A stretch of DNA of 64,000 nt from an uncultured Gammaproteobacteria bacterium (GTDB lineage Bacteria > Patescibacteriota > Patescibacteriia > Patescibacteriales > WJLG01). The stretch covers positions 5,857 through 69,856 of the forward strand of contig CAYNAR010000003.1 of NCBI GenBank assembly GCA_964395625.1, in the 5' to 3' direction. The notes beneath the pieces were generated by a model. That model was not told the DNA's origin. It ran no database searches and saw only the letters and a list, made by a program, of their open reading frames with translations. This document shows, in pieces, positions 1 to 64,000 of the stretch; position 1 is the stretch's first letter; each line of letters starts with the position of its first letter. A program made the translations under genes and the position numbers.

Positions 1-3000
1 ACAACATGATCCAGTATAGGAGCGATGCCGTTTCCATGATACCGAATAGGGGTTGGTCTATGGATAGCACCGTTTATTTTTCCGCCACCTCTACAGACAA
101 AGATGGAGACTTTATCACTACCTATTATCAGGTTATCGGCACTAACGATACTTATGCTACCGCTACTTCGGCTCCAGCCTCCGCCTGTTTGTCCGGCATT
201 TCCTATGCTGCTTGTACTAGTAAATATTGGACTAATTTCGGTTCATGGTCTGATGCGGATTTTAATTATCGCACTAAAATAACCGCCTTGGCAACGCAGG
301 TGACTGCAGATTTGACTAACTTTCCTGTCTTTTTGAATATGTCCGCTTTAGGAGTCAACCATCCGATTTGGAGCAATATGCGCGAGGATGGCGGAGATTT
401 GATGATAACTAATTCCACCGGCACTCGTCTGCCTTTGGAGTTGGTTCGCGTCTCTACTTCAACCAAAACAGGAGAGCTTTATTTTAGAGCTGACACATTG
501 GCAGATTTGGCCAATACCGATTTTTATTTATATTACGGATCTTCTACCGCTTCTCAGCCGGCTTCGACAACCACCTATGGTGCTCGCAATGTTTGGTCTA
601 ACGGTTATCGCGGTGTTTGGCATTTAAACGAGTCCGGTGTCGGGGTTCGCGATTCCACCAGCTATGCTAATAATAGCTCATCAGTTGGCGGCAACCCGAC
701 TTTCGGCGCGACCGGTAAGCTCGGCTATGCCATTAATTTTAGCGGCACTAATTATATCTTAATACCGAGTGACAATGATTTAGAGCCGACTACTAATTTG
801 ACCATTTCATCCTGGATAAACAGGGGTGCTACGCAAAATGACTATGCTAAGCCTTTTTGGTACGGTACTAACGGTGCCGATCCTTATCCGGCTTACGGTT
901 TCGAGTTTAATGCCGCCTCCGATTCTGATTTATCTTTCGGTTCTGCTGCTGGAGGAGCCCATCGCAATACGCCGGTTTATACGACAACGGCCAATACTTG
1001 GATTTATTTGGTTGGTACTTACGACGGAACGACCTTCCGTCTTTACACCGACGGAACCCAACGCACCACACTCGCTTACACTGGTACGATATCCAATTAT
1101 GACAATGTCAGTGGTCTTGGCATAGGTAATAGATATGAACTTACGCAAGGATTCACCGGTTCGGTTGACGAAGTCCGCATTGCTGCCTCCACTCGTTCCG
1201 CCACTTGGATCTCCACCGAACATAACAACATGAATGGACCATATAGTTTCTTCTCTACTAGCACGGAAGAGGTTCTTCCTTTGACAAAGCTTGTCGCCGT
1301 CACTTCGATTCCCGATTCCGCTGTCGGTTATAAATGGCAGTCCATGTCTTGCGATAGTAAAAATCTGTGTTCCGGTTGGACAAGATTCGATAATGCCACG
1401 CCGAATTTCATGGTTGATACCGTCAATCCGACAGTTCCCGGTCCTTTGACGTCCAGTAAGCGCTCTGAGACGACTATCACCGTTAGATTCGGAACAGCAT
1501 CCTCCGATACGAACTTTGCCGAGTACAAGATTTTTTATAAGGCAGGGTCTTCCGGGGTGAAACAAAGCGATCTTGTTTGGGGATCTTCCTCTGATTCCGA
1601 TTTATCTAGCGCGACTTTTAGCGGTACGGCCACTACTACAATAACCGGATTAAACTCCGGTACTCAATACGTCTTTAATATTTTTGCCTATGACTTGGCC
1701 GGTCGCGTAGCTAGTGCGACTACGGAGGTGGTAATCAGTACGGCTGGTTATCCTCGCGACCCAGAAGATTTAGTGCAGTATAAGACTGGGGCCACTATTT
1801 TGAATAATGGGGATTGGACCAATTTGAGTCAGGTCAGTCTTTACGCTAGTTCCACAGGCAATGAGAGATATTTCCAATTGGTCGACAATAGTACGTCGTT
1901 CACTTCGGCAACGACTACTCCTGTCAGTCCATGTTTCAATAATACGGAATATGCCGCTTGTACCAATAAGATATGGAAGAGTTCTTGGCCTTGGTATGGC
2001 AATAGCTTCCCTTATCGTGTAAGAGTAACCGCCGACAGCGCTTATGTGGACGCCGATTTGAATAATTTTCCGATGTATTTTAATGTTGCGAACATTCCAG
2101 TCGACAGTAATTTTTGGAATCATGTGCGTGAGGATGGAGGAGATATAGTGATGACATCTGATGATGGAATAACCAGATTACCATTGGAATTAGTGTCTTT
2201 CGCCACCTCTACCCACAGTGGAGAGATGTATTTTAAGGGTAATGTTGAAAATTCCACCTCTACTATTTTCTATATATACTATGGTTCTTCGACGGCTTCT
2301 CAGCCGGCTTTCGGTGCGGCTTATGGCCGTAATGCGGTTTGGACTAATGGTTTTGAGGCTGTCTGGCATTTGAACAGTATAACCAGCCTTAGCGATTCTA
2401 CCGGCAATGGTCATAATGGTACGTATTCAGGCAATCCGACTAATTATTCTTCAGGAAGGCTTGGTGGCGCCATCGCTTTCGATGGAGTCGGTGATTATAT
2501 AAGCACTGGCGTTTTTGGCACTAACACGATAGATTTCGGTAATGCCGATTATACCGCCAGTTTTTGGGTTAGGCCAACCGATACGACAGCTGGCGCTCTT
2601 ATGGCCAAGGGCACTAATGATACAACTTGGAGTTCTAATGAAAAGCAATTCTTTTTCACCAGCGTGGCTGGAGCTGCTGGAAATGGTTTGATACCGAACA
2701 TGGTCGGCTGGGGTTGTGATTGGCAAGGCGCCGCCGCTGGAAATACTGTTACCTCTGGTGCCTGGAATCAGCTCGTCTATAGCCGTACTGATTCTACGAA
2801 CACCAAAGCGATTTATATAAACAACACATCTAGGACTTTAGTAGGAAATTACAATACCACGAATACTGCAGACACTAATACTTGGATTCTATATCTTGGT
2901 CGTCGTATTTCTTCTGATGTTAATCCTAACGAAGATTATCATGGTGTCATGGATGAAGTTAGACTTTCCAGTACTACAAGGTCTTCCACTTGGCTCTCCA

Positions 3001-6000
3001 CCGAATACAATAATCAGAACAGTAATAGTTCTTATTTTGGCGTGTCTTCCGAGGAGTCCTTATCGGCAGGCGTCAATCCCATAACCGTTTTAAGGATACC
3101 AGATTCAGTAGTTGGTTATAAATGGCGCGCCATGACTTGTAATAGTGATGGTTGCAGCGATTGGGTTTCTTACAATTTGGCTACGCCGAATTTTTATGTC
3201 GACGCGACATCTCCGACGAGACCTGGTAATTTGACGGTAGATAGTACCGCCACCGACAGAATGACGATTAATTTCGGCTCCGCCACTGTGGAGTCCAATT
3301 TCGCCTATTATCGTATATATTATCATGTCGGCACGACGACCGATCCGAGGGAGACTGATTTTGTTTGGGATTCTTTTTCCGACCCGAATCTTGCCAGCCG
3401 TACTTTTAACGGCGCGGGATCCACTACAATAACCAATCTTCTACCGAATACGTCGTATTCTTTCTTGATATTCGCCTATGACTTAGCTGGCAATAAAGCT
3501 AGTAGTTCGGTCCGCGCTTATTCTAAGACGAAATTCTATGCCGCCAATCCGAGTAATCTTCAGCAATGGAGGAATAGCACCGAGTTAATAGAGAATGGTG
3601 GTTGGACAAATAGTAGTACCGTTCAGTTTTTAGCTACTTCCACAGGGGCTCAGGGTACGGTTTACATGTATTATGAAGTTTTAGCTAATGGCTCCTCCTT
3701 TATAACGTCGACTTCCACACCGGCTTCTTATTGTAGTTCGGGGACATCTTTTGGTTCGTGTGCTTCGAGAGTTTGGCGCGGTCAGGGTTCTCGTGTTTTT
3801 GTTCCGGGTCTCCCTGATTCGGCGACCGGGTATAAATGGCAAGTTATATCTTGTAATGAAGATACTTGTTCGAAGAATTGGACTGTTTTCAATGCTTCAC
3901 AGCCTAATTTCATGGTCGATACCGTCGCTCCGACGGTTCCTGGTAATTTGACTATAGACGCCGTCAGTCCGACTACGATTACTTTGAATCTCGGTTCTGT
4001 TGTAACAGAATCGAACTTTGCCGAATACAAGATATATGCCAGACCCGGCGCCGGTGTCACGGAAAGCGACTACCTCTGGGGTTCTTCTTCTGATTCCGAT
4101 CTTTCGTCCCGTACTTTTAATGGAACTGGCTCGACCACTGTGACCGGATTGACCGCTTCCACGACGTATTATTTTAATATATGGGCTTATGACTTAGCCG
4201 GAAACAGGACGAAGGCTTTAGTGGAGGCATATCGTTCGACTCAGGGAGGCTTGTTCAATCCAAGCAGTTTAGTGCAGTATTATCGAGACACTCCTTTGTC
4301 GAATGGAGAGTGGACTAGTTCTTCGACTGTTGGTTTTTCGGCTACGTCCTCTAATTCCGGAGGCTACACTTTATTGTATTACCAAGTCATCGCCGCCAAC
4401 TCCAGCTTCACAACCGCCACAACTACTCCTGGCTCACCTTGTTATACAGGTACTAACTATGGGGCGTGCGTTTCCAAAGTGTGGTATGATGCGAACACTG
4501 ATGCATCGAGCTGGTATAATTTATCGTATCCTTATCGTGTCAGAGTGACGACTAATAATTCCAAGGTCGATGCCGATTTGACCGATTTTCCGGTTTATTT
4601 GAATCTTTCCGTCCTTGGCGTCAATAGCCCTTTTTGGAACAATGTGAAAAGCAACGGAGGCGATATCTTGGTTACTAATTCTTCCGGTACACGTTTGCCT
4701 TTGGAGTTGGTCTCCATTTCTACTACAAATAAGACTGGCGAAATGTATTTTAAGGGTAATTTGAATAATAACTCGGATACCGATTTCTATATATATTATG
4801 GATATGCTGCAGCCACACAGCCGGCTTCCACGACGACCTATGGCTCGCGCAATGTTTGGACCAATGGATATCGCGGTGTTTGGCATTTGAGCGAATCAGC
4901 AGGTTCTACAGCGGTACGCGACTCTACTAGTTACAGCAATCATAGCTCCGCTATTTCCGGCCCTACTCTCGGTTCTTCCGGAAAAATCGGCACGAGCGTT
5001 TTGTTTAGTGGTGCCAATAGGATTTTAATCCCGACATCTAATAATTTAGAGCCAGCTAGGAACCTGGTGTTTTCGCTGTGGATAAATAGGTCCGCTACAC
5101 AAAATACTTGGGCTAAGCCTTTATGGTACGGCTCCAATGCCACCAATCCTTACCCAGCCTATGGTTACGAGTTCAATGACACCTCCGATACGGATATAGT
5201 CGCGTCAGTCATAGCTGGTGGTGCCAGAAGAACGGTCACCCCTTATACGACTTCCGCCGGCACTTGGGCTTATTTAGTGGCTTCGTATGACGGAACTACG
5301 TTGCGTTATTATGCTAACGGTTCTGAGTATGCTCAAACCGCTTACACTGGCACTATCTCCAATTATGATAATACGAGTGGTCTCGGTATCGGCGACAGAT
5401 ACGAGACTGGTCAAGGTTATGCCGGTTATGTCGATGAGGTTCGTATAGCTTCTACCACTAGGACTTCCGGTTGGGTGTCGACGGAGTATAATAATATGAA
5501 TTCTCCGGAGACATTCTTCTCTACCGGCACAGCCACATCTTTCCCGTTGCCGTATAAGAGTATTAAAGTAAATTCCTTCCCTCAGTCGTCCATAGGTTAT
5601 AAATGGCGCGTCTTAGCTTGTAACCAGTATTCTTGCTCCAAAAATTGGACGGATTTCAACGTGACCACTCCCAACTTTAAAGTCGATACCACAGCCCCGA
5701 CGGCTCCTGGTAATTTGACTTTGGCGGGTCGTCGTACCGATACGATAGTTCTTGGCTTTGGTAGCGCTTCTTCCGAATTACACTTCTCGCAATACAAGAT
5801 ATTTTGGAAACAAGGAATGTCCGGCGTGACGCAATATGATAATTTACATGGTTCTTCTACTGATATTAATTTGGCCAATATAAATTATAATAGTGCCTCG
5901 ACGACGGAAATATCCGGACTTTTGCCGAATACTCGTTACGTGTTCAATATTTTTGCTTATGACCAAACTGGTAAGATTGCCAGTGCCACCGAACAGTCAT

Positions 6001-9000
6001 TCCAAACATCCAACTTAGTTACGGAGACATATAGTTACACATCAGGATCTTCTGCTGGTTGGATCAACAGCCCATACGCTTGGGATGGCAATGATGATAC
6101 TTACGCCTATCGTGATATACCGGGATCTTCGGCTAATGATTCCTCGTCCTATCTGCTGGGCGCAGCCAATAATGCTGTTAATTCCACCAAAAAGATATTA
6201 ATGGTCGAAATGGGATTAGAGGGGTATAGTCAGGATAGCGATGCCATGGATTTTGTAATCCAGCCGATATTCTTAGGTTTAACGGCTGGTGCGACGTCGA
6301 CTTTGGATGGTTCCTTGTATGGTCGTATCGACGGTGACGGTACTTATTATGTCGATATAACCTCTGATGCCAATGCGCCGGCATCTTGGACGTGGAACGA
6401 TGTCATTAATCTCGATGCCAGAGTCTATGGCCTCAACTCTTCATCTACCAATGTCAGAGCATATGTTGATCAAATCCGTTTGCGCATCGCCGTCGATGCT
6501 TTCCCTGAGGTTGTGACCAATCAGGAGCAGAGATATGCCAACGGAACGACTTCGATACCGGTCGATTCTTGGATTAACGCCGATTCGTTGAACCTAAAAG
6601 CGGAAGGCAAGGATCCGGATTCTCTGGAGAAATTATTCCTTTATTTCCAACTCGTTCCGACGACCACATCCTTTATAACCTCGACATCTACCAAGTCTAT
6701 TGGTGCTTGTAGTTTTGGTACGGCTTACAATTCATGCACTTCGACCGTTTGGACCGCTGCCTATGTTGGTGATCCTAGAGATTTCAGCGTCGTTCCTTTC
6801 GTCGGATCGACTACTGTCACGTCGATACCCGATGGCTCTTATAAATGGCAAGTCATTGCTTGCGACGATGATGATGTTTGCTCTCCGTCATGGACGAGAT
6901 TCTCCGCTTCTTCCACTCATGTCAGAGTCGATACGACTAAGCCGGCTTCCCCGGGAGGTTTGTCGTTTGTCAGTCATAATAGCGGTTCGATAGTGATATC
7001 GTTCGGCGCTCAGACGGTGGAGGATAATTTTGCCAGATATCGTATATATTATAGAAAGAGTTCGACGACTGCGCCTATGGAGTCCGATTTAGAGCATGCC
7101 GATAGCAATCTTAATTATATAGATTATAATGGAGCGGCCACGACTACCATTTCCGGTTTATCCAAATCTTCGGAGTATCTAATAAATATTTGGGCCTATG
7201 ATAGAGCTGGCAACAAAGCTTCGGCTACGGTTCCGCTTTTGGCTTCGACGACTGACGGCTATATTTTATCCGAGACTTCTTATTTGATAGAGAATGACGA
7301 CGGAGCTTCTGTAAATTTGAACACTTCCCCGAGTCTTGCCAATGTTCCTTTATCCGGCGTCGAGAAAGGACAGAGGGTCAATGTTCGTTTCCAGATACAA
7401 AACACCGGCTTCGACCAGACTTACAATAAGCGTTACAAGATACAGTATGAGAACAATACAGATTACCCTGGACTTTGGTACGATGTCGGAGGAAGTTCCG
7501 ATATAGCTTATTCCTACGGTCTTTCCGGTGCTAATGGAGACGCCATAACATCGGCTAAAGGATCTGTTAACGGCAATATTTGGGTCAATGGCCTCTGGCA
7601 AGAGGGGACTGGATTATCCAATTTCTACAATTTGGCGGTCAATAGTTATACCGAAATAGCTTTCTCTTTGCAGACGGTCAATGCTATCGCCGGCAAGACT
7701 TATCGTTTAAGGGTTATAGACGGTTCCGGATCATCTACGTTGGAATCTTTCTCCAATTATCCTGCTTTGACGATGACAAGTTCTCCTGTTAAAAGGTATT
7801 CCAAAAACGCCGTTTCTTCCTTGCCTTCCGGATATAGCGATTTGACTTATTATCTTGATAACCAAGGTTATTTAGATACGGCTTCGAATAATGCTTCTCG
7901 TGATAGTATTATCGGTTCTCCTTCTTTTATGGTGTTTAATTTTGTTTCCAAATTGGGCAACTACGATTATGGCTTGAGCGCCTCTTGGGATGGCCAGACT
8001 ACGCTTTCACCGGCCACCAATCCGGTCTTCTTGCAAATTTATCGCTTTGGCACGGTTAACTCTTGGGTTACTGTCACGAGTAATAATTCAGCCGCTATCA
8101 ATACCGACTTTACTTTAGCCGGCTCCGTTAGCTATCAAATGGAGGATTATTTCGATTCTAATTTCAACACTTATTGGCGCGTCTACCAGTCTTCCGGTAG
8201 CGGAACTTTGCGTACTGATTATTACAATCTATCCACTACGACGCTTTCTTCTTACGTCAGCCAGAACCATTATCGTTGGCGCAACGACGATGGCTCAATT
8301 GGTTATAACAATTGGTATAATGATGATTACACCTATAGAAGATTGGTGACATTAGATAATTCTCTTGTTCCTGGACGCAGTAATCAATCGGAATTCACCG
8401 TTTTGATTTCCATGACTGACCTATATTTGCGCTCCACCGCTTTTTCTGGGCACGTTCAAAACTCTTCGGGCTATGACATTCTTTTCACTAGCGCTTCCGG
8501 TACGGCCGTGAAATTGGATTATGAGATAGAGAAGTATACGCCATCGACAGGAGAATTGGTTGCTTGGGTTAGGTTACCGGCCTTATTCCCTCTCAATGAT
8601 ACATATATATACATGTATTATGGCAATGCGACCACTACGGCATCCCAGGAAAATATTTCCGGAACATGGGGTTCTAATAATAGGGCTGTTTGGCACTTAG
8701 ACGAGAGTGGGGCCTCTACGACCAGAAACGATTCTACGGCTAATGCTAACAATGCTTCGACCGAAGGTTATGATGGCGACGAGGATACGGCTACCAATAT
8801 AGATGGCACCGACGATTTTGACGGAACTAATGATCATTTATCCGTAGTCGATAGCAATTCTTTAGATATAACGAGCGGTGTAAGCATATCAGGTTGGTTC
8901 AACCCGGATAATACGGCGACCTTGGGTAGTTTGACTTCCGGAGGATACGCTCAATATCAATTAGTCGGCATGAGATGGGGCGCTACCGGAGCCACCGATT

Positions 9001-11909
9001 GCACTCCTTCGTCGTCATTCTCTCCTTCATCCATAAATCCTTATAACGGTGCCGTCTATGGACAATCGAATTGGTTGACCGGCGGTTTCTGGAAGATGGT
9101 CGATACTAGTTTGCCGACTGTCTACGCCGATTCCAATCAGTATACAGTCGACTTTAACGATGTTTGGGGTTCGGCCGCCGACAACAGCGAATCCTATGTG
9201 GCTTCTTATATATATTCTCCGCGCCAGAAGCAGGTCACTTTCTCTGTCGGTTCGAACGATTCGAGAATGATTTGGATCAATGGTCAGTTGGTAAGCCAGG
9301 ATTGTGCTAATCAGTCATTGGTATTAGATGATCAGTCTTTTAATTACACCTTGAAGCAAGGATGGAATACTTTCGTTATGTTCGTTTCCAATGGTAACGG
9401 TAGCTATTCGGCGCAGTGGAGAATTTCTTCGACCACTCAAGGAATGTATTATACGTCAAATCCGAGGATTTTGGTGGACAAGAATGAATATCAATTAGCT
9501 TTGAAAGGAGCTTATCTAACAGCTTCCTACGGAGCGGCCACTGTCGATTATTCAATATCCGCTTCTTCTTGGCAGTATTTCACTTTAGCCGGAGACAGCT
9601 CTTCTATCGATTTGTACATTAACGGTGTCTCTCGTGCCTCTAGCAGTGTCACCACCGCGGCTTCGGCCAATACCGAGCCCTTGCGTTTGGGTTATTTGTT
9701 TGATGGTAAACTGGACGAGGTGGTCATTAGAAACGTCAAAGATTCCAAGGATCGCGTTAAGGCTAACTACAATAACCATATCAATCAAGGAGTCGGTTCC
9801 GGAAAATTCGTGAAGAGTTTGAGCTCTGAACAGACCTATACCGGAGCTTCGGCTTCTTGGCGCGAGAACGAGGATGTCGGCAGTCCGATTCTTGGCGCGG
9901 CCTTGAATAGAAATGAGAATATACGTTTACGTTTGTCTCTTTCCAATACTTCAGGAGGAGCTTCTGTTTCTACATCTTATCGCTTGCAATATGCTTCCAC
10001 TTCAGTGAATTGTTTCTCCGGTGTCGGTTCTTGGTATGACTTGCCGGTTTACTCTACTGCGCAACATTTCGAGATGTCTTCTTCGACATATGTTATTAAT
10101 CAACAATTGACTTCCAAGGAGTTTACGGATACTGAAGGTTACTCTTTTGTTTCCGGTTCAGCCGTAGAAGAGGCCAATGCGACTTCCGCCTCTATTAGCT
10201 TGTTGCAGAACGAATATACGGAATTGGAATGGGTGATTCGTGCTAGTCATTATGCTAAAGACGGAACGACTTATTGTTTTCGTGTCGTTAACAACTCGGG
10301 CGGATTGTTGGACTCTTATGATAGATATGCGGAGGTTACTATGTCGGGAACGACTAATACGGCTCCTTCGTTCACTTATCTTCCTGGCGATGGAGGATCG
10401 GCCACCTCTACTCCGACAACTAATGGTTACGATGTCAATTTCAGAGCCACAGCCCTCGACAGTCAGGGAGATGAGTATTATTTGGCTATTTGTCAGACTA
10501 ATTCCGTGGCCGTCGGTAACGGTATAGCGCCTACTTGCCCTGGTGGTTCTTGGTGCGTCTCCAATCTGGCTTCTTCCAGTCAAGAAGCTTCCTGCTCGTA
10601 CACGACTAATTCGGCTATGGAGAGTTTGGATTGGTATGCCTTTGTCTGTGATTTGCGTTGGGGTGCCGGCGTGGCTAAATGTTCGGCTTCTAGCCAGGGA
10701 GAAGTTCCTCAGCAAGCTTCTTCGTCTCCTTTCAAGATCAATCATCGTCCATCTTTTACTGCTTTAAGCACTACAGTAGACTTCCGTGATCCAGGAGGAG
10801 TATTTACTATTTCAGCCTCCGGAGGAGATACTGACGCCAATGGACCGGATGATACCATGTATTTTTACGCTTGTCGTACGAACTCGGCCACCTTCTCTTC
10901 CGGTTGTGTCTCTGGACAGACTATTTGTTCTTCTACTGGTGCCGTTTCCTTGAATCCAAGTTGCACATACACCGATGTCGCTCCTACTCCGGCCGGAGCC
11001 AATACTTACTATGGTTTCGTTTTTGATAGTCATGGCGCATCATCTTCTCCTTCCGTACGTTCGAATACTTACACCATCAATAACGTTATGCCGGTTCTCG
11101 GTAGTACTGTCTTGAATGGCGGCAGTGATATAACGCTTAATCTTAAGGGTGCGGCGAATAGGTCGGTTCAAGTGGTGAATACTTCGGTTACGGATCAGAA
11201 CGGTTGCCAATCTTTAGTTTCGGCGACAGCCGCCGTTTTCTTGTCATCAGTGAGCGGTTCTTTCAACTGCACCGCCGACGGCAATAATTGTTATCAGATA
11301 GGTACTGGAAACTGTTTACGTAGCGATTGTTCTGGAGCCGATGACGCCATAGCCACCTATACTTGCACCGTCGGCATGAGATTTTATGCTATCCCGACCG
11401 ATAATTCCAGCAACAATCCATGGTCCAGTGACAACTGGTTATCTCGTATTCAGGTGTATGATGGCGCAAATTATGCCGCTACGACATCGGCTGGAGTGGA
11501 GGTTAATACTAATGCGGCCTTGGAGATTGCTGAAAACACTATAGATTTTGGCGGTTCGTTGTCGCCAGGAGATAATACGGGAGCTACTAATCAAGAGATA
11601 ACCGTCGTCAATTATGGAAATTCCCCGCTAGACGGAGATTTGGAGGGGTCTTCTTTACGCAGTCAAATATACGACTACATATCAGCAAACAATATTGAAT
11701 GGAGTTTGACGTCTGGGTTTAGCTATTTTACTGGGAACGATCTTTCCACTACGCCACAGACCGTTGGACTCGCTTTAGGTAAACCTACTTCAGACACCGA
11801 TTTGTCCGATAATATTTACTGGGGCATCGGTTTGCCGGCCACGACGACTGGCGGAACTTTCGAAGGCTCGACTACTTTAAGTGCGGTTTTGGATGGTTTA
11901 AGTTGGTAG
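1..11909 (+). CDS. Giant secreted/cell-surface protein, 5'-truncated by the window edge (at least 3967 aa). It contains four DUF2341-like + LamG (concanavalin-A-like) modules, five 'GYKW..C..C..W / PNF.VDT..PT.PG' + fibronectin-III-like units, a PA14-like insert and a Cys-rich C-terminal domain.
   Basis: Single uninterrupted ORF from 6 to 11909 with no in-frame stop in nt 1-5. The first residues (..IQYRSDAVSMIPNRGW..) match the interior start of later repeat modules (LVQYKTGATILNNGDW, LQQWRNSTELIENGGW, LVQYYRDTPLSNGEW), so the gene continues upstream. DUF2341-like signature 'YR.(K/R)(I/V)T........DL(T/N)(N/D)FP(V/M)(F/Y)LN ... DGGD(L/I).(I/V)T...GTRLPLELV ... GE(L/M)YF ... Y(L/I)YYG'. LamG-type signature 'GVWHL.E....DST...N...G...G..G..G.A..F.G...I......L......T.S.W....' ending in 'G..DEVR(I/L)(A/S)S..RS..W..TEYNN'. 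Fn3-like signature 'T.I...(F/L)G......NF..Y(K/R)I(F/Y)Y ... GL...T.Y.FNI(F/W)AYD.AGN'. Confidence 0.9.
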   Translation, partial: NMIQYRSDAVSMIPNRGWSMDSTVYFSATSTDKDGDFITTYYQVIGTNDTYATATSAPASACLSGISYAACTSKYWTNFGSWSDADFNYRTKITALATQVTADLTNFPVFLNMSALGVNHPIWSNMREDGGDLMITNSTGTRLPLELVRVSTSTKTGELYFRADTLADLANTDFYLYYGSSTASQPASTTTYGARNVWSNGYRGVWHLNESGVGVRDSTSYANNSSSVGGNPTFGATGKLGYAINFSGTNYILIPSDNDLEPTTNLTISSWINRGATQNDYAKPFWYGTNGADPYPAYGFEFNAASDSDLSFGSAAGGAHRNTPVYTTTANTWIYLVGTYDGTTFRLYTDGTQRTTLAYTGTISNYDNVSGLGIGNRYELTQGFTGSVDEVRIAASTRSATWISTEHNNMNGPYSFFSTSTEEVLPLTKLVAVTSIPDSAVGYKWQSMSCDSKNLCSGWTRFDNATPNFMVDTVNPTVPGPLTSSKRSETTITVRFGTASSDTNFAEYKIFYKAGSSGVKQSDLVWGSSSDSDLSSATFSGTATTTITGLNSGTQYVFNIFAYDLAGRVASATTEVVISTAGYPRDPEDLVQYKTGATILNNGDWTNLSQVSLYASSTGNERYFQLVDNSTSFTSATTTPVSPCFNNTEYAACTNKIWKSSWPWYGNSFPYRVRVTADSAYVDADLNNFPMYFNVANIPVDSNFWNHVREDGGDIVMTSDDGITRLPLELVSFATSTHSGEMYFKGNVENSTSTIFYIYYGSSTASQPAFGAAYGRNAVWTNGFEAVWHLNSITSLSDSTGNGHNGTYSGNPTNYSSGRLGGAIAFDGVGDYISTGVFGTNTIDFGNADYTASFWVRPTDTTAGALMAKGTNDTTWSSNEKQFFFTSVAGAAGNGLIPNMVGWGCDWQGAAAGNTVTSGAWNQLVYSRTDSTNTKAIYINNTSRTLVGNYNTTNTADTNTWILYLGRRISSDVNPNEDYHGVMDEVRLSSTTRSSTWLSTEYNNQNSNSSYFGVSSEESLSAGVNPITVLRIPDSVVGYKWRAMTCNSDGCSDWVSYNLATPNFYVDATSPTRPGNLTVDSTATDRMTINFGSATVESNFAYYRIYYHVGTTTDPRETDFVWDSFSDPNLASRTFNGAGSTTITNLLPNTSYSFLIFAYDLAGNKASSSVRAYSKTKFYAANPSNLQQWRNSTELIENGGWTNSSTVQFLATSTGAQGTVYMYYEVLANGSSFITSTSTPASYCSSGTSFGSCASRVWRGQGSRVFVPGLPDSATGYKWQVISCNEDTCSKNWTVFNASQPNFMVDTVAPTVPGNLTIDAVSPTTITLNLGSVVTESNFAEYKIYARPGAGVTESDYLWGSSSDSDLSSRTFNGTGSTTVTGLTASTTYYFNIWAYDLAGNRTKALVEAYRSTQGGLFNPSSLVQYYRDTPLSNGEWTSSSTVGFSATSSNSGGYTLLYYQVIAANSSFTTATTTPGSPCYTGTNYGACVSKVWYDANTDASSWYNLSYPYRVRVTTNNSKVDADLTDFPVYLNLSVLGVNSPFWNNVKSNGGDILVTNSSGTRLPLELVSISTTNKTGEMYFKGNLNNNSDTDFYIYYGYAAATQPASTTTYGSRNVWTNGYRGVWHLSESAGSTAVRDSTSYSNHSSAISGPTLGSSGKIGTSVLFSGANRILIPTSNNLEPARNLVFSLWINRSATQNTWAKPLWYGSNATNPYPAYGYEFNDTSDTDIVASVIAGGARRTVTPYTTSAGTWAYLVASYDGTTLRYYANGSEYAQTAYTGTISNYDNTSGLGIGDRYETGQGYAGYVDEVRIASTTRTSGWVSTEYNNMNSPETFFSTGTATSFPLPYKSIKVNSFPQSSIGYKWRVLACNQYSCSKNWTDFNVTTPNFKVDTTAPTAPGNLTLAGRRTDTIVLGFGSASSELHFSQYKIFWKQGMSGVTQYDNLHGSSTDINLANINYNSASTTEISGLLPNTRYVFNIFAYDQTGKIASATEQSFQTSNLVTETYSYTSGSSAGWINSPYAWDGNDDTYAYRDIPGSSANDSSSYLLGAANNAVNSTKKILMVEMGLEGYSQDSDAMDFVIQPIFLGLTAGATSTLDGSLYGRIDGDGTYYVDITSDANAPASWTWNDVINLDARVYGLNSSSTNVRAYVDQIRLRIAVDAFPEVVTNQEQRYANGTTSIPVDSWINADSLNLKAEGKDPDSLEKLFLYFQLVPTTTSFITSTSTKSIGACSFGTAYNSCTSTVWTAAYVGDPRDFSVVPFVGSTTVTSIPDGSYKWQVIACDDDDVCSPSWTRFSASSTHVRVDTTKPASPGGLSFVSHNSGSIVISFGAQTVEDNFARYRIYYRKSSTTAPMESDLEHADSNLNYIDYNGAATTTISGLSKSSEYLINIWAYDRAGNKASATVPLLASTTDGYILSETSYLIENDDGASVNLNTSPSLANVPLSGVEKGQRVNVRFQIQNTGFDQTYNKRYKIQYENNTDYPGLWYDVGGSSDIAYSYGLSGANGDAITSAKGSVNGNIWVNGLWQEGTGLSNFYNLAVNSYTEIAFSLQTVNAIAGKTYRLRVIDGSGSSTLESFSNYPALTMTSSPVKRYSKNAVSSLPSGYSDLTYYLDNQGYLDTASNNASRDSIIGSPSFMVFNFVSKLGNYDYGLSASWDGQTTLSPATNPVFLQIYRFGTVNSWVTVTSNNSAAINTDFTLAGSVSYQMEDYFDSNFNTYWRVYQSSGSGTLRTDYYNLSTTTLSSYVSQNHYRWRNDDGSIGYNNWYNDDYTYRRLVTLDNSLVPGRSNQSEFTVLISMTDLYLRSTAFSGHVQNSSGYDILFTSASGTAVKLDYEIEKYTPSTGELVAWVRLPALFPLNDTYIYMYYGNATTTASQENISGTWGSNNRAVWHLDESGASTTRNDSTANANNASTEGYDGDEDTATNIDGTDDFDGTNDHLSVVDSNSLDITSGVSISGWFNPDNTATLGSLTSGGYAQYQLVGMRWGATGATDCTPSSSFSPSSINPYNGAVYGQSNWLTGGFWKMVDTSLPTVYADSNQYTVDFNDVWGSAADNSESYVASYIYSPRQKQVTFSVGSNDSRMIWINGQLVSQDCANQSLVLDDQSFNYTLKQGWNTFVMFVSNGNGSYSAQWRISSTTQGMYYTSNPRILVDKNEYQLALKGAYLTASYGAATVDYSISASSWQYFTLAGDSSSIDLYINGVSRASSSVTTAASANTEPLRLGYLFDGKLDEVVIRNVKDSKDRVKANYNNHINQGVGSGKFVKSLSSEQTYTGASASWRENEDVGSPILGAALNRNENIRLRLSLSNTSGGASVSTSYRLQYASTSVNCFSGVGSWYDLPVYSTAQHFEMSSSTYVINQQLTSKEFTDTEGYSFVSGSAVEEANATSASISLLQNEYTELEWVIRASHYAKDGTTYCFRVVNNSGGLLDSYDRYAEVTMSGTTNTAPSFTYLPGDGGSATSTPTTNGYDVNFRATALDSQGDEYYLAICQTNSVAVGNGIAPTCPGGSWCVSNLASSSQEASCSYTTNSAMESLDWYAFVCDLRWGAGVAKCSASSQGEVPQQASSSPFKINHRPSFTALSTTVDFRDPGGVFTISASGGDTDANGPDDTMYFYACRTNSATFSSGCVSGQTICSSTGAVSLNPSCTYTDVAPTPAGANTYYGFVFDSHGASSSPSVRSNTYTINNVMPVLGSTVLNGGSDITLNLKGAANRSVQVVNTSVTDQNGCQSLVSATAAVFLSSVSGSFNCTADGNNCYQIGTGNCLRSDCSGADDAIATYTCTVGMRFYAIPTDNSSNNPWSSDNWLSRIQVYDGANYAATTSAGVEVNTNAALEIAENTIDFGGSLSPGDNTGATNQEITVVNYGNSPLDGDLEGSSLRSQIYDYISANNIEWSLTSGFSYFTGNDLSTTPQTVGLALGKPTSDTDLSDNIYWGIGLPATTTGGTFEGSTTLSAVLDGLSW
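261..1263 (+). repeat. Intragenic DUF2341-like/LamG module, copy A. Its closest paralog is at 4521-5528.
   Basis: The translated segments align end to end by eye, with the majority of positions identical. Example: 'QPASTTTYGARNVWSNGYRGVWHLNESG' versus 'QPASTTTYGSRNVWTNGYRGVWHLSESAG', and 'TGTISNYDNVSGLGIGNRYE' versus 'TGTISNYDNTSGLGIGDRYE'. Confidence 0.8.
4521..5528 (+). repeat. Intragenic DUF2341-like/LamG module, copy B (paralog of 261-1263).
   Basis: See copy A. The module at about 2007-3050 is a more divergent third copy, and about 8330-9800 is a fourth copy with an insert. Confidence 0.8.
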
Positions 11910-11955
11910 GGGCTTACCCCTTTGGCGTTTTTTATATATAATAAAGGAAGGTGAA

Positions 11956-13590
11956 ATGAAAAAAAATATTTTTTTCTTCAATTGGTTGATTTTCTTTTTG
12001 TCGTTGGCGATTTGTTTTGTCGTCGCCTTCTTTGTTTTGTCGTTGTTCGATTTTAATCGAGCTCAAGCGGCTACCGGAGACAAAATACCACCACAAATTT
12101 TCAATTCTAAGATAGAGAATATAACGGCGACATCGGCTACGGTAATTTGGCAGACCGACGAAGAATCGGATTCCATGGTCAACTATGGGTTGAATCGTAA
12201 TTACGGCATTGCGCGAGACCCTTTCTATGATAAAAAAGGGCATCAGATATTGATCGACGACCTATTGCCGGCGACCACTTATTATTTTCGCATGATATCT
12301 ACTGATCAGGAGGGAAATCAGACTATCTCTAGCGATTACACGTTCACTACCACCGGAGAGCCGAAGAAGGAGGAGGCCGCCTCCGACACGCAAGGCCAGT
12401 TTCCTGGACCATCCGACCAGCAAGGCACTTCGCCTGGGCCTTCAGATCAGCAAGGCACTTCGCCTGGGCCTGCTAAGACGGAGGGTGATTATTCTTTGCC
12501 TGCGACAAACGAACCGCTGACAGAAGACGTTATCGAGGTTTTGCAGAAAATAAACCAGATAACAAGTGAACAGGTGTTGGAAATAATCCAAGAGCAGATT
12601 CAACAGCAGGCGGAGATTCAAACTGATAAGTTAGAAATAATTTTGGACAAGGTGGATGTGGAGACGGGGGTCGACTACGCGATATTACGTTGGAAGACTA
12701 ATAAAGAGGCTAATTCCGTCGTATCCTTGGTTGAAGAGGGTGAATATAATGCCGAGGTGACTGATCCGTACCGTTGGTCGGAGGGGCAATTCGATGATAA
12801 TACAAAAGACCACGAAGTTGTCGTCACTGGCCTTAAATCGGCGACTATTTATCATTTTCAGGTTTCCTCCGAGACTTCTTTAGGTCAAAAGAGTGTTTCC
12901 GCGGATAGTGTTTTTGTCACTAAGTCCGTATTGCCGGAAATATATAATATTAGTATAGCCAAGATAGAGGAGGATGCGGCAACTATAACTTTCACGACCA
13001 ATATTCCATGCTCCTCCTTGGTTGAATATACCAATCTCGATAATGGTGACACGCGCATGGAGGGTTCATCGGCCTATACGACCATTCATAACGTTCGGTT
13101 GTCTGATTTGAAATACGACACTTATTATTCGGCCTTAATAATAGTGGAGAGTGAGTACGGGGAAAAAACAAGAAGCGCGCCGATTACCTTTTTGACTATA
13201 AAGGACGAAATCCCTCCTGCCGTATCCAAAGTCAAGAACGAATCCACTCTTTATCCTGGTGCCGACAATAAGGTGCAGACTATCGTGTCCTGGGAGACCG
13301 ACGAATTGGCTATATGTCAATTCTTCTATCACCAAGGGTTGATAGCTCCGGATAAGGTCGAGGAGTTGCCGATAGAGAAGGACTATGCACAAAAGCATAC
13401 TCAGGTCACCACTAATCTTTTGCCGTCGACCGTCTATAAATTTTGGGTCACATGCTATGACGACGTGGAAAATAAGGCGCGGTCGAGCGATTTTATAATC
13501 TTAACTCCAAGTCGCGAGCAAAGCATTATCGATATCATATTGAAGAACTTCGAAGGCACCTTCGGTTGGGTTAAAAAAATGGGTAAATAA
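11956..13590 (+). CDS. N-terminally membrane-anchored protein with about four fibronectin-III / purple-acid-phosphatase-N-like domains.
   Basis: ATG preceded by 'aaggaaggtga'. Hydrophobic N-terminus 'FFFNWLIFFLSLAICFVVAFFVLSLF'. Repeated pattern 'I...T.TSA.I.W.T.E..(D/N)S.V.YG' (for example 'IENITATSATVIWQTDEESDSMVNYGL' and 'GVDYAILRWKTNKEANSVVSL'). The stop lies 1 nt before the next start. Confidence 0.8.
   Translation: MKKNIFFFNWLIFFLSLAICFVVAFFVLSLFDFNRAQAATGDKIPPQIFNSKIENITATSATVIWQTDEESDSMVNYGLNRNYGIARDPFYDKKGHQILIDDLLPATTYYFRMISTDQEGNQTISSDYTFTTTGEPKKEEAASDTQGQFPGPSDQQGTSPGPSDQQGTSPGPAKTEGDYSLPATNEPLTEDVIEVLQKINQITSEQVLEIIQEQIQQQAEIQTDKLEIILDKVDVETGVDYAILRWKTNKEANSVVSLVEEGEYNAEVTDPYRWSEGQFDDNTKDHEVVVTGLKSATIYHFQVSSETSLGQKSVSADSVFVTKSVLPEIYNISIAKIEEDAATITFTTNIPCSSLVEYTNLDNGDTRMEGSSAYTTIHNVRLSDLKYDTYYSALIIVESEYGEKTRSAPITFLTIKDEIPPAVSKVKNESTLYPGADNKVQTIVSWETDELAICQFFYHQGLIAPDKVEELPIEKDYAQKHTQVTTNLLPSTVYKFWVTCYDDVENKARSSDFIILTPSREQSIIDIILKNFEGTFGWVKKMGK
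12409..12468 (+). repeat. Two tandem 30-bp in-frame copies encoding PSDQQGTSPG.
   Basis: ccatccgaccagcaaggcacttcgcctggg / ccttcagatcagcaaggcacttcgcctggg. The 3 differences are all third-codon-position and synonymous. Confidence 0.9.
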
Positions 13591-13591
13591 A

Positions 13592-14911
13592 ATGGAACCA
13601 GCAATCAGAGCCAGAAACATGCAAATCGTCTACAACCTTGGAAAGAAAAACGAGTTCAAGGCGATTTCTGATTTTTCTATAGACGTTTTTCCTGGGGAGT
13701 TCATTTCATTCTTTGGTCCTTCCGGATGCGGTAAATCTACGGTTTTCTACTCTATTTTAGGAGTTTTAAAACCATCTTCCGGGGAGATATTGGTGAACGG
13801 CCAGAATCCTTATTCTTTTTCTCCGCTCGAGATGGTCAAATATCAAGCCAAGACCATCGGCATTATTTATCAGGCTTTTTTTCTTATTCCTTCCTTGTCG
13901 GTCATAGATAATGTCGCCTTACCACAGACTTTTTTGGGAACTCCTTTCAGCAAGAGAAAGAAGAGGGCGCAGGAGTTATTGGATCGTTTCGGTGTGGGAA
14001 CTAAATCTGAGACATATCCGGCGTTGCTTTCCGGAGGTCAGAGCCAAAGAGTCTCCGTCGCTCGCGCCATGGTGAACAATCCGGATATTTTATTGGCCGA
14101 CGAACCTACCGGTAATTTGGACTCTAAGTCTTCTGATCAAGTCATGAATTATCTGATGGAATTATCCGATCGCGACAAGAAGACGGTTATTATGATTACG
14201 CATAACGCCGCCCAGCTTCATTATTGCCATCGCGTCTTTTACATGAAGGATGGAGCGCTATTGCGCGTCGTCCCAAATCCTGATCGTCAGCAGATAGCTA
14301 AATTCGACAAGCAGAAGGTTTTGGTGACCGAGATAGAGATATTATCCAAAATTTATCCTTATTCACAACCGGAAGAGTTGAAGGTTAAGAGTATTATCAA
14401 CTATTTAACTCAGGATTTGGACTTTATGCAGTTGGATAGATTAGAGAAGGCTACGGCTAAAATGCTTTCCAGAAAAATAAGCCGAGAAGCGTTCTATGAT
14501 TATTTGAAAGTCCCAATTTTAAATGGTGGTGTCGGTTTGACCGAAGATCGCGCTCAAGCGATGTCTTCCAAGATAGATCAAATATTGAAGCAGTCGGAGG
14601 ATGTAAGGCGCTATAGGCGCCGTATGAACGCCGGACTTTTCTATAATCGCGAAGATAAGCTGATTAGTGATATACTATTCTATATAATAGAAGAGTCTAA
14701 GGTTTTTTTGACCAGAGAGATGAAGATGCGCTTGAAACAGTTGGTTAGGGATCGTGTTTCTGGGTTGATTAGAAAGGAAGAGCTTGAGGAGGTGTTGAAA
14801 AAACCAATCGAGGAAAGGGGATTGGGCTTCGATCGCGATACGATGTTTAAGGTGGTTTCTTATTTTGAGAAGCTTTTAACGCAAGGAGTCGATACGACCA
14901 ATAAATCTTAA
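13592..14911 (+). CDS. ABC transporter ATP-binding protein (MacB/LolD/FtsE-like NBD) with a C-terminal helical, charged extension of about 210 aa.
   Basis: Walker A 'GPSGCGKST', signature 'LSGGQSQRVSVARA', Walker B 'ILLADEPTGNLD', H-loop 'ITHN'. The residues after about aa 225 have no ABC motifs. Confidence 0.92.
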   Translation: MEPAIRARNMQIVYNLGKKNEFKAISDFSIDVFPGEFISFFGPSGCGKSTVFYSILGVLKPSSGEILVNGQNPYSFSPLEMVKYQAKTIGIIYQAFFLIPSLSVIDNVALPQTFLGTPFSKRKKRAQELLDRFGVGTKSETYPALLSGGQSQRVSVARAMVNNPDILLADEPTGNLDSKSSDQVMNYLMELSDRDKKTVIMITHNAAQLHYCHRVFYMKDGALLRVVPNPDRQQIAKFDKQKVLVTEIEILSKIYPYSQPEELKVKSIINYLTQDLDFMQLDRLEKATAKMLSRKISREAFYDYLKVPILNGGVGLTEDRAQAMSSKIDQILKQSEDVRRYRRRMNAGLFYNREDKLISDILFYIIEESKVFLTREMKMRLKQLVRDRVSGLIRKEELEEVLKKPIEERGLGFDRDTMFKVVSYFEKLLTQGVDTTNKS

Positions 14912-14913
14912 TT

Positions 14914-16107
14914 ATGATTAGAGTAGACGATACATTCGCTTTGGCGACCAGAATGTTCCGCACTAGGCCGATGAGAACTTGGCTTACTATTCTTGGTATT
15001 GGTGTCGGTATTTCGGCCGTCGTCGTCTTGGTCGGACTTGGTTATGGTCTACAGAAATTATTGCTCGAAAAGATCGTTTTCGGCGAGGCGATGCTTTCTT
15101 TGGATGTCGTCACGCCACCATCGCAAATCATTGTCATAGATAAGAATAAGTTGACTGAATTCAGCGATATGTCCAATGTCGAGGATATAGCCCCTCTCGC
15201 TAGCTTCAGTTCTTCGGTTACTTATGGCGATTTGACATCGAGCATAATGCTCAATAGTGTCAATTCCAATTATTTTCGTTATGCCGGTGTGCGTGTTTCC
15301 GAGGGTGATTTCTTTGCTGATAACGAAAAGGATCGCGTGGTTCTTTCGTCTGCCGTTTTAAAGCTTTTCGGCAAGGAGCCGAAAGATATGATAGGTCAAT
15401 ATATCTCGATAAAAGTATTAATTCCTTCTCCCGATGGCAAAGTGCAAGAAACCCCGCTTAATAAACAGTATAGGGTAAAAGGTGTCGTCGACGACGAAAC
15501 ATCGCTTTTCGCCTATATGCCATTGGAAGAATTATCGAGCCAGGTCTCCATTCCTTTCTACGAAAGAGTCAGAGTTAAAGTCACCAACAGGGAGGTTATA
15601 AATCAAGCCGAAAAAGAATTTCTTGATAAGGGTTTTATAGTCAACGCTTTGTCTAAGACCGTCGAGCAAGCCAATAAGATATTTACAGGCATCCAAGTAA
15701 TGTTGGCCGTCTTCGGTGGTATTGCTCTCGTAGTTTCCGCCATCGGTATGTTTAACACCATGACCGTTACTCTTTTGGAGCGTACTAAAGAAATAGGTAT
15801 TATGCGTACTATCGGTGCGTCGAACGCCACTATTATGATATTGTTTTTGTCAGAGGCTATTATCATGGGATTTTTTGGAGGATTGTCCGGGGTTGTGATT
15901 GGTGTTAGTGGTGGCCTGGGGTGTAATTTGGGTCTTTCTTTATTAGCCAAGAAAATGGGCGGTGAAGCAGTGGGTCTTTTTGATTTTCCTTTGACATTTT
16001 TGACTTTTTTGATAGTATTTTCAGCTTTCTTGGGTGCTGTGACCGGTTGGTTTCCGGCCAAGCGCGCCGCCACCCTTAATCCGTTGGACGCCATTAGGTA
16101 TAGTTGA
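14914..16107 (+). CDS. ABC transporter permease, FtsX/MacB family (N-terminal TM, extracytoplasmic domain, C-terminal 3-TM FtsX domain).
   Basis: Typical 'LR..P.RT.LT.LGI.(I/V)G(I/V)..VV' N-terminus and C-terminal '(K/R)EIGI(M/L)R..GA....I..(L/I)F..E(A/S)' followed by 'P(A/S).RA(A/S)...P..A(L/I)R'. There is a 2-nt gap to the upstream NBD gene. Confidence 0.92.
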   Translation: MIRVDDTFALATRMFRTRPMRTWLTILGIGVGISAVVVLVGLGYGLQKLLLEKIVFGEAMLSLDVVTPPSQIIVIDKNKLTEFSDMSNVEDIAPLASFSSSVTYGDLTSSIMLNSVNSNYFRYAGVRVSEGDFFADNEKDRVVLSSAVLKLFGKEPKDMIGQYISIKVLIPSPDGKVQETPLNKQYRVKGVVDDETSLFAYMPLEELSSQVSIPFYERVRVKVTNREVINQAEKEFLDKGFIVNALSKTVEQANKIFTGIQVMLAVFGGIALVVSAIGMFNTMTVTLLERTKEIGIMRTIGASNATIMILFLSEAIIMGFFGGLSGVVIGVSGGLGCNLGLSLLAKKMGGEAVGLFDFPLTFLTFLIVFSAFLGAVTGWFPAKRAATLNPLDAIRYS

Positions 16108-16151
16108 AGGAGTAGTATAGTTTATTTTATAAAAAGTAAAATAGTTATTAT

Positions 16152-16682
16152 ATGTTGAAGTCAATATTAAATAAAAAGAAAGTCGTTATTTTGAGTGTGA
16201 TTCTATTAGCAGTAATCGTTGTCGTCGGATCTATTTTGATAAAAAATAAAAAAGAGAAAAATGTTTTAGAGGAGAAGCAGAGAGTAGAGGAGTCGCGTCA
16301 GCAAAGAATGGGGGCCGCGTCATGGTCTCGGGTAAGTTTCTTCGAAGGGTTGCCTATAAATGTCACACTTGCCATACCTTCTTATTTGGAAGGGAATTAT
16401 CGAATTATAAAGGGTGCGGATTTGGTCAGATTCTTATATATAAAAGATCCGTCCAACCCAGTGGAGATGTTTTTCGTTAGGGTGGGTAGTAATAATGAAT
16501 TCAATTTGTCCGAAGGCGAGTCGGAGCTACCATCCAAATGCTCGGACTATAAATTTTCTTATAAGTTATCCAAGACCGATGAATACAAAGGCTCTGATAT
16601 TAGTGGGTTCTCGCAGGCGATGGACGATATGAAATTCTTCCTTTCTGGCGAGGGGTATTTCGAATGTCGCGACAGAAAGTAA
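16152..16682 (+). CDS. Hypothetical protein with an N-terminal TM anchor.
   Basis: ORF with 'VVILSVILLAVIVVVGSILI' anchor. No recognisable motifs. Confidence 0.6.
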   Translation: MLKSILNKKKVVILSVILLAVIVVVGSILIKNKKEKNVLEEKQRVEESRQQRMGAASWSRVSFFEGLPINVTLAIPSYLEGNYRIIKGADLVRFLYIKDPSNPVEMFFVRVGSNNEFNLSEGESELPSKCSDYKFSYKLSKTDEYKGSDISGFSQAMDDMKFFLSGEGYFECRDRK

Positions 16683-16692
16683 TTATAAAACA

Positions 16693-17298
16693 ATGAATTG
16701 GGTCGATATATTAAAAATAACTATTCTTTCCGGTGTATTATTGGTGGTGTTTTTCTTTTTTCGTCGTATTTTGTTTTGGGGGTTCACTCCTTTATTACCT
16801 CATCATCCTGAAGTGGCTGAAAGAATAGTGAAAGAAATAGAGCTTCCTCCTAACGGCGTTTTCTACTGTTTTGGTTATGATGATTCCGGCCTGTTGTCCT
16901 GCTTGGAGAAAAAGTTTCCCGGCAGGACTATTATCGGAGTGGATAATGGTCGTTTTAGTCATTTTTTTTCAAGAATACAGAAGATTTTAAAAGGTAGTAA
17001 GGTGAGAATATTGCATAGCACCTATTATCGTACGGATTTACGGCGGGCTAATGCAGTCTTTTGTCACATGACTCCGGAAGAACTGAAAGAATTGTGCAAA
17101 AAACTGAAGCTGGAACCACCGACAGATTCCATCGTTATTAGTGATGGTTTTATAGTGCCGTATATGGAGACTTCAAGGGTTATAAGAGTTGAGCCGAAGA
17201 AGAAGTGGTATAGCTTTTTGGTGCATCATAAGAAAGTTTTGACCATACAAGAAAAGGAGCACACGAGGGACGGAAATATTTATTTTTATCAGGTATGA
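16693..17298 (+). CDS. Hypothetical membrane-anchored protein with a weak, degenerate class-I methyltransferase-like motif.
   Basis: N-terminal TM 'ILSGVLLVVFFFF'. 'VFYCFGYDDSGLLSCL....PGRTIIGVDNG' loosely resembles SAM-MTase motifs I/II. The assignment is weak. Confidence 0.55.
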   Translation: MNWVDILKITILSGVLLVVFFFFRRILFWGFTPLLPHHPEVAERIVKEIELPPNGVFYCFGYDDSGLLSCLEKKFPGRTIIGVDNGRFSHFFSRIQKILKGSKVRILHSTYYRTDLRRANAVFCHMTPEELKELCKKLKLEPPTDSIVISDGFIVPYMETSRVIRVEPKKKWYSFLVHHKKVLTIQEKEHTRDGNIYFYQV

Positions 17299-17359
17299 TC
17301 CGTTGAGAAACCCTTTGTTTTATAAGGTTTGTGACAACCTTCCTTCGTCACTTGTAAAG

Positions 17360-17368
17360 TGCTATAAT
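17360..17368 (+). promoter_or_regulatory. Candidate extended -10 promoter element (TGcTATAAT) upstream of the 17416 gene.
   Basis: 'aagTGcTATAATatt' lies about 48 nt before the ATG at 17416. No good -35 was seen. Confidence 0.4.
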
Positions 17369-17415
17369 ATTGGTAGTAATAATATGCTGTGGATAAGTTT
17401 ATCCATTCATGCTAT

Positions 17416-19179
17416 ATGGGAAAGAAAATAAAAGAAAAAGCAAAAAAGTCATTGCCTTTATTCCTGATGATATGTCTGGTGAATTTATTTTTCATGGGCT
17501 TTTCTTTTAATTTGAATTTTGATTTAGTCGGATTGAATCAGAATCGCGGTTTTTTGGATTTTGGGCGCGATGTTAAGGCCGATCAAGCCTCGACTACGGT
17601 AACGGTTATGAACGCTCCGCCTTGGTTCACTGTGGCTCCGGCGGAAAATCCATCTTCTACCTCGACTACTCCGGTTAATGTTGGCGCGAGTATCGGTTTC
17701 CAAGGTACTGGAACTGATGGAGAAGGTGATGATTATTGGTTTATAGTCTGTACGACAACTCAGGCTACGTCAACGATCGCTGCTCCTGCTCCGACTTGTG
17801 TCGGCGGAAACTATCTTTGCAGATCGAATAAGGCGAGTTCGACCGTGCAGGCTACTTGTACTTATAATAGCGTCAAGAACGTAGTATCGGAGACGCAGGT
17901 TTGGTATGCCTTCGTTTGCGATGACCATGCCGGAGACCCTCGTTGTAGCGTTGTAGGGGCTCAAGGCTCCGGTGATAGCGGGAGTCCGTTTTACGTGAAT
18001 CATTCCCCAACTCTTGTAAACGCTTATACTTCGGTCGATAATCAGGCTCCTGGAGGAACCTTCACGATATATGCAGAATCTACGGATACAGATAGTGCTG
18101 GCGGAGTCGATCAGATAGAGATGTACGCCTGCTCGACCAATGCTTGGACACTTTCCGGTGGATGTACGGCAACGACTCTTTGCACGGCTTCATCCACGTC
18201 TCCGGACGTCAGTTGTCAATATACGGATACGGCACCTACCCAAGACCAGGCTTATAACTATTGGGTTTTTATAAAAGATTGGCATGAATTGACTGGCATC
18301 GGCAATGGTGATACCTCCACTTATACGATAACTAACGTCGCACCAGTCGTTTCCAACGTTACTTTGAATGGTGGTGCGAATATAGGGTTGAATATTAAAA
18401 ACGCTCCTGGCATGGATGTATTAATAGGGTCCGTTAGTGTGACCGATAATAATGGTTGTCAGGATGTATTGACCGCCACCAGTACTGTTTATTTGGGTTC
18501 TGTGGCAGGTGGTGCGAATTGCGCGGCCAATGATAACAATTGCTACAAAACACCAGCAGCATTTTGTTTCGTAACCGCTTGCGATGCTGGTCCAGATATC
18601 GATGCGACAGTTACAGTGACTTGCAGCACCACCATGGCTTTTCATGCCGTTCCTACCGATGCCGACGCTGCATCGGCTGCAACCTCTTGGTTTGCCAGAA
18701 TAACAGCTTGGGATGAAACGACTTTCGGCTCTGGAGATTATAACACTCTTAATGGCGTCGAAGTTATTTCTACGGCCGCTTTAGAGGTGACGCAGACTTC
18801 GATAGATTATGGAATAATACAAGCCGGTTTGGATAGCGGAACAAAAAATTCTACAACCACGGTAGTCAATTATGGAAATACCCCGATCGATACCGCGCTT
18901 TCCGGCATGGACATGTTACGTGAAGGCATTGGTCCTGAATTAATAGGAATAGAAATGCAACAATGGAGTTTGAGTAACTTCGTTTACGGAGGTGGAACTA
19001 TAATGTCCTCGACAACCCCCTCTACAGCTGATACCGTAATAGGACGTCCGACGAGTGCGGTTGATGTGGTTGACGATGTGTATTGGGGAATCGGATTGCC
19101 GAACAGCATACCATCGGCCGATTACGAGGGTTACAACATCTTCACTGTCGTGGAGGATTTGGATGGAAACTGGAATTAG
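17416..19179 (+). CDS. Secreted Cys-rich protein, a free-standing paralog of the C-terminal ~560 aa of the giant protein.
   Basis: The ORF track starts at GTG 17389. The ATG at 17416 gives 'MGKKIKEKAKKSLPLFLMICLVNLFFMGF', a signal or anchor sequence. It is colinear with giant-protein residues encoded at about 10350-11906, for example 'WYAFVCD', 'SPF(K/Y)(I/V)NH.P', 'PGG.FTI.A...DTD', 'Y.C(R/S)TN', 'YTI(N/T)NV.PV', 'LNGG..I.LN(L/I)K', 'V.VTD.NGCQ', 'TAALE(I/V)...(T/S)ID(F/Y)G', 'VVNYGN(S/T)P(L/I)D', 'YWGIGLP'. Confidence 0.85.
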   Translation: MGKKIKEKAKKSLPLFLMICLVNLFFMGFSFNLNFDLVGLNQNRGFLDFGRDVKADQASTTVTVMNAPPWFTVAPAENPSSTSTTPVNVGASIGFQGTGTDGEGDDYWFIVCTTTQATSTIAAPAPTCVGGNYLCRSNKASSTVQATCTYNSVKNVVSETQVWYAFVCDDHAGDPRCSVVGAQGSGDSGSPFYVNHSPTLVNAYTSVDNQAPGGTFTIYAESTDTDSAGGVDQIEMYACSTNAWTLSGGCTATTLCTASSTSPDVSCQYTDTAPTQDQAYNYWVFIKDWHELTGIGNGDTSTYTITNVAPVVSNVTLNGGANIGLNIKNAPGMDVLIGSVSVTDNNGCQDVLTATSTVYLGSVAGGANCAANDNNCYKTPAAFCFVTACDAGPDIDATVTVTCSTTMAFHAVPTDADAASAATSWFARITAWDETTFGSGDYNTLNGVEVISTAALEVTQTSIDYGIIQAGLDSGTKNSTTTVVNYGNTPIDTALSGMDMLREGIGPELIGIEMQQWSLSNFVYGGGTIMSSTTPSTADTVIGRPTSAVDVVDDVYWGIGLPNSIPSADYEGYNIFTVVEDLDGNWN

Positions 19180-19193
19180 GTAAAATATTTTAA

Positions 19194-19222
19194 AGAGCGT
19201 CTTTATAAGACTCTCTTTTTTG
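19194..19222 (+). terminator. Rho-independent terminator.
   Basis: agagcgtc..gactctct stem (1 mismatch) followed by a T-run. Confidence 0.55.
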
Positions 19223-19380
19223 TTTAAAAAAAGCCATAAAAACAAAACAATACGATAATAGTTTTCCCCAGATTATTCCCTTTTTCAAGGTTTGCATTTG
19301 TTGGCTTAATATTGTATGATTTAGGATGTGATAGTATACCCATTAAAATTATTAGCATGGGTATTTTACGGTTAAAGGAA

Positions 19381-20430
19381 ATGCTGAGAAAATTAGCGCC
19401 TTTCCTAATTTTATTATTGTTCATCGGTTGGGCCTCTCCGGCTTCAGCCGGTTTTGGCGTATCTCCTCCTCGCATTAAAAATCATCAATTGACGCCTGGT
19501 TCTATTTATCCGGTCAAGATAATGCTTTTACGCTCTTCTGCCGAAGAAGATCTTCGTGCTGTTGTAAAGTTTACGGCTCAAGAGATGGAGCCATGGATAA
19601 AAATAGACAAGGGGGAGGAATTCGTGTTGCCGGCCGGTGAATTACAGGTGCCGATGACGGTTACTTTTAATATTCCAAAGAATGCCGAACTTGGTAATTA
19701 TACCGGCAATATAAATATAAAAGTCCTTCCCAAAGATGGTGGTTCCGGTGTCTCTATCGCGCTTGGTGCCAGAATAGATATTGATATAGCTTTGACTAAT
19801 GTATCAAATCCTGATTTTTTGGTTAGAACCGTCTCTGTTCCTGACTTTGAAAAGCTTGGTTCTCCGTGGAATTGGAAGTTTTGGTCGAAGATTTTTGATA
19901 GTTTTTTCTATCGCGTTAGAGTTTTGGCCAGTGTGGAGAATACTAGTAGTGTAGATACTGCACCATCAAAGATAAGTCTAGAGGTTTATGACTTGGTAAA
20001 AAGCAAAGTGCTAGAGTATGGAGAGGATAAGACGATGGAGAAAATCAAGGCTTTTTCGACGGGCAACGTAGAAGCTTCTTTTCCTACGAAGCTGCCGCCG
20101 GGTCAATATTGGGGTAAAGTTAAGGTTTATAAAGAGAATGAAATAGTCAATTTTTACGAGATAGCTTTCTCGGTTGAAAAGCCGGGTGTTCTTGGTGCTG
20201 GAGCTAGGTCTCTTGGTGCCGGACCTTGGTTGCTTTTAGGTGGACTGGTTTTTGTTTCCGTCTTTTTAGTGGCGTTCCTTATAAAGATAAGATTCTGGCG
20301 TTTTGTATTCGTTTTACTTCTTCTTCCGACCAAACCATTAGCTAAGAATGTCGGCGTTGCCGCTAGTGGTATAAACAAAGGTTTCTGGAGATGGATAGCT
20401 AAACAGGCTGAAAAGCATAAGGATAAATAA
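19381..20430 (+). CDS. Surface protein with a signal peptide, 'GFGVSPP' N-terminus, Ig-like ectodomain and C-terminal TM plus basic tail. The architecture is DUF916-like, which is an inference.
   Basis: The preferred start is ATG 19381 ('MLRKLAPFLILLLFIGWASPASA|GFGVSPPRI'); the ORF track start at 19312 is less likely. The C-terminal 'PWLLLGGLVFVSVFLVAFLIKIRFWRF' is a TM segment. Confidence 0.65.
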   Translation: MLRKLAPFLILLLFIGWASPASAGFGVSPPRIKNHQLTPGSIYPVKIMLLRSSAEEDLRAVVKFTAQEMEPWIKIDKGEEFVLPAGELQVPMTVTFNIPKNAELGNYTGNINIKVLPKDGGSGVSIALGARIDIDIALTNVSNPDFLVRTVSVPDFEKLGSPWNWKFWSKIFDSFFYRVRVLASVENTSSVDTAPSKISLEVYDLVKSKVLEYGEDKTMEKIKAFSTGNVEASFPTKLPPGQYWGKVKVYKENEIVNFYEIAFSVEKPGVLGAGARSLGAGPWLLLGGLVFVSVFLVAFLIKIRFWRFVFVLLLLPTKPLAKNVGVAASGINKGFWRWIAKQAEKHKDK

Positions 20431-20444
20431 ACCAAGGCGACTTT

Positions 20445-21749
20445 ATGTTAAGAAAATATAAAATATTGCCAATATTTTTTTTCTGCCTTTTTTTTGTTTT
20501 TTTTAGCTTTTCTTCGGAAAGGGTTGGTATTAGACAGGTTTTGGCGGATGAGAATATTCCAACTTTTTTGCAGATATTGTTGATTTGTGGAGATGGTGTT
20601 AAAGACCCTCTTTGGGAATTTTGTGACCCAGGTGACGTTTTAATGGGTTATTTGCCAGATACCGGCACATCCACTTGCCAGACGATGAATAATCCTCATA
20701 CCGGTTCTCCTTATGTTTCCGGTAGATTGGGCTGTACTAGCGATTGTACGGCTTTTTCGACAAGTACTTGTTATACTTGCGGTGACGGGTTCAAGGAAGG
20801 TCCCGTGGAGGAGTGCGATGGCACTGATTTTGGTGGTGGAACGACTTGCATGGATTACGGTTACACTAGCGGTAATTTGCATTGTGCTCCGGGTTGTAGA
20901 TTGGATCTTAGCGAGTGTGTGATTATTGGAACTACGGAACCAAAGGAAGGTGAGACTCCGACTACTGGTGGCGGAGGTGGTCTTTCCGGCGGTTCATCTG
21001 GTTTTTTGCCAGGACAAAAGATAGAGCCTGATAAGACGGTTGTCATTATAAAGGGAAAATCTTACCCTAATTCAGACGTTAGAGTCTTAATCGACGGTAA
21101 AGTGGTCGGAATCGTCAAAGCCGACTCCGCTGGAGATTTTCGCTTCCAAGAAGATGACATAACCCCAGGAATAGCCACCTTTGGTCTTTGGACGGAGGAT
21201 GAGAGAGGTTTGAAGTCGACTTTAGTGACAATAACTTTCCGCATAGCCTCTAAGTCCGTGACTACGATATCCAATATATATCTTTCACCGACAATCGATG
21301 TCGACAAGAGGAAGGTGGCTCAGGGTGAGGATATAAAGATATTCGGTAAAAGCTCCCCAAGCGTCAATTTGCAGGTTAATGTCAATTCTCTGGTCGAAAA
21401 CATAGTCACTACCACAAGTAATACCGTAGGAGACTGGACACTGTCTTTCAATACGAAGAGTCTCGAGGAAGACTTTCATTCCGCCAAAGCAATGATAAAG
21501 TTGAAAAGTCAGGAAGGTGTGATCGAGAGTAATTTTTCTCGAAGTGTTAGTTTTTATGTCGGTGTCGGGGGTCCGGATGTGGGAGAGTGCGGTATAGCTG
21601 ATTTGAATTGCGATGGCGCTGTCAATTTGGTGGATTTCTCTATTTTGCTTTATAATTGGAATACGACCGAGGCTAAGGCCGATATAAATAAAGATGGTAA
21701 AGTAGGGTTACCGGATTTCTCTATAATGATGTTCTATTGGACCGGATAG
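20445..21749 (+). CDS. Secreted protein with two Cys-rich 'CGDG..E..EECD' repeats, a Gly-rich linker, two Ig-like/carboxypeptidase-regulatory-like domains and a C-terminal dockerin-type double EF-hand.
   Basis: Signal 'ILPIFFFCLFFVFFSFSS'. 'CGDGVKDPLWEFCDPGD' and 'CGDGFKEGPVEECDGTD' match the myxococcal-type cysteine-rich repeat pattern. The C-terminal 'DLNCDGAVNLVDFSILLYNW....ADINKDGKVGLPDFSIMMFYW' is two D-x-N-x-D-G-x-x-x-x-x-D calcium loops, each followed by a helix, as in dockerin. Confidence 0.8.
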   Translation: MLRKYKILPIFFFCLFFVFFSFSSERVGIRQVLADENIPTFLQILLICGDGVKDPLWEFCDPGDVLMGYLPDTGTSTCQTMNNPHTGSPYVSGRLGCTSDCTAFSTSTCYTCGDGFKEGPVEECDGTDFGGGTTCMDYGYTSGNLHCAPGCRLDLSECVIIGTTEPKEGETPTTGGGGGLSGGSSGFLPGQKIEPDKTVVIIKGKSYPNSDVRVLIDGKVVGIVKADSAGDFRFQEDDITPGIATFGLWTEDERGLKSTLVTITFRIASKSVTTISNIYLSPTIDVDKRKVAQGEDIKIFGKSSPSVNLQVNVNSLVENIVTTTSNTVGDWTLSFNTKSLEEDFHSAKAMIKLKSQEGVIESNFSRSVSFYVGVGGPDVGECGIADLNCDGAVNLVDFSILLYNWNTTEAKADINKDGKVGLPDFSIMMFYWTG

Positions 21750-21772
21750 ATTTAAGTTTTAAATTTTAAATT

Positions 21773-22795
21773 ATGAATAATAAATTGATATTTTTAATTT
21801 TTTTGCCGTTGCTTCTTCTTATTCCGAGTTCGACTTTTGCTGCGACATTGTATCTTGATCCGGTTTTAGGCAAGCTGGGTCCGCAAGACGCCGTAGAGGT
21901 TAAGGTCAAGATAGGTGTGGCCGATGGAGAATGTATTAACGCGGCCAATATAGTTTTGAATTTTCCATCGGACGTCTTAGAGGTTAAGGATTTTATTTCC
22001 GGAGATTCATTGTTCTCTTTGTGGGTGGATAGACCAAACGATGAAAAAATAAAAGAAGCTAACGAAAAAGGAATCATTTCTTTTTCCGGTGGTTTGCCTG
22101 GTGGTTATTGTGGTAGGGTTTCCGGCGATCCCGGTGATAGCAATGTTTTAGGGGCGATAGTTGTCTCTCTTAAAAAACCCATCGTTTTTAGTAAAGCAGG
22201 TATGGATTTTTCCTCGAATACGGAAGTTTTTTTGAATGATGGTAATGGAACTTTTGCGAATATCTCTACGCAAGGAATGAATTTTGAGATAAGTAGCAAG
22301 GCATCTGGACAGCCAAAAGACGATTGGGGTAGGAGGATAAGGGAAGATAAAATTCCTCCGGAAACTTTTGTTATAGAGATAAGTAAGGATGACAGAATAT
22401 CGGATGGTCGTTATTTTATCGTCTTCTCTACTACCGATAAGCAGACAGGAATAGATCACTATGAGGTTTTGGAGAACAAGAAGGATGACGCGACCTCTTG
22501 GTTGGATAATCTGGTCGGTGTCTTAAGGAGAGCTTTGAATAAGCAAGAAAAGGAATCTTCTTTTGAAGTCGCCCAATCGCCGCATATCCTTAAAGATCAA
22601 AATTTAAAAAGTCAAATTAAAGTCAAAGCGGTAGATCGTGCCGGGAATGAGAGGGTTGTGGAATATCATAATAAGAGTAAGAGTGTCGCGACGGCTAGTG
22701 GAAAAATATCATGGCCGGTCATCGCTTTAGCACTTCTCGTCTTCGGCGTACTGATGTCTGTTTTTGCGGTGTTTAAAAGGATTAGAAAGGGGTAA
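21773..22795 (+). CDS. Cohesin-like domain protein with a signal peptide and a C-terminal TM anchor.
   Basis: 'ATLYLDPVLGKLGPQDAVEVKVKIGVADGECINAANIVLNFPSDVLEVKDFISGDSLFSLWVDRP...ISFSGGLPGGY' fits the cohesin-domain pattern annotated in CPR proteins. The 'IPPETF' Ig-like domain follows. The C-terminal 'WPVIALALLVFGVLMSVFAVF' is a TM segment. Confidence 0.75.
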   Translation: MNNKLIFLIFLPLLLLIPSSTFAATLYLDPVLGKLGPQDAVEVKVKIGVADGECINAANIVLNFPSDVLEVKDFISGDSLFSLWVDRPNDEKIKEANEKGIISFSGGLPGGYCGRVSGDPGDSNVLGAIVVSLKKPIVFSKAGMDFSSNTEVFLNDGNGTFANISTQGMNFEISSKASGQPKDDWGRRIREDKIPPETFVIEISKDDRISDGRYFIVFSTTDKQTGIDHYEVLENKKDDATSWLDNLVGVLRRALNKQEKESSFEVAQSPHILKDQNLKSQIKVKAVDRAGNERVVEYHNKSKSVATASGKISWPVIALALLVFGVLMSVFAVFKRIRKG

Positions 22796-22840
22796 TTTTG
22801 ATTTGCTAGCGTGTTTATAAAAGTATATAATAATAACAAG

Positions 22841-24610
22841 ATGATACAAGGAGTAAAAAATAAAATAATATTGTTTGGGTTCGCGTTTTTGTTTTCTTTG
22901 TCGGTTTTTTTTCCGATAAACAATGCTTTTGCGGCTGATGTCTCTTTGTATTTTAGTCCGTCGGCAAACACCCAGACTGTTGGTGGTAGATTTGTCGTTT
23001 CCGTCAAGATAAATACTAACGGGCAGGCCGTCAATGCGACTCAGGGTGTTATTTCTTATGATAATGAGGCTTTGAGGGTTGTCAGCGTCTCTGGCAATAA
23101 CTCGGTTTTCGCTTTTTGGACCGAAGAACCGTCTTTCTCTAATCAAAATGGTTCTATAAAATTCGGAGGAGGAGTTCCAAGTCCCGGTTATAATGGAAAT
23201 GGAGGACAGGTTTTTGCCATAACTTTCCAAGCGTTGCGTCAGGGGGCGGCAGAGGTTAGTTTTGTCTCCGGTTCCGTGTTGGCTAATGATGGTAAGGGTA
23301 CTAATGTTTTGACTGGTATGGGTGGAGCTAATTTTTCCATAAATCCGGCCGTCGAAAAAAAAGGTGAGCAGATATCGAATGTAAGGGTTGCCGGGAAGAA
23401 TGATTCCGTGTCGATTGGTCCGGAGGTTTTTTCCGACACCGATCCTGACCAGGACGTATGGTATCGCGACAGACAGATAAAATTCTACTGGAAGATTCCA
23501 GAGGGGTCCGAAGGGGTGAGTGTGGCATTTAATAAAAGCGCGGACACCGATCCGGGTGATAATTCTGTGGGTATTATAGATAATAAAGAGTTTATAGCCG
23601 ATTCCGATGGAGTCTGGTATCTGCATCTCAAGATAAAGAATAAAGACGGCTGGAGTGGTATCACTCATCGTCCCGTAAAGATAGACACTACACCTCCTGA
23701 GTCTTTCGAGGTTTGGAGTAAACAAGAGGATCCGAACGATTGGCCGACGGTTTTTTTTAAGACCGTCGACAAATTATCCGGTGTCACTAAATACGCCTTG
23801 GTCGTCAATAGCTTGAAATCGGAGCCATACATAGTCTCTCCGGATAAGGATTCTTTAAAGGTGACTAATTTGGAAGTCGGCCACCATACAGTTATGGTAA
23901 GAGCGGTGGATGAGGCTGGCAATGAGAGTTTTTCGACTATAGAATTTGAGATAAAGCCGATATTGGAGCCCAAGATAGATGATTTTTCAAAGGAATTGGC
24001 TCCGGATGATCATTTCTTCGTCTCTGGAACCTCGATTCCTGATGCCGCTATAAAATTATCAGTCAAAGACACTGGCAGTGATAGGGTTTTGACCTATTAT
24101 TTGAACGCCGATAAGAGCGGTCGTTGGTCGTTCGTGATGCCCAATGGTTTGAATGAAGGGCGCTATATATTTTGGTCGGAGGCGACCAATCCTAATGGGT
24201 TGGCCAGTCGCTCGTCGAGTGTCTTTAGCTTTTTAGTTACCCCGCCGGTATTCGCTCGTTTTGGTACCGTCGTCGTCGATTATTTCACGGTTTTCGCTTC
24301 TTTGTTGTTCGTTTTGGCTTTGATAATCTTCTTGGCCGTTCTAACGACAAAGATGTTACGTAAGAAATTGAGAAAGGAGACTGTCGAAATAGAGCAGGTT
24401 TTAGAGAAGAATTTAGAAGTTTTGCGCGTCGCCTTGGCAGAAGAGGCCTTGTCATTAGCCAGGACCGCCAAAGATAAGAATAAGAGCGGTGCTCGTAGTG
24501 ATATAGTCAAAGAGGTAGCTTGCTTGAAACAAAGATTGGATGAGAGAATAGATAATACCGGCCGTCGAATAATGAAAGAGATTAAGGACGTAGAGAGAAT
24601 TTTAAAATAA
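22841..24610 (+). CDS. Cohesin-like domain protein with a signal peptide, Ig-like domains, a TM segment and a cytoplasmic coiled-coil tail.
   Basis: The ATG at 22841 is preferred over the GTG at 22811 ('MIQGVKNKIILFGFAFLFSLSVFFPINNAFA'). 'VSLYFSPSANTQTVGGRFVVSVKINTNGQAVNATQGVISYDNEALRVVSVSGNNSVFAFWTEEPSFSNQNGSIKFGGGVPSPGY...VSFVSGSVLANDGKGTNVL' is a cohesin-type pattern. TM 'FTVFASLLFVLALIIFLAVL' is followed by a K/E-rich tail. Confidence 0.8.
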   Translation: MIQGVKNKIILFGFAFLFSLSVFFPINNAFAADVSLYFSPSANTQTVGGRFVVSVKINTNGQAVNATQGVISYDNEALRVVSVSGNNSVFAFWTEEPSFSNQNGSIKFGGGVPSPGYNGNGGQVFAITFQALRQGAAEVSFVSGSVLANDGKGTNVLTGMGGANFSINPAVEKKGEQISNVRVAGKNDSVSIGPEVFSDTDPDQDVWYRDRQIKFYWKIPEGSEGVSVAFNKSADTDPGDNSVGIIDNKEFIADSDGVWYLHLKIKNKDGWSGITHRPVKIDTTPPESFEVWSKQEDPNDWPTVFFKTVDKLSGVTKYALVVNSLKSEPYIVSPDKDSLKVTNLEVGHHTVMVRAVDEAGNESFSTIEFEIKPILEPKIDDFSKELAPDDHFFVSGTSIPDAAIKLSVKDTGSDRVLTYYLNADKSGRWSFVMPNGLNEGRYIFWSEATNPNGLASRSSSVFSFLVTPPVFARFGTVVVDYFTVFASLLFVLALIIFLAVLTTKMLRKKLRKETVEIEQVLEKNLEVLRVALAEEALSLARTAKDKNKSGARSDIVKEVACLKQRLDERIDNTGRRIMKEIKDVERILK

Positions 24611-24639
24611 AAGCCGCCGCTTTAAAAGGCGGCTTTTCT
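24611..24639 (+). terminator. Rho-independent terminator.
   Basis: agccgcc-gctttaaaa-ggcggct followed by tttt. Confidence 0.75.
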
Positions 24640-24645
24640 GAAAAA

Positions 24646-25323
24646 ATGAAACATCGTTTTTTATTGTTTTTTTTGTTGGTCGCCATGGCTCTGTCCGGGT
24701 GTTCTGCGGAAAAAAATAAGGATGTGTCCGAGCAAGACGACATTCTTTTGGCTCAGGATTGCGGTCTTGATCGTTTTCCTTGTTGCGCATCCGATCCGGT
24801 TTGTAATTTTGGTCAACAATGTTGCGTCGATCCTAATAATAGCAATCGTAATCATTGTGCGGATTCTTGCTCTTGTGGTAAGGAGGATGATTTTTGTTGC
24901 GAGGGGGGTAAGTGCTCGGAAGGGCTTGATTGTCGAGATGGTGTTTGCATTCGTTGCGGAAACGAAGGCGAGGCTTGTTGTCCGAAGGAGATCTCCTGTT
25001 CGGTCGGATTATCTTGTTTGAACGATGAATGCGTGAAATGCGGACTTGTCGGTAATCCTTGTTGTCAAGGTTCTGTTCCGTGTTTAGTCGGCGATGGCGA
25101 GAATAACGAGTGCTTCGCCGGTCTTTGTCGTAGTTGCGGATTTAATGGGGCTCCGGCTTGTGAAGGTGATAAACCGTGTCTTCCGGGGCAGCTATTGACC
25201 GGCAACCGTTGCGAGCGTTGTGGGCAGGATAATCAACCCTGTTGCGCCACATCGAGCGACGCAATTTATGCTTGCGACAAGAAAGCCGGTTTGTCTTGCA
25301 AGCTTGGTTTTTGCGAGAAGTAA
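24646..25323 (+). CDS. Cys-rich repeat lipoprotein with six ~28-35-aa 'CG....CC....C..G..C....C' units.
   Basis: Lipobox 'LVAMALSG|C'. Repeats start at CGLDRFPCC, CGKEDDFCC, CGNEGEACC, CGLVGNPCC, CGFNGAPAC and CGQDNQPCC. About 40 Cys occur in 225 aa. Confidence 0.8.
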   Translation: MKHRFLLFFLLVAMALSGCSAEKNKDVSEQDDILLAQDCGLDRFPCCASDPVCNFGQQCCVDPNNSNRNHCADSCSCGKEDDFCCEGGKCSEGLDCRDGVCIRCGNEGEACCPKEISCSVGLSCLNDECVKCGLVGNPCCQGSVPCLVGDGENNECFAGLCRSCGFNGAPACEGDKPCLPGQLLTGNRCERCGQDNQPCCATSSDAIYACDKKAGLSCKLGFCEK

Positions 25324-25397
25324 TTATTTTGCCACCGAGGTCTCAAAATGTTAAAATAGAAACATAATCCTTTTGTGTTTTAAGGTTTTTTGTTTAT

Positions 25398-26972
25398 ATG
25401 GAGATAAATTTGGATTTAGCCTCTTTTTCCGATTCTTTGATGGTCGCTTTGTCGAATATCGCTAGCGCACCGGATGTTTTTTTAATGAACATGTTTCTGT
25501 ATTTGGGGTGGATACCGATAAGTTTTACCTTCCTTTGGGGTGCTCGTTTGCTTTGGATAGAGTATCGTCAGAATCTTTGGGCTGAAAAGAACGCTAAATT
25601 TACCTTTTTGGCGATCGATATCCCTCGTGGCAACGCTCAATCCCCGAGAGCGGTCGAGAATCTTTTCAGCTATCTGGGCGGTGCGCATGGTTCGACTAAT
25701 CTAATGGACACTTATTGGGAAGGAAAGTTCCAACTCGGTTTTAGCTTTGAGATAATCTCTAATGGTGGATATACTCAATTTTTGATCAGGACGCCCGTTG
25801 CCAATCGTGATTTAGTTGAATCAGCTATATACTCTCAATATCCCGACGCCGAAATAACCGAGGTCGAGGATTATGCCAAGCAATATGCCGATGTCACTTT
25901 TCCTAGTGATAAATACGATATAGCCGGTGCCGAGTTCGTTTTGGTGACCGACCAAGCCTTGCCTATAAAGACTTATCCTGAATTCGAACACCAATTCGGC
26001 GAGCCGGAGACGACCTTCCGCGACCCAATGGCCGCTTTAATGGATCTTTGTTCTTCGCTCAAGCCTGGAGAACAGTTATGGTATCAGATATTGGTCATAC
26101 CGACTGATATGGCTTGGCCTTCTTTCATCGAAGATAAAGTGTCCGATATCTTGAAGGAGAAGAAGAAAGCTAAGCCGACGATCTTTAATGATTTAGCCGA
26201 TCAGGCCATGTCTTTTATAAATGTTGGGGCTAATATGATAGTCGGCGGAGAGCCGGCCGCGCCAAAAAAAGAAGAAAAGAAAGATGATTCTTTGAAGATG
26301 ATGAATTTGAAGCCGAAACAGAAGAAACAAGTGGAGAGTATACATGAGAAGGCTTCTAAGATGCCTTTCAAGATAAAGATTCGAGGTGTGTATTTTGCGG
26401 AGAAGGAAGTGGCTAATAAGGCGAAGGGTTTTGCCGGTTTCGTCGGTTTTATGAAGCAATTCACCGCTACCGATCTTAATGGACTAAAGCCTGACATGGA
26501 TAAGACCGGTACATCGACGGCTTATTTGTTTAAAGACTCCCATCTTAATCAGAAGAAGAACAAGATATTGAAGAACTATATAGCCAGAAGTGGTTCTAGT
26601 GGCCGCCCGACTTTTTATCTTAATGTCGAAGAGCTGGCGACGATTTGGCACTTTCCTATCGAAGGTGTCGTTAAAGCTCCTTTGATACAAAAGACTTCCG
26701 GTCGTAAGGCTGAGCCGCCGATGACCTTGCCTCAGGCGGATCGTTTCGTCAGTGAGGAAAAGATAGAGCCTCTTTTCCTTGGTGATATAGACGAGGAGGA
26801 TGAGAATGACCCTCTATTCTTCGATGAGAAGCCGCAGGAGAAAAAGACCGAGCAGGTCGGTCTTCCTGCTGAATCTTTTCAAACCAGTATTAAAGACTCC
26901 AGCGAAGGAGATGATGATAACCCCTTTTCCGACGAAAAAGGTGCTCCGCCGTCAAATCTACCATTCGCTTAA
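25398..26972 (+). CDS. Membrane protein (N-terminal TM hairpin, large soluble domain, acidic C-terminal tail), genetically coupled to the downstream T4CP-like ATPase.
   Basis: TMs at 'VFLMNMFLYLGWIPISFTFLWGARLLWI'. Conserved-looking 'LAIDIPRGN.QSP.AVEN', 'IYSQYPDAEI' and 'LATIWHFP'. The tail is rich in D/E/K. There is a 9-nt gap to the next gene. Confidence 0.75.
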   Translation: MEINLDLASFSDSLMVALSNIASAPDVFLMNMFLYLGWIPISFTFLWGARLLWIEYRQNLWAEKNAKFTFLAIDIPRGNAQSPRAVENLFSYLGGAHGSTNLMDTYWEGKFQLGFSFEIISNGGYTQFLIRTPVANRDLVESAIYSQYPDAEITEVEDYAKQYADVTFPSDKYDIAGAEFVLVTDQALPIKTYPEFEHQFGEPETTFRDPMAALMDLCSSLKPGEQLWYQILVIPTDMAWPSFIEDKVSDILKEKKKAKPTIFNDLADQAMSFINVGANMIVGGEPAAPKKEEKKDDSLKMMNLKPKQKKQVESIHEKASKMPFKIKIRGVYFAEKEVANKAKGFAGFVGFMKQFTATDLNGLKPDMDKTGTSTAYLFKDSHLNQKKNKILKNYIARSGSSGRPTFYLNVEELATIWHFPIEGVVKAPLIQKTSGRKAEPPMTLPQADRFVSEEKIEPLFLGDIDEEDENDPLFFDEKPQEKKTEQVGLPAESFQTSIKDSSEGDDDNPFSDEKGAPPSNLPFA

Positions 26973-26981
26973 TCATACTCT

Positions 26982-28898
26982 ATGACAAATAGTGAGATAA
27001 CGGTTTTTGCGGAAACGACTTTTCGCAACAAGCGTTTAAAATTCGGCATCAAGACGGACGATAGACGACGCCATATGTATGTGATCGGTAAGACTGGTAT
27101 GGGTAAGTCTACTATTTTGGAAAATATGATTGTCGACGATATCCGTGCCGGTAGGGGAGTGGCCGTCGTCGACCCTCATGGCGACTTGGCCGAGAAAATA
27201 ATGCAATTCATTCCTTCGGAGAGGGTGAAGGATATTATTTATTTCAATCCGGCCGATACGGAATTTCCTATCGCCTTCAATATCGTGGAGCAGGTGGACG
27301 CTAAGGTTCGCCATCTTGTCGCGTCCGGTTTGATAGGCGTTTTTAAGAAACTTTGGGCGGATTCTTGGGGTCCTCGTTTGGAATATATTTTGCGTAACGC
27401 CATCTTGGCGGTTTTGGATTATCCTAACTCAACCTTGCTTTCGGTTATACGTATGCTTTCGGATAAGGTCTATCGTAAGAAGATCGTCGATGCGGTTCAA
27501 GATCCGATGGTCAAATCGTTTTGGCAGAAGGAATTCGCCGGATACGCCGATAAATTTGCCTCTGAGGCCGTCTCTCCTATTCAAAACAAGGTCGGTCAAT
27601 TCTTGTCCAGTTCTTTGATTCGTAATATCATCGGTCAATCCAAATCTTCCATTGATGTCCGCAAGGCCATGGACGAGGGAAAAGTCTTGATCATGAATTT
27701 TTCCAAAGGGCATATAGGAGAGGATAATTCCGCCTTACTTGGTGCGATGATGATTACCAAGATACAGTTGGCGGCTATGAGTAGAGTTGACATACCGGAG
27801 AAGGAGAGGCGTGATTTCTATCTTTATATCGACGAGTTTCAGAACTTCTCTACCGATTCTTTCGCCAATATATTATCGGAAGCTAGAAAATATCACCTCA
27901 GTCTTATTATCGCTCATCAATATATAGAGCAGCTCACCGACACTGTCAAAGCGGCCGTATTCGGCAACGTCGGAACTTTAGTCTCCTTCCGTGTCGGCGC
28001 GGTCGACGCGGAGGAGCTCGTCAAAGAATTCGCCCCCGTCTTCACGGAGGAGGATATTTTGAATCTTCCTAAGTTTGAATTCTATATCAAGTTAATGATT
28101 GACGGTGTTGCCTCCACTCCGTTTTCGGCGAGAGGTCTTTTGCCTCTACGTGAAGACGAGAAGACTCATAATTTGGATAAAGCCGTCGAGTGGACAAGGA
28201 GGAATTACGCTAAAGAGAGGATATTGGTGGAGGAGGAGATTATGCATTCTCATTTTAACGATGATCAACCCATGGCTCATGTCGCTCCAGGGCAAGTTAT
28301 AAATATTCCTTCTCAACCGGCCTCTTTACCGCCGGTGATTAAGGGTGGTTTTCCTCCGGCCATAAAGAACTTCCCATCTTCACCTAGTCAAGCGCCTAGA
28401 GAAATTCCGTCGCCGAAAGAAGAGATAAAATCCATCGCATCGCATGTGGAAAATGTTCCGGTTCAAGCTCCGGTGATCCCAGTGGCTAAGCCTGTAATAA
28501 GGATAGATAAGGACAATTCATCGAGTATCCTCAATGAGGCGATTTGCTCTAATTGTGGTAGTCAGACCAAAGTTCCTTTTAAACCGGATGGCACCAGACC
28601 GATCTATTGTAAAAATTGCTTATCGGAATTGAAGAAGAAAAAGAAGGACGAGATGGACGAACGTAAAAATACGCCACGTCCTAATTTCTCGGAGATATCG
28701 CCATCCGCTTTGGGCAAGGAATTGGACGCCGAGCCGGTGGAAGCCTCAGGATTGTCTTTGTCGACGCTAAAAGAGTCGGCCCTTGTAAATTTTTCTAAAA
28801 ACAGCCATAATCATAAAAATCCATCGCAAGACATGCTTAAAGACGGTCAAATAAAAGAGAAAGAGTTGACCGAAGGCGAGGATATAATATTCGATTAA
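26982..28898 (+). CDS. VirD4/TraG/TraD-like (type IV coupling protein / HerA-FtsK superfamily) P-loop ATPase. It lacks N-terminal TM helices and carries a Pro-rich linker and a C-terminal CxxC..CxxC zinc ribbon.
   Basis: Walker A 'VIGKTGMGKST', 'VVDPHGDL', 'FNP.D.EFP(I)AFN', Walker B 'FYLYIDEFQNF' and 'IIAHQYIEQL' (TraG-D_C-like). C-terminal 'CSNCGSQTKVPFKPDGTRPIYCKNC'. Confidence 0.8.
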   Translation: MTNSEITVFAETTFRNKRLKFGIKTDDRRRHMYVIGKTGMGKSTILENMIVDDIRAGRGVAVVDPHGDLAEKIMQFIPSERVKDIIYFNPADTEFPIAFNIVEQVDAKVRHLVASGLIGVFKKLWADSWGPRLEYILRNAILAVLDYPNSTLLSVIRMLSDKVYRKKIVDAVQDPMVKSFWQKEFAGYADKFASEAVSPIQNKVGQFLSSSLIRNIIGQSKSSIDVRKAMDEGKVLIMNFSKGHIGEDNSALLGAMMITKIQLAAMSRVDIPEKERRDFYLYIDEFQNFSTDSFANILSEARKYHLSLIIAHQYIEQLTDTVKAAVFGNVGTLVSFRVGAVDAEELVKEFAPVFTEEDILNLPKFEFYIKLMIDGVASTPFSARGLLPLREDEKTHNLDKAVEWTRRNYAKERILVEEEIMHSHFNDDQPMAHVAPGQVINIPSQPASLPPVIKGGFPPAIKNFPSSPSQAPREIPSPKEEIKSIASHVENVPVQAPVIPVAKPVIRIDKDNSSSILNEAICSNCGSQTKVPFKPDGTRPIYCKNCLSELKKKKKDEMDERKNTPRPNFSEISPSALGKELDAEPVEASGLSLSTLKESALVNFSKNSHNHKNPSQDMLKDGQIKEKELTEGEDIIFD

Positions 28899-28903
28899 AA
28901 AAT

Positions 28904-30511
28904 ATGGCTTCGGAAAATTTACCTATTAATAGCTTAAAAATAAGCAAAGCTTCTGATTTGACCGGCAAAGACCGAGTTCTTTATCGTTCTCTGGAAATAC
29001 TACCAGGATTTTTAGCGATAGGCTTGCTTCTGGTCTTAATCGTTCTTTCCTATTTTAATCCCTTGTTGGTGGCTTATTTTATAATAATATTCGATATATA
29101 TTGGTTGTTATTAGTGTTGTATCTCGGAATACATCTGTTCGCTTCTTATTTTAAGATGCGTAATGGAGAGAAGACTTCTTGGGCTAAAAAATGCGCCGAT
29201 TTGTCCGCCGGCAAAGTAGAAGGATTGCCTAATGATTGTTTGGCTAAAAAAGGATGGAAAGCCGACGATATTATACATGTGATAGTCGATCCTACGGCTG
29301 TAGAGCCTGTCGAAGTATTGCGTCCAAGTCTGCAATCAATCATAGATAGCGGTTTCCCGACCAAGCAGATGATTTTCGTCTTAGCCTTGGAAGAAAGAGA
29401 AGGGGAAAAAGGTATAAACAAAGGAAAAGAGATAGAGAAAGAGTTTAGCTCGTATTTTCTTAATTTTATCGTTCCGGTCCATCCGGATGGCGTAGCGGGA
29501 GAGTTGAAGGGCAAGGGGGCTAATCAGGCTTATGCCGCCGAAGTCTTGAAGAGGGAGGTAGTGGATAAGGAGAACTTGGATTACGACAAGATATTGGTGA
29601 CCGTCATCGATAGTGATACGGTTTTTTATCCAGGGTATTTTCATTGTCTGACCTATAAATTCTTGACAGTCAGTAAGCCCTACAGAGCCAGTTATCAACC
29701 GGTTCCGCTTTATCACAATAATATCTGGAATGTTCCTTTCTTCTCCCGTGTCGCCGCGATGAGCAATACTTTTTGGCAAATGATGCAACAAATCAGAGTC
29801 GAAAAGTTGGCCACATACTCTTCTCATTCCATGACTTGGCGCGCTTTGACGGACATAGGATTCTGGTCCAAGAATATGGTTAGCGAGGATTCGAGAATAT
29901 TCTGGCACTGTTATCTGCATTATAATTGCGATTATCGCGTCGAGCCTTTGCATTTCCCGGTTTCGATGGATTCTTTGCAGGTCTCCAGTCTTTGGAGGAC
30001 GGTCGTCGGTCTCTACAAACAACAGCGTCGTTGGGGTTGGGGAGTGGAGAATTTGCCGTACTTGGTTTTTAATGTGATAAAAAGATGGAAGCAAATAAAG
30101 AAGCGCGATGCTTTAGGGCGCATAGCGGTTCAAATCCATGGTTTTCATTCCTGGGCCACTAACGCTTTGATAATAGCTTGTATAGGGTGGTTGCCGATAA
30201 TACTAGGTGGTGAAAAATTCAATTCGACCGTAATCTCTGGCAATCTTCCGCAAATAACCAGAAATCTCATGACTATAGCGATGTCCGGTTTGCTTTTTTC
30301 GGCCATCGTTTCGACCCTTCTTTTACCTCACAGACCGGAAGGTGTCGGTTTAGCGAGGAAGATAGGAACTCGTTTTTTATCTGTTGTGGAATGGTTTTTC
30401 TTGCCGATGGGTATTATCGTGTTCGGTGCCATACCGGCGCTAGAGGCACAGACAAGATTGATGCTCGGTAAGTATATGGGCTTTTTGGTCACCCCCAAAG
30501 ACAGAAAATAG
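28904..30511 (+). CDS. Processive family-2 glycosyltransferase (cellulose/chitin/hyaluronan-synthase-like) with flanking TM segments.
   Basis: D,D,D,QxxRW architecture: 'VTVIDSDTVF', 'MVSEDSRIF' and 'YKQQRRWGWG'. There are 2 N-terminal and several C-terminal hydrophobic helices. Confidence 0.85.
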   Translation: MASENLPINSLKISKASDLTGKDRVLYRSLEILPGFLAIGLLLVLIVLSYFNPLLVAYFIIIFDIYWLLLVLYLGIHLFASYFKMRNGEKTSWAKKCADLSAGKVEGLPNDCLAKKGWKADDIIHVIVDPTAVEPVEVLRPSLQSIIDSGFPTKQMIFVLALEEREGEKGINKGKEIEKEFSSYFLNFIVPVHPDGVAGELKGKGANQAYAAEVLKREVVDKENLDYDKILVTVIDSDTVFYPGYFHCLTYKFLTVSKPYRASYQPVPLYHNNIWNVPFFSRVAAMSNTFWQMMQQIRVEKLATYSSHSMTWRALTDIGFWSKNMVSEDSRIFWHCYLHYNCDYRVEPLHFPVSMDSLQVSSLWRTVVGLYKQQRRWGWGVENLPYLVFNVIKRWKQIKKRDALGRIAVQIHGFHSWATNALIIACIGWLPIILGGEKFNSTVISGNLPQITRNLMTIAMSGLLFSAIVSTLLLPHRPEGVGLARKIGTRFLSVVEWFFLPMGIIVFGAIPALEAQTRLMLGKYMGFLVTPKDRK

Positions 30512-30521
30512 TACGTAGGCC

Positions 30522-30552
30522 ACATCCGAGCTTATAGCCCGGATGTTTTTTA
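30522..30552 (+). terminator. Rho-independent terminator.
   Basis: catccg-agcttatagcc-cggatg followed by tttttt. Confidence 0.75.
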
Positions 30553-30609
30553 TTTGGTATAATTCAAATAAGAATAAGCGATGCGAAATTGCGTTAATTT
30601 TTATTTTAT

Positions 30610-33273
30610 ATGATTGAATCACATTCTTTGTCGGTAAAAGCTTGCCTAAAGGAGCTTAAGACTTCCGAAAAAGGATTGTCTTTAAAGGAAGCCTTTTCGC
30701 GTTTCGAAAAGAATGGGCCGAACGATATAGTAATAGAGAAGAAAATCTCTAAATGGAAAATATTTTTTAAGCAATTCCAAAGCCCTTTTATATATATACT
30801 GCTGTTTGCCGGCACTACGTCGTTACTGCTTAATGAAATAGCCAACGCCACCGTTATACTATCGGCAGTTGGGTTGAATGCCCTCGTAGGCTTTTTTCAG
30901 GAGAACAAGGCCAACGACTCCTTGAAGAAGTTGCGTGATTTGGTTAGACATCAAGCGATAGTGTTTCGTGGCGACAGAGAGAGAAAGATAGACGCTCGCC
31001 AAGTCGTGGTCGGAGATATCGTTATGATAGAGGTAGGATCACGTCTCCCCGCCGACGGTCGTCTGATAGAGTCCGCGGAATTATCGATAAACGAATCTTC
31101 CTTAACGGGGGAGTCCTATCCTTCGAAAAAGACGATTGATAAGCTCTCTCCGGGGACAGCTTTGCCGGATAGGAAAAATATGGTGTATGCCGGCACCGTG
31201 GCCGTTTCCGGTCGCGGTAGAGCGGTTATAACCGCCACCGGTAAAAATACGGAAGTCGGTAAAATATCCCGTCTTTTGGATATTCAGGAGGAATCCACCC
31301 CATTGCAAGAGAAGATAGAGGGTTTGGCTAAATTTCTAGCCACTATCTTTCTGTCTATTTGCGCGCTGGTTTTCGCAATAGGAGTATTTGAGGGGCGCGG
31401 TGTCTATGAAATGTTCTTGGTGGCCGTCGCCTTGGCTGTTTCCGCCATTCCCGAAGGACTTTTGATATCCATGTCTTTTATTTTGGTCATAGGCATGCAG
31501 AGACTCTTGAAGGTGAGCGCTTTGGCCAGAAAACTAGTCTCTGCCGAGACTTTAGGCTCCACCACCGTTATTTGTTCCGATAAGACCGGTACTTTAACCG
31601 AGGGGCGAATGGAAGTATCTCATATAATAATCGGCGAGAACGAATTCGAGGAGGATAATCCCGGCTCGCGCCAAGAGATGGGCGAGGCTAAAATGGTTCT
31701 ATTGGCTTTGCAGATCGGGGCGATGTGCAATAACGCGATAGTCGATAATCCGGAAGATTCTCTTAAAGAATGGGTTTTTTCGGGCACGCCGACGGAAGAA
31801 GCATTGCTTAAAGCGGCCTATGAGGCCGGAATAGATCGTTTCGAGCTTGAAAAGAAAGAGAAGCGCTTGGTCGAGAAGCAGTTCGATAGTGCGACGAAGT
31901 TCATGGCTACTATCAATAGCAGAGATAGCGGTTTTGTTATGTATGAAAAAGGCGCTCCGGAAATCGTTCTTGAAAAATCCAAGATTTTTTATCACAAAGG
32001 CGCCTTTACTCAATTGAAAGATTCAAATAGGCGTTCTATCGTCAAGAATTTCGAGAAAATGACTTCTTTGGGGTTTCGGTTGATAGCCGTGGCCTATAAA
32101 GATTTATCGTTGGACGACTTGAACAAATCTTCCACTCCTGATTGGGGTTCCCTTGATAGGGATTTGACTTTTGTAGGACTGATAGCCCTAAGAGATCCTT
32201 TGCGTTCCGATGCGAAAGACACTATCAGGGCTACTAAGGAAGCTGGAATAAGGCCAGTCATAATAACCGGTGATCATAGTCTTATAGCTGTCGCCATAGG
32301 TAAGGAGATCGGTTTAGAGATCGATAAAAAGACGATCGTTTCAGGTGATGAGTTGGACAAAATGGATGATAAGGAGCTCAAGAGGCGTTGCGCCAAGATA
32401 AATGTCTATGCCAGGGTCAGTCCGCACCACAAATTAAGAATAGTGAACGCACTGCGAGCGCGAGGAGAGGTTGTGGCGATGGCGGGTGATGGCGTCAATG
32501 ATGCGCCGGCGCTTAAAGTCGCCGATGTTGGAATCGCTCTTGGTAACGGTTCAGATGTCGCCAAAGAGGCTTCGGACATAATTCTGTTGAATAATAATTT
32601 CAAAGTTATTGTATTGGCGGTTGAAGAGGGGAGAAGGATATTGTCCAATTTGCGTCGCGTGGTGACATATCTGACATCCGATTCTTTTTGCGAGATAGTT
32701 TTGATTACCGGGTCGATATTGATCGGTGCCCCTTTGCCTCTTCTGCCGGTCCATATATTATGGCTAAATATCATACATGATGGAATGCCGAATTTCGCTC
32801 TATCCTTCGAGAAGACGACGAAGAAGATGATGAAGAGAAAACCGGACAAACGTTCCGCTTCCTTACTTACTCCAGAGATGAAGGCTATAATTTTCTTTGT
32901 AGGAATGGTGATTAATGTTGTTATCTTTGCCTTTTTCTTCTGGATGTATCGTCTTGGCGTGGCCATAGAATATCTAAGAACTTTAGTCTTCGGCATACTG
33001 GGCGTCAAATCTCTGCTCGCCATCTTTTCCTTAAGGTCTTTATCTCGCCCTATTTGGTTAATGAATCCTTTCGGCAACCCATATCTTTGGGCAGCCGTCG
33101 GGGTTAGTACTTTCTTGTTCTTATCGGCGATATATTGGGTTCCTTTGCAAATCCTTTTAAGTACTGTGCCATTGCATGCTAAGGATTGGTTGATAATCTT
33201 CTTCTTCTCTTTGATTAATCTTTTATTGATAGAGGGAGTTAAAGTGTTTTATTCTCTAAAGGTTAAAAAATAA
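30610..33273 (+). CDS. P-type cation-transporting ATPase, P2 (Ca2+/Mg2+, SERCA/PMCA-like).
   Basis: 'ICSDKTGTLT' phosphorylation site, 'TGES', 'ITGDH', 'MAGDGVNDAPALK', an N-terminal Cation_ATPase_N-like segment and 10 predicted TMs. Confidence 0.93.
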   Translation: MIESHSLSVKACLKELKTSEKGLSLKEAFSRFEKNGPNDIVIEKKISKWKIFFKQFQSPFIYILLFAGTTSLLLNEIANATVILSAVGLNALVGFFQENKANDSLKKLRDLVRHQAIVFRGDRERKIDARQVVVGDIVMIEVGSRLPADGRLIESAELSINESSLTGESYPSKKTIDKLSPGTALPDRKNMVYAGTVAVSGRGRAVITATGKNTEVGKISRLLDIQEESTPLQEKIEGLAKFLATIFLSICALVFAIGVFEGRGVYEMFLVAVALAVSAIPEGLLISMSFILVIGMQRLLKVSALARKLVSAETLGSTTVICSDKTGTLTEGRMEVSHIIIGENEFEEDNPGSRQEMGEAKMVLLALQIGAMCNNAIVDNPEDSLKEWVFSGTPTEEALLKAAYEAGIDRFELEKKEKRLVEKQFDSATKFMATINSRDSGFVMYEKGAPEIVLEKSKIFYHKGAFTQLKDSNRRSIVKNFEKMTSLGFRLIAVAYKDLSLDDLNKSSTPDWGSLDRDLTFVGLIALRDPLRSDAKDTIRATKEAGIRPVIITGDHSLIAVAIGKEIGLEIDKKTIVSGDELDKMDDKELKRRCAKINVYARVSPHHKLRIVNALRARGEVVAMAGDGVNDAPALKVADVGIALGNGSDVAKEASDIILLNNNFKVIVLAVEEGRRILSNLRRVVTYLTSDSFCEIVLITGSILIGAPLPLLPVHILWLNIIHDGMPNFALSFEKTTKKMMKRKPDKRSASLLTPEMKAIIFFVGMVINVVIFAFFFWMYRLGVAIEYLRTLVFGILGVKSLLAIFSLRSLSRPIWLMNPFGNPYLWAAVGVSTFLFLSAIYWVPLQILLSTVPLHAKDWLIIFFFSLINLLLIEGVKVFYSLKVKK

Positions 33274-33275
33274 AA

Positions 33276-33680
33276 ATGTGGAAAGAGAAAAGAAAAAAGA
33301 ATATCGTATCCGCCTTTTTGTCTAGTCCTTTGTTTTTATCTTTCGTCCTCTTGGGCCTTCTGGCAGCAATAGGTTTCCCTTTGTATGGGAATATTTCGAA
33401 CCGTTATCGGATAGATAACGAGATCGGCGATTTAAAAAAAGAGATCGAAGATTTGGAGGCCGGTAATAGTGATTTAAAGAAGCTACTTTCTTATCTGAAG
33501 TCCGAGCAATTCGCCGAAACCGAGGCGAGGATGAATTTTGGTCTTAAAAAAAGCGGCGAGGAAGTGGTTGTCATAAAAGAGGATGATCAAATGATCGAAA
33601 GTGGTGTTGCCGAAGAGTCCGAAGACGAGGAAGAATCATCTTTATCTAAATGGCTGAGATATTTTTGGGGTAAAAAATAA
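33276..33680 (+). CDS. Septum formation initiator family protein (FtsB/DivIC-like).
   Basis: Single TM 'LFLSFVLLGLLAAIGFPLY' followed by coiled coil 'IGDLKKEIEDLEAGNSDLKKLLSYLKS..F.E.EAR..(F)GL.K.GE.V'. Confidence 0.8.
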   Translation: MWKEKRKKNIVSAFLSSPLFLSFVLLGLLAAIGFPLYGNISNRYRIDNEIGDLKKEIEDLEAGNSDLKKLLSYLKSEQFAETEARMNFGLKKSGEEVVVIKEDDQMIESGVAEESEDEEESSLSKWLRYFWGKK

Positions 33681-33710
33681 AGAACGGATTGATCCGTTCT
33701 TTATTTTTTT
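33679..33710. terminator. Bidirectional rho-independent terminator.
   Basis: agaacgga-ttga-tccgttct flanked by an A-run on the left and a T-run on the right. It serves the + strand ftsB-like gene and the - strand tRNA-Thr/structured-RNA transcript. Confidence 0.8.
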
Positions 33711-33729
33711 GAGCCGAAAGTGGGATTTG
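33708..33729. repeat. Direct repeat (22 nt, tttgagccgaaagtgggatttg) of the tRNA-Thr 3' end. The second copy is at 33865-33886.
   Basis: Exact 22-mer at both positions. A partial inverted copy (caaatcccac) is at 33823-33832. Confidence 0.85.
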
Positions 33730-33856
33730 GTCACAACTCTCGTCGGCTTCCGCCTTCTCGGTCGCGACCCCAGCTCGCGGTTCTCGGCGCCAAAATTGCG
33801 CCTCGAACATCGCTCCGCTTTTCAAATCCCACATTGAGCCAAGAAGTTGGCTCAAT
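33711..33856 (-). ncRNA. Candidate structured RNA or palindromic insertion element of unknown class, GC-rich, lying between tRNA-Thr and the terminator.
   Basis: Minus-strand RNA features, in order: a 5' hairpin GAGCCA-ACUUCU-UGGCUC; a 10-bp closing helix GUGGGAUUUG/CAAAUCCCAC; GCGG/CCGC; a hairpin UUCGAGGCGC-AAUUUUG-GCGCCGAGAA with tandem G.A/A.G; and a hairpin GGUCGCGAC..GGC-GGAA-GCC..GUUGUGACC with a GNRA loop. The core is much more GC-rich than its surroundings. Confidence 0.45.
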
Positions 33857-33868
33857 TTATATAATTTG

Positions 33869-33940
33869 AGCCGAAAGTGGGATTTGAACCCACAACCTAC
33901 GGTTTACGATACCGTTGCTCTACCGTTGAGCTATTTCGGC
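33869..33940 (-). tRNA. tRNA-Thr (anticodon CGU).
   Basis: Hand-folded cloverleaf: GCCGAAA/UUUCGGC acceptor, U8A9, D stem GCUC/GAGC with GG, anticodon stem ACGGU/ACCGU, loop AU-CGU-AA, T arm GUGGG-UUCAAAU-CCCAC, discriminator U. CCA is not encoded. Confidence 0.9.
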
Positions 33941-33990
33941 TAACTTGGTATTATTAAATTATCATATAAGCTCACATAAAATCAAGTTTC

Positions 33991-35706
33991 ATGATCATTA
34001 ATAAAAAACTTTTTGTTTATCCTGTTTTTTTAGCTATTTTTTCTTTATCCTGCTGTGCCAATAATGCTTTGGCCGTCGACGGGATAGTTTTCGACGAATC
34101 AAGCCCGGCATCCTCTTCGATGTCTTCTTTTTCGTTTTCGACTAGTACGGAGGTGATCTCTGAGCCTGTTTCTACTCCGATCAATGAAAAATATTCCATA
34201 GAGTTGGATAAGGGGACTATAGCTAAGGGGTATACCGTGGCTCCGTTCGACGGTTCGTTGAAGCTTTCCTTGGTCCCTGGGATATTGTCTTCTTCAACCA
34301 GAGTGGACGCCGAGATATTGAATGAGAATATCGAATCTCCTTGGCGGTTCGATCGTTTGAGTCCCGTCTATCAATTCGAATTTCGCAACAAGGCCTCTTA
34401 CGACAATCACAAGCCTTTCTACATACAGATTTCTTACGATAAGGAGGACAATGGATTGAAGAAGGTTTTTTTCTACGACAAGACCGTGGGGGCTTGGCGC
34501 GAATTGCCGACGATCGATTTTCCGAAAGAGAAATTCGTTCGTTCTTTAATACACTTACCTTTCGCTCGCGTCGCTGTATTCACGGATAAAAGTGTCATGG
34601 GGAACGGTAAGGCTAGCTGGTATGCCTACAAGGGTGGTGACTTCACTGCTTCCACTTTCTTTCCCAAAGGATCCAAACTTCGTGTCTATAATTTGGCCAA
34701 CGGTAAATATGTCGATGTAGTAGTCAATGACTATGGCCCGGAAAGGAAGTTGCACCCCGATCGCGTAGTCGATTTGGATAAAGTCGCCTTTTCCAAGATA
34801 GCATCGATAAGGGACGGTATTATAGATGTCAAAGTGGAACCACTTTCGATCGTCCCTGATTCGCGCGGTTTTGTGATGGGCGTAGCTAAAAACGGCAAGG
34901 CTACGGTGTTGCCGGAGACGACTTCTCGGTCATTGGCTATTTTCGACGAGAAATCAGGAAGCTTTATTTATGAAAAGAATGCCTCCTCGTCTTTGCCGAT
35001 TGCCAGTTTGACGAAGTTAGTCGCTGCCAAGGTCTTTTTTGATCAAAATCCTGACTTGACCCGCGTGGTCGAATACAAGAAACAGGACGAGGATTTTAAT
35101 GCCACTTATTCCGATCCTGAAAGGAACGCCAAACTTAACGTCAAGGATGGTGAGACTATGACGATAGAGGATTTGGTCTATTCGGCCTTGGTTGGATCGG
35201 CGAATAATGCCGTCGAGTCCCTAGTTCGCGTCAGTGGTATCGCAAGAGACGATTTTATCGGCAAGATGAATGATTTTGCGGTATCCGTCGGTGCCTTAGG
35301 CACTAAATTCATCGAGCCGACCGGCTTGGCTTTTCAGAATGTGAGTACGGCCAAGGACTATGCTATAATGATAAAAGAAGTATTGGCCAATCCGGTTATT
35401 CAAAAGATAAGCACGACACCTAAGTACACTTTTAACACTATCAATACAAAAAAGCCACATACTCTCTATAATACTAATGCTTTTTTGCGAGAAGGACTAT
35501 TTGCCTTGGAGAATCGATTGAGCATAGTCGGTTCGAAGACCGGTTTTCTGGATGAAGCAAGTTATTGTTTGGCTACTAGTGTTTCCGGTCCTTCCGGTGA
35601 GAGGTTGACAGTGGTCAATTTGGGTGCAGCTACCAAAAACGACAGTTTTGAAGAAGTCAAAGAGCTGATAAGATACGGTCTTAAAAAAATTTCCGCCAAT
35701 GATTAA
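33991..35706 (+). CDS. Fusion protein with a signal peptide, an unknown N-terminal domain, an RlpA-like double-psi beta-barrel and a D-alanyl-D-alanine carboxypeptidase (S11, PBP5-like).
   Basis: RlpA/DPBB: 'GKASWYAYKGGDFTASTFFPKGSKLRVYNLANGKYVDVVVNDYGP...RVVDLDKVAFSKIA'. S11 motifs: SxxK 'IASLTKL', SxN 'GSANNA', KTG 'GSKTGF'. Confidence 0.85.
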   Translation: MIINKKLFVYPVFLAIFSLSCCANNALAVDGIVFDESSPASSSMSSFSFSTSTEVISEPVSTPINEKYSIELDKGTIAKGYTVAPFDGSLKLSLVPGILSSSTRVDAEILNENIESPWRFDRLSPVYQFEFRNKASYDNHKPFYIQISYDKEDNGLKKVFFYDKTVGAWRELPTIDFPKEKFVRSLIHLPFARVAVFTDKSVMGNGKASWYAYKGGDFTASTFFPKGSKLRVYNLANGKYVDVVVNDYGPERKLHPDRVVDLDKVAFSKIASIRDGIIDVKVEPLSIVPDSRGFVMGVAKNGKATVLPETTSRSLAIFDEKSGSFIYEKNASSSLPIASLTKLVAAKVFFDQNPDLTRVVEYKKQDEDFNATYSDPERNAKLNVKDGETMTIEDLVYSALVGSANNAVESLVRVSGIARDDFIGKMNDFAVSVGALGTKFIEPTGLAFQNVSTAKDYAIMIKEVLANPVIQKISTTPKYTFNTINTKKPHTLYNTNAFLREGLFALENRLSIVGSKTGFLDEASYCLATSVSGPSGERLTVVNLGAATKNDSFEEVKELIRYGLKKISAND

Positions 35707-36379
35707 ACTTTTCAACGCATATAAATCGTATAAGCCAGGACTGCCCGTCTTGAAGGATGTTAATCTGCATATCAAGCCGGGAGAGTTCGTGTCCATAGTC
35801 GGTCAATCCGGGTCCGGAAAGACTACATTGGTCAAAGTCCTTATCGGCGAGGAGAGAATAGACGATGGTAAAGTGGTTATAGGGGGGTGGGATATAACAC
35901 GTATCAATCGTCGCGAAGTTCCGTTTTTGAGGCGTCAAATAGGTGTCATTTTTCAAGACTATAAATTGCTTCCAAGGAAAACTTTATTCGAGAACGTCGC
36001 TTATGCGTTAGAAGTTTGCGGACAGGGTTCGGCGAGAATTAAGAAGATAGTCCCGCACGTTTTGAAGATCGTCGGATTAGAGGAAAAGATGCATCGCTAT
36101 CCTCATGAAGTTTCGGGAGGAGAGAGGCAGAGGACGGCCATCGCTCGCGCCTTGGTGCATAGTCCGAAAGTTCTATTGGCCGACGAGCCGACCGGCAATC
36201 TCGACGCCATAAACGCCAACGAGATAACCGACCTACTTTTGCATATAAATAAATTCGGTACGACAGTGGTCTTGGTCAGTCATAATAAAGAAATAATAAA
36301 TCGTCTCAATAAGCGCGTCATAGTCATCGACGGAGGACAGATAGTTTCCGATCGCGAGCGCGGTAAATACGCTTTATAA
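35699..36379 (+). CDS. ftsE: Cell division ATP-binding protein FtsE.
   Basis: 'GQSGSGKTTL', 'FLRRQIGVIFQDYKLL', 'VSGGERQRTAIARAL', 'LLADEPTGNLD'. It overlaps the upstream gene by 8 nt and is followed by ftsX. Confidence 0.92.
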   Translation: MIKLFNAYKSYKPGLPVLKDVNLHIKPGEFVSIVGQSGSGKTTLVKVLIGEERIDDGKVVIGGWDITRINRREVPFLRRQIGVIFQDYKLLPRKTLFENVAYALEVCGQGSARIKKIVPHVLKIVGLEEKMHRYPHEVSGGERQRTAIARALVHSPKVLLADEPTGNLDAINANEITDLLLHINKFGTTVVLVSHNKEIINRLNKRVIVIDGGQIVSDRERGKYAL

Positions 36380-36386
36380 AAATAAA

Positions 36387-37301
36387 ATGTCTTTTCTTTC
36401 TTTATTTCGTATAATAAAATTCAGCTTTCAGGATATCACTAGGAATATCTGGCTTTCTATGGTGACGGTTATCATCCTCATCTTGGCTTTGTTTTCCGTT
36501 AACATGCTTTTGGTGGTCAAGATAATCGGCACGGCTGCCGTCGGGGCGGTGAAGGATAAGATAGATATCAGTTTGTACATAAATCCCGAGTCTGACGAGA
36601 TGGAGGTTTTGGCTTTGAAGTCTCAAATTTCAAGATTGAGCGAAGTCAAGGAAGTCAAGTATATCTCCAAAGAGTCCGCCTTGGAGTATTTCAAAGAGAA
36701 GAATAGCGATAATCCGGAAGTCCTTCAAGCTTTGCGCGAATTAGGCAAGAATCCTTTAACGCCGACTCTAGTGATCTCTCCGAACAATGTTGAGAAGTCC
36801 GATAGCTTGATCCATGAGTTGAACAAGATTGAGAGCGATATTATCGAATCTAGGAATTTCACAGATCATAAGCAACTTCTGGCCAAGATAAATTCCGTGA
36901 CCGATAAAGTCACCAAGGCCGGCATCTTCTTGTCTTTGGTTTTTTTGTTAATTACGCTAATGGTGATATTCAATTCTGTCAGGGTTGCGATTTATACGCA
37001 CAATACCGAGATAGCCATCATGAGACTGGTTGGAGCTCCTAATTCTTTTATTTTCTGGCCATTCCTTTTGTCCGGGATTATATATGCATTGGTTGGCATA
37101 ATCGCTATAGTATTTATGTTCTATCCGTTCCTTAGTTTGTTGCAACCGTATCTCGAGACGTTTTTCGTCGGTTATAATATCGATATGGTGGATTATTTCA
37201 ATAAGAATTTCTTGCAGATATTCGGTCTGCAATTCGCCTTGATAGCCTTGATAAATATGGTCGCTTCTTGGTGGGCCGTTCGTCGTTACGCTCAAGTGTA
37301 A
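36387..37301 (+). CDS. ftsX: Cell division permease FtsX.
   Basis: Typical topology (TM1, extracellular domain 'DISLYI....E......I..L..VKEVKYISKE.AL..F', FtsX 3-TM domain 'EI.IMRLVGA...FI..PF') and adjacency to ftsE. Confidence 0.9.
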   Translation: MSFLSLFRIIKFSFQDITRNIWLSMVTVIILILALFSVNMLLVVKIIGTAAVGAVKDKIDISLYINPESDEMEVLALKSQISRLSEVKEVKYISKESALEYFKEKNSDNPEVLQALRELGKNPLTPTLVISPNNVEKSDSLIHELNKIESDIIESRNFTDHKQLLAKINSVTDKVTKAGIFLSLVFLLITLMVIFNSVRVAIYTHNTEIAIMRLVGAPNSFIFWPFLLSGIIYALVGIIAIVFMFYPFLSLLQPYLETFFVGYNIDMVDYFNKNFLQIFGLQFALIALINMVASWWAVRRYAQV

Positions 37302-37449
37302 AATTGGTGGCATAATGAAAAGATCGATATAAGTCGATCTTTTTTTGTTTATTTTAGAAGAGGACGAGAGGGATTTTGACAAAGATTTAAAAATACTTTA
37401 TATTCTAAACAGCGCCATTAATCGGTGCTTTTTTATAAGTATATAAATT

Positions 37450-37520
37450 TGGGAAGTCGTCCAATGGTAGGACAGCGGCCTTTGAAGCCGTTTATCATGG
37501 TTCGAATCCATGCTTCCCAG
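37450..37520 (+). tRNA. tRNA-Gln (anticodon UUG).
   Basis: Hand-folded: U1-A72 acceptor UGGGAAG/CUUCCCA, D arm GUCC-AAUGGUA-GGAC, anticodon stem GCGGC/GCCGU, loop CU-UUG-AA, T arm CAUGG-UUCGAAU-CCAUG, discriminator G (bacterial Gln identity features). Confidence 0.9.
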
Positions 37521-37574
37521 CATTACGCTACGCCCAGTAGGGGTAAATCCATGCTTTGTCGGCATATAACAAGA

Positions 37575-37602
37575 TCCCGGTCCAAAACCGGGACTTTTTT
37601 TA
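37575..37602 (+). terminator. Rho-independent terminator downstream of tRNA-Gln.
   Basis: tcccgg-tccaaaa-ccggga followed by ttttttt. Confidence 0.75.
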
Positions 37603-37686
37603 TTTGCTTTTTATCTTTTGTAGTGCTAATTTATATCGTTAACGTTGGTTCATTAAAACAATAATATCGGACAAGGAGAATTTATC

Positions 37687-39875
37687 ATGAAAGCTCAGAG
37701 GCAACTCGATGATTTTTTCGCTTCTTGCGAGGAAAGTTCACTGGCGTTATTGGTGGATATAGTGAGTAAGGCAAAGGGGTCTTTGCGTAAGATTTTTAAT
37801 TTCAAGGGGGTTAGTCACGACGATCTTGTAGGTCGTTTAATGATCAGAGTTAATGATTTTTCTTATCAAGATGATGATATCGTGTTTAGCCGGTTGGTAG
37901 CAAAAGCTAAGTTTTGCGAAGCGACTTTTAAAGAGAGCGATAAGCACATGTGTCTTTTAGGTGCGATTCTTTCAACTCCCGAATCGGTGGCTTGCCACGT
38001 TTTGGAATCGATCGATGTCGATTGTGAAAAAATGCTTACGGATATTGCTAATGAATTTGAATTCGAAAAAGATATTTTTTATTTTAATTCTAAAGAGGAG
38101 TTTTCCATGAGTGATACAACAAGAGCTAAGAAGAAAAAGGTTTCGATAGCCGCTGACTATGGCGTTGATCTTACTGAAAGGTACAAGACGGAAGCGCCAA
38201 AAGCCTTCGTCTCTCGGGAAAAATATATTTCACAGCTAACAAGAATGCTTGGTCGCATGAATAAGAATAGCGTATTGGTGCTTGGCGGGTCCGGTGTCGG
38301 CAAGACGGCCTTAATCAACGAGTTGGCTTATCGCATAGCTACTGGAAAAATTGGTGGTTCTTTGGCGGAAATGAGTATATTCGAATTAAAATTCGAGGAG
38401 TCTGATGATTTACCGAAGAAATATAGCGAGATGTCGGATTTTGTTTCCAGAATAATGGGTTTGTTCGATGATTTGAGTAAGGTGGTTTTTTCGTTGATTG
38501 GCAAGAAGTGGTTTTGTCTGGCGCTAACAGCGATATCTTTACAACCTTCGATTTTTTAAATTCTATTAGCCCTGTTTTTCGTGAGTCTCGAGCCAGATTT
38601 ATCTTAGTCGGTCATTTTGACAGTTATGAAGAGTTTACCATGGATTTTCCGCAAGTTTCAGGATTGACCGGGGTTTTGAAAATCGAAGAAGCTTCGGAGA
38701 ATGAAACCGTGGATATGATGATGGCCAGAAAGTCTTCTTATGAGGATCACCATGGTGTGAAATTTTCCGAAAGTGCTATCCGCAAGATAATGACTCACAA
38801 TAAAGATGATTACGGTGGCGTATATTTGCCTGGCAGGGCTCTGGATATTTTAGACGATCTTGGTAGCGATTTTTCCAAGTCAGGAGTTGTCGAAATAGGC
38901 GAGGCGGAGGTCGAGTCGTTTTTTAAAGAAGATAAAGTTGCGACATCGGCTGTCGTTTCTGTGAAAGAAGGTTATGAAAGTAAGTTATCGAACCTGGCGA
39001 AAGAGCTAAAGAGCAGCGTTATAGGACAGGACTTGGCTTGCGAGCTGACCACTGATGCTATAATGGCGATAAATGATCCTGACAAGCCGATAGCTTCGCT
39101 TTTTTATGCCGGACCATCAGGCGTCGGTAAAACGCTTCTGGCTAGAAAATTGGCCGAGATACTTTTTGGCGATAGTGAAAGCTTTGCACGTTTTGATATG
39201 TCGGAATACTATGATAAGCATGAAATAGCTCGTTTGATTGGCTCTCCTCCGGGATATGTCGGATACGATGATGGCAGTAAGTTGGCCACACAGCTCAAAA
39301 AAAGACCGAACTCAGTCATTCTTCTCGATGAGATAGAAAAGGCCCACCATTCCATATTTGATATTTTACTGCAGATTATGGATTATGGTTCGTTGACTAA
39401 TGGCAGGGGCGATAGGATGTGTTTTAGAAAGAGCATTATAGTGATGACTTCTAATATCGATTTACGAAAGGGTCGTTCTATAGGTTTTTCTAAAGAGAAG
39501 AGCGATAAGGAGAAACGAATGGCTTTTGGTCAGGCTATGCAAGATCATTCATTCCGCAAAGAGTTCATAGGTCGTGTCGATCAGTTCGTCGAGTTTAGTC
39601 AGTTGTCTTCAGGCGACTTTTTAAAGATAGTCGATTTGGAGATCGCTAAAATCGCCGAGTGCGCTAAGAAAAGAGGATTGGGGAATTTGGTTTTTGGACA
39701 AGAGGCTAAGGAGCTTATTGTTGCCAGAAGCGAAACAAGCGAGTATGGTGCTAGAAACCTAAACAATACTTTGCTTAAATTGGTTCGCGTTCCTTTGGGT
39801 AAAATGTTGATTTGTGGTGGCCCCAAGGAAAAGATAGAAGTTTCGGCAAGTGATAATGGATTAGTGTTCATTTAA
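37687..39875 (+). pseudogene. ClpA/ClpC-family double-AAA+ chaperone ATPase interrupted by a frameshift in a T6 run (38486-38491). It is either a pseudogene or a homopolymer sequencing error.
   Basis: Frame A (37687-38559) has Clp_N-like repeats plus D1 Walker A 'LGGSGVGKTALINELAYRI'. Frame B (from about 38481 to 39875) has 'FFVDWQEVVLSGAN' (D1 Walker B region) and D2 'VIGQD.A', 'FYAGPSGVGKTLLARKLA', 'SEYYDKHEIARLIGSPPGYVGY', 'VILLDEIEKAH'. Adding one T gives the continuous sequence '..SKVVFFVDWQEVVLSG..'. Confidence 0.85.
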
Positions 39876-39882
39876 CTTTTAG

Positions 39883-39908
39883 ACCCGCTTTAAACAGCGG
39901 GTTTTTTA
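39883..39908 (+). terminator. Rho-independent terminator.
   Basis: acccgc-tttaaaca-gcgggt followed by tttttt. Confidence 0.8.
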
Positions 39909-39930
39909 TTGTTATGCTATAATAGCCTAT

Positions 39931-41181
39931 ATGCAATACGACCTTATCGTTATCGGTGGCGGGCCGGCTGGCATGATGGCGGCCGGTAGGGCGGCAGAAA
40001 AAGGCGCTCGAGTTTTGTTATTGGAGGGAAAACGTTCTCTTGGTAATAAGTTGTTAATCACTGGTAATGGCAGATGCAACATAACCAATAGCATAGATGA
40101 TCCGCGCATCTTCGCCGAAAAGATGGGTGGTGACGGAGGTAAATTTCTACTGTCGGCCTTGACTCGTTTCGGAGCGGCGGAAATAGTGGATTTTTTTAAT
40201 TCCAGAGGAGTGGAGACGGTCGTAGAGGATAATGGCAAAGTTTTTCCGCAAAGCTCCAGTTCTCGCGAAGTGCTGGATGCCCTTATCTCCTATCTTGAAG
40301 AGTATAAAGTCGAAGTGATGGAAAATTCTAAGGCGGTTTCTTTTGAAATAAACGAAGGTCATATAAATAAAGTGTCGCTTAATGACGGCCGTGATTTAGA
40401 GGCCAATGGTTTTATCGTGGCCACAGGTGGTAAGTCTTATCCACTGACCGGATCAACCGGTGAAATGTATGACATAATAGCTTCTTTAGGACACACTATA
40501 ATCGAGCCACGCCCGATTCTTTCCGCTATCGAAGTCGAGGAAAAATTTATTAAAGATATCGAGGGTGTCTCTTTGTCGGATGTAGAGCTATCGGCGTATG
40601 CCGATAATAATAAAATCGGAAGCGAGAGCGGGGAGATAATATTCACTGGAAAAGGGATCTCTGGGCCGGCCGCGATAAATTTTAGTCGTTCTATAGATAC
40701 TTTTCTGTTTACCGAAGGAAGTCGTGGTGCCTTGGAGATAAGGTTGGATCTGTTGCCTTCTTTGGATTTTTCTCAGCTTGACGATAGGCTCGAGAAGGAT
40801 TTTCAAGAGGAGTCTAATCGGATGATCAAGAATTATTTGTCCGACTTGGTTCCCTCTCGACTCGCTTCATTGATTCTTTCGTTAGCCAAGGTGGGAGAGG
40901 AAAAGCGTTGCAATGAGATGACTCGAGATTCGCGTAAGGCCATCGCCCATGTTTTGAAGGAGATGAGCTTCACCTTTAAAACTTTGAGCGGTTTCGATCG
41001 CGCCATGGTGACTCGCGGTGGCGTTTCCATTAAAGAGATCGACCCGAAGACGATGCGTTCGAAGTTGGTCGACAATTTGCATTTTGCCGGAGAAGTTTTG
41101 GACTTGGACGGCCCGACCGGCGGGTTCAATCTACAAATCGCTTGGTCGACTGGATTCGTGGCTGGGGTCACAGCTTTTTAG
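39931..41181 (+). CDS. NAD(P)/FAD-dependent oxidoreductase, HI0933/YhiN (BaiN-like) family.
   Basis: 'YDLIVIGGGPAGMMAAGRAAEKGARVLLLE', 'GNKLLITGNGRCNITN', C-terminal 'VTRGGVSIKEIDPKTM.SKLV..L.FAGEVLD.DG.TGGFNLQ.AWSTG'. Confidence 0.9.
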   Translation: MQYDLIVIGGGPAGMMAAGRAAEKGARVLLLEGKRSLGNKLLITGNGRCNITNSIDDPRIFAEKMGGDGGKFLLSALTRFGAAEIVDFFNSRGVETVVEDNGKVFPQSSSSREVLDALISYLEEYKVEVMENSKAVSFEINEGHINKVSLNDGRDLEANGFIVATGGKSYPLTGSTGEMYDIIASLGHTIIEPRPILSAIEVEEKFIKDIEGVSLSDVELSAYADNNKIGSESGEIIFTGKGISGPAAINFSRSIDTFLFTEGSRGALEIRLDLLPSLDFSQLDDRLEKDFQEESNRMIKNYLSDLVPSRLASLILSLAKVGEEKRCNEMTRDSRKAIAHVLKEMSFTFKTLSGFDRAMVTRGGVSIKEIDPKTMRSKLVDNLHFAGEVLDLDGPTGGFNLQIAWSTGFVAGVTAF

Positions 41182-41201
41182 ATAGTTTAATAATTATATA
41201 T

Positions 41202-42944
41202 ATGAAGACGTTAAAACTTTTATTTCTGGGTCTTTCGCTGATGGTAGGTCTATCGGCCTGCCAAATGCCCATCACCGGCAAGCAGTTCACTATGCCGCTA
41301 CTAGAAAAGGCTCCAGCCGAGGCTATATCTTTGATGCATAAGACGATGGCTGAAAAAGTCAGGAGTCATAAGGAAGATGGCGTAGCCGACATCATCATTA
41401 AGATGCCGGATTTTAAAAAGGCTATAGAGGAAAAAACCGCTGAAGCTGAAAAAAAGCGTTCGCTTTCGACTACCACCGCGGAGGATTATTACGGACTAAC
41501 CTACGAGTCTTATGATCCGATATTGATGATGGCATCCATGATACCTAATACGATAAAAATAAACGGACAATCCGTTTTTACCGAGGTCAAGAACAATGGC
41601 AGAACTGCGGATGTCGAGGGCGATGCGAAATTGTCGGTCGATCTTGGTAATATGGTTTATTCCGGAGAATTTTCGACTAAGACGATCGGTAGCAATGATT
41701 TTGTGATGCTACGGAGTTTGCCGTCTATTCTGGAGAAAGCCATGGACTCTTCCATGATGAATAAATGGATCAAGACTGACGACGTATCTGGTCTCGAGGA
41801 TGTCGGAGATGTCGGCTTGGTTCCGGGTCTAATGTCTGGTGCCGGCTCATCCACCGACGAGATAAAGAAGGATGTGGAGGATAAAAAGAAGAAGGTCGAA
41901 GATATTTTCTATAAGTTAGAAAAAGAATTGGACGCTATGAGCATCTTCGTATTTGTCGAGCGTTTGCCGGACGAGAAGATTGACGGGGTGAATTGTTATC
42001 ACTACAAGACTTTCATAAATCCGGATGTTTTCGACAAGATCAAGTCCGCGTCGGTGGAGATTGGTGGTTTAGTCGATTTGGACGAAGAAGGGTCGAGCAA
42101 GTTTAATGAAAAAATTTCGAAATTAAAAGAATCTTTGATAGATAATAGCGGAGAGATTTGGTTCGGTAAAAAGGATTTCTATTTGCGCCAAGTCGATGCT
42201 GGCATGAAATTCGATATAGCTAAAATAGTCGGCGCGGAAGAATATAGCAAATACGGAGAGATGACTTTGGAAATTAGAAGTAAATACAAACTTTCTTCTT
42301 TTAATCAGGTCGATAAAATAGTGGAGCCGGAAGACGCTAAGACGATCAAGGAGATAATAGAATCCAGCCCGGCGCTCAATTCGGCCAGAATGAAATCGCG
42401 CAATGCAAGGAGAATGGCCGACATAAAACAAGTTCAAACCGCAGCCGAACTTTACTATAACGATGAAGGCGAGTATCCGGCTAAAATAATCTTCGATGGA
42501 AAAAGTAGTATCTTGGGGTCGTCTTCGCTGATTTACTATATGTCCTCGGCGCCACAGAATCCTAAGCCCAATGACGGTGATTGCCCGGTTGATTTTGAAT
42601 ATCAATACCAAGTTTCCGCCGACGGCCAAGGGTATGATTTGAAATATTGTTTAGGGGGCAGTACCGGTGGTGTGCCGGCCGGCATGCGAAATGCCACTCC
42701 TTTCGGAGTCAATACTTTGTCTTATAGCGAGGAAGCTGTCTCGTTTAATGAGAGAATGGCCTCTTCTGACGATCAGAATCAGGGCGATCAACTATCGGAT
42801 GCAGATAAAGATGGTTTACCGGATATATACGAAGAGATTTATGGAACTAATCCGAATAAGGCTGACACCGACGGCGATGGTTATTCGGATGGCGCCGAGG
42901 TTGAAGGCGGTTATAATCCTATCGGCCCCGGTAAATTACAATAA
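41202..42944 (+). CDS. Lipoprotein with an unknown central domain, a pilin-like globular domain lacking the hydrophobic pilin helix, and C-terminal thrombospondin-type-3 calcium-binding repeats.
   Basis: ATG 41202 gives 'MKTLKLLFLGLSLMVGLSA|C', a lipobox; the ORF-track start at 41142 overlaps the upstream gene and is rejected. 'LNSARMKSRNARRMADIKQVQTAAELYYNDEGEYP' matches the region just after the N-terminal helix of CPR type IV pilins. 'DADKDGLPD...NPNKADTDGDGYSDG' is TSP3-like. Confidence 0.8.
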   Translation: MKTLKLLFLGLSLMVGLSACQMPITGKQFTMPLLEKAPAEAISLMHKTMAEKVRSHKEDGVADIIIKMPDFKKAIEEKTAEAEKKRSLSTTTAEDYYGLTYESYDPILMMASMIPNTIKINGQSVFTEVKNNGRTADVEGDAKLSVDLGNMVYSGEFSTKTIGSNDFVMLRSLPSILEKAMDSSMMNKWIKTDDVSGLEDVGDVGLVPGLMSGAGSSTDEIKKDVEDKKKKVEDIFYKLEKELDAMSIFVFVERLPDEKIDGVNCYHYKTFINPDVFDKIKSASVEIGGLVDLDEEGSSKFNEKISKLKESLIDNSGEIWFGKKDFYLRQVDAGMKFDIAKIVGAEEYSKYGEMTLEIRSKYKLSSFNQVDKIVEPEDAKTIKEIIESSPALNSARMKSRNARRMADIKQVQTAAELYYNDEGEYPAKIIFDGKSSILGSSSLIYYMSSAPQNPKPNDGDCPVDFEYQYQVSADGQGYDLKYCLGGSTGGVPAGMRNATPFGVNTLSYSEEAVSFNERMASSDDQNQGDQLSDADKDGLPDIYEEIYGTNPNKADTDGDGYSDGAEVEGGYNPIGPGKLQ

Positions 42945-42996
42945 TTAGCTAGGTATTTACAAAAATTTATAATCGTGTTATCATACTGTCATGAAC

Positions 42997-43023
42997 AAAA
43001 GCCGCTTTGTGGGCGGCTTTTTG
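42997..43023 (+). terminator. Rho-independent terminator.
   Basis: gccgc-tttgtgg-gcggc followed by ttttt. Confidence 0.7.
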
Positions 43024-43082
43024 CTTCCCCTTGTTCGAGTATTTTAAAAGGGTGGCTTGTAATAATTAAATTGTTAAACACA

Positions 43083-44534
43083 ATGGCCGAGCAAGTAATT
43101 TTAAGCTTCAATGAAGTAACCTTTGAATATAAGGAAAAGAAGCCTCTTTTGGACGAGGTGTCTTTTAGTATCCGTACCGGGTCGAAGATAACCTTGATGG
43201 GTCAAAATGGTGCCGGAAAGAGCACTCTTTTCGCCTTGATAAAAGGAGAGCTTAAACCAAAGGAAGGTCAGGTCAACATCACTAATGGCGCCTCTATCGG
43301 CGCAGCTGCCCAGACCATGGACAGGAAATACTTCGATTTGACCATCGAGGATTATTTCGCCGAAGCTTTCGAGATCGCCCCGAAGAATTTAAAGAGTCAA
43401 ATCTCCAAGGTTTTGGAGGCGGTCAATTTGGACGTCCCGACCGACCGCAAAGTCGGTAATCTCTCCGGCGGACAACAGGCTCGCTTGCTTTTGGCTTTCG
43501 CCTTGATTCAGAATCCTGACATTTTACTTCTTGATGAGCCGACAAACAATTTGGATAGTGCCGGCATCGATCATTTGATACAATTTTTATTGATGTACGA
43601 TAAGACCGTCTTGGTCATCTCTCATGATGCCGATTTCTTGAATCTTTTTACCGATGGAGTTTTGTATTTGGACGTCTTCACCAGAAAGATAGAGTATTAC
43701 GAAGGTAACTACTATGACGTGGTTGAACAGATCGAGCGTCGTATCGAGAAAGAGCAGATGAAGAACGCTCAATTGGAGAAAGTAATCAAGGACCGTAAGG
43801 AGAAGGTTAACTTTTTCGCCAACAAGGGTGGTAAGATGCGTAAATTGGCGCAAAAGATGCGCGAAGAGACCGAGGAGATGGAGGAGCAGAAAGTCGATGT
43901 GCGTCGTGAGGATAAGACTATCCGCGAGTTCGAGATTCCTGTTCAGGATATTTCCGGCGACATTGTGACTATTGATTTTGTTAAGACTATCCGTAATCAT
44001 GAGGCTGTAGAGAAGAAGGTCGACAAAGTTTTACATAAGAGAACCCATCTTTTGATTAAAGGCCCAAATGGTGTCGGTAAATCCACTTTTTTGCGCTCGC
44101 TCGTAGGTAACGATCATCCTGGTGCCAAGATTCTGGATGGCGTGCGCGTCGGTTATTATAGTCAGGATTTCACTAACTTGGATTTCGATCAGACTGTGTT
44201 CGAATCTTTGAAGAGCGCCATGATTGATGAGGAAGACGAGCAGAAGATGCGTTCGGTGGCCGCCAGTTTCTTGATTACCGGAGATTTGATGGGTCACAGA
44301 GTCGACGATCTTTCCGAGGGACAAAAAGGACTTCTCTCCTTCGCTAGATTGGTTTTGATGAAGCCTGGTCTCTTGATACTCGACGAGCCTACTAATCACA
44401 TCAACTTCCGTCATATACCGGTCATCGCTCAAGCCATCAGTGAGTACGAGGGGGCGGTGGTCATGGTCTCGCATATGGATAATTTTGTGAAGCAGATCAG
44501 GATCGACGATTATCTCGATTTAGGCAAAGACTAA
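43083..44534 (+). CDS. ABC-F family ATPase (tandem NBDs, no TMD; translation-factor-type).
   Basis: ATG 43083 ('MAEQVILSFNEV') is preferred because the upstream part of the ORF covers the terminator. There are two NBDs ('GQNGAGKST'...'LSGGQQARLLLA'...'LLLDEPTNNLD' and 'GPNGVGKST'...'LSEGQKGLLSFA'...'LILDEPTNHI') with a charged linker 'ERRIEKEQMKNAQLEKVIKDRKE'. Confidence 0.9.
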   Translation: MAEQVILSFNEVTFEYKEKKPLLDEVSFSIRTGSKITLMGQNGAGKSTLFALIKGELKPKEGQVNITNGASIGAAAQTMDRKYFDLTIEDYFAEAFEIAPKNLKSQISKVLEAVNLDVPTDRKVGNLSGGQQARLLLAFALIQNPDILLLDEPTNNLDSAGIDHLIQFLLMYDKTVLVISHDADFLNLFTDGVLYLDVFTRKIEYYEGNYYDVVEQIERRIEKEQMKNAQLEKVIKDRKEKVNFFANKGGKMRKLAQKMREETEEMEEQKVDVRREDKTIREFEIPVQDISGDIVTIDFVKTIRNHEAVEKKVDKVLHKRTHLLIKGPNGVGKSTFLRSLVGNDHPGAKILDGVRVGYYSQDFTNLDFDQTVFESLKSAMIDEEDEQKMRSVAASFLITGDLMGHRVDDLSEGQKGLLSFARLVLMKPGLLILDEPTNHINFRHIPVIAQAISEYEGAVVMVSHMDNFVKQIRIDDYLDLGKD

Positions 44535-44557
44535 AATTTGTATTCTCAAAATTTTGA

Positions 44558-44593
44558 GCCGCTACTAGTTTTATCGCTAGTAGCGGTTTTTTG
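44558..44593 (+). terminator. Rho-independent terminator.
   Basis: gccgctactag-ttttatcg-ctagtagcgg followed by tttttt. Confidence 0.85.
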
Positions 44594-44737
44594 TTTATCT
44601 ATTTTAAATTTATTATTTTACTATTTTTTGAAAAGTGATAGAACGATATTTTTTAAAATCGTACATTTATGCTATAATATAAGACATAAATAAATAATAA
44701 TTATCGCGCTATCCTCATGTCATGGCGCCTAACGTCT

Positions 44738-46108
44738 ATGAGAAAAACTAAAAAAATAGTATTTTTCTTGCTTCTGACGGCATTGATTATGCCGTTGACT
44801 GCCGTTAAAGCCGACGATGAAGCGGAGTCTATTGTCGCCACCGATCAAAATACGGATGGTATTACCGCCTTGTCTATCGGCGCTTTATCCGCTGAAGCGG
44901 TCAATTCCGCTAATAATGAGAATTTTAAAGTTGTCACCATCAAGGGTTCTTTGATAGAGATAGGTAATACGACAGCCGAACAGACGACCGTTGTCGTTAG
45001 AGTTAATGAAAAGGGGACGACGACCGATGTGACCATCGAAGTTCCGACTAAGATAGCCTCTCTTAATACCGGCTCCGGCGCTAAAGCCGATATGAGCGAC
45101 TGGATCGCTGGCGATCAGTTGGTCGTTGTGGCCAAAAAATACGATAATAGCGGTTTATTGGTCGCGCAGAATATCCGCAATACTTCTTTCAAGGCTCAGC
45201 ATCGCGGTGTGAATGGTTGGATAAAATCCGTCGATGCTACCAATAAATCCGTAACCGTGGAGTGGGGAAAGAATAACTATACTGTAAGTTTGTCCGCCGC
45301 CAAGATTGTCGCCGGTGCCAAGAATCCGGCTGCTGTCGGTGACCTAAAAGTCGGCGATCGCGTCCGTTTGCGCGTCGTGGATGATCGTGACAAGAATCCG
45401 GCCACTTGGAAGGGGGAGACCTTGGTGGTATTGCGTCGCGGCAATGATAATTTCATGCGCGTCACTCGTGTCGTCTTCCCGGCTAAAATCGCCTCTATTC
45501 CCACTGATTTGTCCTTGCCGGCCGCTATCGAAGTCGAGATTCAAAAGTCCAAATTCTTCCAAGTCGGAGATGTTAATAATGTAATCGGTGAGCCGGGATC
45601 GAAAGTTTATTTGGATATATCGACCAGTACTCAATTGATGCGTCGTTTCCTCGGTAAGGCTCTTCTGTCGGAATTCACCGTCGGCGATGACCTTTGGGTC
45701 GTTGGTCGTCGCAATGAGACTACCGGACACATCGAAGTTCAAATGATTAGGAATGATTCCATTCAAATGCTCGGAGTGGCGCAAAGAGTCGGCTTGGTGG
45801 CATCGGTCGATCCGTCGGCCAAGACCATATCCATCAGAGTTTTGCCGGCTATCAAAGGACAAGATACTGTGATCGTCAACGTCTCCGATAGCACGAAGAT
45901 ATTTATCGATGGCAAGGAGAAGGCTTTGGCCGATGTGAAGATCGGCGACGTCGTTAAAGCGAAAGGAGTCTACAATCGCAATACTAAGGCTATCGATGCC
46001 AAGACGATCGGTATAACATCCAAAGAAAACAATAAGAGCATTAGAGAGAAGGCTGATAATCTCAGAGAAAGAATGAAGGAAATGCTTAAAAAAGGCTTTA
46101 AAAAATAG
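44738..46108 (+). CDS. Secreted hypothetical protein with repeated small beta-barrel (DUF5666-like) segments.
   Basis: ATG 44738 gives the signal 'MRKTKKIVFFLLLTALIMPLTAVKA'. The motif '(V/I)GD.V.(L/A).(V/G)' recurs, for example 'LKVGDRVRLRVVDD' and 'VKIGDVVKAKGVYN'. The family call is weak. Confidence 0.7.
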   Translation: MRKTKKIVFFLLLTALIMPLTAVKADDEAESIVATDQNTDGITALSIGALSAEAVNSANNENFKVVTIKGSLIEIGNTTAEQTTVVVRVNEKGTTTDVTIEVPTKIASLNTGSGAKADMSDWIAGDQLVVVAKKYDNSGLLVAQNIRNTSFKAQHRGVNGWIKSVDATNKSVTVEWGKNNYTVSLSAAKIVAGAKNPAAVGDLKVGDRVRLRVVDDRDKNPATWKGETLVVLRRGNDNFMRVTRVVFPAKIASIPTDLSLPAAIEVEIQKSKFFQVGDVNNVIGEPGSKVYLDISTSTQLMRRFLGKALLSEFTVGDDLWVVGRRNETTGHIEVQMIRNDSIQMLGVAQRVGLVASVDPSAKTISIRVLPAIKGQDTVIVNVSDSTKIFIDGKEKALADVKIGDVVKAKGVYNRNTKAIDAKTIGITSKENNKSIREKADNLRERMKEMLKKGFKK

Positions 46109-46117
46109 GAAAATAGC

Positions 46118-46149
46118 AAAAATCGCCTCAATTTCAGGGGCGATTTTTG
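46118..46149 (+). terminator. Rho-independent terminator.
   Basis: aaatcgcc-tcaatttcagg-ggcgattt followed by tt. Confidence 0.7.
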
Positions 46150-46182
46150 CTTATATTGGACAATAGAATTGATTTATTTTTA

Positions 46183-46211
46183 TTGACTTTTTATTATTTA
46201 TATGGTATACT
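46183..46211 (+). promoter_or_regulatory. Sigma-70-type promoter: TTGACT, 17-nt spacer, TGgTATACT (extended -10).
   Basis: ttgact-ttttattatttatatgg-tatact lies about 60 nt upstream of the ORF at 46274. Confidence 0.6.
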
Positions 46212-46273
46212 ATGGATAGAGTAATAAAAAAAGTTAATTAGAAATATAGAACATTAAAAAGGAGTAATAAATA

Positions 46274-46609
46274 ATGAAAACAGGGTATTTTTTGAAGAAG
46301 GACGCTGACTATGTCGTCAGTATGTCAAAGCCGGTGCCGTTCACTTGCTCTTTGGTGGTGCTACCATCGGAAAATATTATACTAATTAGTAAATTTGCTG
46401 GTGATAACGGTCTTTATCTGATTACTGTTTATGACAGTCTTGAAGATGTTCGTGCTAATTGGCCAAAAGTTTGTGGGGAATATCGCATAGCCCCGGCCAA
46501 TATAGTTTCTTTTAAAGAATCTAAAACGCCACCACCGGCAAATAGTGGGTCAAAAAAAACTGGGAGATGTCGTGATTTAGAAAAGTACAAGGAGTACATT
46601 CACCGCTAA
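46274..46609 (+). CDS. Hypothetical small protein (111 aa).
   Basis: Strong SD 'aaaaggag' 9 nt before the ATG, plus its own promoter and terminator. No recognisable motifs. Confidence 0.6.
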   Translation: MKTGYFLKKDADYVVSMSKPVPFTCSLVVLPSENIILISKFAGDNGLYLITVYDSLEDVRANWPKVCGEYRIAPANIVSFKESKTPPPANSGSKKTGRCRDLEKYKEYIHR

Positions 46610-46612
46610 CAA

Positions 46613-46650
46613 AAGCCTCGCCACTTCCATGTGTGCGAGGCTTTAAATTT
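46613..46650 (+). terminator. Hairpin terminator with a weak T-tract.
   Basis: aagcctcgc-cacttccatgtgt-gcgaggctt followed by taaattt. Confidence 0.55.
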
Positions 46651-46750
46651 GACTTTTTTTCTTATTTATGATTAAATATGACAAAAGGACTTTCCATCCT
46701 TTTGTTCGAACATTAAATATTCACAGTTTTATTTCCAAAAGGAGGATTTA

Positions 46751-47098
46751 ATGGAAAATATAGTTGGGTATTTTTCTAATAACAGAATTCAGGATAGTGA
46801 TAAAATATTGGAAGCCCTTCCTCAAAGATTCAGGATAAGCAAAGATGACGCCAAAAGAATGGAATGGAGCGATGTCCCCAGCGGCAAGAAGGTGGTTTTT
46901 GTAAGGAAGGTTGATGGACTAGAAGATCGTGTTTTTGTGGCAGAGGTTTGCTCAAAGCCTTCTTTCATTTTTCACATGAGCATTTCTTTGGGTCTTAAGT
47001 TCTTGGGTGTCCATATTTTTCTTGTCGACGAAAACTTCTCGGTTTTTAATGAAGAGAAAGAAGTTGACGATTTTTTTGAAATAAAAGCTGTCGCCTGA
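46751..47098 (+). CDS. Hypothetical small protein (115 aa).
   Basis: Strong SD 'aaaaggagg' 7 nt before the ATG and a terminator immediately downstream. No recognisable motifs. Confidence 0.6.
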   Translation: MENIVGYFSNNRIQDSDKILEALPQRFRISKDDAKRMEWSDVPSGKKVVFVRKVDGLEDRVFVAEVCSKPSFIFHMSISLGLKFLGVHIFLVDENFSVFNEEKEVDDFFEIKAVA

Positions 47099-47111
47099 AA
47101 ATTCACACAAT

Positions 47112-47142
47112 CCGCCGAGATTTATATTTCGGCGGTTTTTTA
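47112..47142 (+). terminator. Rho-independent terminator.
   Basis: ccgccga-gatttatatt-tcggcgg followed by tttttt. Confidence 0.8.
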
Positions 47143-47202
47143 TTTTTGTTAATTTCCAATTTTCTTTCGGTTATGATAAAATATTAAAATCACCAATACA
47201 CC

Positions 47203-47673
47203 ATGGAAAAGGAGAATCTTTCCAGGGCATTTTTTTCCTGCCCCTTAGGGCTTCTAGAGATACGCGCTGATGAAAAGGGCGTTGTTTCGCTTTTATTTTC
47301 CGGTGGTGGAAAAGAATCTGACGATAAGAATATACCGTCCCATTTGAAAGTGGCGCTACATCAACTTAAGGAATATTTTTCCAGACAACGAGACGCTTTC
47401 GACTTCCCGATGAATTTAAAGGGCACGGCTTGGCAGAAGAAGGTTTGGCGCGAATTGTTGAAGATACCTTGTGGCAAGACCGCATCCTATTCTGAATTGG
47501 CGGAGAAACTTGGCGGTCGTGAAAAGGCTAGAGCGGTCGCGTCGGCTTGCGCTCAGAATAAATTGATGTTGGCTATTCCCTGCCATCGTGTCATCGGAGC
47601 GGACGGGGGGCTTAAAGGTTATGCCGGAGGTTTTCGTCACAAGAAATGGCTTTTGGATTTCGAGAGTAAATGA
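47203..47673 (+). CDS. ogt: Methylated-DNA--protein-cysteine S-methyltransferase.
   Basis: Active-site 'IPCHRVIGADGGLKGYAGG', with the helix-turn-helix segment 'GKTASYSELAEKLG..KA.RAV..A...N'. Confidence 0.92.
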   Translation: MEKENLSRAFFSCPLGLLEIRADEKGVVSLLFSGGGKESDDKNIPSHLKVALHQLKEYFSRQRDAFDFPMNLKGTAWQKKVWRELLKIPCGKTASYSELAEKLGGREKARAVASACAQNKLMLAIPCHRVIGADGGLKGYAGGFRHKKWLLDFESK

Positions 47674-47681
47674 TTGGATAT

Positions 47682-47716
47682 AAAAAACAGCCCTTTGTAT
47701 GAGAGGCTGTTTTTGT
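47682..47716. terminator. Bidirectional terminator between convergent genes.
   Basis: aaaaaacagcc-ctttgtatgaga-ggctgttttt. Confidence 0.75.
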
Positions 47717-47722
47717 TTTGTC

Positions 47723-48865
47723 TTATTCGGCTATTAATTTTCCCCAGACAGTTTTTGTTGGTGAGGAGAATTTTATTTCCGAGGCGTCGGCCGGCATGAA
47801 TTTTATTATGCTTTGCGGCGAGGCTATTTTTTGTTGTATCTCTTGTTCACCGTTATAGATTATTATTTCGTTCGTGCAGGCCGTAGCACCGCCATCTTTT
47901 ACGATTAATCTTATTGGAAGGCCTTTTTTGATTTTTATGACGTTCGGACGGAAGCCCGAAGAGGTGACCTCTATTTCCACTGTTTGATATTTGTCGGTTG
48001 GTACGGAGTTGGCGAAATATTGTTCGGCGCTGACCTCTTTTTTTCCAGCGGCTTTGTTGATTGGTTTGCTCACTTGTCTTTGCAGTCCGGAATCGGACCA
48101 GCCTCTGCCGGCGGTCAGAAGACCCAAAATGATGATAGTTAATCCGGATATTTTGACGATGTTTTTAATTTTAACGCTGGGCAACGTAGATATAAATGCT
48201 CCGAAAGCGAACATCGTCGGAATCGTGCCGGCGGCGTAAAAAGCCATCGCAAGCAAGCCTTTAATGAAGCTCCCGGTCGATAGAGCGTAGAGTTGCATAG
48301 CCTGCAAAGGACCGCATGGCATAGTGGCGGTTGCTAGACCGATTAGCAATGGAGCTTTCGAGGAATTCTTTTGAAGGATCGCATTGATTGAACTTGTTAG
48401 TCTATCGGGAAGTTTCAGTTTTATGCCAGATAAGAATTTACCGCCCGTGATTATTCTAATTCCCATTACGACTATCATAATGCCGGCGATGAATACGAGG
48501 ACTCCGGAAAAATAGGAGTTTATTTGAAAAGCTGATCCGAATAATCCTAATAATCCGCCAGAGATGGTGTAAGAAAAGAATCTACCGATATTATAGAGCA
48601 GATGGTTTTTTATTTCGATTTTTTGTCCCAAACATAGTTTTTTGGCGCTATAGGAGGCTACGAAGCTGCCGCACATGCCGACGCAATGGAAGGATGCCAG
48701 TAGTCCGATGACGAAGATTATTGGCAAGCCGACATCTTTTTCGTTTAAGCGCCCCATTATAGCGAAGGCCCCTTTATTTGATAATAGGAAGTAAAAGAAA
48801 ATCATAGCTAAAAATAGCGCCAGAAAGGCAATGATCTTCTTTTTGCCGGTTTTTTCGGTGTCCAT
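47723..48865 (-). CDS. Polytopic membrane protein of the DsbD_2 / TauE-SafE-like family with a C-terminal cupredoxin-like extracytoplasmic domain. It is the only minus-strand CDS in the window.
   Basis: 'SFHCVGMCGSFVASY' and 'TMPCGPLQAMQLYA' are paired Cys motifs inside TMs. The C-terminal 'YQTVEIEVTSSGFRPNVIKIKKGLPIRLIVKDGGATACTNEIII' is cupredoxin-like. Confidence 0.75.
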   Translation of the reverse strand: MDTEKTGKKKIIAFLALFLAMIFFYFLLSNKGAFAIMGRLNEKDVGLPIIFVIGLLASFHCVGMCGSFVASYSAKKLCLGQKIEIKNHLLYNIGRFFSYTISGGLLGLFGSAFQINSYFSGVLVFIAGIMIVVMGIRIITGGKFLSGIKLKLPDRLTSSINAILQKNSSKAPLLIGLATATMPCGPLQAMQLYALSTGSFIKGLLAMAFYAAGTIPTMFAFGAFISTLPSVKIKNIVKISGLTIIILGLLTAGRGWSDSGLQRQVSKPINKAAGKKEVSAEQYFANSVPTDKYQTVEIEVTSSGFRPNVIKIKKGLPIRLIVKDGGATACTNEIIIYNGEQEIQQKIASPQSIIKFMPADASEIKFSSPTKTVWGKLIAE

Positions 48866-48971
48866 ATGGTTATTCTTGGTTATTTAAGTTTTTCGCTGAT
48901 TATCATTATAGCACAATAAATAACGGGCAAAGAGCTTTGCTCGCTATCGGTTTTTCTGGTAAATTGTAAGA

Positions 48972-51437
48972 ATGGATTTCAATCAAGAACAAAAGGAAAT
49001 AATCGATAGCGTCTTCGGGGTCTATCTTCTTTCGGCTCCGGTAGGGACCGGCAAGACTACGGTTCTGACCGAGCGCGTGATCAAGGCCTTGGAGAATGGC
49101 GTCAAGCCGGAGGAAATTTTATGCCTCACTTTCACTAATCGCGCCGCCGAGGAGATGTCCGATCGCATTCGTGCTCGTGTCGGAAAGAAAGAAGTGAGCG
49201 ACTTGATAACTACCAAGACTTTTCATGGTTGGTGCGCTTATTTTTTGAAGGCCGAGGCCAAAGAGATCGGTTTATCGCGCGACTTCGCCATCTTCGAGGA
49301 AGAGGAGCAGCGTGAGGTGATGAGACAGATTTTGTCGAAACACCCGGAATTTCCTATTAATGAAGAAAAAGAAGGACGCGAGATATCGGAACTGATCGAG
49401 CGCATCTACGATTGGGAGTTGCTCAATTTGAAAAAGCAGATCGGTGTCAAGATAGAGGAGAAGGATTTAGACAAGACCGTGTCCGCCATCGCCGTCGAAT
49501 ATCGTCAGACACTTTCCGATCAGCACGCTTTGGATTTCAACGAGCTGGTGCTTTTGACTTTACGTGCTTTGTATTTGAATGAGAATATTAGGAAGAAATG
49601 GCAGGATAAATATCGTTTCGTGCAATTGGACGAATTTCAGGATACGCATTTGTCGGAATATTTGGTCGTTAAGGAATTGATTAAGAATCACAAGAATGCC
49701 GCATTTATCGGCGATTTGGACCAAACTATTTACTCTTGGCGCGGCAGTCAGCCGTTCTTTTTAAAGAAATTGATCCAAAGCCACTTTCCGGAGTTCAAGG
49801 AGATGAGTCTGACCACTAATTATCGTTTCAACCCCAATGTCCTATCGGCGGTAAAATCTTTTTTAGGTAGCTTCATTAAGCCGGAGACTAAAGAATTGAA
49901 GACTCTGAAGAGCGACGATGTGGTAGAGCCTGCCGTTTCTGTTTTTGGCGCTCACAATTTCAACGAAGAGATGTCTTACGTGATAGACAGGATAGAGAAG
50001 GTTAAAAAGGATAATCCCGATGAGCGATCCGTAGTCATCGCGCGCGCTAATTATTTGATTAATCGCGCCGCCGAGGTCTTCGAGCAAAAAGGCGTGGCTC
50101 ATATCACGGTTGATAAATACGAATTCTTCCGTCGTCAGGAGGTTAAGGATGTCTACGCTTATTTGAAGATAATCTTCAATCGTTTCGATTTGGAAGCCTC
50201 CTATCGTTTGGTCAAAAGGCCGCCGCGCAACATTGGTGCCACCACGATGAAAAACATCATTGATCAAGGTTCTTGCGGTCTTAAAGTTTCCGATTTTTTG
50301 AATTTCAGAAATTATAAATACCCAGAACCTTTTTTTGACTTGGCCAATCGTTTCGCCAAGGGTCGCGTAGTGGTTCTCGATACCGAGACTACCGGCACCG
50401 ACCCGTTTCGCGACGATATAATTCAGGTTTTTGCGGCTGAGGTCATTAATGGACAGGTCGGCCGTCGCTTCCATCATTATATGAAGAATGATGTGCCGGT
50501 CGGCTTTTCGGAGTCGGTTCACGGTATTTCCGATGAATTTTTGAAAGAGCAAGGCGAGGAGCCCGCTAAGATTTTGCAAGAATTGAAGGAATTTTTGGCC
50601 GACAGTCCGCCGATCGGTCATAACGTCAATTTCGACTTGGCGATGATCAGGGAGAACGGCAAGAGGCGAGGCGTGGATTTTGAATTCAAAGAATATTACG
50701 ATACGCTCGATTTGTCTCGTCGTTTAGTGGATTCGCCGAACTATCGTCTCGGAACCTTGTCCGAGATGTTCGGTCTCGCTAGTGCCACGCACGACGCGCG
50801 CGACGATGTGGATGCCACCATCGGTCTTCTCGGCGTGTTGGTGAGGATGCTGTCCAAAGGAGCGCCACAGCGCATGACTCTATGGCAAGAACATTCCGGC
50901 AAGTTTTTAAAGTTGGCCACTCTGATAGACTCATGGCAGAAGATAGTCGAACATTTGCGTCCGGCCGCGGTTTTGGAAAAGATTTGGGAAGAGTCCGGTC
51001 TACGCGAGTATTATGATAACGACGATGAAGCGGATAGACGACGTAAATCCGTAAAAGAATTGAAAGACGTGTTCGAGGAAAAGGATGATTCCGCGAAGAG
51101 GGCGGAAGCGTCTTTGCGAGAGTTGATCCATTACGCGGCCTTGGTCAAGGATATAAATTTCATCGGTCTGGAAAAAGGCAAAGTGCCGATAGTCACGGCC
51201 CATCAAGTGAAGGGTTTGGAGTTCGACCATGTCTTCGTCATCGGCGCTAACGAAAGGACTTTTCCCAATTATCGATCGGATTTGGAAGAGGAGAGGAGAT
51301 TGTTCTATGTCGCTCTGACGCGCGCCAAGAAAAAAATCTATTTGACGTATAGTAAGTTCAGTGATTACGGTTCACCGCAGGCGGCGAGCAGGTTTATCGA
51401 TTGTATCGATGAGAGGTATAAAGAAGTGGTTTTTTAA
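48972..51437 (+). CDS. UvrD/PcrA-family superfamily-1 helicase with an embedded DnaQ-like DEDDh 3'-5' exonuclease domain.
   Basis: Helicase motifs: 'APVGTGKTTVL', 'CLTFTNRAAEEM', 'VQLDEFQDT', 'IGDLDQTIYSWRG', 'TNYRF', 'TAHQVKGLEFDHVFVIG', 'RRLFYVALTRAKK'. Between motifs IV and V lie 'VVVLDTETTGTDP..DDIIQV', 'IGHNVNFDLAMI' and 'HDARDDVDAT', which are Exo I/II/III with His. Confidence 0.88.
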   Translation: MDFNQEQKEIIDSVFGVYLLSAPVGTGKTTVLTERVIKALENGVKPEEILCLTFTNRAAEEMSDRIRARVGKKEVSDLITTKTFHGWCAYFLKAEAKEIGLSRDFAIFEEEEQREVMRQILSKHPEFPINEEKEGREISELIERIYDWELLNLKKQIGVKIEEKDLDKTVSAIAVEYRQTLSDQHALDFNELVLLTLRALYLNENIRKKWQDKYRFVQLDEFQDTHLSEYLVVKELIKNHKNAAFIGDLDQTIYSWRGSQPFFLKKLIQSHFPEFKEMSLTTNYRFNPNVLSAVKSFLGSFIKPETKELKTLKSDDVVEPAVSVFGAHNFNEEMSYVIDRIEKVKKDNPDERSVVIARANYLINRAAEVFEQKGVAHITVDKYEFFRRQEVKDVYAYLKIIFNRFDLEASYRLVKRPPRNIGATTMKNIIDQGSCGLKVSDFLNFRNYKYPEPFFDLANRFAKGRVVVLDTETTGTDPFRDDIIQVFAAEVINGQVGRRFHHYMKNDVPVGFSESVHGISDEFLKEQGEEPAKILQELKEFLADSPPIGHNVNFDLAMIRENGKRRGVDFEFKEYYDTLDLSRRLVDSPNYRLGTLSEMFGLASATHDARDDVDATIGLLGVLVRMLSKGAPQRMTLWQEHSGKFLKLATLIDSWQKIVEHLRPAAVLEKIWEESGLREYYDNDDEADRRRKSVKELKDVFEEKDDSAKRAEASLRELIHYAALVKDINFIGLEKGKVPIVTAHQVKGLEFDHVFVIGANERTFPNYRSDLEEERRLFYVALTRAKKKIYLTYSKFSDYGSPQAASRFIDCIDERYKEVVF

Positions 51438-51459
51438 AGTTATTTTTCTTTTTCTTATT

Positions 51460-51497
51460 GCGAGCATTAAAAAATCTCCGTATTTTTCGATGCTCGC
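51460..51497. repeat. Palindromic intergenic repeat unit (GCGAGCATTAAAAAAT ... ATTTTTCGATGCTCGC).
   Basis: gcgagcattaaaaaat-ctccgt-atttttcgatgctcgc is a hairpin of about 16 bp with 2 mismatches, 23 nt after the helicase stop. The same half-site recurs at 54287, 54597 (inverted) and 56557. Confidence 0.8.
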
Positions 51498-51582
51498 AGT
51501 AATGTAAGAAAAATAAATAAAGTATTTTATTTTTCATTTTTATTTTGATATAATTTATAATTCATAACTCATAATCGACCAT

Positions 51583-51936
51583 ATGTCACAAATACAAGAG
51601 ATTTTCGACCGCTTACAAAAATTCAAGGGCGAGCAGAAAGAGTTAAAGACTATGTATCGCGATGCTCTAAGAAACAGCGCCGAGTATCAAAAGGTCTCGG
51701 AAGAATTGAACAAGTTGAAGGAAGAGAAGAAATCCATCGAGGCCAAGGTTAAAGAGGAATTCGCCAGAGAGATGGACAAGATGGAGGTTTTGAGCAACGA
51801 GATAAAGAACGATAATCAAGTCTTGTCCGATGCGGCCATGGCTAAGGTGGCAAAGGGTGAGAAGATAGAGATTCGTGATGAATACGAGAATGAATATGAG
51901 CCGATATTTAGCGTGAAATTCAAGAAGATGGGTTAA
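51583..51936 (+). CDS. Hypothetical K/E-rich coiled-coil protein (117 aa).
   Basis: The ORF shows heptad-like 'KELKTMYRDALRNSAEYQKVSEELNKLKEEKKSIEAKVKEEFAREMDKMEVLSNEIK'. Confidence 0.6.
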   Translation: MSQIQEIFDRLQKFKGEQKELKTMYRDALRNSAEYQKVSEELNKLKEEKKSIEAKVKEEFAREMDKMEVLSNEIKNDNQVLSDAAMAKVAKGEKIEIRDEYENEYEPIFSVKFKKMG

Positions 51937-52052
51937 TAGAAAGCGTTGGTTTTCGCACCCTTTTATAATAATATTTACCTAATATAAGGTAAGTATTATT
52001 TATTTTTATTAAAAATGACTTTGTGCGGAAAGTTTTTTTGATGGTATTTTAT

Positions 52053-52081
52053 TGACATTTATGACAATATGTGCTATATTT
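52053..52081 (+). promoter_or_regulatory. Near-consensus sigma-70 promoter: TTGACA, 17-nt spacer, TATATT.
   Basis: ttattgaca-tttatgacaatatgtgc-tatatt lies about 110 nt upstream of the ATG at 52191. Confidence 0.65.
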
Positions 52082-52190
52082 TATTGAATATAGTATTTTG
52101 GAAAACTATATTCAAAAAGGTCAAAAGCCTTTAATTGAACCTTGAAAATAAAAAATAATACATAACATACCCCCCCACAAGGAGTTGAAG

Positions 52191-53228
52191 ATGAAACTTG
52201 AACTGTTCACATCCATTGTCGTAGCAACATTATTTTTTATGTTGCTAAGTGAGGACGATCTCCCCACTAAAGAAGAAAGTGGGGGGATGTTCGAAGGAAG
52301 GAGTTTTGGAGCTGTCGAAGCTTCCGTGGTTAGTCAGTCCGTTACTAACGCAATCGACTCCTTGAAGATAGTTAAAATCAAAAAAGCCGATTCTGTTTTG
52401 GCGGAAAAACCAATAGTAATAGTGTCTCACAAACCAAAGTCTTCTCTGAACACGTCACGTAAACCAACAAAAATAAACGACCACTGGAAAGACAGAAAAA
52501 GAAAACACATTAAAATGACTGTTGGTCAGAAAAAGAAGCTATTTAGAGATCTTTTCGGTTGGTTGATTCTTGAAAGGTTGGTTAGTGAGGGTGTTGTAAG
52601 CGCTGATGTATTGCACAGAGATTCATTAGCGATCGAGCGTTTTATCGATACTTCCGTGCATATGTCAGTACTTCTTTCTTTGCCGGCTCAAGAGTCTGGT
52701 TATAACCCATTCATCAAGAATGTCGGATCTAGCGCTAGGGGGTTTTACCAGTTTATTAACGACACTGGAAAGAAGATGTGTGAAGAGCTTGGAATAGACG
52801 TAAAATCCTATGACCCTTACAACCCATATCAGAATGTTACGCTTGGCGTTCATTTGTATGTCCGGAGTTTGAAGAAATTCAGGAGCGTCAATTGGGCAAT
52901 TGGTGTTCATCATGATGGTGAAGGTGGTGTTTACGACACTAATAGGGTTTATGGTGGTATTGATAAAAACCCTTTTGTTTTAGCTGTTCGTGGTGCGATG
53001 AAGATAAAGTATAAGGAACCTCCGGAAGAGGCGTATCGCTTATGGCAAGAAGAGATAATGTCATACAATTGCTTAGAGTGTGTCGAGTATTATTCTTCAT
53101 TGAAAGACACGACGAAAATTCAAGTGGTCGACACTTCCTTTGTTCCTAGGGATACTGTAATGATGCCATTGATGGTAAAAGAAAAATCTTTAGTCACAAA
53201 AGAAGTTTTATCTCGTACATTTTTTTGA
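52191..53228 (+). CDS. Membrane-anchored lytic transglycosylase (SLT-domain-like) protein.
   Basis: ATG 52191 lies 7 nt after GGAG; the ORF-track start at 52185 is TTG. TM 'LFTSIVVATLFFMLL'. 'LPAQESGYNPFIKNVGSSARGFYQFI' matches the SLT catalytic E-S ... G(L/F).Q pattern. Confidence 0.7.
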   Translation: MKLELFTSIVVATLFFMLLSEDDLPTKEESGGMFEGRSFGAVEASVVSQSVTNAIDSLKIVKIKKADSVLAEKPIVIVSHKPKSSLNTSRKPTKINDHWKDRKRKHIKMTVGQKKKLFRDLFGWLILERLVSEGVVSADVLHRDSLAIERFIDTSVHMSVLLSLPAQESGYNPFIKNVGSSARGFYQFINDTGKKMCEELGIDVKSYDPYNPYQNVTLGVHLYVRSLKKFRSVNWAIGVHHDGEGGVYDTNRVYGGIDKNPFVLAVRGAMKIKYKEPPEEAYRLWQEEIMSYNCLECVEYYSSLKDTTKIQVVDTSFVPRDTVMMPLMVKEKSLVTKEVLSRTFF

Positions 53229-53233
53229 CAATT

Positions 53234-53260
53234 AGCCCTGAAGTGATTCGGGGCTTTTTT
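53234..53260 (+). terminator. Rho-independent terminator.
   Basis: gccctg-aagtgatt-cggggc followed by tttttt. Confidence 0.7.
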
Positions 53261-53261
53261 A

Positions 53262-53290
53262 TTGACATTTTATATATTTTATGATATAAT
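53262..53290 (+). promoter_or_regulatory. Consensus sigma-70 promoter: TTGACA, 17-nt spacer, TATAAT.
   Basis: ttattgaca-ttttatatattttatga-tataat lies about 85 nt upstream of the ATG at 53376. It shares the 'TTTTATTGACATTT' context with the promoter at 52053. Confidence 0.7.
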
Positions 53291-53375
53291 ATAGGTATAA
53301 GTCGAAGGTATTTTAGTTAATAAAAACGGCTTATATTACAGCACATTAAAAAAGAATAATAAAAAAGGAGAAAGT

Positions 53376-54212
53376 ATGAAAAGTGCGAAAGAAAAGGTAG
53401 AGGTTTATTTTATGGTATTTTTGTTGATTTTTGAGAGGCTATTCGAACCTGTATTTGGTTTTTTGAGGAGGCATCTTGGCTGGATAGTAGTGATTATTTT
53501 GGTCGGCATTCTGGTTATGATGCCCGAAAAAGACAAGACGGATGTAGTCAAAGATGTAGCGATTGTTCAGGCTTCGGTCGGTATCGGTGAGTTTGCCCCT
53601 ATCACGGAGGAGCGCGAGAAGGAGGTGGCATCCTATTTGCAAAAAGCCAGAGCTGCCATCATGCAAGCTCGGAAATTTCTCTCAGCCAGTATCGATAAGA
53701 GTGCTGTCGTTGTTAGCCATAATAAGAGTTATGAATATTTATTGGATTTCGTTCGAAACAATAAGTATGACAAGTCTTTTGATAAGGCTTTGAAGGAGTA
53801 TGGCTTCTTGATAGAAGCGGAGATTGGTCGTTATCCTGGTACGAAGATAACGAAAAATCTTGTCGCTGCCATGATAGCTCATGAGTCGCGTTGCGATCCT
53901 GATATAATTGGCCGAGATGGTGAGCTTGGTTTGATGCAAATCTTACCGAAAACAGCCGCTCACTTTGGCTACACCAACAAGGAAGACGTAAAGGATCCAG
54001 CTATTAACATTCATATTGGTGTCATGTATCTTGCTCAGCTAGAGAAGAATATGGGGTCTTTGCCTAAAGCGTTATCCGGCTATAACAGAGGAGAAGAAGG
54101 TGCCAAGGATAAAATTGCCACGAATCCTGATTACGCATTGACATATGACTATGTCGAAAGCGTAAGAGCCATTCTGGAAATTTCCGGTGAAGATAAGTCG
54201 ATTCTCCTTTAA
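53376..54212 (+). CDS. Membrane-anchored lytic transglycosylase (SLT domain).
   Basis: SD 'aaaaaggag'. TM 'WIVVIILVGILVMM'. 'MIAHESRCDPDIIGRDGELGLMQILPKTA', 'NIHIGVMYLAQL' and 'ALSGYNRGE' are canonical SLT motifs. Confidence 0.85.
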   Translation: MKSAKEKVEVYFMVFLLIFERLFEPVFGFLRRHLGWIVVIILVGILVMMPEKDKTDVVKDVAIVQASVGIGEFAPITEEREKEVASYLQKARAAIMQARKFLSASIDKSAVVVSHNKSYEYLLDFVRNNKYDKSFDKALKEYGFLIEAEIGRYPGTKITKNLVAAMIAHESRCDPDIIGRDGELGLMQILPKTAAHFGYTNKEDVKDPAINIHIGVMYLAQLEKNMGSLPKALSGYNRGEEGAKDKIATNPDYALTYDYVESVRAILEISGEDKSILL

Positions 54213-54236
54213 ATTTCTTTTTTGTACATTCAATCG

Positions 54237-54266
54237 CCCTGCTGTGGAATATCAGCAGGGTTTTTA
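54237..54266 (+). terminator. Rho-independent terminator.
   Basis: ccctgctg-tggaatat-cagcaggg followed by ttttt. Confidence 0.85.
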
Positions 54267-54286
54267 TTTATTGCTTTTTCCTTGTG

Positions 54287-54612
54287 GCGAGCATTAAAAA
54301 ATTAGGAAGAGACCGTAGACGTAAAAACCGTGTCCCGTCTGCGGGACTAGGTTTTATAGACGAAGGTCCCTAATTTTTCGCCGCGAGCTACTTTTTGGTA
54401 CTTTTTTGAAAAGTACATATAAAAAAATGTATTTATCTCGCCACTTTTCAAAAAGTGGCACAAAACTGCTCACAGAAAAAATCTCCTAATTCTCACTAGG
54501 AAGCCTAGTAAATTTTCTATACTCACCCCGACCTCAAGGGCTCGGGGCTCAAACAACGAAAATTTACACGGCTTCTACGTTCGCATTTTAACGTAGATTT
54601 TTTAATGCTCGC
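54287..54612. repeat. 326-bp non-coding element bounded by perfect 16-bp terminal inverted repeats (GCGAGCATTAAAAAAT / ATTTTTTAATGCTCGC) and packed with internal hairpins. It may be MITE-like or a nested REP-like element.
   Basis: TIRs at 54287-54302 and 54597-54612, with a degenerate internal right end 'atttttcgccgcgagc' at about 54374-54389. Internal hairpins: gtcccg-tctg-cgggac, gtactttt-ttg-aaaagtac, gccacttt-tcaa-aaagtggc, ctagg-aag-cctag, ccccga..tcgggg, ctacgt..acgtag. There is no ORF. Confidence 0.7.
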
Positions 54613-54728
54613 TATAAGGAAGATAAGACACGTGATGTTTATTTATTTTATTTGTATAGCACAATAAAGATTTTCTTGCTAAATTTTCAACGTTTAGTTA
54701 ATATTAAATTAAACATTATATTATTTTT

Positions 54729-56546
54729 ATGAAACCTCAAGAACTACGCCAAAAGTACTTAGATTTTTTTAAAGAAAACGGACATTCCGCCATAAAAAGC
54801 GCCTCTTTGATACCGGAAAACGACCCGACAGTGCTTTTTACTACCGCTGGCATGCATCCTTTAGTGCCTTATTTGATGGGCGAGACCCATCCGGCCGGTA
54901 AACGCTTGGTCGATGTCCAGAAATGCGTCCGCACCGACGATATCGAAGAGGTTGGTGATAATCGCCATTTGGTTTTCTTTGAGATGATGGGTAATTGGTC
55001 GCTTGGTGATTATTTTAAGCAAGATTCTATAAAATGGAGCTTCGAGTTTTTGACTTCGCCGAAATGGCTGGGTTTGGATATTAATCGTCTGGCCGTCTCC
55101 GTCTTTGCCGGTGATAATGACGCCCCTTTCGATCAGGAGGCCTTCGACCTTTGGAAAGAACTTGGTATTCCGGAGAAGAGGATTGCTAAATTGCCAAAAA
55201 AGAACAACTGGTGGGGTCCGGCTGGCGTGACTGGTCCATGTGGCCCGGATACGGAAATATTTTACTGGACGGGGGATGCCGACAAGACGCCAGAAAGTTT
55301 CAATGATGACAATGACCTTTGGGTGGAGATTTGGAACAACGTCTTCATGCAATATAACAAGAAGGCCGATGGCACTTTCGAGCCTTTGGCGCAGAAGAAT
55401 GTGGATACCGGAATGGGCATGGAGAGAATTTTTACCGTAATAAAAGGCCAAAAAACTGTCTTTGATACCGATTTATTTCAACCATTGATAAAGAAGGTCG
55501 AGGAATTGTCCGGTAAAAAATACGGGGAGAACGAGGAAGACGACCGTTCTTTTAGGATTATCGCCGATCATTTACGCTCTTCCGTGTTTATAATAGGAGA
55601 CGAAAGAGGAGTTCCGCCGAGTAATACCGGTGCCGGTTATATCGTTCGCCGTTTGCTTCGCCGTGCCGTGGTCCACGGTCGTCGCTTGAATATATCCGCT
55701 TCCGCATGGCTTTCTTCCGTCGCCGAGATGGTTATTGGTGACTATAATGAGGCCTACCCTGAATTATTAGCCAATAAGGAGTTTATTTTAAATAATGTTA
55801 GCGAGGAAGAGTCGAAGTTTGAAAAGACATTGGAGAATGGTCTTAAAGAGTTCAATCAGCAATGCGAAACTTTGACTTGCAAGATGGAAGATAGTGACGA
55901 CATAAGTGTCACCATTCCCGGCGATATGGCCTTTATGATGTTCTCTACTTTTGGTTTTCCTATAGAATTGATCAGGGAGATCGCCAAAGATAAGAAAATG
56001 ACCATCGACGAAGCCGGTTTTGCCGAGGAATTCAAGAAGCATCAAGAGCTTTCTCGCACAGCTTCCGCTGGTATGTTTAAAGGTGGTTTGGCTGATGCTA
56101 GCGAAGAGACAAGGCGTTTGCATACCGCCGCCCACCTTCTTTTGGCTTCTTTGCGTCGTGTTCTTGGTCCTCATGTTCTTCAAAAGGGTAGTAATATAAC
56201 GGCGGAACGTCTGCGTTTCGACTTCTCTCATGGTGAAAAGATGACTTCCGAGCAAATCGCCGAAGTGGAGAGAATGGTCAATGAGACTATAGACAAGGAT
56301 TTGCCGATCGTTTGCGAAGAGAAAACTCTGGAGGAGGCCAGGAACCAGGGCGCGATGGGTGTCTTCGATTCTAAGTATGGGGAGATGGTCAAGGTTTATA
56401 AGGTGTGTTCCGGGGACGAAGTCGTCTCTTGCGAGATATGCGGTGGTCCTCATGCCGAGCGCACCGGCGAACTCGGTCATTTCAAAATAGCGAAGGAGGA
56501 GAGCTCTTCCTCTGGTGTGCGTAGAATAAAAGCCATTCTGGATTGA
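54729..56546 (+). CDS. alaS: Alanine--tRNA ligase, short form (catalytic, tRNA-recognition and editing domains; no C-Ala domain).
   Basis: 'LRQKYLDFFKENGH..I.SASL(I)P.NDPT(V)LFT.AGM..(L/F).PY(L)' and 'RHL.FFEMMGNWS(L)GDYFK'. Editing-site 'HTAAHLL' and 'CGGPH'. It has 605 aa and ends shortly after the editing domain. Confidence 0.93.
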   Translation: MKPQELRQKYLDFFKENGHSAIKSASLIPENDPTVLFTTAGMHPLVPYLMGETHPAGKRLVDVQKCVRTDDIEEVGDNRHLVFFEMMGNWSLGDYFKQDSIKWSFEFLTSPKWLGLDINRLAVSVFAGDNDAPFDQEAFDLWKELGIPEKRIAKLPKKNNWWGPAGVTGPCGPDTEIFYWTGDADKTPESFNDDNDLWVEIWNNVFMQYNKKADGTFEPLAQKNVDTGMGMERIFTVIKGQKTVFDTDLFQPLIKKVEELSGKKYGENEEDDRSFRIIADHLRSSVFIIGDERGVPPSNTGAGYIVRRLLRRAVVHGRRLNISASAWLSSVAEMVIGDYNEAYPELLANKEFILNNVSEEESKFEKTLENGLKEFNQQCETLTCKMEDSDDISVTIPGDMAFMMFSTFGFPIELIREIAKDKKMTIDEAGFAEEFKKHQELSRTASAGMFKGGLADASEETRRLHTAAHLLLASLRRVLGPHVLQKGSNITAERLRFDFSHGEKMTSEQIAEVERMVNETIDKDLPIVCEEKTLEEARNQGAMGVFDSKYGEMVKVYKVCSGDEVVSCEICGGPHAERTGELGHFKIAKEESSSSGVRRIKAILD

Positions 56547-56556
56547 TTTTGCTAAT

Positions 56557-56573
56557 CGCGAGCATTGAAAATT
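56557..56573. repeat. Variant half-site of the GCGAGCATT(A/G)AAAAT repeat family.
   Basis: gcgagcattgaaaattt lies 11 nt after the alaS stop. No inverted partner was seen nearby. Confidence 0.55.
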
Positions 56574-56743
56574 TCAGAGGTGTTGTTTTATGTGGTTTCT
56601 TGTACAAGGAGGTGTCGGCGAATAATCATGCCGATATGTGTTTTTTGAAAGCTTACGAAAGGTTTTAAAGGAAACGTTTTTTAAAAGTCTGTTTACTAAT
56701 ATTAGTGAAAAAAAGATTATTGTCTTTTTCCACTGGATAGAGC

Positions 56744-56772
56744 TTGACAATTAAACAAAACTTCTATATAAT
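56744..56772 (+). promoter_or_regulatory. Consensus sigma-70 promoter (TTGACA, 17-nt spacer, TATAAT) for the infA-rpmJ-rpsM-rpsK-rpsD-rpoA-rplQ operon.
   Basis: ttgaca-attaaacaaaacttcta-tataat lies about 85 nt upstream of infA. Confidence 0.7.
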
Positions 56773-56856
56773 CCTTAAATACAAAGGTAAAAGACTAATT
56801 TTAAAACTTAAAATAAGCAATTTACCAATAGTTAGGTTTGGTAATTTTTTTTGTTA

Positions 56857-57099
56857 ATGTCAGAAAACAAAAATAATCAAGCAGCAAATTCCAAAGACTT
56901 CATTGAAATGGAGGGTGAGGTTTTGGAGTTGATGCCCGCCGCCAGTTTTCGTATCGCTCTTACCAGCGGTCACGAGATATTGGCCCACTTATCCGGAAGA
57001 ATGCGGATGAATAAAATTCGTCTGGCGGTTGGAGATAGGGTCAAAGTACAGATTAGCCCTTATGATCTTACCAAAGGTAGGATTACTTTCCGTCTATAA
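56857..57099 (+). CDS. infA: Translation initiation factor IF-1.
   Basis: '[64 protein letters not shown]' is an S1-like IF1. The ATG at 56857 is preferred over the TTG at 56851. Confidence 0.93.
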
Positions 57100-57139
57100 T
57101 CAGCTTATTTTTAAAATTCACTTTTAATTTTCATAGAAT

Positions 57140-57253
57140 ATGAAGGTCAGAGCCAGCGTTAAAAAAATTTGTAAAGATTGTAAAGTGGTCCGTCGCAAGG
57201 CCAGAGTTTGTGTTATTTGCAAGAATCCTAAACATAAACAAAGACAAGGGTAA
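57140..57253 (+). CDS. rpmJ: 50S ribosomal protein L36.
   Basis: Not in the ORF track because it is under 60 aa. Translation '[37 protein letters not shown]' is the canonical L36 zinc ribbon. Confidence 0.93.
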
Positions 57254-57274
57254 AATTATTAGCATTATATAATT

Positions 57275-57670
57275 ATGGCGCAAGCAAGAATAGCCGGTGT
57301 AAACATTCCGAGCGAAAAAAAAGTCAAAATTTCTTTATCTTATATCTATGGTATCGGTCCTGCCAGAGCTATGGATGTATTGAATGAGGCCAAAGTCGAT
57401 CCTGAAGAGAGGGTGAAGAATCTCACTGAAGCCCAGGTTAATAAGCTAAGAGATATTATTGAGAAGAAGTATGTCGTCGAAGGTGATTTGAGAAGAGAGA
57501 TCGTCGGCAACATCAAGCGCATGAAGGAAATCGGCGCTTATCGCGGTTTGAGACATGCCAAGGGTTTGCCTGTTCGCGGTCAGACCACTAAGCGTAACAG
57601 TCGCACTGTTCGCGGTAACGTTAGAAGGACGGCTTCCTCTGGAAGAAAACCGGCCGCTCAGAAGACCTAA
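57275..57670 (+). CDS. rpsM: 30S ribosomal protein S13.
   Basis: 'ARIAGVNIP..K.V.ISL.YIYGIG...A' and 'YRGLRH..GLPVRGQ.TK.N(S)RT'. Confidence 0.95.
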   Translation: MAQARIAGVNIPSEKKVKISLSYIYGIGPARAMDVLNEAKVDPEERVKNLTEAQVNKLRDIIEKKYVVEGDLRREIVGNIKRMKEIGAYRGLRHAKGLPVRGQTTKRNSRTVRGNVRRTASSGRKPAAQKT

Positions 57671-57698
57671 ACTTTTGCATAAATAGATTCAATATAAT

Positions 57699-58301
57699 AT
57701 GACTGAAGAGAAAAAGGATATCAAGGTGGCGGCAGAGGCCAAGACCGAAAAAGAAATCAAAAAAGAGATCCCGGTGGAACCGGAAGTTTCTTTGGATTTT
57801 GACGATGAACCGGATACCGATTCTTCTGGCGATAAGAAGCCGTTGATGGATACCGAGGAGTTGCCTGATGAAATCAAGAAGAAATTGGAGAGCCGCAAGG
57901 AAGAGAAATCCGGAAAGAAATTCAAGAAGAAAAAGAAGAAGGTTAGAACCGGTGTCGATGTCGGCAAGATTTACGTCAAAGCCACCTATAACAATACCAT
58001 AGTCACCGTGACCGATTTGAACGGTAACGTCATCTCTTGGGCTAGCGCCGGCATGGCCGGTTTCAAGGGCCCGAAGAAGGCTACCTCTTACGCCGCTCAG
58101 ATCATCACTAAGATCGCTTTGATCAAGGCTAAGGAAGATTTCGGTTTCAAGGAAGCCAGCGTCTTCGTCAATGGTATCGGCACAGGTCGCGAGGCCGCTA
58201 TCCGTTCCGTCAATGCCAATGGCATCAACGTAACCTCTATTAAAGATATTACCCCAATACCTCATAACGGCTGCCGTCCAAAGAAGCCGAGAAGAGTATA
58301 G
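57699..58301 (+). CDS. rpsK: 30S ribosomal protein S11 with an N-terminal acidic/lysine-rich extension of about 70 aa.
   Basis: Core '[46 protein letters not shown]......A...G.....V.V.G.G.GREAAIR......[19 protein letters not shown]'. The N-terminal 'MTEEKKDIK...KKFKKKKKK' is additional. Confidence 0.9.
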
Positions 58302-58319
58302 TTTATCAATAGTCCACTT

Positions 58320-58952
58320 ATGAAAAATATCGATCCAAAGTGCAAACAATGCCGTCGTATCGGCGAGAAGCTGATGCTCAAGGGTGCCCGTTGCAACTCC
58401 ACCAAGTGCGCCATGTCCAAGCGTCCTTTTCCGCCAGGTTTCCATGGTCCTAAATCCAAGGGTCCTGCTAAGAAGAGCGATTACGCTAAACAGCTCACCG
58501 AGAAGCAGAAGGCTAGAAAGCAATATTTGTTGTCCGAGAAGCAATTCGGGATAATCTTCGATAAGGCCGCTAAGAAAGTCGGTAACACCGAGAAGTTGTT
58601 GATTCAACTCTTGGAGATGCGTTTAGATAACGTCGCTTATCGTTTGGGATTCGCTTTGTCTCGCTCCGAGGCCAGACAATTGGTCAATCATGGTCATTTC
58701 ACCGTCAACGGACGCAAGGTCACTATCCCTTCCTTCAAGACTAAGACTGGCGATGTCATCAAGATGAAGGCCGCTTCATTGCGCAGCAAGAAGTTCGCCA
58801 ATCTTTCCGAGCGCATCAAGTCCGTCGACATCCCTGGTTGGTTGCATCTTACCTTGGACGATCTTTCCGGCAAGGTCTTGCATGAACCTTCCGCCAAGGA
58901 TTTGAAGACGAACCTCGATCCACACGTGATCGTCGAGTTCTATTCTAGATAA
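58320..58952 (+). CDS. rpsD: 30S ribosomal protein S4.
   Basis: 'CKQCRR.GEKL.LKG.RC...KCA', 'Y..QL.EKQK....Y', 'LE.RLDNV.YR.GFA.SR..ARQLV.HGH..VNG..V.IPS'. Confidence 0.95.
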   Translation: MKNIDPKCKQCRRIGEKLMLKGARCNSTKCAMSKRPFPPGFHGPKSKGPAKKSDYAKQLTEKQKARKQYLLSEKQFGIIFDKAAKKVGNTEKLLIQLLEMRLDNVAYRLGFALSRSEARQLVNHGHFTVNGRKVTIPSFKTKTGDVIKMKAASLRSKKFANLSERIKSVDIPGWLHLTLDDLSGKVLHEPSAKDLKTNLDPHVIVEFYSR

Positions 58953-59001
58953 TTTAATTTTTCTAATACCTCCCCTCATTAACAAGGAGGGCTGAAATTC
59001 T

Positions 59002-59832
59002 ATGGAATCCATCGCCAAACCAAACAAAGTAGAGTTTTTAAAGGGACAGAATCCTAACGAGGCCACTGTGGTCGTTGGTCCTTTTTATCCCGGCTACGGG
59101 ATGACCATCGGCAATTCTTTGCGTCGCGTGCTTTTGTCTTCTTTGGCCGGAACTGCCGCCGTTGGTGTTAAAATCGAGGGCGCCAGTCATGAATTCACTT
59201 CCTTGCCACATGTTAAAGAGGATGTCTTGCAGATAATTTTGAATTTGAAGAAGTTGAAGGTCGAATTATTGATCGAGACTGAAGAGGAGATTAAATTGGA
59301 GTTGGACGTTCGCGGTAAGAAAGAGGTCGTTGCCGGAGATATCAGCAAGGACTCTCGTATCAAGATCGCCAATCCGGATTTGGTCATTGCCAACATTACG
59401 GACATGGCCGGTTCCTTGAAGATGGAAATCACCATCGCTAAAGGACGCGGTTATCGCCCGGTCGAAGCCATCGAGGCCAAAGACAAGAAAGGCGAAATCG
59501 GTTATATCGATATGGATGCCATTTTCTCCCCGGTCCTTTTGGCCGGCTTGAAGGTGGAGAACGTTCGCGTCGGTAAGATGACTAACTGGGATAAGTTGAG
59601 CATTCAAATCATCACTGATGGCACTATAACCCCTGAAAAGGCTTATGATGATGCCGTTAAGATATTGCAGGATCAAGTCAGTGCCTTGACCGCCGGTCAG
59701 AGCAATGAAGAGACTGTTGTTTCCGATGAAGTCGAGTCTTCCGAAGAGGCCGAAGAGATCGCCGAGGAGTTCGAAGAGGAGGATGAAGAGCCAAGAAAGG
59801 AGAAAAAGTCTAAAAAGGCCAATAAAGAATAA
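59002..59832 (+). CDS. rpoA: DNA-directed RNA polymerase subunit alpha, N-terminal (assembly) domain only. The C-terminal domain is replaced by a 45-aa acidic tail.
   Basis: 'GPFYPGYGMTIGNSLRRVLLSSLAGTA..GVKIEG..HEF......V.EDV..IILNLK' and 'RGYRP'. The sequence ends '..ALTAGQSNEETVVSDEVESSEEAEEIAEEFEEEDEEPRKEKKSKKANKE'. No '(L/I)ELSVRS.NCLK' HhH motif is present. Confidence 0.9.
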   Translation: MESIAKPNKVEFLKGQNPNEATVVVGPFYPGYGMTIGNSLRRVLLSSLAGTAAVGVKIEGASHEFTSLPHVKEDVLQIILNLKKLKVELLIETEEEIKLELDVRGKKEVVAGDISKDSRIKIANPDLVIANITDMAGSLKMEITIAKGRGYRPVEAIEAKDKKGEIGYIDMDAIFSPVLLAGLKVENVRVGKMTNWDKLSIQIITDGTITPEKAYDDAVKILQDQVSALTAGQSNEETVVSDEVESSEEAEEIAEEFEEEDEEPRKEKKSKKANKE

Positions 59833-59853
59833 AAAGTTAGTAGATAAAATATT

Positions 59854-60204
59854 ATGAGACACAGAAAGAAAAAGGTAACCCTAGATAGGAAGACAGAGGC
59901 TCGTGGCATGTTGCTACGCAATTTAGCTTCCAGCGTTTTGATTTACGAAAAGGTCAAAACTACCGAAGCTAAGGCTAAGGCTGTCAGAAGCAGGGTCGAA
60001 AAGATGATTACCTTGGCAAAGGCCGGTGATTTGGCCTCTACCAAGAGATTAATCGCTTATTTGCCACAAAAGACTGCGGTCACCAAAGCTATCGAAGTTT
60101 TAAAGAGTCGCTACGAAAATCGCACTGGAGGCTATACTCGCATCGTCAAGATCGGTTCTCGCCAAGGTGATGGTGCTAAAGTAGTGATGATAGAATTAGT
60201 GTAA
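59854..60204 (+). CDS. rplQ: 50S ribosomal protein L17.
   Basis: 'MRHRKK...L.R....R..(M)LRNLA.S.(L)..E.(V)KTT..KAK..R...E(K)(M)IT.AK' and 'GGYTRI.K...R.GD.A'. Confidence 0.93.
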   Translation: MRHRKKKVTLDRKTEARGMLLRNLASSVLIYEKVKTTEAKAKAVRSRVEKMITLAKAGDLASTKRLIAYLPQKTAVTKAIEVLKSRYENRTGGYTRIVKIGSRQGDGAKVVMIELV

Positions 60205-60213
60205 AAAATTTAT

Positions 60214-60561
60214 ATGGAAAGAAAAGTTCATAAAATAGACGCCAGCGAACAGGCCCCGGGAAGACTTGCTTCTCGTATCGCCATTTTGTTGCGCGGAAAG
60301 AATAAGCCGACCTATCGTCCTCATATCGATGAGGGTGATATAGTCGAGGTGACCAATGCCGATAAGATAAAAATTACCGGCAAGAAGTTGATCCAGAAGA
60401 ACTACTACCGTGCTTCTCAATATCCGGGCGGTCTCAAGACCATTCCGATGTGGAGAGTCAAGGAGAAGAATCCGGGCGAGGTCATCATAAGAGCTGTCAA
60501 ACAGATGTTGCCAGCCACCAAGCTCCGTCCTGGTATGATGAAAAGATTGATTATTAAGTAA
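60214..60561 (+). CDS. rplM: 50S ribosomal protein L13 (short form).
   Basis: 'GRLAS.IA.LLRGK.KP.Y.PH.D.GD.V.V.NA.KI..TG.K...K.YY' and 'AVK.MLP...L...M...L'. Confidence 0.92.
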   Translation: MERKVHKIDASEQAPGRLASRIAILLRGKNKPTYRPHIDEGDIVEVTNADKIKITGKKLIQKNYYRASQYPGGLKTIPMWRVKEKNPGEVIIRAVKQMLPATKLRPGMMKRLIIK

Positions 60562-60578
60562 TCAAACAGATTTTAAAT

Positions 60579-61040
60579 ATGACTACTAAGAAAACCGCGG
60601 AAGCCAAGAAGGAAACGACTAAAGCTAAAACCGCTGAAAAAGAGATTTTTAAGGGCAAATACATCGCCACTATCGGACGTCGTAAGACTTCTGTCGCTCA
60701 GATCAGAGTCTATACCAACGGTGAAGGAAAATTCATCGTCAACGAGCGTCAAATAGCTAAGTATTTCCCGGAGGTTAAGGCCGAGTTGGCTGTTCAGCCG
60801 TTGAAGGCTGTCGGCAAGGATTCGGATGTCGATGTTTCCGTTATCGTCAAAGGTGGTGGAACCAATTCGCAGGCCGAGGCCATTCGTCATGGTTTGGCTC
60901 GTGCTATTTTGACCATCGATGAGGAGTACAAGGGTGTTATGAAGGCTAAGGGTTGGCTCACTCGCGATTCCCGCAAAGTCGAGCGCAAGAAATTCGGTCT
61001 CAAGAAAGCTCGCCGCGCCCCACAGTGGTCCAAGCGTTAA
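60579..61040 (+). CDS. rpsI: 30S ribosomal protein S9 with an N-terminal K/T/A-rich extension of about 25 aa.
   Basis: 'GRRKTSVAQIRV..G.G...(V)N', 'V.VKGGG..(S)QA.AIRHG(L)ARA(I)' and a C-terminal 'LTRD.R.VERKK.G..KAR...Q.SKR'. Confidence 0.93.
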   Translation: MTTKKTAEAKKETTKAKTAEKEIFKGKYIATIGRRKTSVAQIRVYTNGEGKFIVNERQIAKYFPEVKAELAVQPLKAVGKDSDVDVSVIVKGGGTNSQAEAIRHGLARAILTIDEEYKGVMKAKGWLTRDSRKVERKKFGLKKARRAPQWSKR

Positions 61041-61071
61041 TTACCGTTTATTTCGTTCAAATATTCAAAAA

Positions 61072-61098
61072 ACACACCATCTCACTGGTGCGTTTTTT
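61072..61098 (+). terminator. Rho-independent terminator.
   Basis: cacca-tctcac-tggtg followed by cgtttttt. Confidence 0.6.
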
Positions 61099-61122
61099 GT
61101 TTGTTTTTGCTATAATTTTATT

Positions 61123-61935
61123 ATGATCGGTGTCTTCGATTCCGGTGTCGGCGGCTTGACTGTCCTCAAATCTTTGTTGGAGTATTTGCCAGATTACGAC
61201 TATATTTATTTAGGCGACAATGGTCGCGCGCCATACGGAAATAAAACTAAAGAGCAGGTCTACGAGTATACCCGCCAAGCGGTCGATTTTTTATTCAGAC
61301 AAGGTTGCGACTTAATCGTCGTGGCGTGCAATACCGCTTCGGCTTTGGCTTTGCGCAAAATCCAGCAAAGCTATCTGCCGAAGAAATATCCTGGCAAGAG
61401 AGTCTTGGGTGTGGTGCGTCCGATGGCCGAGGCGATCGCCGACTTACACGGCATCGAGAAGGTCGGAATAATCGCGACCAAGGCTACGATAGCTTCGCAT
61501 ATCTATCACCACGAGATGAGGAAGCTGAGTTCTAGCAAACATGTAATAAGTCGAAGTGCCCCTTTGCTTGTCCCATTGATCGAGGGCGGTTCCACGGACG
61601 AAGCGAAGATCGAGGATGTTTTGAACGGATATTTATCACCACTCAAGAAAGAGAGAGTCCAAGCTTTGGTTTTAGGTTGTACGCATTATCCTTATTTACA
61701 AGATCAGATTTGCCAAATAATGGGTAAGGGTTGTAAAGTGTATAATTCCGGAGAGATAGTCGCCAAATCTTTAAAGGATTATTTGCGTCGTCACAAGGAA
61801 TTGGGCGTCAAGAGATCGATGAAATCGAAAGTGGAGTTTTATACGACCGGGAATGCCGAGAAGTTCAAGTCGCTAGGGGAGAGGTTTTTGAATAAGAGAA
61901 TCGTAAAAATTAAGAATGTCGATTTGAAATGGTAG
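61123..61935 (+). CDS. murI: Glutamate racemase.
   Basis: 'IGVFDSGVGGLTVL', 'Y.YLGDN.R.PYG.K', 'VVACNTASA', 'LGCTHYP'. Confidence 0.93.
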   Translation: MIGVFDSGVGGLTVLKSLLEYLPDYDYIYLGDNGRAPYGNKTKEQVYEYTRQAVDFLFRQGCDLIVVACNTASALALRKIQQSYLPKKYPGKRVLGVVRPMAEAIADLHGIEKVGIIATKATIASHIYHHEMRKLSSSKHVISRSAPLLVPLIEGGSTDEAKIEDVLNGYLSPLKKERVQALVLGCTHYPYLQDQICQIMGKGCKVYNSGEIVAKSLKDYLRRHKELGVKRSMKSKVEFYTTGNAEKFKSLGERFLNKRIVKIKNVDLKW

Positions 61936-61959
61936 GGGTAAAAAAATAATATTTTCAGT

Positions 61960-63048
61960 ATGGATAATTTGTTGGATAGGATAAATAGTCTAAAAAAACG
62001 CTTGGCTGATGTCTGGCGCGTTTTGAATTTGGAGGATTCGAAGGCTAAACTGATCGAGAAGCGTAAGGTTATGGAAGAAGCGGATTTTTGGTCCGATCAG
62101 GAGAGGGCGGTTAGGGTCAGTAAAGAGGCGGAGGATTTGGATAAAGAAACGAAGAAATGGGATGGAATCAAGTCGGAGATGGATAATCTATTCGATTTGG
62201 TCAATGAGGCAATAAGCGAAGAGGATAATTCTTTGGAAAAGGAGATAAATAGCAGTTTGACCGACTTGGAGAAGCGTTTCGAGGATTTGGAATTCTTCGC
62301 TTTGTTTTCCGGCAAGTACGATCGTAATAACGCGATACTTTCTATCCATGCCGGTACCGGTGGCGTGGACGCACAGGATTGGGCGCAGATGCTCGAGCGT
62401 ATGTATTTGCGTTTCTTCGAGAGTAAAGAGTGGCGCGCGGAAATACTCGATTTGACTCCCGGCAACGAGGCCGGCATCAAGAGCGTCACGATAAAAGTCG
62501 ATGGTCTGTGGGCCTTCGGGCACTTGCGCTCCGAGGCCGGCGTCCATCGCTTGGTGCGCATCTCGCCGTTCGACGCCGAGGCGATGCGCCAGACTTCTTT
62601 CTCCTTAGTCGATGTGATGCCGGAGTTCGACGACGTCGACGATATCGATGTTCCCGATATCGATTTGAAATTGGAGACTTATCGTTCTTCTGGTGCCGGA
62701 GGTCAGAATGTCAATAAGGTCGAGACGGCCGTGCGTTTGATTCATATACCGACCGGAATCACGGTCAATTGTCAGACTCAGCGTTCACAGCATCAGAATC
62801 GTGAGCTGGCTTTGCGTCTCTTGAAGTCTAAGTTGAAAGAAAAGCAATTAGCCGAGCAGTCGGCCGAGCAGAAAGAGGTGCGTGGCGAGGTGCATAAGGC
62901 CGAGTGGGGGAGACAGATCCGCTCTTACGTCCTACAACCTTATCAGATGGTCAAAGATCATCGCACCGAGCATGAGACTTCGGACGTTCGATCGGTCTTA
63001 GACGGCGATATCGATTTATTCATCGAAGCTTATCTGAAGATGAAATAA
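61960..63048 (+). CDS. prfB: Peptide chain release factor 2, a single continuous ORF with no programmed +1 frameshift site.
   Basis: 'SPF' tripeptide ('VRISPFDA') and '[16 protein letters not shown](L)IH.PTGI'. The N-terminal region is in frame from the ATG at 61960. Confidence 0.92.
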
Positions 63049-63053
63049 TAAAG

Positions 63054-64000
63054 ATGAAGAGGAGGGTCGTCGTTTTTATTTCTTGCTGTTTCTTCGCCAC
63101 CGGAATCGCTATCGCTTCTTTTTTGCCGATAAGGTTTTTATCTTTTGACAGCTATTTCTTCGCCGCCGCCCTATCGGCTCTAGCGGCTTTTTTTATCGTA
63201 AAATATTTTTCTTTTGACGATAGGAGAAAGTTGAAGATAGCGCTTCTTTGGTCGTCTTTTCTGTTCTTTGGTCTTTGGCGCTATGCCGTCTCCCTGCCTT
63301 GCGACGGTCCGCAGAGCATTTGGCATTATAATGGTCGCAAAATGTCCTTATCCGGCACTATCGTCAGCGAACCGGTCGACAAACCTAAAGGACAGAGTTT
63401 CGTCTTGGGAAAATTGTCGGATGGTAGAAAAAGTTTCGCTGGTAAGGTCGCTATTTCCGCGGAGCGTTGGCCGGAATACGATTTCGGGCAAGTCGTTGAT
63501 GTCGAGTGCGAGTTAGAAAGGCCGGGTATGATAGAGGATTTCGACTATGGCTCCTATTTGGCCGTGCAGGATATCTACTCTACTTGTAGTCGTCCGAAAA
63601 TAGTCGTCATCGGCGATGGTAAAAAAATAGATACGGTTTTTTGGCGCTCTGTCATGGTGGTGAGGAAATATTTTCGTTCAGCTGTCGATAGGGGACTGGA
63701 TGAGCCGGAGGCCGGACTCTTTAAAGCTTTCATCTTGGGCGATAAGGCGACGATCAGCGATGAACTATCAGAAAGCTTTCGTTCTAGCGGGTTGTCTCAT
63801 ATCGTGGCGATTTCCGGCTCTCATATAACTATGCTCTCCGGCATGGTTTTCTTTTTGTTGATAGCCGTCGGTTTGACGCGAAATAGGGCCTTCTATTTCG
63901 CCGTGCCTTTTCTTTTGTTCTATGTCTTGCTGGCAGGAGCTCCGCCATCGGCGGTTCGTGCCGGTTTTATGGGATTTCTGGTCCTTTTGGCTTTTCATAT
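63054..64000 (+). CDS. comEC: DNA internalization-related competence protein ComEC/Rec2, N-terminal part; 3'-truncated by the window edge.
   Basis: Not in the ORF track. Hand translation from ATG 63054 is open to the window end: 'MKRRVVVFISCCFFATGIAIASF...' is followed by an OB-like 'SGTIVSEP....GQSFVLG', then 'F.(A)FILGDK..IS.EL.E.FR.SGLSHIVAISGSHITMLSG', the ComEC competence-domain signature. Confidence 0.85.
   Translation, partial: MKRRVVVFISCCFFATGIAIASFLPIRFLSFDSYFFAAALSALAAFFIVKYFSFDDRRKLKIALLWSSFLFFGLWRYAVSLPCDGPQSIWHYNGRKMSLSGTIVSEPVDKPKGQSFVLGKLSDGRKSFAGKVAISAERWPEYDFGQVVDVECELERPGMIEDFDYGSYLAVQDIYSTCSRPKIVVIGDGKKIDTVFWRSVMVVRKYFRSAVDRGLDEPEAGLFKAFILGDKATISDELSESFRSSGLSHIVAISGSHITMLSGMVFFLLIAVGLTRNRAFYFAVPFLLFYVLLAGAPPSAVRAGFMGFLVLLAFH

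Follow-up and report, generated by a model that had tools for sequence, protein, structure and literature searches.

The window, the 64,000-nucleotide stretch of DNA analysed here, carries a real and conserved gene of the ultra-small Patescibacteria/CPR bacteria, whose product is predicted to be a membrane-tethered surface protein of six disulfide-stapled hairpin modules. The reality of the gene, its lipobox, the module architecture, the conservation of the family, the pattern of paired Cys loss and a confident fold prediction are direct results. To the further proposal, that this lipid-anchored six-module array would act in the cell envelope as a specific element for binding or scaffolding, we assign a probability of about 0.5.

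The lipoprotein gene, its family and its six modules

The ORF list and translation gave a product of 225 aa (Table 1). Its N-terminus, MKHRFLLFFLLVAMALSG, runs directly into C19, with S as the next residue, and combines a positively charged n-region, a hydrophobic h-region and the lipobox LSG-C19, within the lipoprotein pattern [LVI][ASTVI][GAS]C. Cys19 (codon 24700-24702) is predicted to be the lipidated first residue of the mature protein. It is kept in 51 of the 56 homologues of alignment A1, and some of the five lacking it (e.g. P0010 and P0018) have a hydrophobic N-terminal segment in its place. An identical NCBI protein (P0001) has 212 aa, since its start is annotated at Met14 and the signal peptide is thereby cut off; the longer ORF is correct because the homologues show it. 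The linker that follows has a pLDDT of 60-73 in the AlphaFold2 model, against more than 90 in the modules. A consensus scan placed a terminator-like hairpin and T-run between the cohesin/Big_13 gene and the lipoprotein gene, ending 3 nt before the ATG. The scan found no sigma-70-like promoter between this hairpin and the ATG, and found a promoter-like site at 25329-25357, between the lipoprotein stop codon and the next gene. The whole protein contains 37 Cys (16.4%), 36 of them in the mature part after Cys19, somewhat fewer than the roughly 40 given by the first-pass annotation. Other long ORFs on the annotated gene strand of the window have at most 3.5% Cys.

Table 1. Coordinates of the lipoprotein gene, its parts and its neighbours in the window
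Feature	Position	Strand	Basis
Upstream neighbour, 599-aa surface protein with cohesin and Big_13	22811-24610	+	Pfam; syntenic in L001, L007, L011, L013
Terminator-like hairpin and T-run	24616-24643 (hairpin 24616-24633)	+	Consensus scan
Cys-rich lipoprotein gene, complete including stop codon	24646-25323	+	ORF list, translation, homologues, dN/dS
Signal peptide and lipobox L-S-G-C	24646-24702	+	Read from sequence
Variable linker of ~19 aa, lipid anchor to module 1	24703-24759	+	Poorly conserved in A1; pLDDT 60-73
Module 1, aa 39-76, 8 Cys, elaborated, family-specific insertion QCCVDPNNxxxNxCxDxC	24760-24873	+	A1
Module 2, aa 77-103, canonical 6-Cys, CGKEDDFCCEGGKCSEGLDCRDGVCIR	24874-24954	+	Fits the repeat pattern of the first-pass annotation
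Module 3, aa 104-131, canonical 6-Cys	24955-25038	+	Fits the repeat pattern of the first-pass annotation
Module 4, aa 132-163, 6 Cys, longer C4-C5 loop	25039-25134	+	A1
Module 5, aa 164-191, 4 Cys, lacking C2 (Ala171) and C5 (Leu184)	25135-25218	+	Alignment, strand register
Module 6, aa 192-225, 6 Cys, long C3-C4 loop, invariant C-terminal (L)GFC	25219-25320	+	A1
524-aa protein (hydrophobic N-terminal segment), then 638-aa TrwB/VirD4-like ATPase with treble-clef zinc finger	25398-28898	+	Pfam, NCBIfam

Among 5.8 billion proteins searched, at least 68 are homologues; they range from 188 to 265 aa in length, and none is annotated. Those with a named source come mostly from Candidatus Falkowbacteria or Patescibacteria, with one short contig labelled Elusimicrobiales; a search of genome contigs with the single protein as query matched only the L007 genome. 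Alignment A1 comprises 56 homologues, the window protein being row 1, and has 34 invariant columns, nearly all of them Cys. Lack of conservation had been named beforehand as a finding that would refute the first reading; at least 68 homologues with nearly all Cys invariant speak to the opposite. Against the 69%-identical orthologue in L007, dN/dS was about 0.07, with dS saturated. The window protein has the features that define the family: a length of about 225-250 aa, the lipobox, Cys in the order 8/6/6/6/4/6, CCVDPNN and (L)GFC. One module is missing in four of the 56 homologues, so module number is not absolutely fixed.

Six modules each open with a CG dipeptide (aa 39, 77, 104, 132, 164 and 192) and contain, from first to last, 8/6/6/6/4/6 Cys. 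The description of the protein as a lipoprotein of six tandem Cys-rich mini-domains thus stands as to the lipobox, the six CG starts and the relatedness of the repeats, and needs amending for module 5, with only four Cys, and module 1, with eight. The single spacing pattern offered for all six is matched literally only by modules 2 and 3: an insertion interrupts module 1, the loops of modules 4 and 6 are longer, and module 5 is two Cys short. All eight Cys of module 1 are invariant in the 56 sequences, and it aligned to modules 3-5 at E 4e-7 to 8e-6 (hhalign). The six Cys of module 4 are likewise all invariant (E 8e-8 to module 3), and module 6 aligned to modules 2 and 3 at E 6e-8 and 4e-10. 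C2 and C5 are absent from module 5 in every family member, and modules of this type are also present in unrelated arrays of non-family proteins.

Profile-profile comparison of the six modules over the 56 homologues gave pairwise E-values from 1e-2 to 9e-12, at or below 5e-5 in 11 of 15 pairs, by which the repeats are related to one another. Tandem Repeats Finder detected no DNA-level tandem repeat in the gene; all it reported was a run rich in T where the signal peptide is encoded. Taken together, these two results mean that the modules are anciently duplicated and individually differentiated. Motifs other than Cys that are specific to the family are VDPNN in module 1, LLNN in module 5, and NQPCC and LGFC in module 6. 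Successive modules are linked by two residues only (C6-x-x-C1). The lipoprotein gene is the only module-containing ORF in the window, and each relative locus examined likewise has just one.

Disulfide pairing and fold

The best evidence for disulfide formation is the way in which Cys are lost. In module 2, C1 and C3 (C77 and C85) occur together in 41 of the 56 homologues and are missing together in the other 15; no homologue has lost just one of them. In module 3, two homologues have lost C1 and C3 (C104 and C112) as a pair, and one has lost C2 and C5 (C111 and C124) as a pair. A module HMM was then run on 213 retrieved proteins, keeping only instances aligned over model states 2-26, a stricter filter that replaced hmmalign-based glocal parsing, which left terminal gaps. 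This gave 769 module instances, comprising 702 with six Cys, 44 lacking exactly C1 and C3, 21 lacking exactly C2 and C5, and two lacking C1 only; no other Cys-loss pattern was present among them, under a filter that is blind to loss of C4 or C6. Six proteins outside the family contribute 16 of the 44 modules without C1 and C3. Both C1-only losses come from one protein (P0155), where, in the one instance inspected, the module before it has an additional Cys. Of the inter-CG segments outside the family, 92% contain six or four Cys. The residues standing in for lost Cys (F, Y, T, L and A with R, N, G, T and D) are non-ligands. Because Cys are lost in specific pairs, the comparison of sequences indicates that they form disulfides, as had been supposed at the outset, and that the bonds are C1-C3 and C2-C5. 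These leave C4 and C6, for which we infer a bond by elimination only.

This pairing does not fit the families first likened to the repeat, which had been described as reminiscent of disulfide-knot, hevein-like or granulin-like modules; the indicated connectivity is C1-C3, C2-C5 and C4-C6 instead. An inhibitor cystine knot needs 1-4, 2-5 and 3-6, and the paired losses give 1-3 and 2-5, hence 4-6. The knottin framework C-C-CC-C-C also differs from that of the module, which is C-x6-CC-x4-5-C-x5-C-x4-C. Hevein/CBM18 (PF00187; about 40 aa, eight Cys, bonds 1-4, 2-5, 3-6 and 7-8) had no Pfam match at E<=10, and the module has six or four Cys with other connectivity. Granulin (PF00396; 12 Cys, four CC pairs, a ladder) had no Pfam match either, and each module has one CC with intramodule bonds indicated.

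AlphaFold2 with alignment A1 modelled the whole protein at a mean pLDDT of 88.4 and a pTM of 0.66, and modules 2-3 alone at a pLDDT of 93.6. In the models each module has a single beta-hairpin, whose first strand carries C5 and whose second carries C6. From the C2-C5 covariation, the C4-C6 bond left by elimination and the predicted strands, we infer that the module has a disulfide-directed beta-hairpin (DDH) core with an added disulfide closing its N-terminal loop. A Foldseek check had been recommended for a single repeat and for the array; run against the PDB with the array and with a module pair, it returned nothing at E<=0.001, with the lowest E-values at 0.23 (array) and 0.18 (pair). The matches to the module pair, all non-significant, were mostly ICK/DDH toxins (ProTx-I, ProTx-II, aptotoxin VII, Tsp1a, conotoxin TVIIA, LaIT1, U1-LITX-Lw1a and J-atracotoxin-Hv1c (J-ACTX-Hv1c)), together with DkTx, Dkk1, Dkk4 and R-spondin furin repeats, superposing at an rmsd of 2.3-3.0 A over 27-31 columns.

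In the DDH fold, two disulfides, I-III and II-IV, tie the strands of a beta-hairpin to upstream Cys (PMC11891777). These bonds would correspond to C2-C5 and C4-C6 of the module. Huwentoxin-II, a three-disulfide spider toxin, was reportedly assigned the pattern 1-3, 2-5, 4-6 by Shu et al. in 2002, which would equal the overall pattern put forward here for the module. The differences are also plain: DDH peptides are single secreted venom peptides acting on ion channels, whereas the window protein is bacterial and lipid-anchored, fuses six modules into one array and has its vicinal CC at positions 2-3, with no detectable sequence homology to DDH peptides and only non-significant fold matches. The DDH/knottin/Dickkopf fold class has long been regarded as an invention of animal venoms.

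Knottins have the framework C-C-CC-C-C with bonds 1-4, 2-5 and 3-6 (PMC4942781). They resemble the module in packing six Cys into about 28-30 residues, in their vicinal CC and in a C-terminal hairpin that holds the last two Cys, and DkTx consists of two knottin modules fused head to tail. Knottins and DkTx gave the best partial Foldseek matches, with a TM of about 0.6 normalised to the toxin, again non-significant. Unlike knottins, the module, with its C-CC-C-C-C order and indicated pairing of 1-3, 2-5 and 4-6, would form no knot.

We also considered the machinery for oxidative folding. A DsbD_2 membrane protein is encoded at 47723-48865 on the minus strand, as the first-pass annotation had noted, and is fused to a C-terminal cupredoxin-like domain. 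Proteins of the DsbD_2 type are members of the CcdA/DsbD class and thus export reducing equivalents; they are not oxidases. The gene had been taken as a sign of oxidative folding capacity; being of the reducing class, 22 kb away, on the opposite strand and in a window where no DsbA homologue (the L009 DsbA was sought) or disulfide oxidase was found, it is no proof of one. At L009, a DsbA/Thioredoxin_4 gene lies two genes upstream of the orthologue.

The module outside the family

The window protein had no Pfam match at E<=10. NCBIfam at E<=10 gave nothing but a sub-threshold match to TraV (TIGR02747), which covered residues 1-27, the signal peptide, at 12.3 bits and E 0.2, with a cutoff of 44.75 bits for a 145-position model. 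The A1 profile matched no PDB sequence at E<=10. The statement that the repeat belongs to no nameable family was therefore borne out in Pfam, NCBIfam and PDB sequences. When 1.84 billion cluster representatives were scanned in full with A1 in HMMER, 524 proteins came out at E<=1e-3; of these, 111 reached E<=1e-10 and 25 reached E<=1e-30. The top matches (roughly E<=1e-45) were full-length or near-full-length members of the ~230-aa family, next in rank were fragments of family members, and after them came longer proteins of up to ~1,600 aa that carry arrays of the same 28-residue unit. This 28-aa module has the consensus CGxxGQPCCxGxxCxxGLxCxxGxCxx and is present in over 500 further protein clusters (50% identity). 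In the longer proteins it is fused to RCC1 propellers, trypsin, a papain-type peptidase (C1), VWA, FG-GAP and other domains; the VWA fusion belongs to the green alga Ulva mutabilis, and long multidomain proteins of bacteria are also among the carriers.

Among the wider relatives no NCBIfam model covered the repeat, and the Pfam models DUF7107, EB or Dickkopf_N recognised two of 85 longer relatives and two of 56 orthologues. One protein (P0099) matched the family profile at E 1.5e-18 and was also matched by DUF7107 (six times), EB and Dickkopf_N; its repeat units, [x]G-x4-C-x5-C-x5-C-x4-C, resemble the four-Cys form of the module without C1 and C3. In an orthologue that has lost C1 and C3 in modules 2-3 (P0063), DUF7107 scored 26.6 bits at that place, against a threshold of 24.6. 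On account of these two proteins, the module is best described, as far as sequence comparison goes, as a six-Cys elaboration of a DUF7107/EB/Dkk_N-type unit that has no curated model. The window protein itself is not a member of DUF7107 (PF23416; gathering threshold 24.6 bits), which it did not match at E<=10. Its likeness to DUF7107, EB and Dickkopf_N would lie in the four-Cys unit and in the presence of Dkk1 and Dkk4 among the fold matches. These families have no defined transferable biochemical function, apart from Dkk, which is a eukaryotic Wnt antagonist. Our literature search found no paper on DUF7107 or DUF8128 and nothing relevant on cysteine-rich disulfide lipoproteins of Patescibacteria.

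Dense extracellular disulfide domains had been called unusual in bacteria. With the module in more than 500 clusters and Cys-rich proteins already reported from CPR bacteria (PMC4736985), that was an overstatement. In Peregrinibacteria, a CPR group, large Cys-rich extracellular proteins have been described, averaging ~1,650 aa with ~7% Cys and weakly similar to Cys-rich repeats of Myxococcus, and a role in rigidity or attachment was proposed for them (PMC4736985). The window protein is likened to these by description only, as an exported and very Cys-rich CPR protein; it differs in being a lipoprotein of just 225 aa, in its 16% Cys and in its module.

Genomic context and proposed role

Comparison of eleven loci gave two main gene contexts, type A in five loci (the window, L001, L007, L011 and L013) and type B in five (L003, L005, L008, L009 and L010), with a third type in L012. 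In type A, a block of surface-protein genes on the same strand, including dockerin and cohesin/Big_13 proteins, lies upstream (coverage there is limited in L013). The Cys-lipoprotein is followed by a DUF8128 membrane protein, then by a TrwB/VirD4-like ATPase with a treble-clef zinc finger and, farther downstream where the locus reaches, by a GT2 glycosyltransferase and a P-type ATPase. The 524-aa protein of the window holds the position that DUF8128 proteins occupy in the other four. In type B, the Cys-lipoprotein is followed by a 72-75-aa protein with two TM segments, a protein of ~130-154 aa and a polytopic membrane protein of ~555 aa, and next by a TP_methylase-family gene and the class-I tRNA synthetase tRNA-synt_1g, with a NUDIX gene between the two in L009. 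The ~130-154-aa protein has a lipobox in L003 and L009; L010 carries an ECF_trnsprt protein in its place. All ten loci with type A or type B context have surface or membrane proteins as neighbours of the gene. The context is consistent with a theme of cell envelope or surface, and there is no single conserved partner.

We propose the following course for the window protein. After export, lipidation of Cys19 would anchor the protein to the cytoplasmic membrane on its outer side. Next, ~19 flexible linker residues would lead to ~187 residues forming six consecutive mini-domains of ~28 residues, each a beta-hairpin that C2-C5 and C4-C6 would staple to the preceding loop, while C1-C3 would shut the N-terminal loop. 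Since only two residues separate one module from the next, the array probably forms a stiff rod, presumably resistant to protease and denaturation. Its task may be to hold, or to recognise, a partner located in the wall zone or on a different cell. We prefer a specific role in binding or scaffolding to that of a passive spacer of variable length, because the modules are individually conserved, carry family-specific motifs and are incomplete in number in only 4 of the 56 homologues. By analogy, such an envelope role would be in line with the attachment or rigidity proposed for Cys-rich proteins of CPR bacteria (PMC4736985).

Foremost among the alternatives, though unlikely, is that the protein is a subunit of an uncharacterised membrane complex of the envelope formed with the type B trio, its gene having been relocated in the lineage of the window. 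The four-gene order recurs in all five type B loci, with intergenic gaps as small as 9-33 bp in L009, while the genes upstream vary among most of them. Homologues of the trio were found neither in the 64-kb window nor in L001 or L007, however, and the replacement of the middle gene in L010 also counts against a fixed complex. The synteny is lineage-restricted, and the partners and neighbours had no informative Pfam or NCBIfam match, so that partners without a family assignment add no mechanism.

A more far-reaching reading, which we regard as speculative and again unlikely, makes the 28-residue C-CC-C-C-C module an ancient, mostly bacterial and as yet uncurated relative of the DDH/knottin/Dickkopf folds, and the fixed six-module lipoprotein a dedicated surface receptor or adaptor for host attachment or the external part of a DUF8128/VirD4-like translocation apparatus. 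Improbable too, and argued from analogy, is a role as extracellular accessory of a DNA or protein translocation machine containing DUF8128 and the VirD4/TrwB-like ATPase, in the manner of TraV or VirB7. The retained type A gene order would agree with it, as would the position of the L009 orthologue 0.5-6 kb downstream of PrgI-, TraC- and VirB4-like genes. But a DUF8128 or TrwB-like gene does not adjoin the lipoprotein gene in L003, L005, L008, L009, L010 or L012, the synteny is lineage-restricted, the TraV match covers no more than the signal peptide, and in the window the lipoprotein gene is set off by the terminator-like hairpin before it and the promoter-like site before the counterpart of the DUF8128 gene.

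The carbohydrate-binding likeness suggested at first would make the protein an array of hevein-like or CBM-like lectin modules with glycans, for instance the cell-wall sugars of a host, as ligands; this we consider very doubtful. A surface array of small disulfide-rich modules with a few conserved aromatics (F/Y55, F83 and F222) is what such a lectin might look like, yet Pfam at E<=10 matched neither hevein/CBM18 nor any other CBM, each module has six rather than eight Cys, and the connectivity is not 1-4, 2-5, 3-6. No Ser/aromatic triad recurs from module to module, and the conserved residues other than Cys are mostly the Gly, Pro and Leu of the structural consensus.

Tandem mini-domain arrays are typical of inhibitors, and the best partial fold matches were DkTx, hirustasin and AmFPI-1. 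A tethered multi-headed protease inhibitor, or a precursor of toxin-like or defensin-like peptides comparable to tandem Kazal, antistasin or knottin arrays, is nevertheless very improbable. All those fold matches are non-significant; the two-residue links and the lack of conserved processing sites make peptide release implausible, a conserved reactive-site-like loop was not identified, and the lipid anchor speaks against a diffusible toxin. That the Cys bind metal in a metallothionein-like, zinc or Fe-S-like manner and form no disulfides is hardly credible, despite a CxxC at every module junction (CIRC, CVKC, CRSC and CERC) and the anoxic habitats frequent among CPR bacteria, given that the protein is exported, that even Cys counts prevail per module and that Cys are lost in strict pairs, never in fours and never swapped for His or Asp ligands.

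The lipid-anchored binding or scaffold array remains our preferred reading. Extracellular arrays of small disulfide-rich modules and Cys-rich surface proteins of CPR bacteria were already known. New are a defined and conserved lipoprotein family of Patescibacteria, a 28-aa module that is widespread and uncurated, a probable 1-3, 2-5, 4-6 map (4-6 by elimination) that would group the module with DDH-type folds and not with knottin, hevein or granulin, and the suggested link of DUF7107, EB and Dkk_N to the module as its four-Cys form. The disulfide map drawn from paired losses is a concrete prediction that can be tested. With it, the range of DDH-like mini-domains, known for the most part from arachnid venoms and of late also from a sea star, would come to include bacteria, and stable mini-domains of this kind are of interest as scaffolds for engineering. 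A curated model of the module, which has none in Pfam or NCBIfam despite its presence in hundreds of clusters, would annotate many extracellular proteins now called hypothetical. Patescibacteria/CPR are believed to lead an attached life on other cells, and few of their surface proteins have been characterised. The family described here is one of compact, conserved and confidently modelled surface lipoproteins that could be expressed and tested for binding partners.

Genes flanking the lipoprotein in the window

Upstream of the gene for the Cys-rich lipoprotein (225 aa, six disulfide-stapled modules), we found a run of five same-strand genes, several of which encode surface-protein domains (Table). 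The presence of both dockerin and cohesin genes in this run suggests that a Patescibacterium has a surface assembly of the cohesin-dockerin type. Three related loci (L001, L007 and L011) carry a matching series of upstream genes of similar sizes, and in L013, whose upstream coverage is limited, only the cohesin/Big_13 gene is seen. The public record holding L007 (CAZJPG010000001.1, also L014) is labelled "uncultured Gammaproteobacteria bacterium", probably a taxonomic mislabel; L007 is syntenic with the Patescibacteria-type window. Further upstream, an ORF starting 5 bases inside the window edge encodes 3967 aa, high in Ser/Thr/Asn/Gly and with 1% Cys, and resembles the giant surface proteins that CPR genomes typically encode.

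Downstream lies a two-gene pair conserved in five loci. The product of its first gene is 524 aa long, has a hydrophobic segment at the N-terminus and matches nothing in the local Pfam copy; the proteins at the equivalent position in related loci belong to DUF8128. The second gene encodes a TrwB/VirD4-like ATPase that carries a treble-clef zinc finger (CxxC-x17-CxxC) at its C-terminus. Elsewhere in the window are two domain fusions, one of which, the UvrD-type helicase/RNase_T fusion, also occurs near the orthologue of the lipoprotein gene in L010.

Features in the window and in related loci (L numbers)
Sequence	Coordinates	Strand	Feature
Window	6-11909	+	3967-aa ORF
Window	17389-24610	+	Five-gene run
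Window	20445-21749	+	Dockerin protein (in run)
Window	21773-22795	+	Cohesin, weak match (in run)
Window	22811-24610	+	Cohesin + Big_13 protein (in run)
Window	24646-24684	+	Region affected by start-site annotation
Window	25398-28898	+	Two-gene pair
Window	47723-48865	-	DsbD_2 (CcdA-like) membrane protein, fused C-terminal cupredoxin-like domain
Window	48972-51437	+	UvrD-type helicase, inserted RNase_T exonuclease domain
L003	8946-11628		Trio
L005	8799-11543		Trio
L008	9046-11732		Trio
L009	8721-11104		Trio
L010	8702-11270		Trio
L009	1586-7458		Genes just 5' of orthologue
L009	13830-15428		532-aa protein, 3' of orthologue

Downstream trio in other lineages

In other lineages, a conserved trio lies 3' of the orthologue, encoding a two-TM protein of 72-75 aa, a protein of ~130-154 aa (with a lipobox in L003 and L009) and a polytopic membrane protein of ~555 aa. 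None has a Pfam or NCBIfam assignment except the second-position substitute in L010, ECF_trnsprt, and homologues of the trio are absent from the 64-kb window. In L009, the genes just 5' of the orthologue include T4SS-like PrgI, TraC-like and VirB4-like ATPase genes, a DsbA/Thioredoxin_4 gene and a DnaB-like gene, and the 532-aa protein on the 3' side bears a Kazal domain, which is unusual for bacteria.

Start-site annotation and four-Cys arrays

The NCBI entry for the identical protein (P0001, 212 aa) places the start at Met14, which removes the signal peptide and hides the protein's lipoprotein nature. Among proteins retrieved by a HMMER scan with the family profile, some have arrays consisting entirely of 4-Cys variants of the 6-Cys module (C1-C6): P0090 and P0095 of the type lacking C2/C5, P0133 and P0159 of the type lacking C1/C3, with C1 replaced by W or L. 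Since all-4-Cys arrays of either type occur, each optional module disulfide is dispensed with independently across different lineages.

Follow-up and report, generated by a model that had tools for sequence, protein, structure and literature searches.

What is the GC-rich, structured segment of roughly 145 nt that stands between a tRNA-Thr gene and its terminator in an uncultivated Patescibacteria (CPR) bacterium, and how did it come to be bracketed by copies of the end of that tRNA? tRNA genes are classic landing pads for prophages and islands, and the leftover tRNA copies beside them are usually taken as dead scars. The segment was singled out in a 64,000-nt chromosomal stretch of this bacterium (hereafter, the window), and the original prediction offered two readings of it, a co-transcribed novel small RNA or a miniature element that had targeted the tRNA 3' end and left an att-like duplication. 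Parts of both readings stood, as complements and not as alternatives, and the comparisons added to them a fold conserved on the sense strand and a wider family. The explanation to which we give about an even chance is a non-autonomous insertion element of an undescribed family, with a structured non-coding core, that would depend on a recombinase acting in trans and would be transcribed as the 3' trailer of the tRNA.

The tRNA-Thr locus and the layout of the insert

The tRNA-Thr gene (anticodon CGU) occupies 33868/9-33940 on the minus strand, where it was called by both ARAGORN and Rfam (tRNA, 73.7 bits), and its CCA is not encoded. On one side the locus is flanked by genes for a P-type ATPase (30610-33273) and a DivIC-family protein (plus strand, 33276-33680), and on the other by a gene for an RlpA/D-Ala-D-Ala carboxypeptidase fusion (33991-35706; product penicillin-binding protein-like, hereafter PBP) together with FtsE and FtsX. 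The nearest named homologues of the neighbouring proteins come from Patescibacteria and Falkowbacteria metagenome-assembled genomes, and the strain of the window is present in three Logan assemblies, where the locus is identical. Upstream of the tRNA, in a region conserved in relatives, a promoter-like site (TTGATT-16-GATAAT, minus strand, 33958-33985; a match to the consensus only) is the sole such site on the minus strand in the region. Downstream, as had been predicted, lies a bidirectional terminator-like element, an intrinsic palindrome of 18 perfect base pairs (33672-33709, both strands) with A/T runs on either side that would be common to the DivIC-family gene and the tRNA unit. In all loci compared, with or without the insert, the last copy of the tRNA end is followed by the terminator.

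The features of the insert are all read on the minus strand. The direct repeat CAAATCCCACTTTCGGCTCAAA consists of the last 19 nt of tRNA-Thr and 3 trailer nucleotides, with a proximal, attL-like copy at 33865-33886 and a distal, attR-like copy at 33708-33729 that are identical at 22 of 22 positions, so that the exact duplication claimed from the raw sequence was borne out. The repeat starts within the T-loop (CAAAT) and spans the 3' part of the T-loop, the 3' strands of the T-stem and acceptor, the discriminator, and the 3 further nucleotides. The two copies are spaced 157 nt start to start with 135 nt between them, which puts the first estimate of size about right. The DNA between the copies runs in the order AT-rich linker, hairpin P0, inverted copy, and GC-rich core. 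P0 (ATTGAGCCAA-CTTC-TTGGCTCAAT; 33833-33856) is a perfect 10-bp hairpin with arms that repeat the acceptor-end motif GGCTCAA/TTGAGCC. The inverted copy, for which 10-12 nt had been anticipated, is the 12-nt GTGGGATTTGAA (33821-33832), the complement of TTCAAATCCCAC from the T-loop and T-stem. Extended to 33821-33835, it pairs with 33874-33888 over 15 nt (93%) and with 33717-33729 over 13 nt (92%). Terminal inverted repeats of the kind expected in miniature inverted-repeat transposable elements (MITEs) are thus present, with GTGGGATTTG pairing with CAAATCCCAC, and both are copies of the adjoining tRNA. The core is as conspicuously GC-rich as it had first appeared (GC 0.55–0.59, compared to 0.19–0.45 in the surroundings).

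A stable fold biased to the tRNA-sense strand

The predicted fold of the 171-nt segment (-69.3 kcal/mol, z = -5.8; 0 of 200 shuffles as good) recovered the scheme that had been drawn by hand, with its closing helix, tandem G.A hairpin, and GGAA-capped hairpin. In the computed structure, a closing helix P1 of 9–10 bp forms between the inverted copy, as 5' strand, and the first 10 nt of the distal copy, as 3' strand. The P2 domain (33772-33819) stacks AGC/GCU, GCG/CGC, UUC/GAA, a tandem G.A, and GGCGC/GCGCC beneath a 7-nt loop, to give the hairpin UUC-GA-GGCGC/GCGCC-GA-GAA, and the P3 domain (33729-33769) consists of a 10-bp helix between GGUCGCGACC and GUUGUGACC that includes two G.U pairs, then an internal loop and the hairpin GGC-GGAA-GCC. 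The fold is biased to one strand. For the 113-nt core, the sense strand reached -54.6 kcal/mol (z = -6.5), compared to -38.8 kcal/mol (z = -3.2) for the antisense strand, and the tRNA-sense strand folds 14–16 kcal/mol better than its complement in both the window and the related lineage L006 introduced below. The GNRA (GGAA) loop, the tandem G.A, and the G.U pairs occur on the sense strand only.

The inverted copy pairs over 12–15 nt with the T-arm of the tRNA itself, compared to 10 nt with the distal copy. When whole precursors were folded, the minimum-energy structure in all three filled loci (those that carry an insert) had the distal tail close the tRNA body and the inverted copy pair with the proximal copy, and this alternative beats the cloverleaf plus closed element by 3.4–4.2 kcal/mol. 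The alternative precursor fold may have no bearing on the cell, given that folding of the tRNA comes first and is helped by tertiary contacts, or it may act as a switch in the precursor or have a role at the level of DNA.

Filled and empty sites in related lineages

Homologues of PBP and DivIC led to the orthologous loci in relatives. In eight related lineages the terminator stands directly behind the tRNA and there is no element (empty loci in L010/L011, L023, L053/L054/L082, L056/L057, L058/L059, L060, and L061); these lineages present the unoccupied attB with continuous flank that is expected for integration of the T-loop class. The lineage L006 (also seen as L007, L008, L012, L030, and L044) carries the element of the window, with a direct repeat of 19 nt and with 103 of 113 core nucleotides identical (91%). 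The flank after its distal copy, AGACACATCCAACATC, matches the flank that directly follows the tRNA in the empty L010, CAACACATCCAACATC, so the element and one copy of the tail are the extra DNA. The nearest relatives of L006, L010 (85%) and L060 (83%), are both empty; the element is therefore patchy in its distribution and not monophyletic.

The sister of the window is L004 (81% PBP identity), which has a 19-nt direct repeat and, between the same brackets (GGGATTTGAA and AAATCCCACTTTCGGCTCA), an unrelated core of 134 nt, here termed type B to distinguish it from type A of the window and L006. The sense strand of type B folds 7.5 kcal/mol better than the antisense strand. As the core of L004 cannot be aligned while that of the more distant L006 is 91% identical, there must have been at least one replacement or new insertion. 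Contigs that end inside the element (L002, L003, and L044) were considered as a possible polymorphism between filled and empty sites and dropped, since they are not readable as such.

A scan of genome and metagenome collections with the 18-nt tRNA tail found two copies only in the L006 lineage, the remaining matches being single tRNAs or chance matches. A covariance model of type A, run over the fetched loci, matched no copies beyond those already known from the window strain and the L006 lineage. Type B (L004) goes unrecognised by this model, which also found no second copy in the 64-kb window. Together, the empty sites, the orthologous flank, the different core in the sister, and the patchy distribution demonstrate by comparative sequence that DNA was inserted at the tRNA 3' end and that an att-like duplication accompanies it, the second of the two readings first offered. 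Slippage between the 19–22-nt repeats could give precise loss, and patchiness is weakened to that extent as proof of a recombinase.

Small att-like scars were also seen at other sites, at tRNA-Gln in the window (37546-37556) and at tRNA-Pro in L049, and further small scars occur in L058 (a 5' duplication) and L014.

A wider family recognised through a spurious reading frame

A 69-aa open reading frame (minus strand, 33646-33855) overlies the element and the terminator, and had been dismissed at the outset as almost certainly spurious. When this ORF served as query in a full HMMER search against 1.84 billion representatives, seven short orphan ‘proteins’ (52–154 aa, 52–76% identity) and one low-complexity false match were returned. 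Each of the seven metagenomic relatives translates the core found here (..GAM.EAQFRR..PR.GVATEEAEADESCD..) and is collinear with the window. A word-indexed search, for which the six-frame translations of types A and B were joined into one ‘protein’, gave no match at E <= 10, a negative that is to be read as a failure of sensitivity, given that the full search found relatives. That the ORF is open in both the window and L006, with similar short ORFs in metagenomes, might suggest a small protein. It has no Pfam family match, and it crosses the terminator. Whichever frame is read, most substitutions that separate the window from L006 are non-synonymous. The orphan ORFs of the family share neither their start nor their stop positions, one of them shifts frame, and conservation follows base pairs rather than codons. 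With homologues that are only orphan ORFs over the same element, the chance that the ORF encodes a protein is negligible.

The seven translations and the 91% identical L006 core together supply the homologues called for by a small-RNA reading and establish, through aligned nucleotides and peptides, that a wider family of the same core exists. The peptides that correspond to the distal copy differ between members: QIPLSAQ in the window and P0141, RVLTGAQ in P0139, QVLSRA in P0143, and RILSSPH, RAPFTPQ, and RIPPFPQ in other members. Two members, P0139 and P0143, contain the tail peptide in duplicate, at distances of 159 and 198 nt; this is the tRNA-tail duplication, as read from its translation, with other tail sequences. 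Family members thus adjoin different tRNA-like tails, as back-inferred from the peptides, and changes in the direct copy are matched by changes in the inverted one: in P0138, the peptide-inferred change is from ATTTG/CAAAT to ATTCG/CGAAT, and in P0143, GAGGACTTG and CAAGTCCTC are complementary at all determinable positions.

Selection on base pairs

Conservation of the element stands against a saturated background. Four-fold sites of the neighbouring genes are 34–49% identical between the window and L006, and the terminators of the two cannot be aligned. Across P0 and the core (137 nt), the same pair of lineages differs by 15 substitutions, which changed both sides of four predicted pairs (P ~5e-4 by random placement). 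Three of these four doubly changed pairs stay Watson-Crick (U-A to C-G twice, and A-U to U-A), and P0 holds two compensatory pairs. For these two real sequences alone, a covariation shuffle test was not significant (81/500), two sequences being too few for that test to reach significance.

Real nucleotide sequences represent two lineages, the window and L006, and the other seven members were back-inferred from peptides. Among bases forced by the amino acids in these seven peptide-inferred members, 17 pair cells differ on both sides yet keep the ability to pair, compared to 1–9 when the registers were slid by 1–6 columns and to 3.1 +/- 2.1 with random partners (0 of 2000 reached 17). In the 137-column alignment A3, the P2 pair 39-84 changes from G-C to C-G in three members, and at the P2 pair 51-75, U-A, C-G, and G-C all occur. 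P3 is near-invariant across the family (96 of 98 cells without a forced change), and compensatory changes in P1 and P2 lie far above the controls. These alignments demonstrate selection on the predicted base pairs, and the covariation that a small-RNA reading anticipated was found both in the three compensatory pairs between the window and L006 and in the peptide-inferred family.

Searches for known families and parent elements

At gathering cut-offs and at E <= 10, Rfam 15 matched only the tRNA in the window, L004, L006, and L043; the best other match over the element (SpF25, 26.7 bits, compared to a 48-bit cut-off) is driven by the terminator, and the element belongs to no Rfam family. Several known motifs were considered as candidates: hammerhead and other small ribozymes were rejected on junction sequences that do not fit and the lack of an Rfam match, a K-turn on a tandem G.A that lacks the 3-nt bulge, and an SRP-like hairpin on the lack of an Rfam match. 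Retron non-coding RNA, IS110 bridge RNA, and IS200/IS605 elements were set aside for want of an adjacent reverse transcriptase or transposase; to our knowledge, none of these makes a duplication of 19–22 nt.

Parent elements were sought among phages, plasmids, and viral contigs. The element gave no blastn match in phages and chance matches only in plasmids, and the core peptide gave no tblastn match in either. Viral contigs scanned with the tRNA tail, the type A and type B core patterns, and the peptide profile yielded chance matches in GC-rich phages only. No larger element with the same ends was found among viral contigs, phages, or plasmids, and no remnants of a parent integrative and conjugative element (ICE), integrative and mobilizable element (IME), or prophage, of the kind retained by cis-mobilizable elements (CIMEs), were detected, the matches being orphan ORFs over the element only. 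The element itself, a 135-nt insert without a gene, contains no integrase, and no Xer-like ORF was found in the 64-kb window with an approximate query sequence, so that this result is weak evidence.

Proposed entry, loss, and expression of the element

Clean absence from most close relatives, combined with a conserved family that lies outside the RNA databases, makes a small mobile element of RNA type likelier than a gene or a random scar. For the type of recombinase, the transcription and processing of the element, and the role of P1, we infer the following course. Entry would be by site-specific recombination with crossover in the T-loop (the ‘class II’ tRNA sublocation), in which the element would supply a replacement tail and shift the original one 157 bp downstream, ahead of the native terminator; with that replacement tail, the tRNA would stay intact. 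The element encodes no recombinase of its own, which means that the enzyme would have to come from elsewhere, and site-specific recombination in trans is the most likely mode of entry given the repeat from T-loop to tRNA end, the tRNA fragments typical of integration footprints, and the precedent of CIMEs. A duplex circle of 157 bp is very small for a tyrosine recombinase. Loss could follow if the reaction ran backwards or if slippage occurred across the 19–22-nt direct repeats.

Since there is neither promoter nor terminator between the tRNA and the element, the element is very probably the 3' trailer of the tRNA-Thr transcript, from which it would be released by tRNA 3' processing. The released RNA would comprise the P0 hairpin and a three-way junction of P1, P2, and P3. 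P1, made from the inverted copy and the spare tRNA tail, would close the fold and keep the spare tail from competing for the tRNA body. The better pairing of the inverted copy with the T-arm, together with the alternative precursor fold, means that a clamp on the spare tail is not the sole reading. With its GNRA loop, conserved G.U, and purine-rich internal loop, the P3 hairpin looks like a candidate site for a protein or RNA partner.

Several other explanations account for part of these observations. Strong conservation and covariation, tails that differ with an inverted copy that follows them (as expected from co-evolution in place), 19–22-nt repeats 157 nt apart that ease precise deletion, and the finding of neither recombinase in the 64-kb window nor mobile vehicle among phages, plasmids, and viral contigs would all suit a vertically inherited host small-RNA gene in the tRNA-Thr transcription unit, with a functional tail copy and no mobility. 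The tail copy would then be kept identical by selection or gene conversion, and relatives would have lost the gene by slippage between the repeats. Such a gene is hard to reconcile with the unalignable core of the sister L004 beside the 91% identity of the more distant L006, would need at least five independent losses in a small clade, and leaves aside a repeat boundary inside the T-loop, like that of known att sites; we regard it as unlikely, while still a serious contender. Distinctly less credible is an inert scar, that is, two CIME-like arms, attL and attR included, left when a formerly large prophage or genomic island lost its interior, with no present function, as the same boundaries and collinear sequence recur in two non-sister lineages and seven family members, the identity of 91% is found where neutral sites are saturated, compensatory changes and RNA-like features mark the sense strand, and no gene remnants occur in any frame. 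In favour of a scar are the tRNA-end duplications that are the usual footprint of integration (PMC9897764), the known examples of CIMEs (PMC5704250), and the other small scars (tRNA-Gln 37546-37556, tRNA-Pro of L049, the 5' duplication of L058, and L014).

The position of the inverted copy invites a further explanation, in which a miniature element would integrate as a folded single strand, a recombinase exchanging one strand pair with the tRNA gene, in the style of CTXphi attP(+) or integron attC sites. In the predicted fold, the inverted copy pairs with the tail copy over 10–15 nt and P3 is stacked on it; in an excised form, the tail copy and inverted copy would pair and mimic the T-arm site of the tRNA gene, with P3 stacked as the other arm. 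By our own derivation, the order of hybrid site, short loop with P0, inverted copy, remainder, and second site is the one expected if a hairpin-attP circle were linearised within one arm. The inverted copy finds its best match in the proximal copy, an element so small and so stably folded would suit single-stranded DNA, and in the fold every base of the top strand GTTGTGAC-CAAATCCCAC, which resembles GTTGTGGGTTCAAATCCCAC of the tRNA, is paired. Set against this, the architecture is the whole argument, type B in L004 is without a P3-like arm, RNA would account for the GNRA loop and the G.U pairs no less well, and we know of no route of replication or transfer for a 157-nt single strand, so that we consider integration of this kind quite improbable. 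Far more doubtful still is a tRNA body closed by the distal tail, which would turn the element into a giant T-loop insertion, intron-like or regulatory, with an alternative fold. This is the minimum-energy precursor structure of the three filled loci, better by 3.4–4.2 kcal/mol, a small gap that takes no account of folding during transcription or of tRNA tertiary contacts; with the proximal copy the tRNA is perfect (73.7 bits), and we know of no bacterial splicing route for a T-loop insert.

A bolder form of the mobile reading is an undescribed miniature class, in which a structured RNA module of ~95 nt would home to the T-loop and 3' end of tRNA genes between direct and inverted images of the tail. 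It would move without a gene of its own, either as a folded single strand in the manner of CTXphi and attC or via its own transcript, its brackets would carry or copy the local tail, its expression would ride on the tRNA promoter, and the type B core of L004 would be a second cargo for the same bracket system. We hold this bolder form to be conceivable and on the unlikely side, and retain as the preferred explanation the non-autonomous element moved by a recombinase in trans.

Relation to known systems

A scar-sized insert here proves to be a conserved, covarying, structured module, found again next to other tRNA tails in uncultivated bacteria whose genomes are very small. If an RNA is indeed expressed from the tRNA promoter, it would represent a new class of small RNA in Patescibacteria, in which almost no regulatory RNAs are known to us, and if the insert moves as a unit, it would be the smallest kind of site-specific integrative element and a natural case of brackets that adapt to their target tRNA. 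This would bear on the evolution of integration sites, the tolerance of tRNA genes to insertions, and possibly the design of minimal integration cassettes.

The element is related in kind to att-bounded non-autonomous elements and to small RNAs from tRNA trailers. As far as these searches show, it is new in its combination of scar size, absence of genes, covarying core, brackets that track the tRNA, and exchangeable cargo. With T-loop integrative elements such as mycobacteriophage Ms6 it shares a repeat from T-loop to 3' end, an intact tRNA, and empty sites in relatives. Unlike them, it has neither an integrase nor any other gene, measures ~135 nt from one repeat to the other, and contains both a further, inverted copy of the site and a structured core that is conserved. 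CIMEs are remnants of kilobase size in which debris of genes persists. Like them, the element is non-autonomous and has att-like repeats at a tRNA 3' end, keeping attL and attR without genes for recombination or transfer, whereas it is a compact, conserved, non-coding family member with covariation. A repeat that opens within the T-loop and extends to the end of the gene is the signature of tRNA-targeting integrases of the T-loop class, for which a 7-bp overlap lies between the arms of the T-stem; the core of Ms6 measures 26 bp (PMC1762012). Integration usually leaves tRNA fragments as its footprint (PMC9897764), and CIMEs are decayed ICEs or IMEs that keep attL and attR (PMC5704250). The different core of L004 at the same site recalls accretion and replacement (PMC5704250).

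The inverted attP1 and attP2 of CTXphi fold into the hairpin attP(+) (PMC3442271), and in both CTXphi and attC, inverted target-like sites fold and mimic a duplex target (PMC3442271, PMC4792948). The element likewise is a small imperfect palindrome with inverted target-like copies that can pair. It differs in that its target is a tRNA gene, rather than dif or attI, and no link to Xer or IntI was found; the CTXphi and attC sites work as folded single strands, a form that for the element would be hypothetical.

Correia, ERIC, RUP, and BIME sequences are MITEs that form RNA hairpins when co-transcribed. The element resembles MITEs in its size range of 100–200 bp, terminal inverted repeats, non-coding and intergenic nature, stable fold, and probable co-transcription. 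MITE families have many dispersed copies per genome, short fixed target duplications, and a parent IS, whereas the element has one copy in the 64 kb and a duplication of 19–22 nt, and its inverted repeats copy the neighbouring tRNA and change with it. Among trailer RNAs, 3'ETS-leuZ of Escherichia coli is reportedly a small RNA from a tRNA 3' external transcribed spacer. Both lie between a tRNA and the operon terminator and lack a promoter of their own, and release would in both follow from tRNA 3' processing, which for the element is a probable step. 3'ETS-leuZ is a short, unstructured sponge that originates from ordinary spacer, whereas the element is inserted, bracketed, highly structured, and gained or lost as a unit.

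Alternative cores and arrangements at the tRNA-Thr locus

The sister lineage of the window, L004, carries a different insert behind its tRNA-Thr (1850–2045, minus strand). Its 134-nt core, classified as "type B", is unrelated to type A, the ~150-nt structured element behind tRNA-Thr(CGU) in the window and in the non-sister lineage L006, and is situated inside the same brackets derived from the tRNA tail, GGGATTTGAA and AAATCCCACTTTCGGCTCA. The type B core includes a perfect 11-bp hairpin, and its sense strand folds better than the antisense strand (−52.9 vs. −45.4 kcal/mol). The L004 insert had no match in Rfam and was not matched by the type A model.

For the full transcript of the window locus (33708–33940), the thermodynamic optimum differs from an arrangement of a tRNA plus a closed element. 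In the predicted optimum, the tRNA body is closed by the distal tail copy (33708–33729), with the proximal T-loop and T-stem (within 33865–33886) paired to the inverted copy (33821–33832). The same alternative optimum was predicted for the precursors of both L006 and L004.

The tRNA-Thr locus constitutes a hot spot of small insertions. Among the relatives with an empty site, the 3′ side of the tRNA in L058 (1946–2105, minus strand) is unoccupied, but the 5′ part of the same tRNA is duplicated, in the order GCCGAAATAGCTCAACGGTA, a 20-nt GC palindrome (CCTGCCTGCCGGCAGGCAGG), GAGCAACGG, ~36 nt, and the intact tRNA. In two further empty-site relatives, L010 (2141–2330) and L011 (2195–2330), the spacer separating the DivIC-family gene from the tRNA terminator contains tandem repeats of a 15-nt unit, GTTCTGATGTTCAAT, present in different copy numbers in the two samples. 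Separately, in P0142 (ENA contig, 899 nt), one of seven metagenomic ORF translations of the type A core, the peptide read over the distal tail copy (RIPPF) recurs ~90 residues downstream, suggesting that the tRNA tail is present a third time or that there is a second, tandem element.

Partial tRNA copies and a rod-like hairpin at other tRNA genes

Within the window, an 11-nt copy of the T-loop/T-stem/acceptor junction of tRNA-Gln(UUG) (37450–37521), AATCCATGCTT, occurs 24 nt past the end of the tRNA (37505–37515 = 37546–37556; chance probability of ~0.002 for the search used). This copy, which lacks an inverted counterpart, resembles another att-like scar of the window genome, in a more advanced state of decay than the one at tRNA-Thr.

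Partial tRNA copies were also observed at other loci. In L049 (2490–2640, minus strand), which represents another organism, ~100 nt of sequence including a terminator separates tRNA-Pro(CGG) from a downstream partial copy that spans the anticodon loop through the 3′ end, with another hairpin in place of the T-arm; this copy is an att-like scar of the anticodon-loop class. In L014 (minus strand), a partial tRNA copy ~20 nt past tRNA-Thr(UGU) spans the anticodon arm to the 3′ end, with a differing T-arm and acceptor, and is either a further integration footprint or a pseudo-tRNA. On the 652-kb contig Ga0233425_10000008 (L043; 4087–4235, minus strand), a ~125-nt rod-like hairpin is flanked by tRNA-Thr(UGU) and tRNA-Thr(GGU). 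This hairpin had no Rfam match and no tRNA-tail duplication; its GC content is above that of its surroundings, and it has numerous purine-rich internal loops and a fold z-score of −5.3.

Follow-up and report, generated by a model that had tools for sequence, protein, structure and literature searches.

The 64-kb stretch of DNA analysed here (the window) belongs to a Patescibacteria (CPR) bacterium. In one part of it the gene for a UvrD-like helicase is followed by the hyp117-SLT-SLT operon and then by alaS, and arms of one palindromic repeat are found in gaps between these genes. The repeat takes the form of a bare hairpin after the helicase gene (site A), a mosaic between the second SLT gene (SLT2) and alaS (site B), and a lone arm after alaS (site C). 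The features are collected in Table 1.

Table 1. Coordinates of the repeat sites, their parts and the neighbouring signals
Feature	Position	Strand	Description
Helicase stop codon	51435-51437		
Site A	51440-51516		77-nt imperfect palindrome after the UvrD-like helicase
Site A, core arm	51460-51475	+	16-mer, exact
Site A, core arm	51482-51497	-	16-mer, 2 mismatches
hyp117 promoter	51546-51554		TGATATAAT
Terminator (window scan)	53234-53255		
SLT2 intrinsic terminator (window scan)	54236-54261	+	canonical; directly upstream of site B
Site B	54263-54626		~360 bp mosaic between SLT2 terminator and alaS promoter
Left arm	54263-54307	+	T-rich outer part, then core 54287-54302 (16-mer, exact)
Hairpin insert	54308-54395		~90 nt; window-specific, absent from the orthologous element of L143 (alignment)
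Degenerate inverted arm	54373-54388		ATTTTTCGCCGCGAGC, within the hairpin insert
Module M	54396-54465		two perfect palindromes
Module M palindrome	54398-54416		GTACTTTTTTGAAAAGTAC
Module M palindrome	54440-54459		GCCACTTTTCAAAAAGTGGC
G-unit	54466-54626		inner degenerate arm, internal hairpins and right arm
Inner degenerate arm	54468-54486		GCTCACAGAAAAAATCTCC
Long internal hairpin	54500-54575		
Small hairpin	54574-54597		
Right arm	54597-54621	-	core 54597-54612 (16-mer, exact)
alaS promoter, predicted	54676-54704	+	TTGCTA-17 nt-TAATAT; directly downstream of site B
Site C	56545-56578	+	single arm in the predicted alaS 3' UTR
Site C, core	56558-56573	+	GCGAGCATTGAAAATT; 16-mer, 2 mismatches
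alaS terminator (window scan)	56612-56637		downstream of site C

The core of the repeat is the 8-mer GCGAGCAT, of which the window holds five copies, every one inside 51460-56573. The longer 16-mer GCGAGCATTAAAAAAT occurs three times exactly and twice with 2 mismatches; when up to 3 mismatches are allowed, seven matches are found in the window against 1.43 expected, a number reached by none of 100 shuffles. The copies reported in the first-pass annotation are real, and the last of them, placed there at 56557, begins at 56558. A profile search of the window with the five arms returned the same five at E<1e-6, the next best match not falling below E ~1. Two further claims held in part: the degenerate copy placed at about 54374 is present and matches 12 of 16 bases, but is not significant alone and lies in the insert absent from the sister species described below, and the 'tgctcgctat' placed at about 48939 is found at 48938-47, but as a 10-nt identity only, with no profile match. 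The half-sites described there are likewise real but belong to longer arms than claimed (32 nt at site A, 25 nt at site B). The repeated arm, of about 30-45 nt, consists of a T-rich outer part and then GCGAGCAT[T/C][A/G]AAAAAT, and two arms in inverted orientation form a hairpin. As had been noted, the sites lie just after stop codons, with cores starting 22 nt past that of the helicase, 74 nt past that of SLT2 and 11 nt past that of alaS.

At site A the core arms, and equally the full 32-nt arms, enclose a 6-nt loop, CTCCGT. The RNA fold has a free energy of -31.0 kcal/mol (z -8.4), and the site is unchanged in four further Logan contigs. An intrinsic terminator is a G+C-rich stem with a T-run directly after it; since the stem of site A is followed by AGTAATGTAAG, with no T-run, site A is not a canonical intrinsic terminator, and the arms of sites A and B were not listed by the terminator scan of the window, which gave the three terminators of Table 1. 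A TAAAG(T) repeat next to site A was weighed as a target-site duplication, but it is short and AT-rich, with an offset of 1 nt.

Site B is bounded by inverted end arms of 25 nt, 92% complementary and 294 nt apart, which enclose further palindromes. Its arms follow one another in the order +, (-), (+), - at irregular spacing, with the module M palindromes between them; both inner arms are degenerate and lack significance by themselves, and the inner arm of the G-unit pairs with the right arm. The two palindromes of module M, GTAC-TTTT..AAAA-GTAC and GCCAC-TTTT..AAAA-GTGGC, have a common half-site, ACTTTT/AAAAGT. On the plus strand the whole site has a folding energy of -128.7 kcal/mol (z -12.1); on the minus strand the fold gives z -10. 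Its left arm overlaps the T-tract of the SLT2 terminator. Because it is placed after this canonical terminator, site B does not define the end of the SLT2 transcript, and most transcripts would never contain it. The predicted alaS promoter beyond it is not among the promoter-scan listings; it is 89% identical in the sister species and is kept in the window and in four of five relatives, repeat-free ones included. Site C has no convincing partner arm (fold z 0.06) and is absent from the alaS-infA gap of the sister.

The sequence read amounted to about 66 kb of the host genome and about 19 kb of the sister genome, and the copies seen span one neighbourhood of about 8 kb. Arms occupy three of five consecutive gaps, and three of the 18 gaps of the window in all; no arm was found in the remaining 15 window gaps of at least 60 nt, nor in about 13 kb downstream in the contig of the sister species. 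Non-random clustering of the three loci is only suggestive, because three loci within five consecutive gaps of 18 give p ~0.09 by hand count. In genome contigs, the bare 16-mer gave, among the matches listed, single chance matches in unrelated taxa. The hairpin pattern and the 22-nt arm pattern had no exact match in JGI metagenomes or IMG/VR; both patterns do not fit the arm variant of the sister species, which the 22-nt pattern missed because that arm reads GCGAGCGTT. Site B gave no match in a distant BLAST search of phage and plasmid records, and none of the six small ORFs inside site B, looked up exactly as a proxy for extra copies, is on record.

The window was compared with a sister species represented by two contigs, L141 and L143, from one and the same JGI sample. 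Its AlaRS and hyp117 are each 94% identical to those of the window, and its helicase C-terminus 85%. In the alignment, L143 carries an orthologous site B with its parts in the same order (left arm at 1014-1044, module M 81% conserved, G-unit 82% identical), and site B was already present in the common ancestor of the two species. The sister carries a second copy, of at least 150 nt, after the helicase gene, where module M and the G-unit have also been copied, and the family occupies this gap in both species. Module M is present twice in L141, and the L141 copy has lost its whole central hairpin (about 75 nt). Arms, module M and G-unit are 80-82% identical between window and sister, against 50% at 214 four-fold sites of alaS; the adjoining SLT2 DNA is 69% identical. 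The element is conserved far above neutral.

In a consensus structure of the three copies, four of 44 pairs are changed on both sides and remain paired, in the long internal hairpin and between inner arm and right arm, and two are broken by a mismatch. The elements are kept as hairpins whose stems are repaired through paired substitutions, a pattern that can also arise without structural selection, when the arms of a DNA palindrome undergo gene conversion with each other. The sister's own two copies are 96.5% identical over 143 columns, while each is 79-80% identical to site B of the window; sequence therefore passes, by duplication or gene conversion, between copies within one genome in gaps about 3 kb apart. 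A conspecific strain (99.5% identical) has three SNPs within 12 nt of the left arm of site B (54284, 54286 and 54295), two of which make the arms of site B perfectly complementary; over 46.72-60.43 kb only two other differences, at 54052 and 54075, are found nearby.

More distant relatives keep the gene order, lack the motif and carry unrelated palindromes in the same gaps, one of which occurs at non-orthologous gaps in two relatives (z 22). Homology of site B to these palindromes is not supported, no alignment beating shuffles. One relative, L135, has a different pair of alaS promoter boxes and no palindrome in the site B gap, so that the element is not essential there. That the two gaps share one family in every case is contradicted by L123, whose two palindromes are unrelated. 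A division into two arm types, with site B inverted relative to site A, is weak because the site A loop is common to both arms; site A cannot be reliably aligned to the L141 composite.

We interpret the three sites as members of a low-copy, lineage-restricted family of extragenic palindromic (fold-back) elements, closest to ERIC/BIME-type elements, whose hairpins are maintained and whose copies spread locally, and we give this reading about an even chance of being right. Since copies exchange sequence between nearby gaps, their spread would be a matter of local copying and not of visible genome-wide transposition.

The three sites could instead be a sample of many, drawn from a classical dispersed REP/BIME or MITE family, that is, non-autonomous hairpins moved by a transposase (RAYT, IS200/IS605-type Y1 or other) encoded elsewhere, which we think rather unlikely. 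In a BIME, REPs alternate in orientation at regular spacing and are joined by other conserved motifs; a MITE has terminal inverted repeats, a target-site duplication, numerous copies scattered over the genome and an autonomous IS relative that shares its ends. In site B alternating arms form a mosaic with other palindromic motifs, and its terminal inverted repeats are MITE-like; the sister's long second copy lies at a different gap, and site C occurs only in the host species. The clustered SNPs of one arm point to conversion from a further copy, and an unrelated palindrome family is found in gaps that are not orthologous in two relatives. Species specificity is common among REP families (PMC2817692). 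A REP is a small (20-40 bp) imperfect palindrome, extragenic and mostly 3' of coding regions, with GTAG or CGTC as an unpaired tag at one of its ends (PMC3733652), and site A has this size and placement (16-nt core arms and 6-nt loop, 38 bp in all, 22 nt past the helicase stop). Yet the tag is absent from the flanks of the arms of sites A and B: no GTAG/CGTC is consistently present, the only GTAG, at 54592-54595, being GGAG in both the orthologous and the paralogous copy of the sister. REPs usually exceed 100 copies per genome, and the gene of the cognate RAYT, a Y1 transposase, has REPs on its flanks (PMC2817692; for REP, BIME and REPIN elements with RAYT transposases see also PMC3116915 and PMC3733652). 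Here the other gaps of the window and the sister contig hold no arm, the metagenome and viral collections gave no exact match to two specific patterns, no IS was found in the window, and Pfam detected no transposase or Y1 domain in 38 of its 46 protein-coding ORFs, so that the RAYT that the first-pass annotation suggested looking for did not turn up among the scanned proteins. A target-site duplication at site B is refuted as well: the 10-nt direct repeat TTTATTTATT lies at 54263 and 54638, but the right copy belongs to a window-specific 34-nt block absent from the ortholog.

Improbable, in our view, is that the module M palindromes and the GCGAGCAT arms act at the DNA level as protein-binding sites, operators for a dimeric regulator or nucleoid protein controlling the hyp117-SLT-SLT operon and alaS. 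In its favour, perfect palindromes of 19-20 nt are shared by three copies from two species and lie upstream of promoters, the copies cluster around one operon in both species, and their conservation is well above neutral. Against it, the promoters stand at varying distances, module M is missing from site A, and the motifs are missing from relatives that have these genes and promoters; no regulator gene is adjacent, and operators do not require the compensatory changes. These changes, together with the ~81% conservation and the strong fold (z -12 for the plus and -10 for the minus strand), would suit a structured non-coding RNA gene or cis-regulatory leader formed by module M and the G-unit (about 230 nt), with the arms part of the fold; a weak promoter-like site on the minus strand (54690-54661) is directed into site B, with a terminator-like hairpin at 54347-54332. 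This we hold to be very unlikely, as both strands fold equally well, the element neither contains nor adjoins a conserved promoter, the L141 copy lacks the central hairpin, and site B stands upstream of the conserved alaS promoter and is for that reason not an alaS leader. For this element no Rfam family reached its gathering score, and even at E up to 10 no credible match came up, the window as a whole giving only two tRNAs; T-box and known sRNAs were not found, and the best score in 54200-54740 was 23 bits against a cut-off of 101. A T-box leader was rejected on this ground and by the position of the promoter, a DNA uptake sequence by its far too low density, an integron attC by the flanked genes, which are syntenic housekeeping genes, and a tyrosine-recombinase core site by an architecture that fits site A only.

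The local fold-back family that we favour does not amount to a new kind of system. In enterobacteria, ERIC (IRU) elements are imperfect palindromes of about 127 bp, of low to moderate copy number, with size variants created by indels and interspecies conservation above neutral, and are thought to form RNA hairpins in transcribed gaps. The present elements resemble them as extragenic imperfect palindromes of roughly 80-350 bp and low to moderate copy number, with size variants from internal insertions and deletions and conservation between species above the neutral rate, and they may likewise act as RNA hairpins in transcribed gaps. They differ in host phylum, in the confinement of the copies to one neighbourhood and in the position of site B after a terminator, and there is no apparent sequence relationship, ERIC being set apart here by its description and not by its sequence. 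The REP/BIME-like character proposed in the first-pass annotation survives as an extragenic palindromic family at 3' ends of transcription units, species-restricted, with a BIME-like mosaic at site B in which arms of alternating orientation are mixed with other motifs; unlike in REP, BIME and REPIN elements, a consistent tag and a RAYT in the window are missing, the 16-nt core on its own forms no palindrome, and more than 100 copies per genome are not in evidence, the local data speaking against a high density. Nothing in the sequence read shows the genome-wide family of REP type envisaged there; the copies in it are confined to one region, the very outcome that the annotation had set against such a family. 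Site B is also like the Correia elements of Neisseria, which are MITEs, in its length of about 350 bp, its 25-nt terminal inverted repeats, AT-richness, fold-back potential and place between genes, but it has no target-site duplication, no parent IS is known, and it is orthologous and conserved in the sister and not a presence/absence insertion.

As members of such a family, the elements would put stable hairpins into the stretch that separates a transcription unit's end from the promoter that follows. The hairpin of site A may shield the 3' end of the helicase mRNA or determine where it lies, the arm of site C would lie within the 3' UTR of alaS, and the hairpins of site B might block read-through from the SLT operon into alaS. 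Because the sites fold equally well on both strands, RNA and DNA hairpins are indistinguishable here. We suggest tentatively, and with more doubt than confidence, that module M and the G-unit are not merely a selfish repeat and form a selected, function-bearing element specific to this Patescibacteria clade, acting as a hairpin insulator, 3'-end element or small RNA and retained by the streamlined genome at the borders of the hyp117-SLT-SLT operon.

Small size and tight packing characterise Patescibacteria genomes. A literature search on Patescibacteria found no extragenic repeat family described, in agreement with the first-pass annotation. As this case shows, the few long gaps of such genomes contain palindromic elements with turnover from lineage to lineage, copies within a genome exchange sequence, and at least one element has been kept about 81% identical where neutral sites have fallen to 50%; this makes the element a concrete candidate for a hairpin cis-element or RNA in an uncultivated lineage. 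Its practical value is modest: repeat-rich gaps are the most informative places for comparative alignment between species, and the element could serve as a marker that tells close species apart.

The three loci carrying the repeated arm, the unit that contains the 16-mer core, are site A, a hairpin after the helicase gene, site B, a mosaic in the gap between SLT2 and alaS, and site C, a lone arm after alaS. They lie in the order UvrD-type helicase, site A, hyp117, SLT1, SLT2, site B, alaS, site C, infA and ribosomal protein genes, and the best AlaRS and helicase matches are all from Patescibacteria (CPR). Plus-strand genes follow one another closely, and only 18 gaps in the window reach at least 60 nt, summing to ~3.0 kb; the three loci fall inside 5 of these 18 (clustering, p ~0.09 by hand count). 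The 16-mer repeats at several sites described in the first-pass annotation are confirmed by counts, shuffles, an 8-mer and a profile. At up to three mismatches, 7 matches were observed in the 64-kb window against 1.43 expected, a count reached by no shuffle; all five occurrences of the 8-mer GCGAGCAT in the window are arm sites at A, B and C; and a profile of the five arms with their flanks recovered exactly those five (E<1e-6) and nothing else in the window. The arms are longer than described there, 32 nt around a 6-nt loop at site A and 25 nt, 92% complementary and spaced by 294 nt, at site B. A 'degenerate' copy at 54373-54388 (12/16 matching) and a related tgctcgctat at 48938, also listed in that annotation, are not significant alone.

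Positions of the repeat loci, core copies and site B components in the window
Feature	Position	Strand	Description
Site A	51440-51516		between helicase stop and extended -10 promoter TGATATAAT
Site B	54263-54626		between canonical SLT2 terminator (54236-54261) and putative alaS promoter TTGCTA-17 nt-TAATAT
Site C	56545-56578		alaS 3' UTR, upstream of alaS terminator
Core GCGAGCATTAAAAAAT	51460	+	exact
Core GCGAGCATTAAAAAAT	51482	-	two mismatches
Core GCGAGCATTAAAAAAT	54287	+	exact
Core GCGAGCATTAAAAAAT	54597	-	exact
Core GCGAGCATTAAAAAAT	56558	+	two mismatches
Site B, module M	54396-54465		two perfect palindromes
Perfect palindrome	54398-54416		GTAC...GTAC
Perfect palindrome	54440-54459		GCCAC...GTGGC
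Site B, G-unit	54466-54626		inner arm, internal hairpin, right arm
Inner arm	54468-54486		degenerate
Internal hairpin	54500-54575		long

The predicted fold of site A is a 77-nt hairpin of -31.0 kcal/mol (z -8.4), with nearly equal stability on the opposite strand and no T-run 3' of it. Site B spans 344 nt between its arm ends, has a fold of -128.7 kcal/mol (z -12.1) and runs from the left arm through a hairpin insert of 90 nt, the two perfect palindromes, the degenerate inner arm and the long internal hairpin to the right arm. Fold analysis gave no convincing partner arm for site C, and an Rfam search of the window returned two tRNAs only, with no credible match for site B.

The repeat family is real and predates the split between the window species and its sister, represented by two contigs of one JGI sample, L141 and L143, which we treated as one genome given their shared sample and their comparable closeness to the window (AlaRS 94%, hyp117 94%, helicase C-terminus 85% identical). 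L143 carries an orthologous site B with its parts in identical order, with neither the 90-nt insert nor a 34-nt block 3' of the right arm. Its left arm, module M and G-unit are 80%, 81% and 82% identical to those of the window and its alaS promoter 89%, compared with 50% for alaS four-fold sites (n=214) and 69% for SLT2 DNA. Folding the three available copies to a consensus gave 44 pairs, of which 4 have changed on both sides with pairing kept, including an A-U to G-C change between inner and right arms, and 2 are broken by mismatch. The hairpins have been kept at a level well above neutral. Furthermore, copies exchange sequence within one genome: the helicase-hyp117 gap of L141 holds a second copy of module M and the G-unit ends, 96.5% identical to the L143 copy, whereas each is only 79-80% identical to site B of the window. 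Site C is absent from the sister, where no further arm occurs in ~13 kb downstream. The SLT genes (52185-54212) evolve much faster than their neighbours in this comparison (SLT1 49% protein, SLT2 ~69% DNA identity, against 94% for AlaRS and hyp117) and are lower in G+C (38% vs ~44%).

All three sites are present on a conspecific contig (99.5% identical), which has three SNPs in a 12-nt stretch of the left arm of site B, two of them turning G.T pairs into perfect pairs; the only other nearby differences are at 54052 and 54075, the rest of 46.72-60.43 kb being identical. Overall, differences from this strain fall into three tight clusters (46158-46720, 54052-54295 and 61146-62050), with none or almost none over the several kb between them, and they look like recombination tracts rather than scattered point mutations.

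Five more distant relatives (AlaRS 80-82% identical; three span all of hyp117-infA, the others part) keep the gene order and lack the motif. Their equivalent gaps hold unrelated palindromes or segments bounded by inverted repeats, except in one relative, which has none, and no alignment of these palindromes to site B was better than shuffles. One palindrome, a hairpin with 47-53-nt arms, is common to two species (z 22), lying upstream of alaS in L123 (9811-9908) and of the helicase in L127 (246-355), so palindromic elements change gaps in this clade. A further family is built on AACAT[A/G]GAGCA (L123 7732-7813, L127 20765-20828).

The putative alaS promoter is present in the window and four of the five relatives. 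The 14-mer TATAGCACAATAAA lies just upstream of putative -35 boxes of the helicase and alaS promoters (48908-48921 and 54655-54668), its alaS copy within the 34-nt block missing from the sister. A box, TAATATTAG[T/C], at ~56700-56712, ~40-50 nt upstream of a perfect infA promoter (TTGACA-17 nt-TATAAT, 56744-56772), is kept in nearly all relatives amid sequence that cannot be aligned (alaS-infA gaps of L123, L127, L132, L133, L135 and L143, with variants in L133 and L135). A 7-nt unit (TATAATT/CATAATT) is arrayed upstream of hyp117 (51547-51575); its arrays are inverted on both flanks of the sister gene (L141 2574-2609 and 2953-2998), and in L127 (11823-11935) they flank a box upstream of the infA promoter.

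Among other genes of the window, the UvrD/PcrA-type helicase (48972-51437) contains, as an insertion at residues 467-619, a 3'-5' exonuclease domain of RNase_T type, a fusion conserved in many Patescibacteria homologues. Two plus-strand ORFs that overlap in different frames (37687-38559 and 38508-39875) jointly resemble one ClpB-type AAA+ chaperone, with an AAA_16 N-terminal part followed by AAA_2 with ClpB_D2-small; the cause may be a frameshift, a gene split in two or misassembly. Across 6-11909 and 22811-28898 we noted a 3967-residue ORF at the left end, and cohesin- and Ig-like domain proteins adjoining a TrwB/VirD4-like coupling ATPase, which may form a surface or secretion apparatus cluster.

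The REP/BIME-like reading first proposed gains partial support, from architecture and location, and none from dispersal, tags or a transposase. The behaviour of the family resembles that of ERIC or BIME elements. REP sequences usually exceed 100 copies per genome (PMC2817692); the window family differs from them in having no consistent GTAG/CGTC tag (PMC3733652) and no RAYT in view, the Pfam scan of 38 window proteins giving no transposase or RAYT domain, and from MITEs in having no target duplication. The patterns tried did not detect the species in the metagenome collection. RNA and DNA hairpins are indistinguishable here: the two strands fold equally well, and conversion between arms can look like compensatory change. 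Every copy seen lies inside the helicase-to-infA neighbourhood and this, together with the age of the family, the above-neutral maintenance of its hairpins and exchange within one genome, agrees with an extragenic palindromic family of low copy number, restricted to its lineage and spreading by local duplication or conversion. Its most likely role would lie between transcription units, as insulator or 3'-end hairpins.

Follow-up and report, generated by a model that had tools for sequence, protein, structure and literature searches.

A possible MITE-like palindromic repeat, with a putative nested insertion, in the spacer upstream of alaS in a Patescibacteria lineage

Patescibacteria have very compact genomes, which are believed to contain few mobile elements. 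Reports of small palindromic repeats in these bacteria are scarce, and our search of the literature found nothing specific on the subject. The Correia elements of Neisseria, which are MITEs, combine terminal inverted repeats of ∼25–26 bp with a core of 100–150 bp; they are intergenic, occur in hundreds of copies and show clear TA duplications. Wilson and Sharp reportedly noted in 2006 that ERIC families include shorter, internally deleted forms as well as longer forms bearing insertions, and a TIGR-Tas preprint, later than the description cited below, is said to mention Patescibacteria. The criteria for MITEs that we have adopted are terminal inverted repeats of at least 10–15 bp, a size of 50–800 bp without a transposase, a target-site duplication of 2–10 bp, multiple dispersed copies, and empty sites or an autonomous element with the same ends (PMC11602168). 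ERIC-type repeats are intergenic and fold into long, stable hairpins; they end in TA, and their target duplications are TA as well (PMC2759123). TIGR-Tas systems comprise stem-loop arrays with variable palindromic stems (PMC12045711). Here we describe a hairpin-dense, non-coding element located upstream of alaS and weigh its likeness to these systems against other explanations of its structure.

The spacer upstream of alaS and the anatomy of the long element

The window, that is, the whole stretch of 64 kb of DNA that was analysed, is gene-dense, has nearly all its genes on one strand and a GC content of 38–49%, and encodes among others a giant surface protein and a short AlaRS of 605 aa. The best homologues of this AlaRS are 82% identical to it, and those that carry a name belong to Patescibacteria (candidate phyla radiation). 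The local gene order runs from a UvrD-like helicase through a 117-aa coiled-coil protein and two SLT-domain proteins to alaS, infA, rpmJ, rpsM and onward. Between the second SLT gene and alaS lies a spacer of 516 bp (SLT stop at 54212; alaS start at 54729), the longest and most strongly structured of the window, the other spacers containing ordinary terminators only. Directly to the left of the element, the terminator scan located the intrinsic terminator of the SLT-domain gene (54236–54261, + strand), with a 9-bp stem that includes 6 GC pairs and a T-run. To the right, consensus and conservation point to a candidate alaS promoter, TTGCTA-N17-TAATAT (54676–54704, + strand); this block is the sole part of the spacer conserved with related species and is the probable alaS promoter. 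The initial annotation had described the element as filling most of the gap between the SLT terminator and alaS, and both the size of the gap and the position of the terminator agree with that description. GC content is 0.40 in the element vs 0.24 in the remaining spacer.

The perfect 16-bp terminal inverted repeats that first drew attention to the locus were located as GCGAGCATTAAAAAAT at 54287–54302 and its exact reverse complement at 54597–54612. The inverted repeat is in fact longer than first reported, with arms of 25 nt at 54278–54302 and 54597–54621 that are 92% complementary, and the whole long element measures 344 bp (54278–54621). The left arm consists of an outer 9 nt, TTCCTTGTG, followed by the perfect 16-mer, while the right arm reads ATTTTTTAATGCTCGC plus TATAAGGAA and is the same in a second strain, L127, considered below. 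When up to three mismatches were allowed, the 16-mer motif matched seven times in the window, vs 1.4 expected, a number reached by none of 100 shuffles. Convincing matches among these seven are confined to both ends of the long element and both arms of a 38-bp unit situated 2.8 kb away.

Folding of the 344 nt gave −128.7 kcal/mol on the + strand vs −71.4 for shuffles (z = −12.1) and −137.4 kcal/mol on the − strand (z = −10.0). The predicted fold contains seven terminal hairpins and a closing stem of 23–25 bp, in line with the earlier count of at least six stem-loops. The − strand has 13 G-U pairs in its fold and the + strand 4; since shuffled controls differ by the same 9 kcal/mol, base composition accounts for this asymmetry, and a strand-specific signal on the − strand was discarded as an explanation. 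That both strands fold equally well relative to shuffles weakly favours a DNA palindrome over a strand-specific RNA. The region encodes no ORF longer than 39 aa, and the longest one, of exactly that size, looks spurious, which bears out the original view of the element as devoid of ORFs. A scan with a terminator consensus returned eight sites in the region vs 1.3 expected; hairpin E (54574–54597 plus TTTTTT, + strand) and the apex of hairpin A, both described below, score in it. As a whole, the element is far bigger than an intrinsic terminator, and it comes after a terminator of canonical form.

The internal organisation becomes simpler once a single piece is taken out. Without 54303–54482, the remaining 164 nt constitute one imperfect palindrome whose arms align end to end, with a minimum free energy of −73 kcal/mol (z = −11). 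The alignment of the core arms runs from the outer TTCCTT via GAAGCC..GTAAATTTTC to the apex hairpin CCCCGA...TCGGGG, and their consensus is TTCCTTATAGCGAGCATTAAAAAATCT(A/C)CGT.... The piece removed corresponds to a 173-nt insert, hereafter X (54303–54475), plus one of two copies of AAAAAAT. Read from the sequence, these copies, at 54296–54302 and 54476–54482, form a 7-nt direct repeat bracketing X, and removal of X with one of them restores the end-to-end palindrome, the arm alignment picking up again exactly at 54476–54482. The AAAAAAT pair could represent a target-site duplication. Insert X comprises a 70-nt hairpin A (54303–54372; apex GTCCCG/CGGGAC) and a domain B (54373–54475) with three small hairpins at 54398–54416, 54417–54432 and 54440–54459. 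The interior of the core (54483–54596) contains a small hairpin C (54484–54501), a long stem D (54502–54517 paired with 54558–54573; apex hairpin at 54526–54547) and a small hairpin E (54574–54597), which is followed by a T-run and was flagged as terminator-like on the + strand.

Insert X lacks terminal inverted repeats of its own. Comparison with the core, with the remainder of the window and with the related loci revealed no significant similarity, and the phage, plasmid and viral collections searched contained no match to X. The possibility that X is a diverged self-copy of the core was rejected, their similarity not being significant. Successive insertions had been suggested at the outset for this locus; the nesting geometry of that proposal is upheld by the 164-nt palindrome obtained after removal of X and by the AAAAAAT bracket, and the mobility it implied is putative. 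The interpretation of 54287–54389 as an expanded version of the 38-bp unit was right as to a relationship between that unit and the long element, but as a decomposition it is less well supported than a core plus X. The internal degenerate right end (54373–54388) is less convincing than first described: it matches the right arm of the short unit at just 12 of 16 positions, which is not significant alone because six of the matching positions are an A/T run.

A short sibling copy and a second strain

The short copy occupies ∼62 bp at 51451–51512 and consists of the 38-bp palindrome (51460–51497) with the paired flanks TTTCTTA and TAAGAAA. Its hairpin has a folding energy of −24.7 kcal/mol (z = −7.2). 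It lies 14 nt past the stop codon of the UvrD-like gene, upstream of the conserved AT-rich block that precedes the next gene, and no other terminator-like hairpin stands beside it in that spacer. Besides carrying the 16-mer, the short unit shares 31–39 nt with both ends of the long copy, that is, beyond the 16-nt repeat (z = 11–12); when the right end of the long copy (54591–54621) is reverse-complemented, it matches the left end of the short unit at 28 of 31 positions. The end consensus common to the long and short copies is TT(C/T)CTTAT(A/T)GCGAGCATTAAAAAATCT(A/C)CGT, and the 31-nt arm consensus is TTCCTTATAGCGAGCATTAAAAAATCTMCGT. The recurrence in the short unit of the internal string AAAAAATCTCC (54476–54486), already remarked upon in the initial annotation, was reproduced; the match of the internal AAAAAATCTCC-TAATTCTC to the short unit has p ∼0.013 by shuffling, and the similarity resumes at 54476. 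Judged from the sequence that they share, the 38-bp unit and the long element are truly related, and we read the short copy as a putative internally deleted sibling of the same repeat. Two other motif matches were considered and rejected. A half-site at 56558 reads GCGAGCAG, as does the homologous position in the related locus L001, and is therefore probably conserved sequence downstream of alaS and not a third family member; the inverted-repeat-like match at 57152 falls within the coding region of rpmJ and is attributed to chance.

Two related copies are thus visible in the 64 kb, and none of the searches returned a second instance of the interior of the long copy. The 2.1 kb readable beyond the window, in a species represented by short Logan contigs, held no family member, and the other contigs retrieved by exact-protein look-ups, L127 apart, are identical to the window or break off early. 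Scans of the databases for copies relied on exact patterns. With the short 16-mer as pattern, the genome collection gave at least 120 chance matches, and among the matches listed none had a partner arm or interior similarity. The 22-nt arm consensus matched nine times in the metagenome collection, never with a partner arm (0/9); three of the nine (L131, L136 and L139) are homologous to one another and sit in a different hairpin context. Scans of the viral collection with the arm and three interior probes returned one chance match and otherwise none, and BLAST against phage and plasmid collections found no match to the element. A Pfam scan of the 35 larger ORFs of the window detected no transposase, integrase, Y1 transposase (Y1_Tnp) or Nop/Tas-like domain.

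The element is also present in L127, a Logan contig from another sequencing run that shares 99.73% identity with the window across 11.8 kb. Exactly three differences separate the two strains within or beside the element, all of them in the left arm and within 12 nt, and none was found from 54296 to 60428. Two of them, 54284 G>A and 54286 G>A, turn the outer 9 nt of L127 (TTCCTTATA) into the exact complement of TATAAGGAA in the right arm; in the window strain, these two positions of the outer stem form G-U pairs on the + strand. The third, 54295 T>C, adds a mismatch (C-A on the + strand) and introduces the same base as in the right arm of the short unit. The terminal arms of L127 are accordingly complementary at 24 of 25 positions. 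This clustering in one arm fits template-switch correction or gene conversion between copies, either of which may have been at work, although three sites are too few for proof.

The ends of the element in L127 read ...CCTTATA / GCGAGC...GCTCGC / TATAAGG, with TA or TATA on either side, whereas in the window strain the left flank is GTG and the right flank TAT. The search for target-site duplications proposed in the initial annotation gave no unambiguous duplication: the window flanks are GTG and TAT, and the TATA of L127 is not separable from an extension of the inverted repeat because it is itself palindromic. The companion search for empty sites yielded none, since the sole other strain found carries the element and the empty-site pattern had 0 matches in the metagenome collection.

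Origin of the element and competing explanations

We would give an even chance to the element being a lineage-specific, non-coding palindromic repeat akin to MITEs, ERIC or Correia elements, composite in nature and with a nested insertion; in appearance it comes closest to a fairly ordinary kind of DNA, selfish or neutral, and not to an RNA gene of a known type. On this explanation, the basic unit would be an imperfect palindrome of ∼164 bp. The copy upstream of alaS would have gained the 173-nt insert X in its left arm, bracketed by AAAAAAT, reaching 344 bp, and the copy after the UvrD-like gene would have lost its interior, leaving ∼62 bp; we infer these directions for the insertion and the deletion. 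The element, presumably non-autonomous, may have arrived or spread as DNA, through transposition in trans or recombination between copies, and intrastrand template switching or gene conversion might maintain or restore the complementarity of its arms. A function is probably lacking, and the host would be affected at most incidentally, for instance through stable hairpins in RNA that reads through the interval from the SLT-gene terminator to the alaS promoter. Both copies lie in spacers between the end of one gene and the next gene, which may be the few insertion-tolerant places of an operon-packed genome. As a counterpoint to this reading, function instead of tolerated insertion could be the reason why several species have palindromes at the same two spacers. 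A multi-branched junction with a 25-bp closing stem, moreover, also resembles a structured RNA.

It seems unlikely to us that the element is a free-standing, species-specific gene for a structured non-coding RNA of ∼300–340 nt, shaped as a multi-way junction with a long closing stem and perhaps itself derived from repeat hairpins. Such a gene would be in keeping with the extremely stable fold (z = −12), its seven hairpins and 23–25-bp closing stem, and with a GC content well above that of the surrounding spacer. Hairpin E with its T-run is terminator-like on the + strand, and TTGCTT-N17-TTAAAA at 54271–54299, picked out by eye and absent from the promoter scan, could be a promoter; a start there, however, would leave the left arm outside the RNA and the perfect repeat unexplained. 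The two outer-stem substitutions between the window and L127 give G-U pairs on the + strand, a point in favour of an RNA, but the third difference is a C-A mismatch on that strand, and both strands fold equally well against shuffles. The interior is invariant between the two strains, an observation that carries no information because they differ by 0.27% overall. Searches for a known RNA family led no further. At the gathering threshold, Rfam returned two tRNAs only for the whole window, both elsewhere, a result matched by the tRNA/tmRNA scan (two tRNAs, both away from the element), and gave no match in seven related loci. With E values up to 10, the best sub-threshold hits in the spacer were miRNA and sRNA models with 15–23 bits against thresholds of 51–245. 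The Infernal/Rfam check advised in the initial annotation was thereby carried out: no family matches the element, and there is no homologue in the related species from which covariation could be derived. RNase P, T-box and 6S RNA, considered because of motif resemblance, were dropped as no model matched. The element is located upstream of the conserved alaS promoter and is therefore not a leader.

A structure selected in cis at this spacer, whether it serves as a terminator (back-up or bidirectional), insulates transcription or binds a protein, with fast turnover of sequence and retention of structure, seems to us as unlikely an explanation of the element as an RNA gene. We examined seven related loci (L001, L004, L140, L141, L143, L146 and L147), whose AlaRS proteins are 73–82% identical to that of the window. 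All seven keep the synteny and have a canonical terminator after the SLT gene. The block TTGCTA-N17/18-TAATAT occurs upstream of alaS in L001, L004, L140 and L141, a promoter-like site with a different spelling in L146, and none was identified in L143 or L147. Their SLT–alaS spacers are shorter (113–305 bp), and neither these spacers nor their palindromes contain sequence homologous to the window element. Nevertheless, every one of the seven spacers has a strongly folding segment of its own, which in five lies between terminator and promoter. L001 and L141 carry a hairpin of ∼115 nt, and L140 a multi-hairpin block of ∼190 nt with a 23-bp closing stem. The hairpin of L004 measures ∼160 nt and is rich in AT, whereas L147 has two domains rich in GC. 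In L146, the segment is a GC-rich block adjoining the alaS start, and in L143 it is a perfect hairpin of 14 bp. In addition, the spacer after the UvrD-like gene, where the short unit lies in the window, contains a nested palindrome of 175 nt in L001. The two palindromes of L001, one in each spacer, have their own 23-nt arm motif in common and, therefore, species-specific families occur there too.

Selection in cis would be consistent with folding segments in the same spacer in 7/7 loci without sequence homology, with a palindrome after the UvrD-like gene in both the window and L001, and with several hairpins of the element scoring terminator-like; in the window, that second spacer has no other terminator-like hairpin. 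Against it, a canonical strong terminator already lies ahead of the element in every genome, and the segments vary widely in size, shape and position, from the 14-bp hairpin of L143 to the 344 bp of the window. Moreover, a palindrome is missing from the UvrD spacer of both L146 and L147, and the three hairpin differences between L001 and L141 include none that is compensatory (0/3). The recurrence at the same position across species is what selection in cis best explains. There may be a small chance that, in this clade, a large hairpin module is always present both in the terminator–promoter interval upstream of alaS and in the spacer behind the UvrD-like gene, its sequence being replaced from species to species while the structure persists. 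Such a module could belong to a previously unrecognised, fast-evolving class of structured RNA or DNA whose function is tied to its position (an insulator, for instance, or an RNA that RNase III processes and that is linked to alaS expression), or it could be the outcome of an active process that both generates and corrects palindromes in these minimal genomes.

The palindromes could also have been made in situ by template switching during replication, through inverted duplication and quasipalindrome correction, as by-products of local mutation. This would agree with the position of all three L127 differences within 12 nt of one arm, two of which jointly perfect the outer stem. Similarly, the three differences between the hairpins of L001 and L141 all fall in the left arm, L141 having the more perfect palindrome, and each species displays its own sequences at the same sites. 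Two loci of the window, however, share 31–39 nt of arm sequence, for which copying between loci is needed, and no sequence in the neighbourhood corresponds to insert X (173 nt) in inverted form. Template switching in situ is therefore the best explanation for the arm-clustered substitutions, but not for the sharing of arms between the two loci, and as an account of the whole element it appears quite improbable. Finally, the idea of a TIGR-type array of stem-loop guide RNAs, or of some other CRISPR-like array, retains next to no probability and is effectively refuted. With TIGR arrays, the region has in common a dense succession of variable palindromic stem-loops in non-coding DNA (PMC12045711). 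A TIGR-Tas array would be expected to adjoin a Tas gene with a Nop domain and to repeat a regular unit of two spacers with box C/D-like motifs. Here the neighbours encode an SLT-domain protein and AlaRS, none of the 35 larger window ORFs scanned contains a Nop/Tas-like domain that could stand for a Tas gene, and neither a regular unit nor a periodicity is seen in the layout of hairpins and repeats.

If the element is a MITE-like repeat, as we favour, it would be a marker of recent DNA mobility in this lineage and a worked example of growth by nesting and shrinkage by internal deletion. It would also call for caution in annotation, as hairpin-dense spacers of these genomes need not be RNA genes. 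For the present, the window element is a tidy but ordinary case of non-coding repeat biology. The recurrence across the clade could be more than ordinary, and unrelated palindromes at the same two spacers in different species would be of greater interest if they were functional or arose by a special mutational process.

Comparison with described repeat classes

The initial annotation had called the element MITE-like, and part of this assignment holds. The terminal inverted repeats (16 nt perfect; 25 nt at 92%, or 24/25 in L127), and the size of 344 bp with a longest ORF of 39 aa correspond to the features listed above for MITEs. As to copies, the 64 kb contain two related ones, of which one is truncated. 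A clean target-site duplication and an empty site do not appear, nor does a transposase among the window ORFs scanned. Neither empty sites nor an autonomous partner turned up in one other strain, in the metagenome search with the empty-site pattern or among the window ORFs, which together represent a very limited sampling.

REP, BIME and REPIN sequences are short imperfect palindromes that occur in high copy number and are mobilised by RAYT transposases. The resemblance to them resides mainly in the short copy, a 38-bp imperfect palindrome just past the end of a gene and with a species-specific sequence, while the long copy can be viewed as a mosaic of palindromic units. Membership of the REP/REPIN class is contradicted by the presence of one 38-bp unit only, by the lack of a conserved 5′ GTAG and by the absence of a RAYT (Y1_Tnp) from the window ORFs scanned. 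The arms of the long element, in addition, are 294 nt apart, far wider than in a REPIN. The Correia elements have in common with the locus terminal repeats of ∼25 bp and an intergenic location close to promoters and terminators, and the ends seen in L127 (CCTTA/TA...TA/TAAGG) may be TA ends. The locus differs from them in having two copies in 64 kb and an ambiguous TA duplication.

With ERIC and IRU (RU-1), the family shares the character of non-coding imperfect palindromes of ∼100–170 bp that form a single stable hairpin, lie between genes and beside them, and have TA at their ends (PMC2759123). Unlike ERIC, it has two copies here instead of tens to hundreds, shows no sequence similarity to that family and resides in a Patescibacteria host, and its 173-nt insert exceeds the core arm and is itself multi-hairpin. 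The deleted and inserted forms reported for ERIC nonetheless recall the pattern encountered at this locus, with its forms of 62 bp, 164 bp and 344 bp.

Palindromes and structured blocks in related species and metagenomes

Among the related-species loci, whose AlaRS proteins are 73–82% identical to that of the window, L001 carries large palindromes of its own (positions 3159–3333 and 5811–5908) in the same two spacers as in the window, namely the one after the UvrD-like gene and the one between the SLT-domain gene and alaS, respectively. The inner stem of one of them is a perfect 21 bp, and both have in common the string TCGCTCAA(G)ATGA(A/T)GAAAAAAT. In L146 (5764–6000) and L147 (5696–6000), which belong to more distant relatives, structured GC-rich blocks of 95–190 nt appear upstream of alaS, for which no match was found in Rfam. 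Since the L146 block is located 3' of a promoter-like site and immediately ahead of the alaS start codon, it may represent a candidate leader RNA.

The scan with the 22-nt arm consensus also matched three unrelated metagenome contigs (L131, L136 and L139), which have in common a conserved block of ~60 nt containing CTTATTGCGAGCATT(C/T)AAAAAT. This block fits the arm consensus, which was itself the search pattern, but appears in a hairpin context unlike that of the 344-bp element, lacking a partner arm. In L131 and L136 it is followed by the perfect 20-nt palindrome CAAAAATTTATAAATTTTTG, from which L139 differs at two positions.

Neighbouring genes, strain differences and assembly

The UvrD-like helicase encoded at window positions 48972–51437 (821 aa) contains an inserted RNase_T-type 3'-5' exonuclease domain (residues 467–619), an architecture also found in related loci. 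At the left end of the window, an ORF of 3967 aa (6–11909) with Laminin_G_3, fibronectin type III and DUF2341 domains encodes a giant surface protein, a kind of protein associated with Patescibacteria.

When the window was compared with L127, a Logan contig from a second strain, 23 of the 29 substitutions and the sole indel (3 nt) were located within 0.9 kb (61146–62050), a stretch that spans the gene for Asp/Glu racemase and the beginning of prfA. This concentration of most of the differences suggests a putative recombination tract. L005, a Logan contig (SRR11845625) of the same strain as the window, starts at window position 54666, so that the short-read assembly is interrupted 45 bp beyond the right end of the element, and an exact-protein look-up returned no copy on record of the SLT protein encoded upstream of it. 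Taken together, these data indicate that the element region assembles poorly, owing either to low coverage or to the repeat.

A direct repeat at tRNA-Thr

The sequence TTTGAGCCGAAAGTGGGATTTG forms a perfect 22-nt direct repeat at window positions 33708–33729 and 33865–33886, the second copy overlapping the 3' end of the tRNA-Thr gene (33868–33940, minus strand). The 135 nt between both copies lie within a strongly folding spacer of 49% GC, and the same tRNA-Thr fragment occurs inverted at 33717–33729 and 33823–33835. Such an arrangement resembles the scar that a very small integrated element would leave at its attachment site.

A palindrome at the probable alaS promoter

A perfect 10-bp palindrome, TTAATATTAA, lies at window positions 54698–54707, where it overlaps the probable alaS −10 box, and is kept in the related-species loci L001, L004, L140 and L141. 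Because AlaRS of E. coli binds a palindrome at its own promoter and thereby represses its own gene, TTAATATTAA could, by analogy, constitute a putative autoregulatory operator of alaS.
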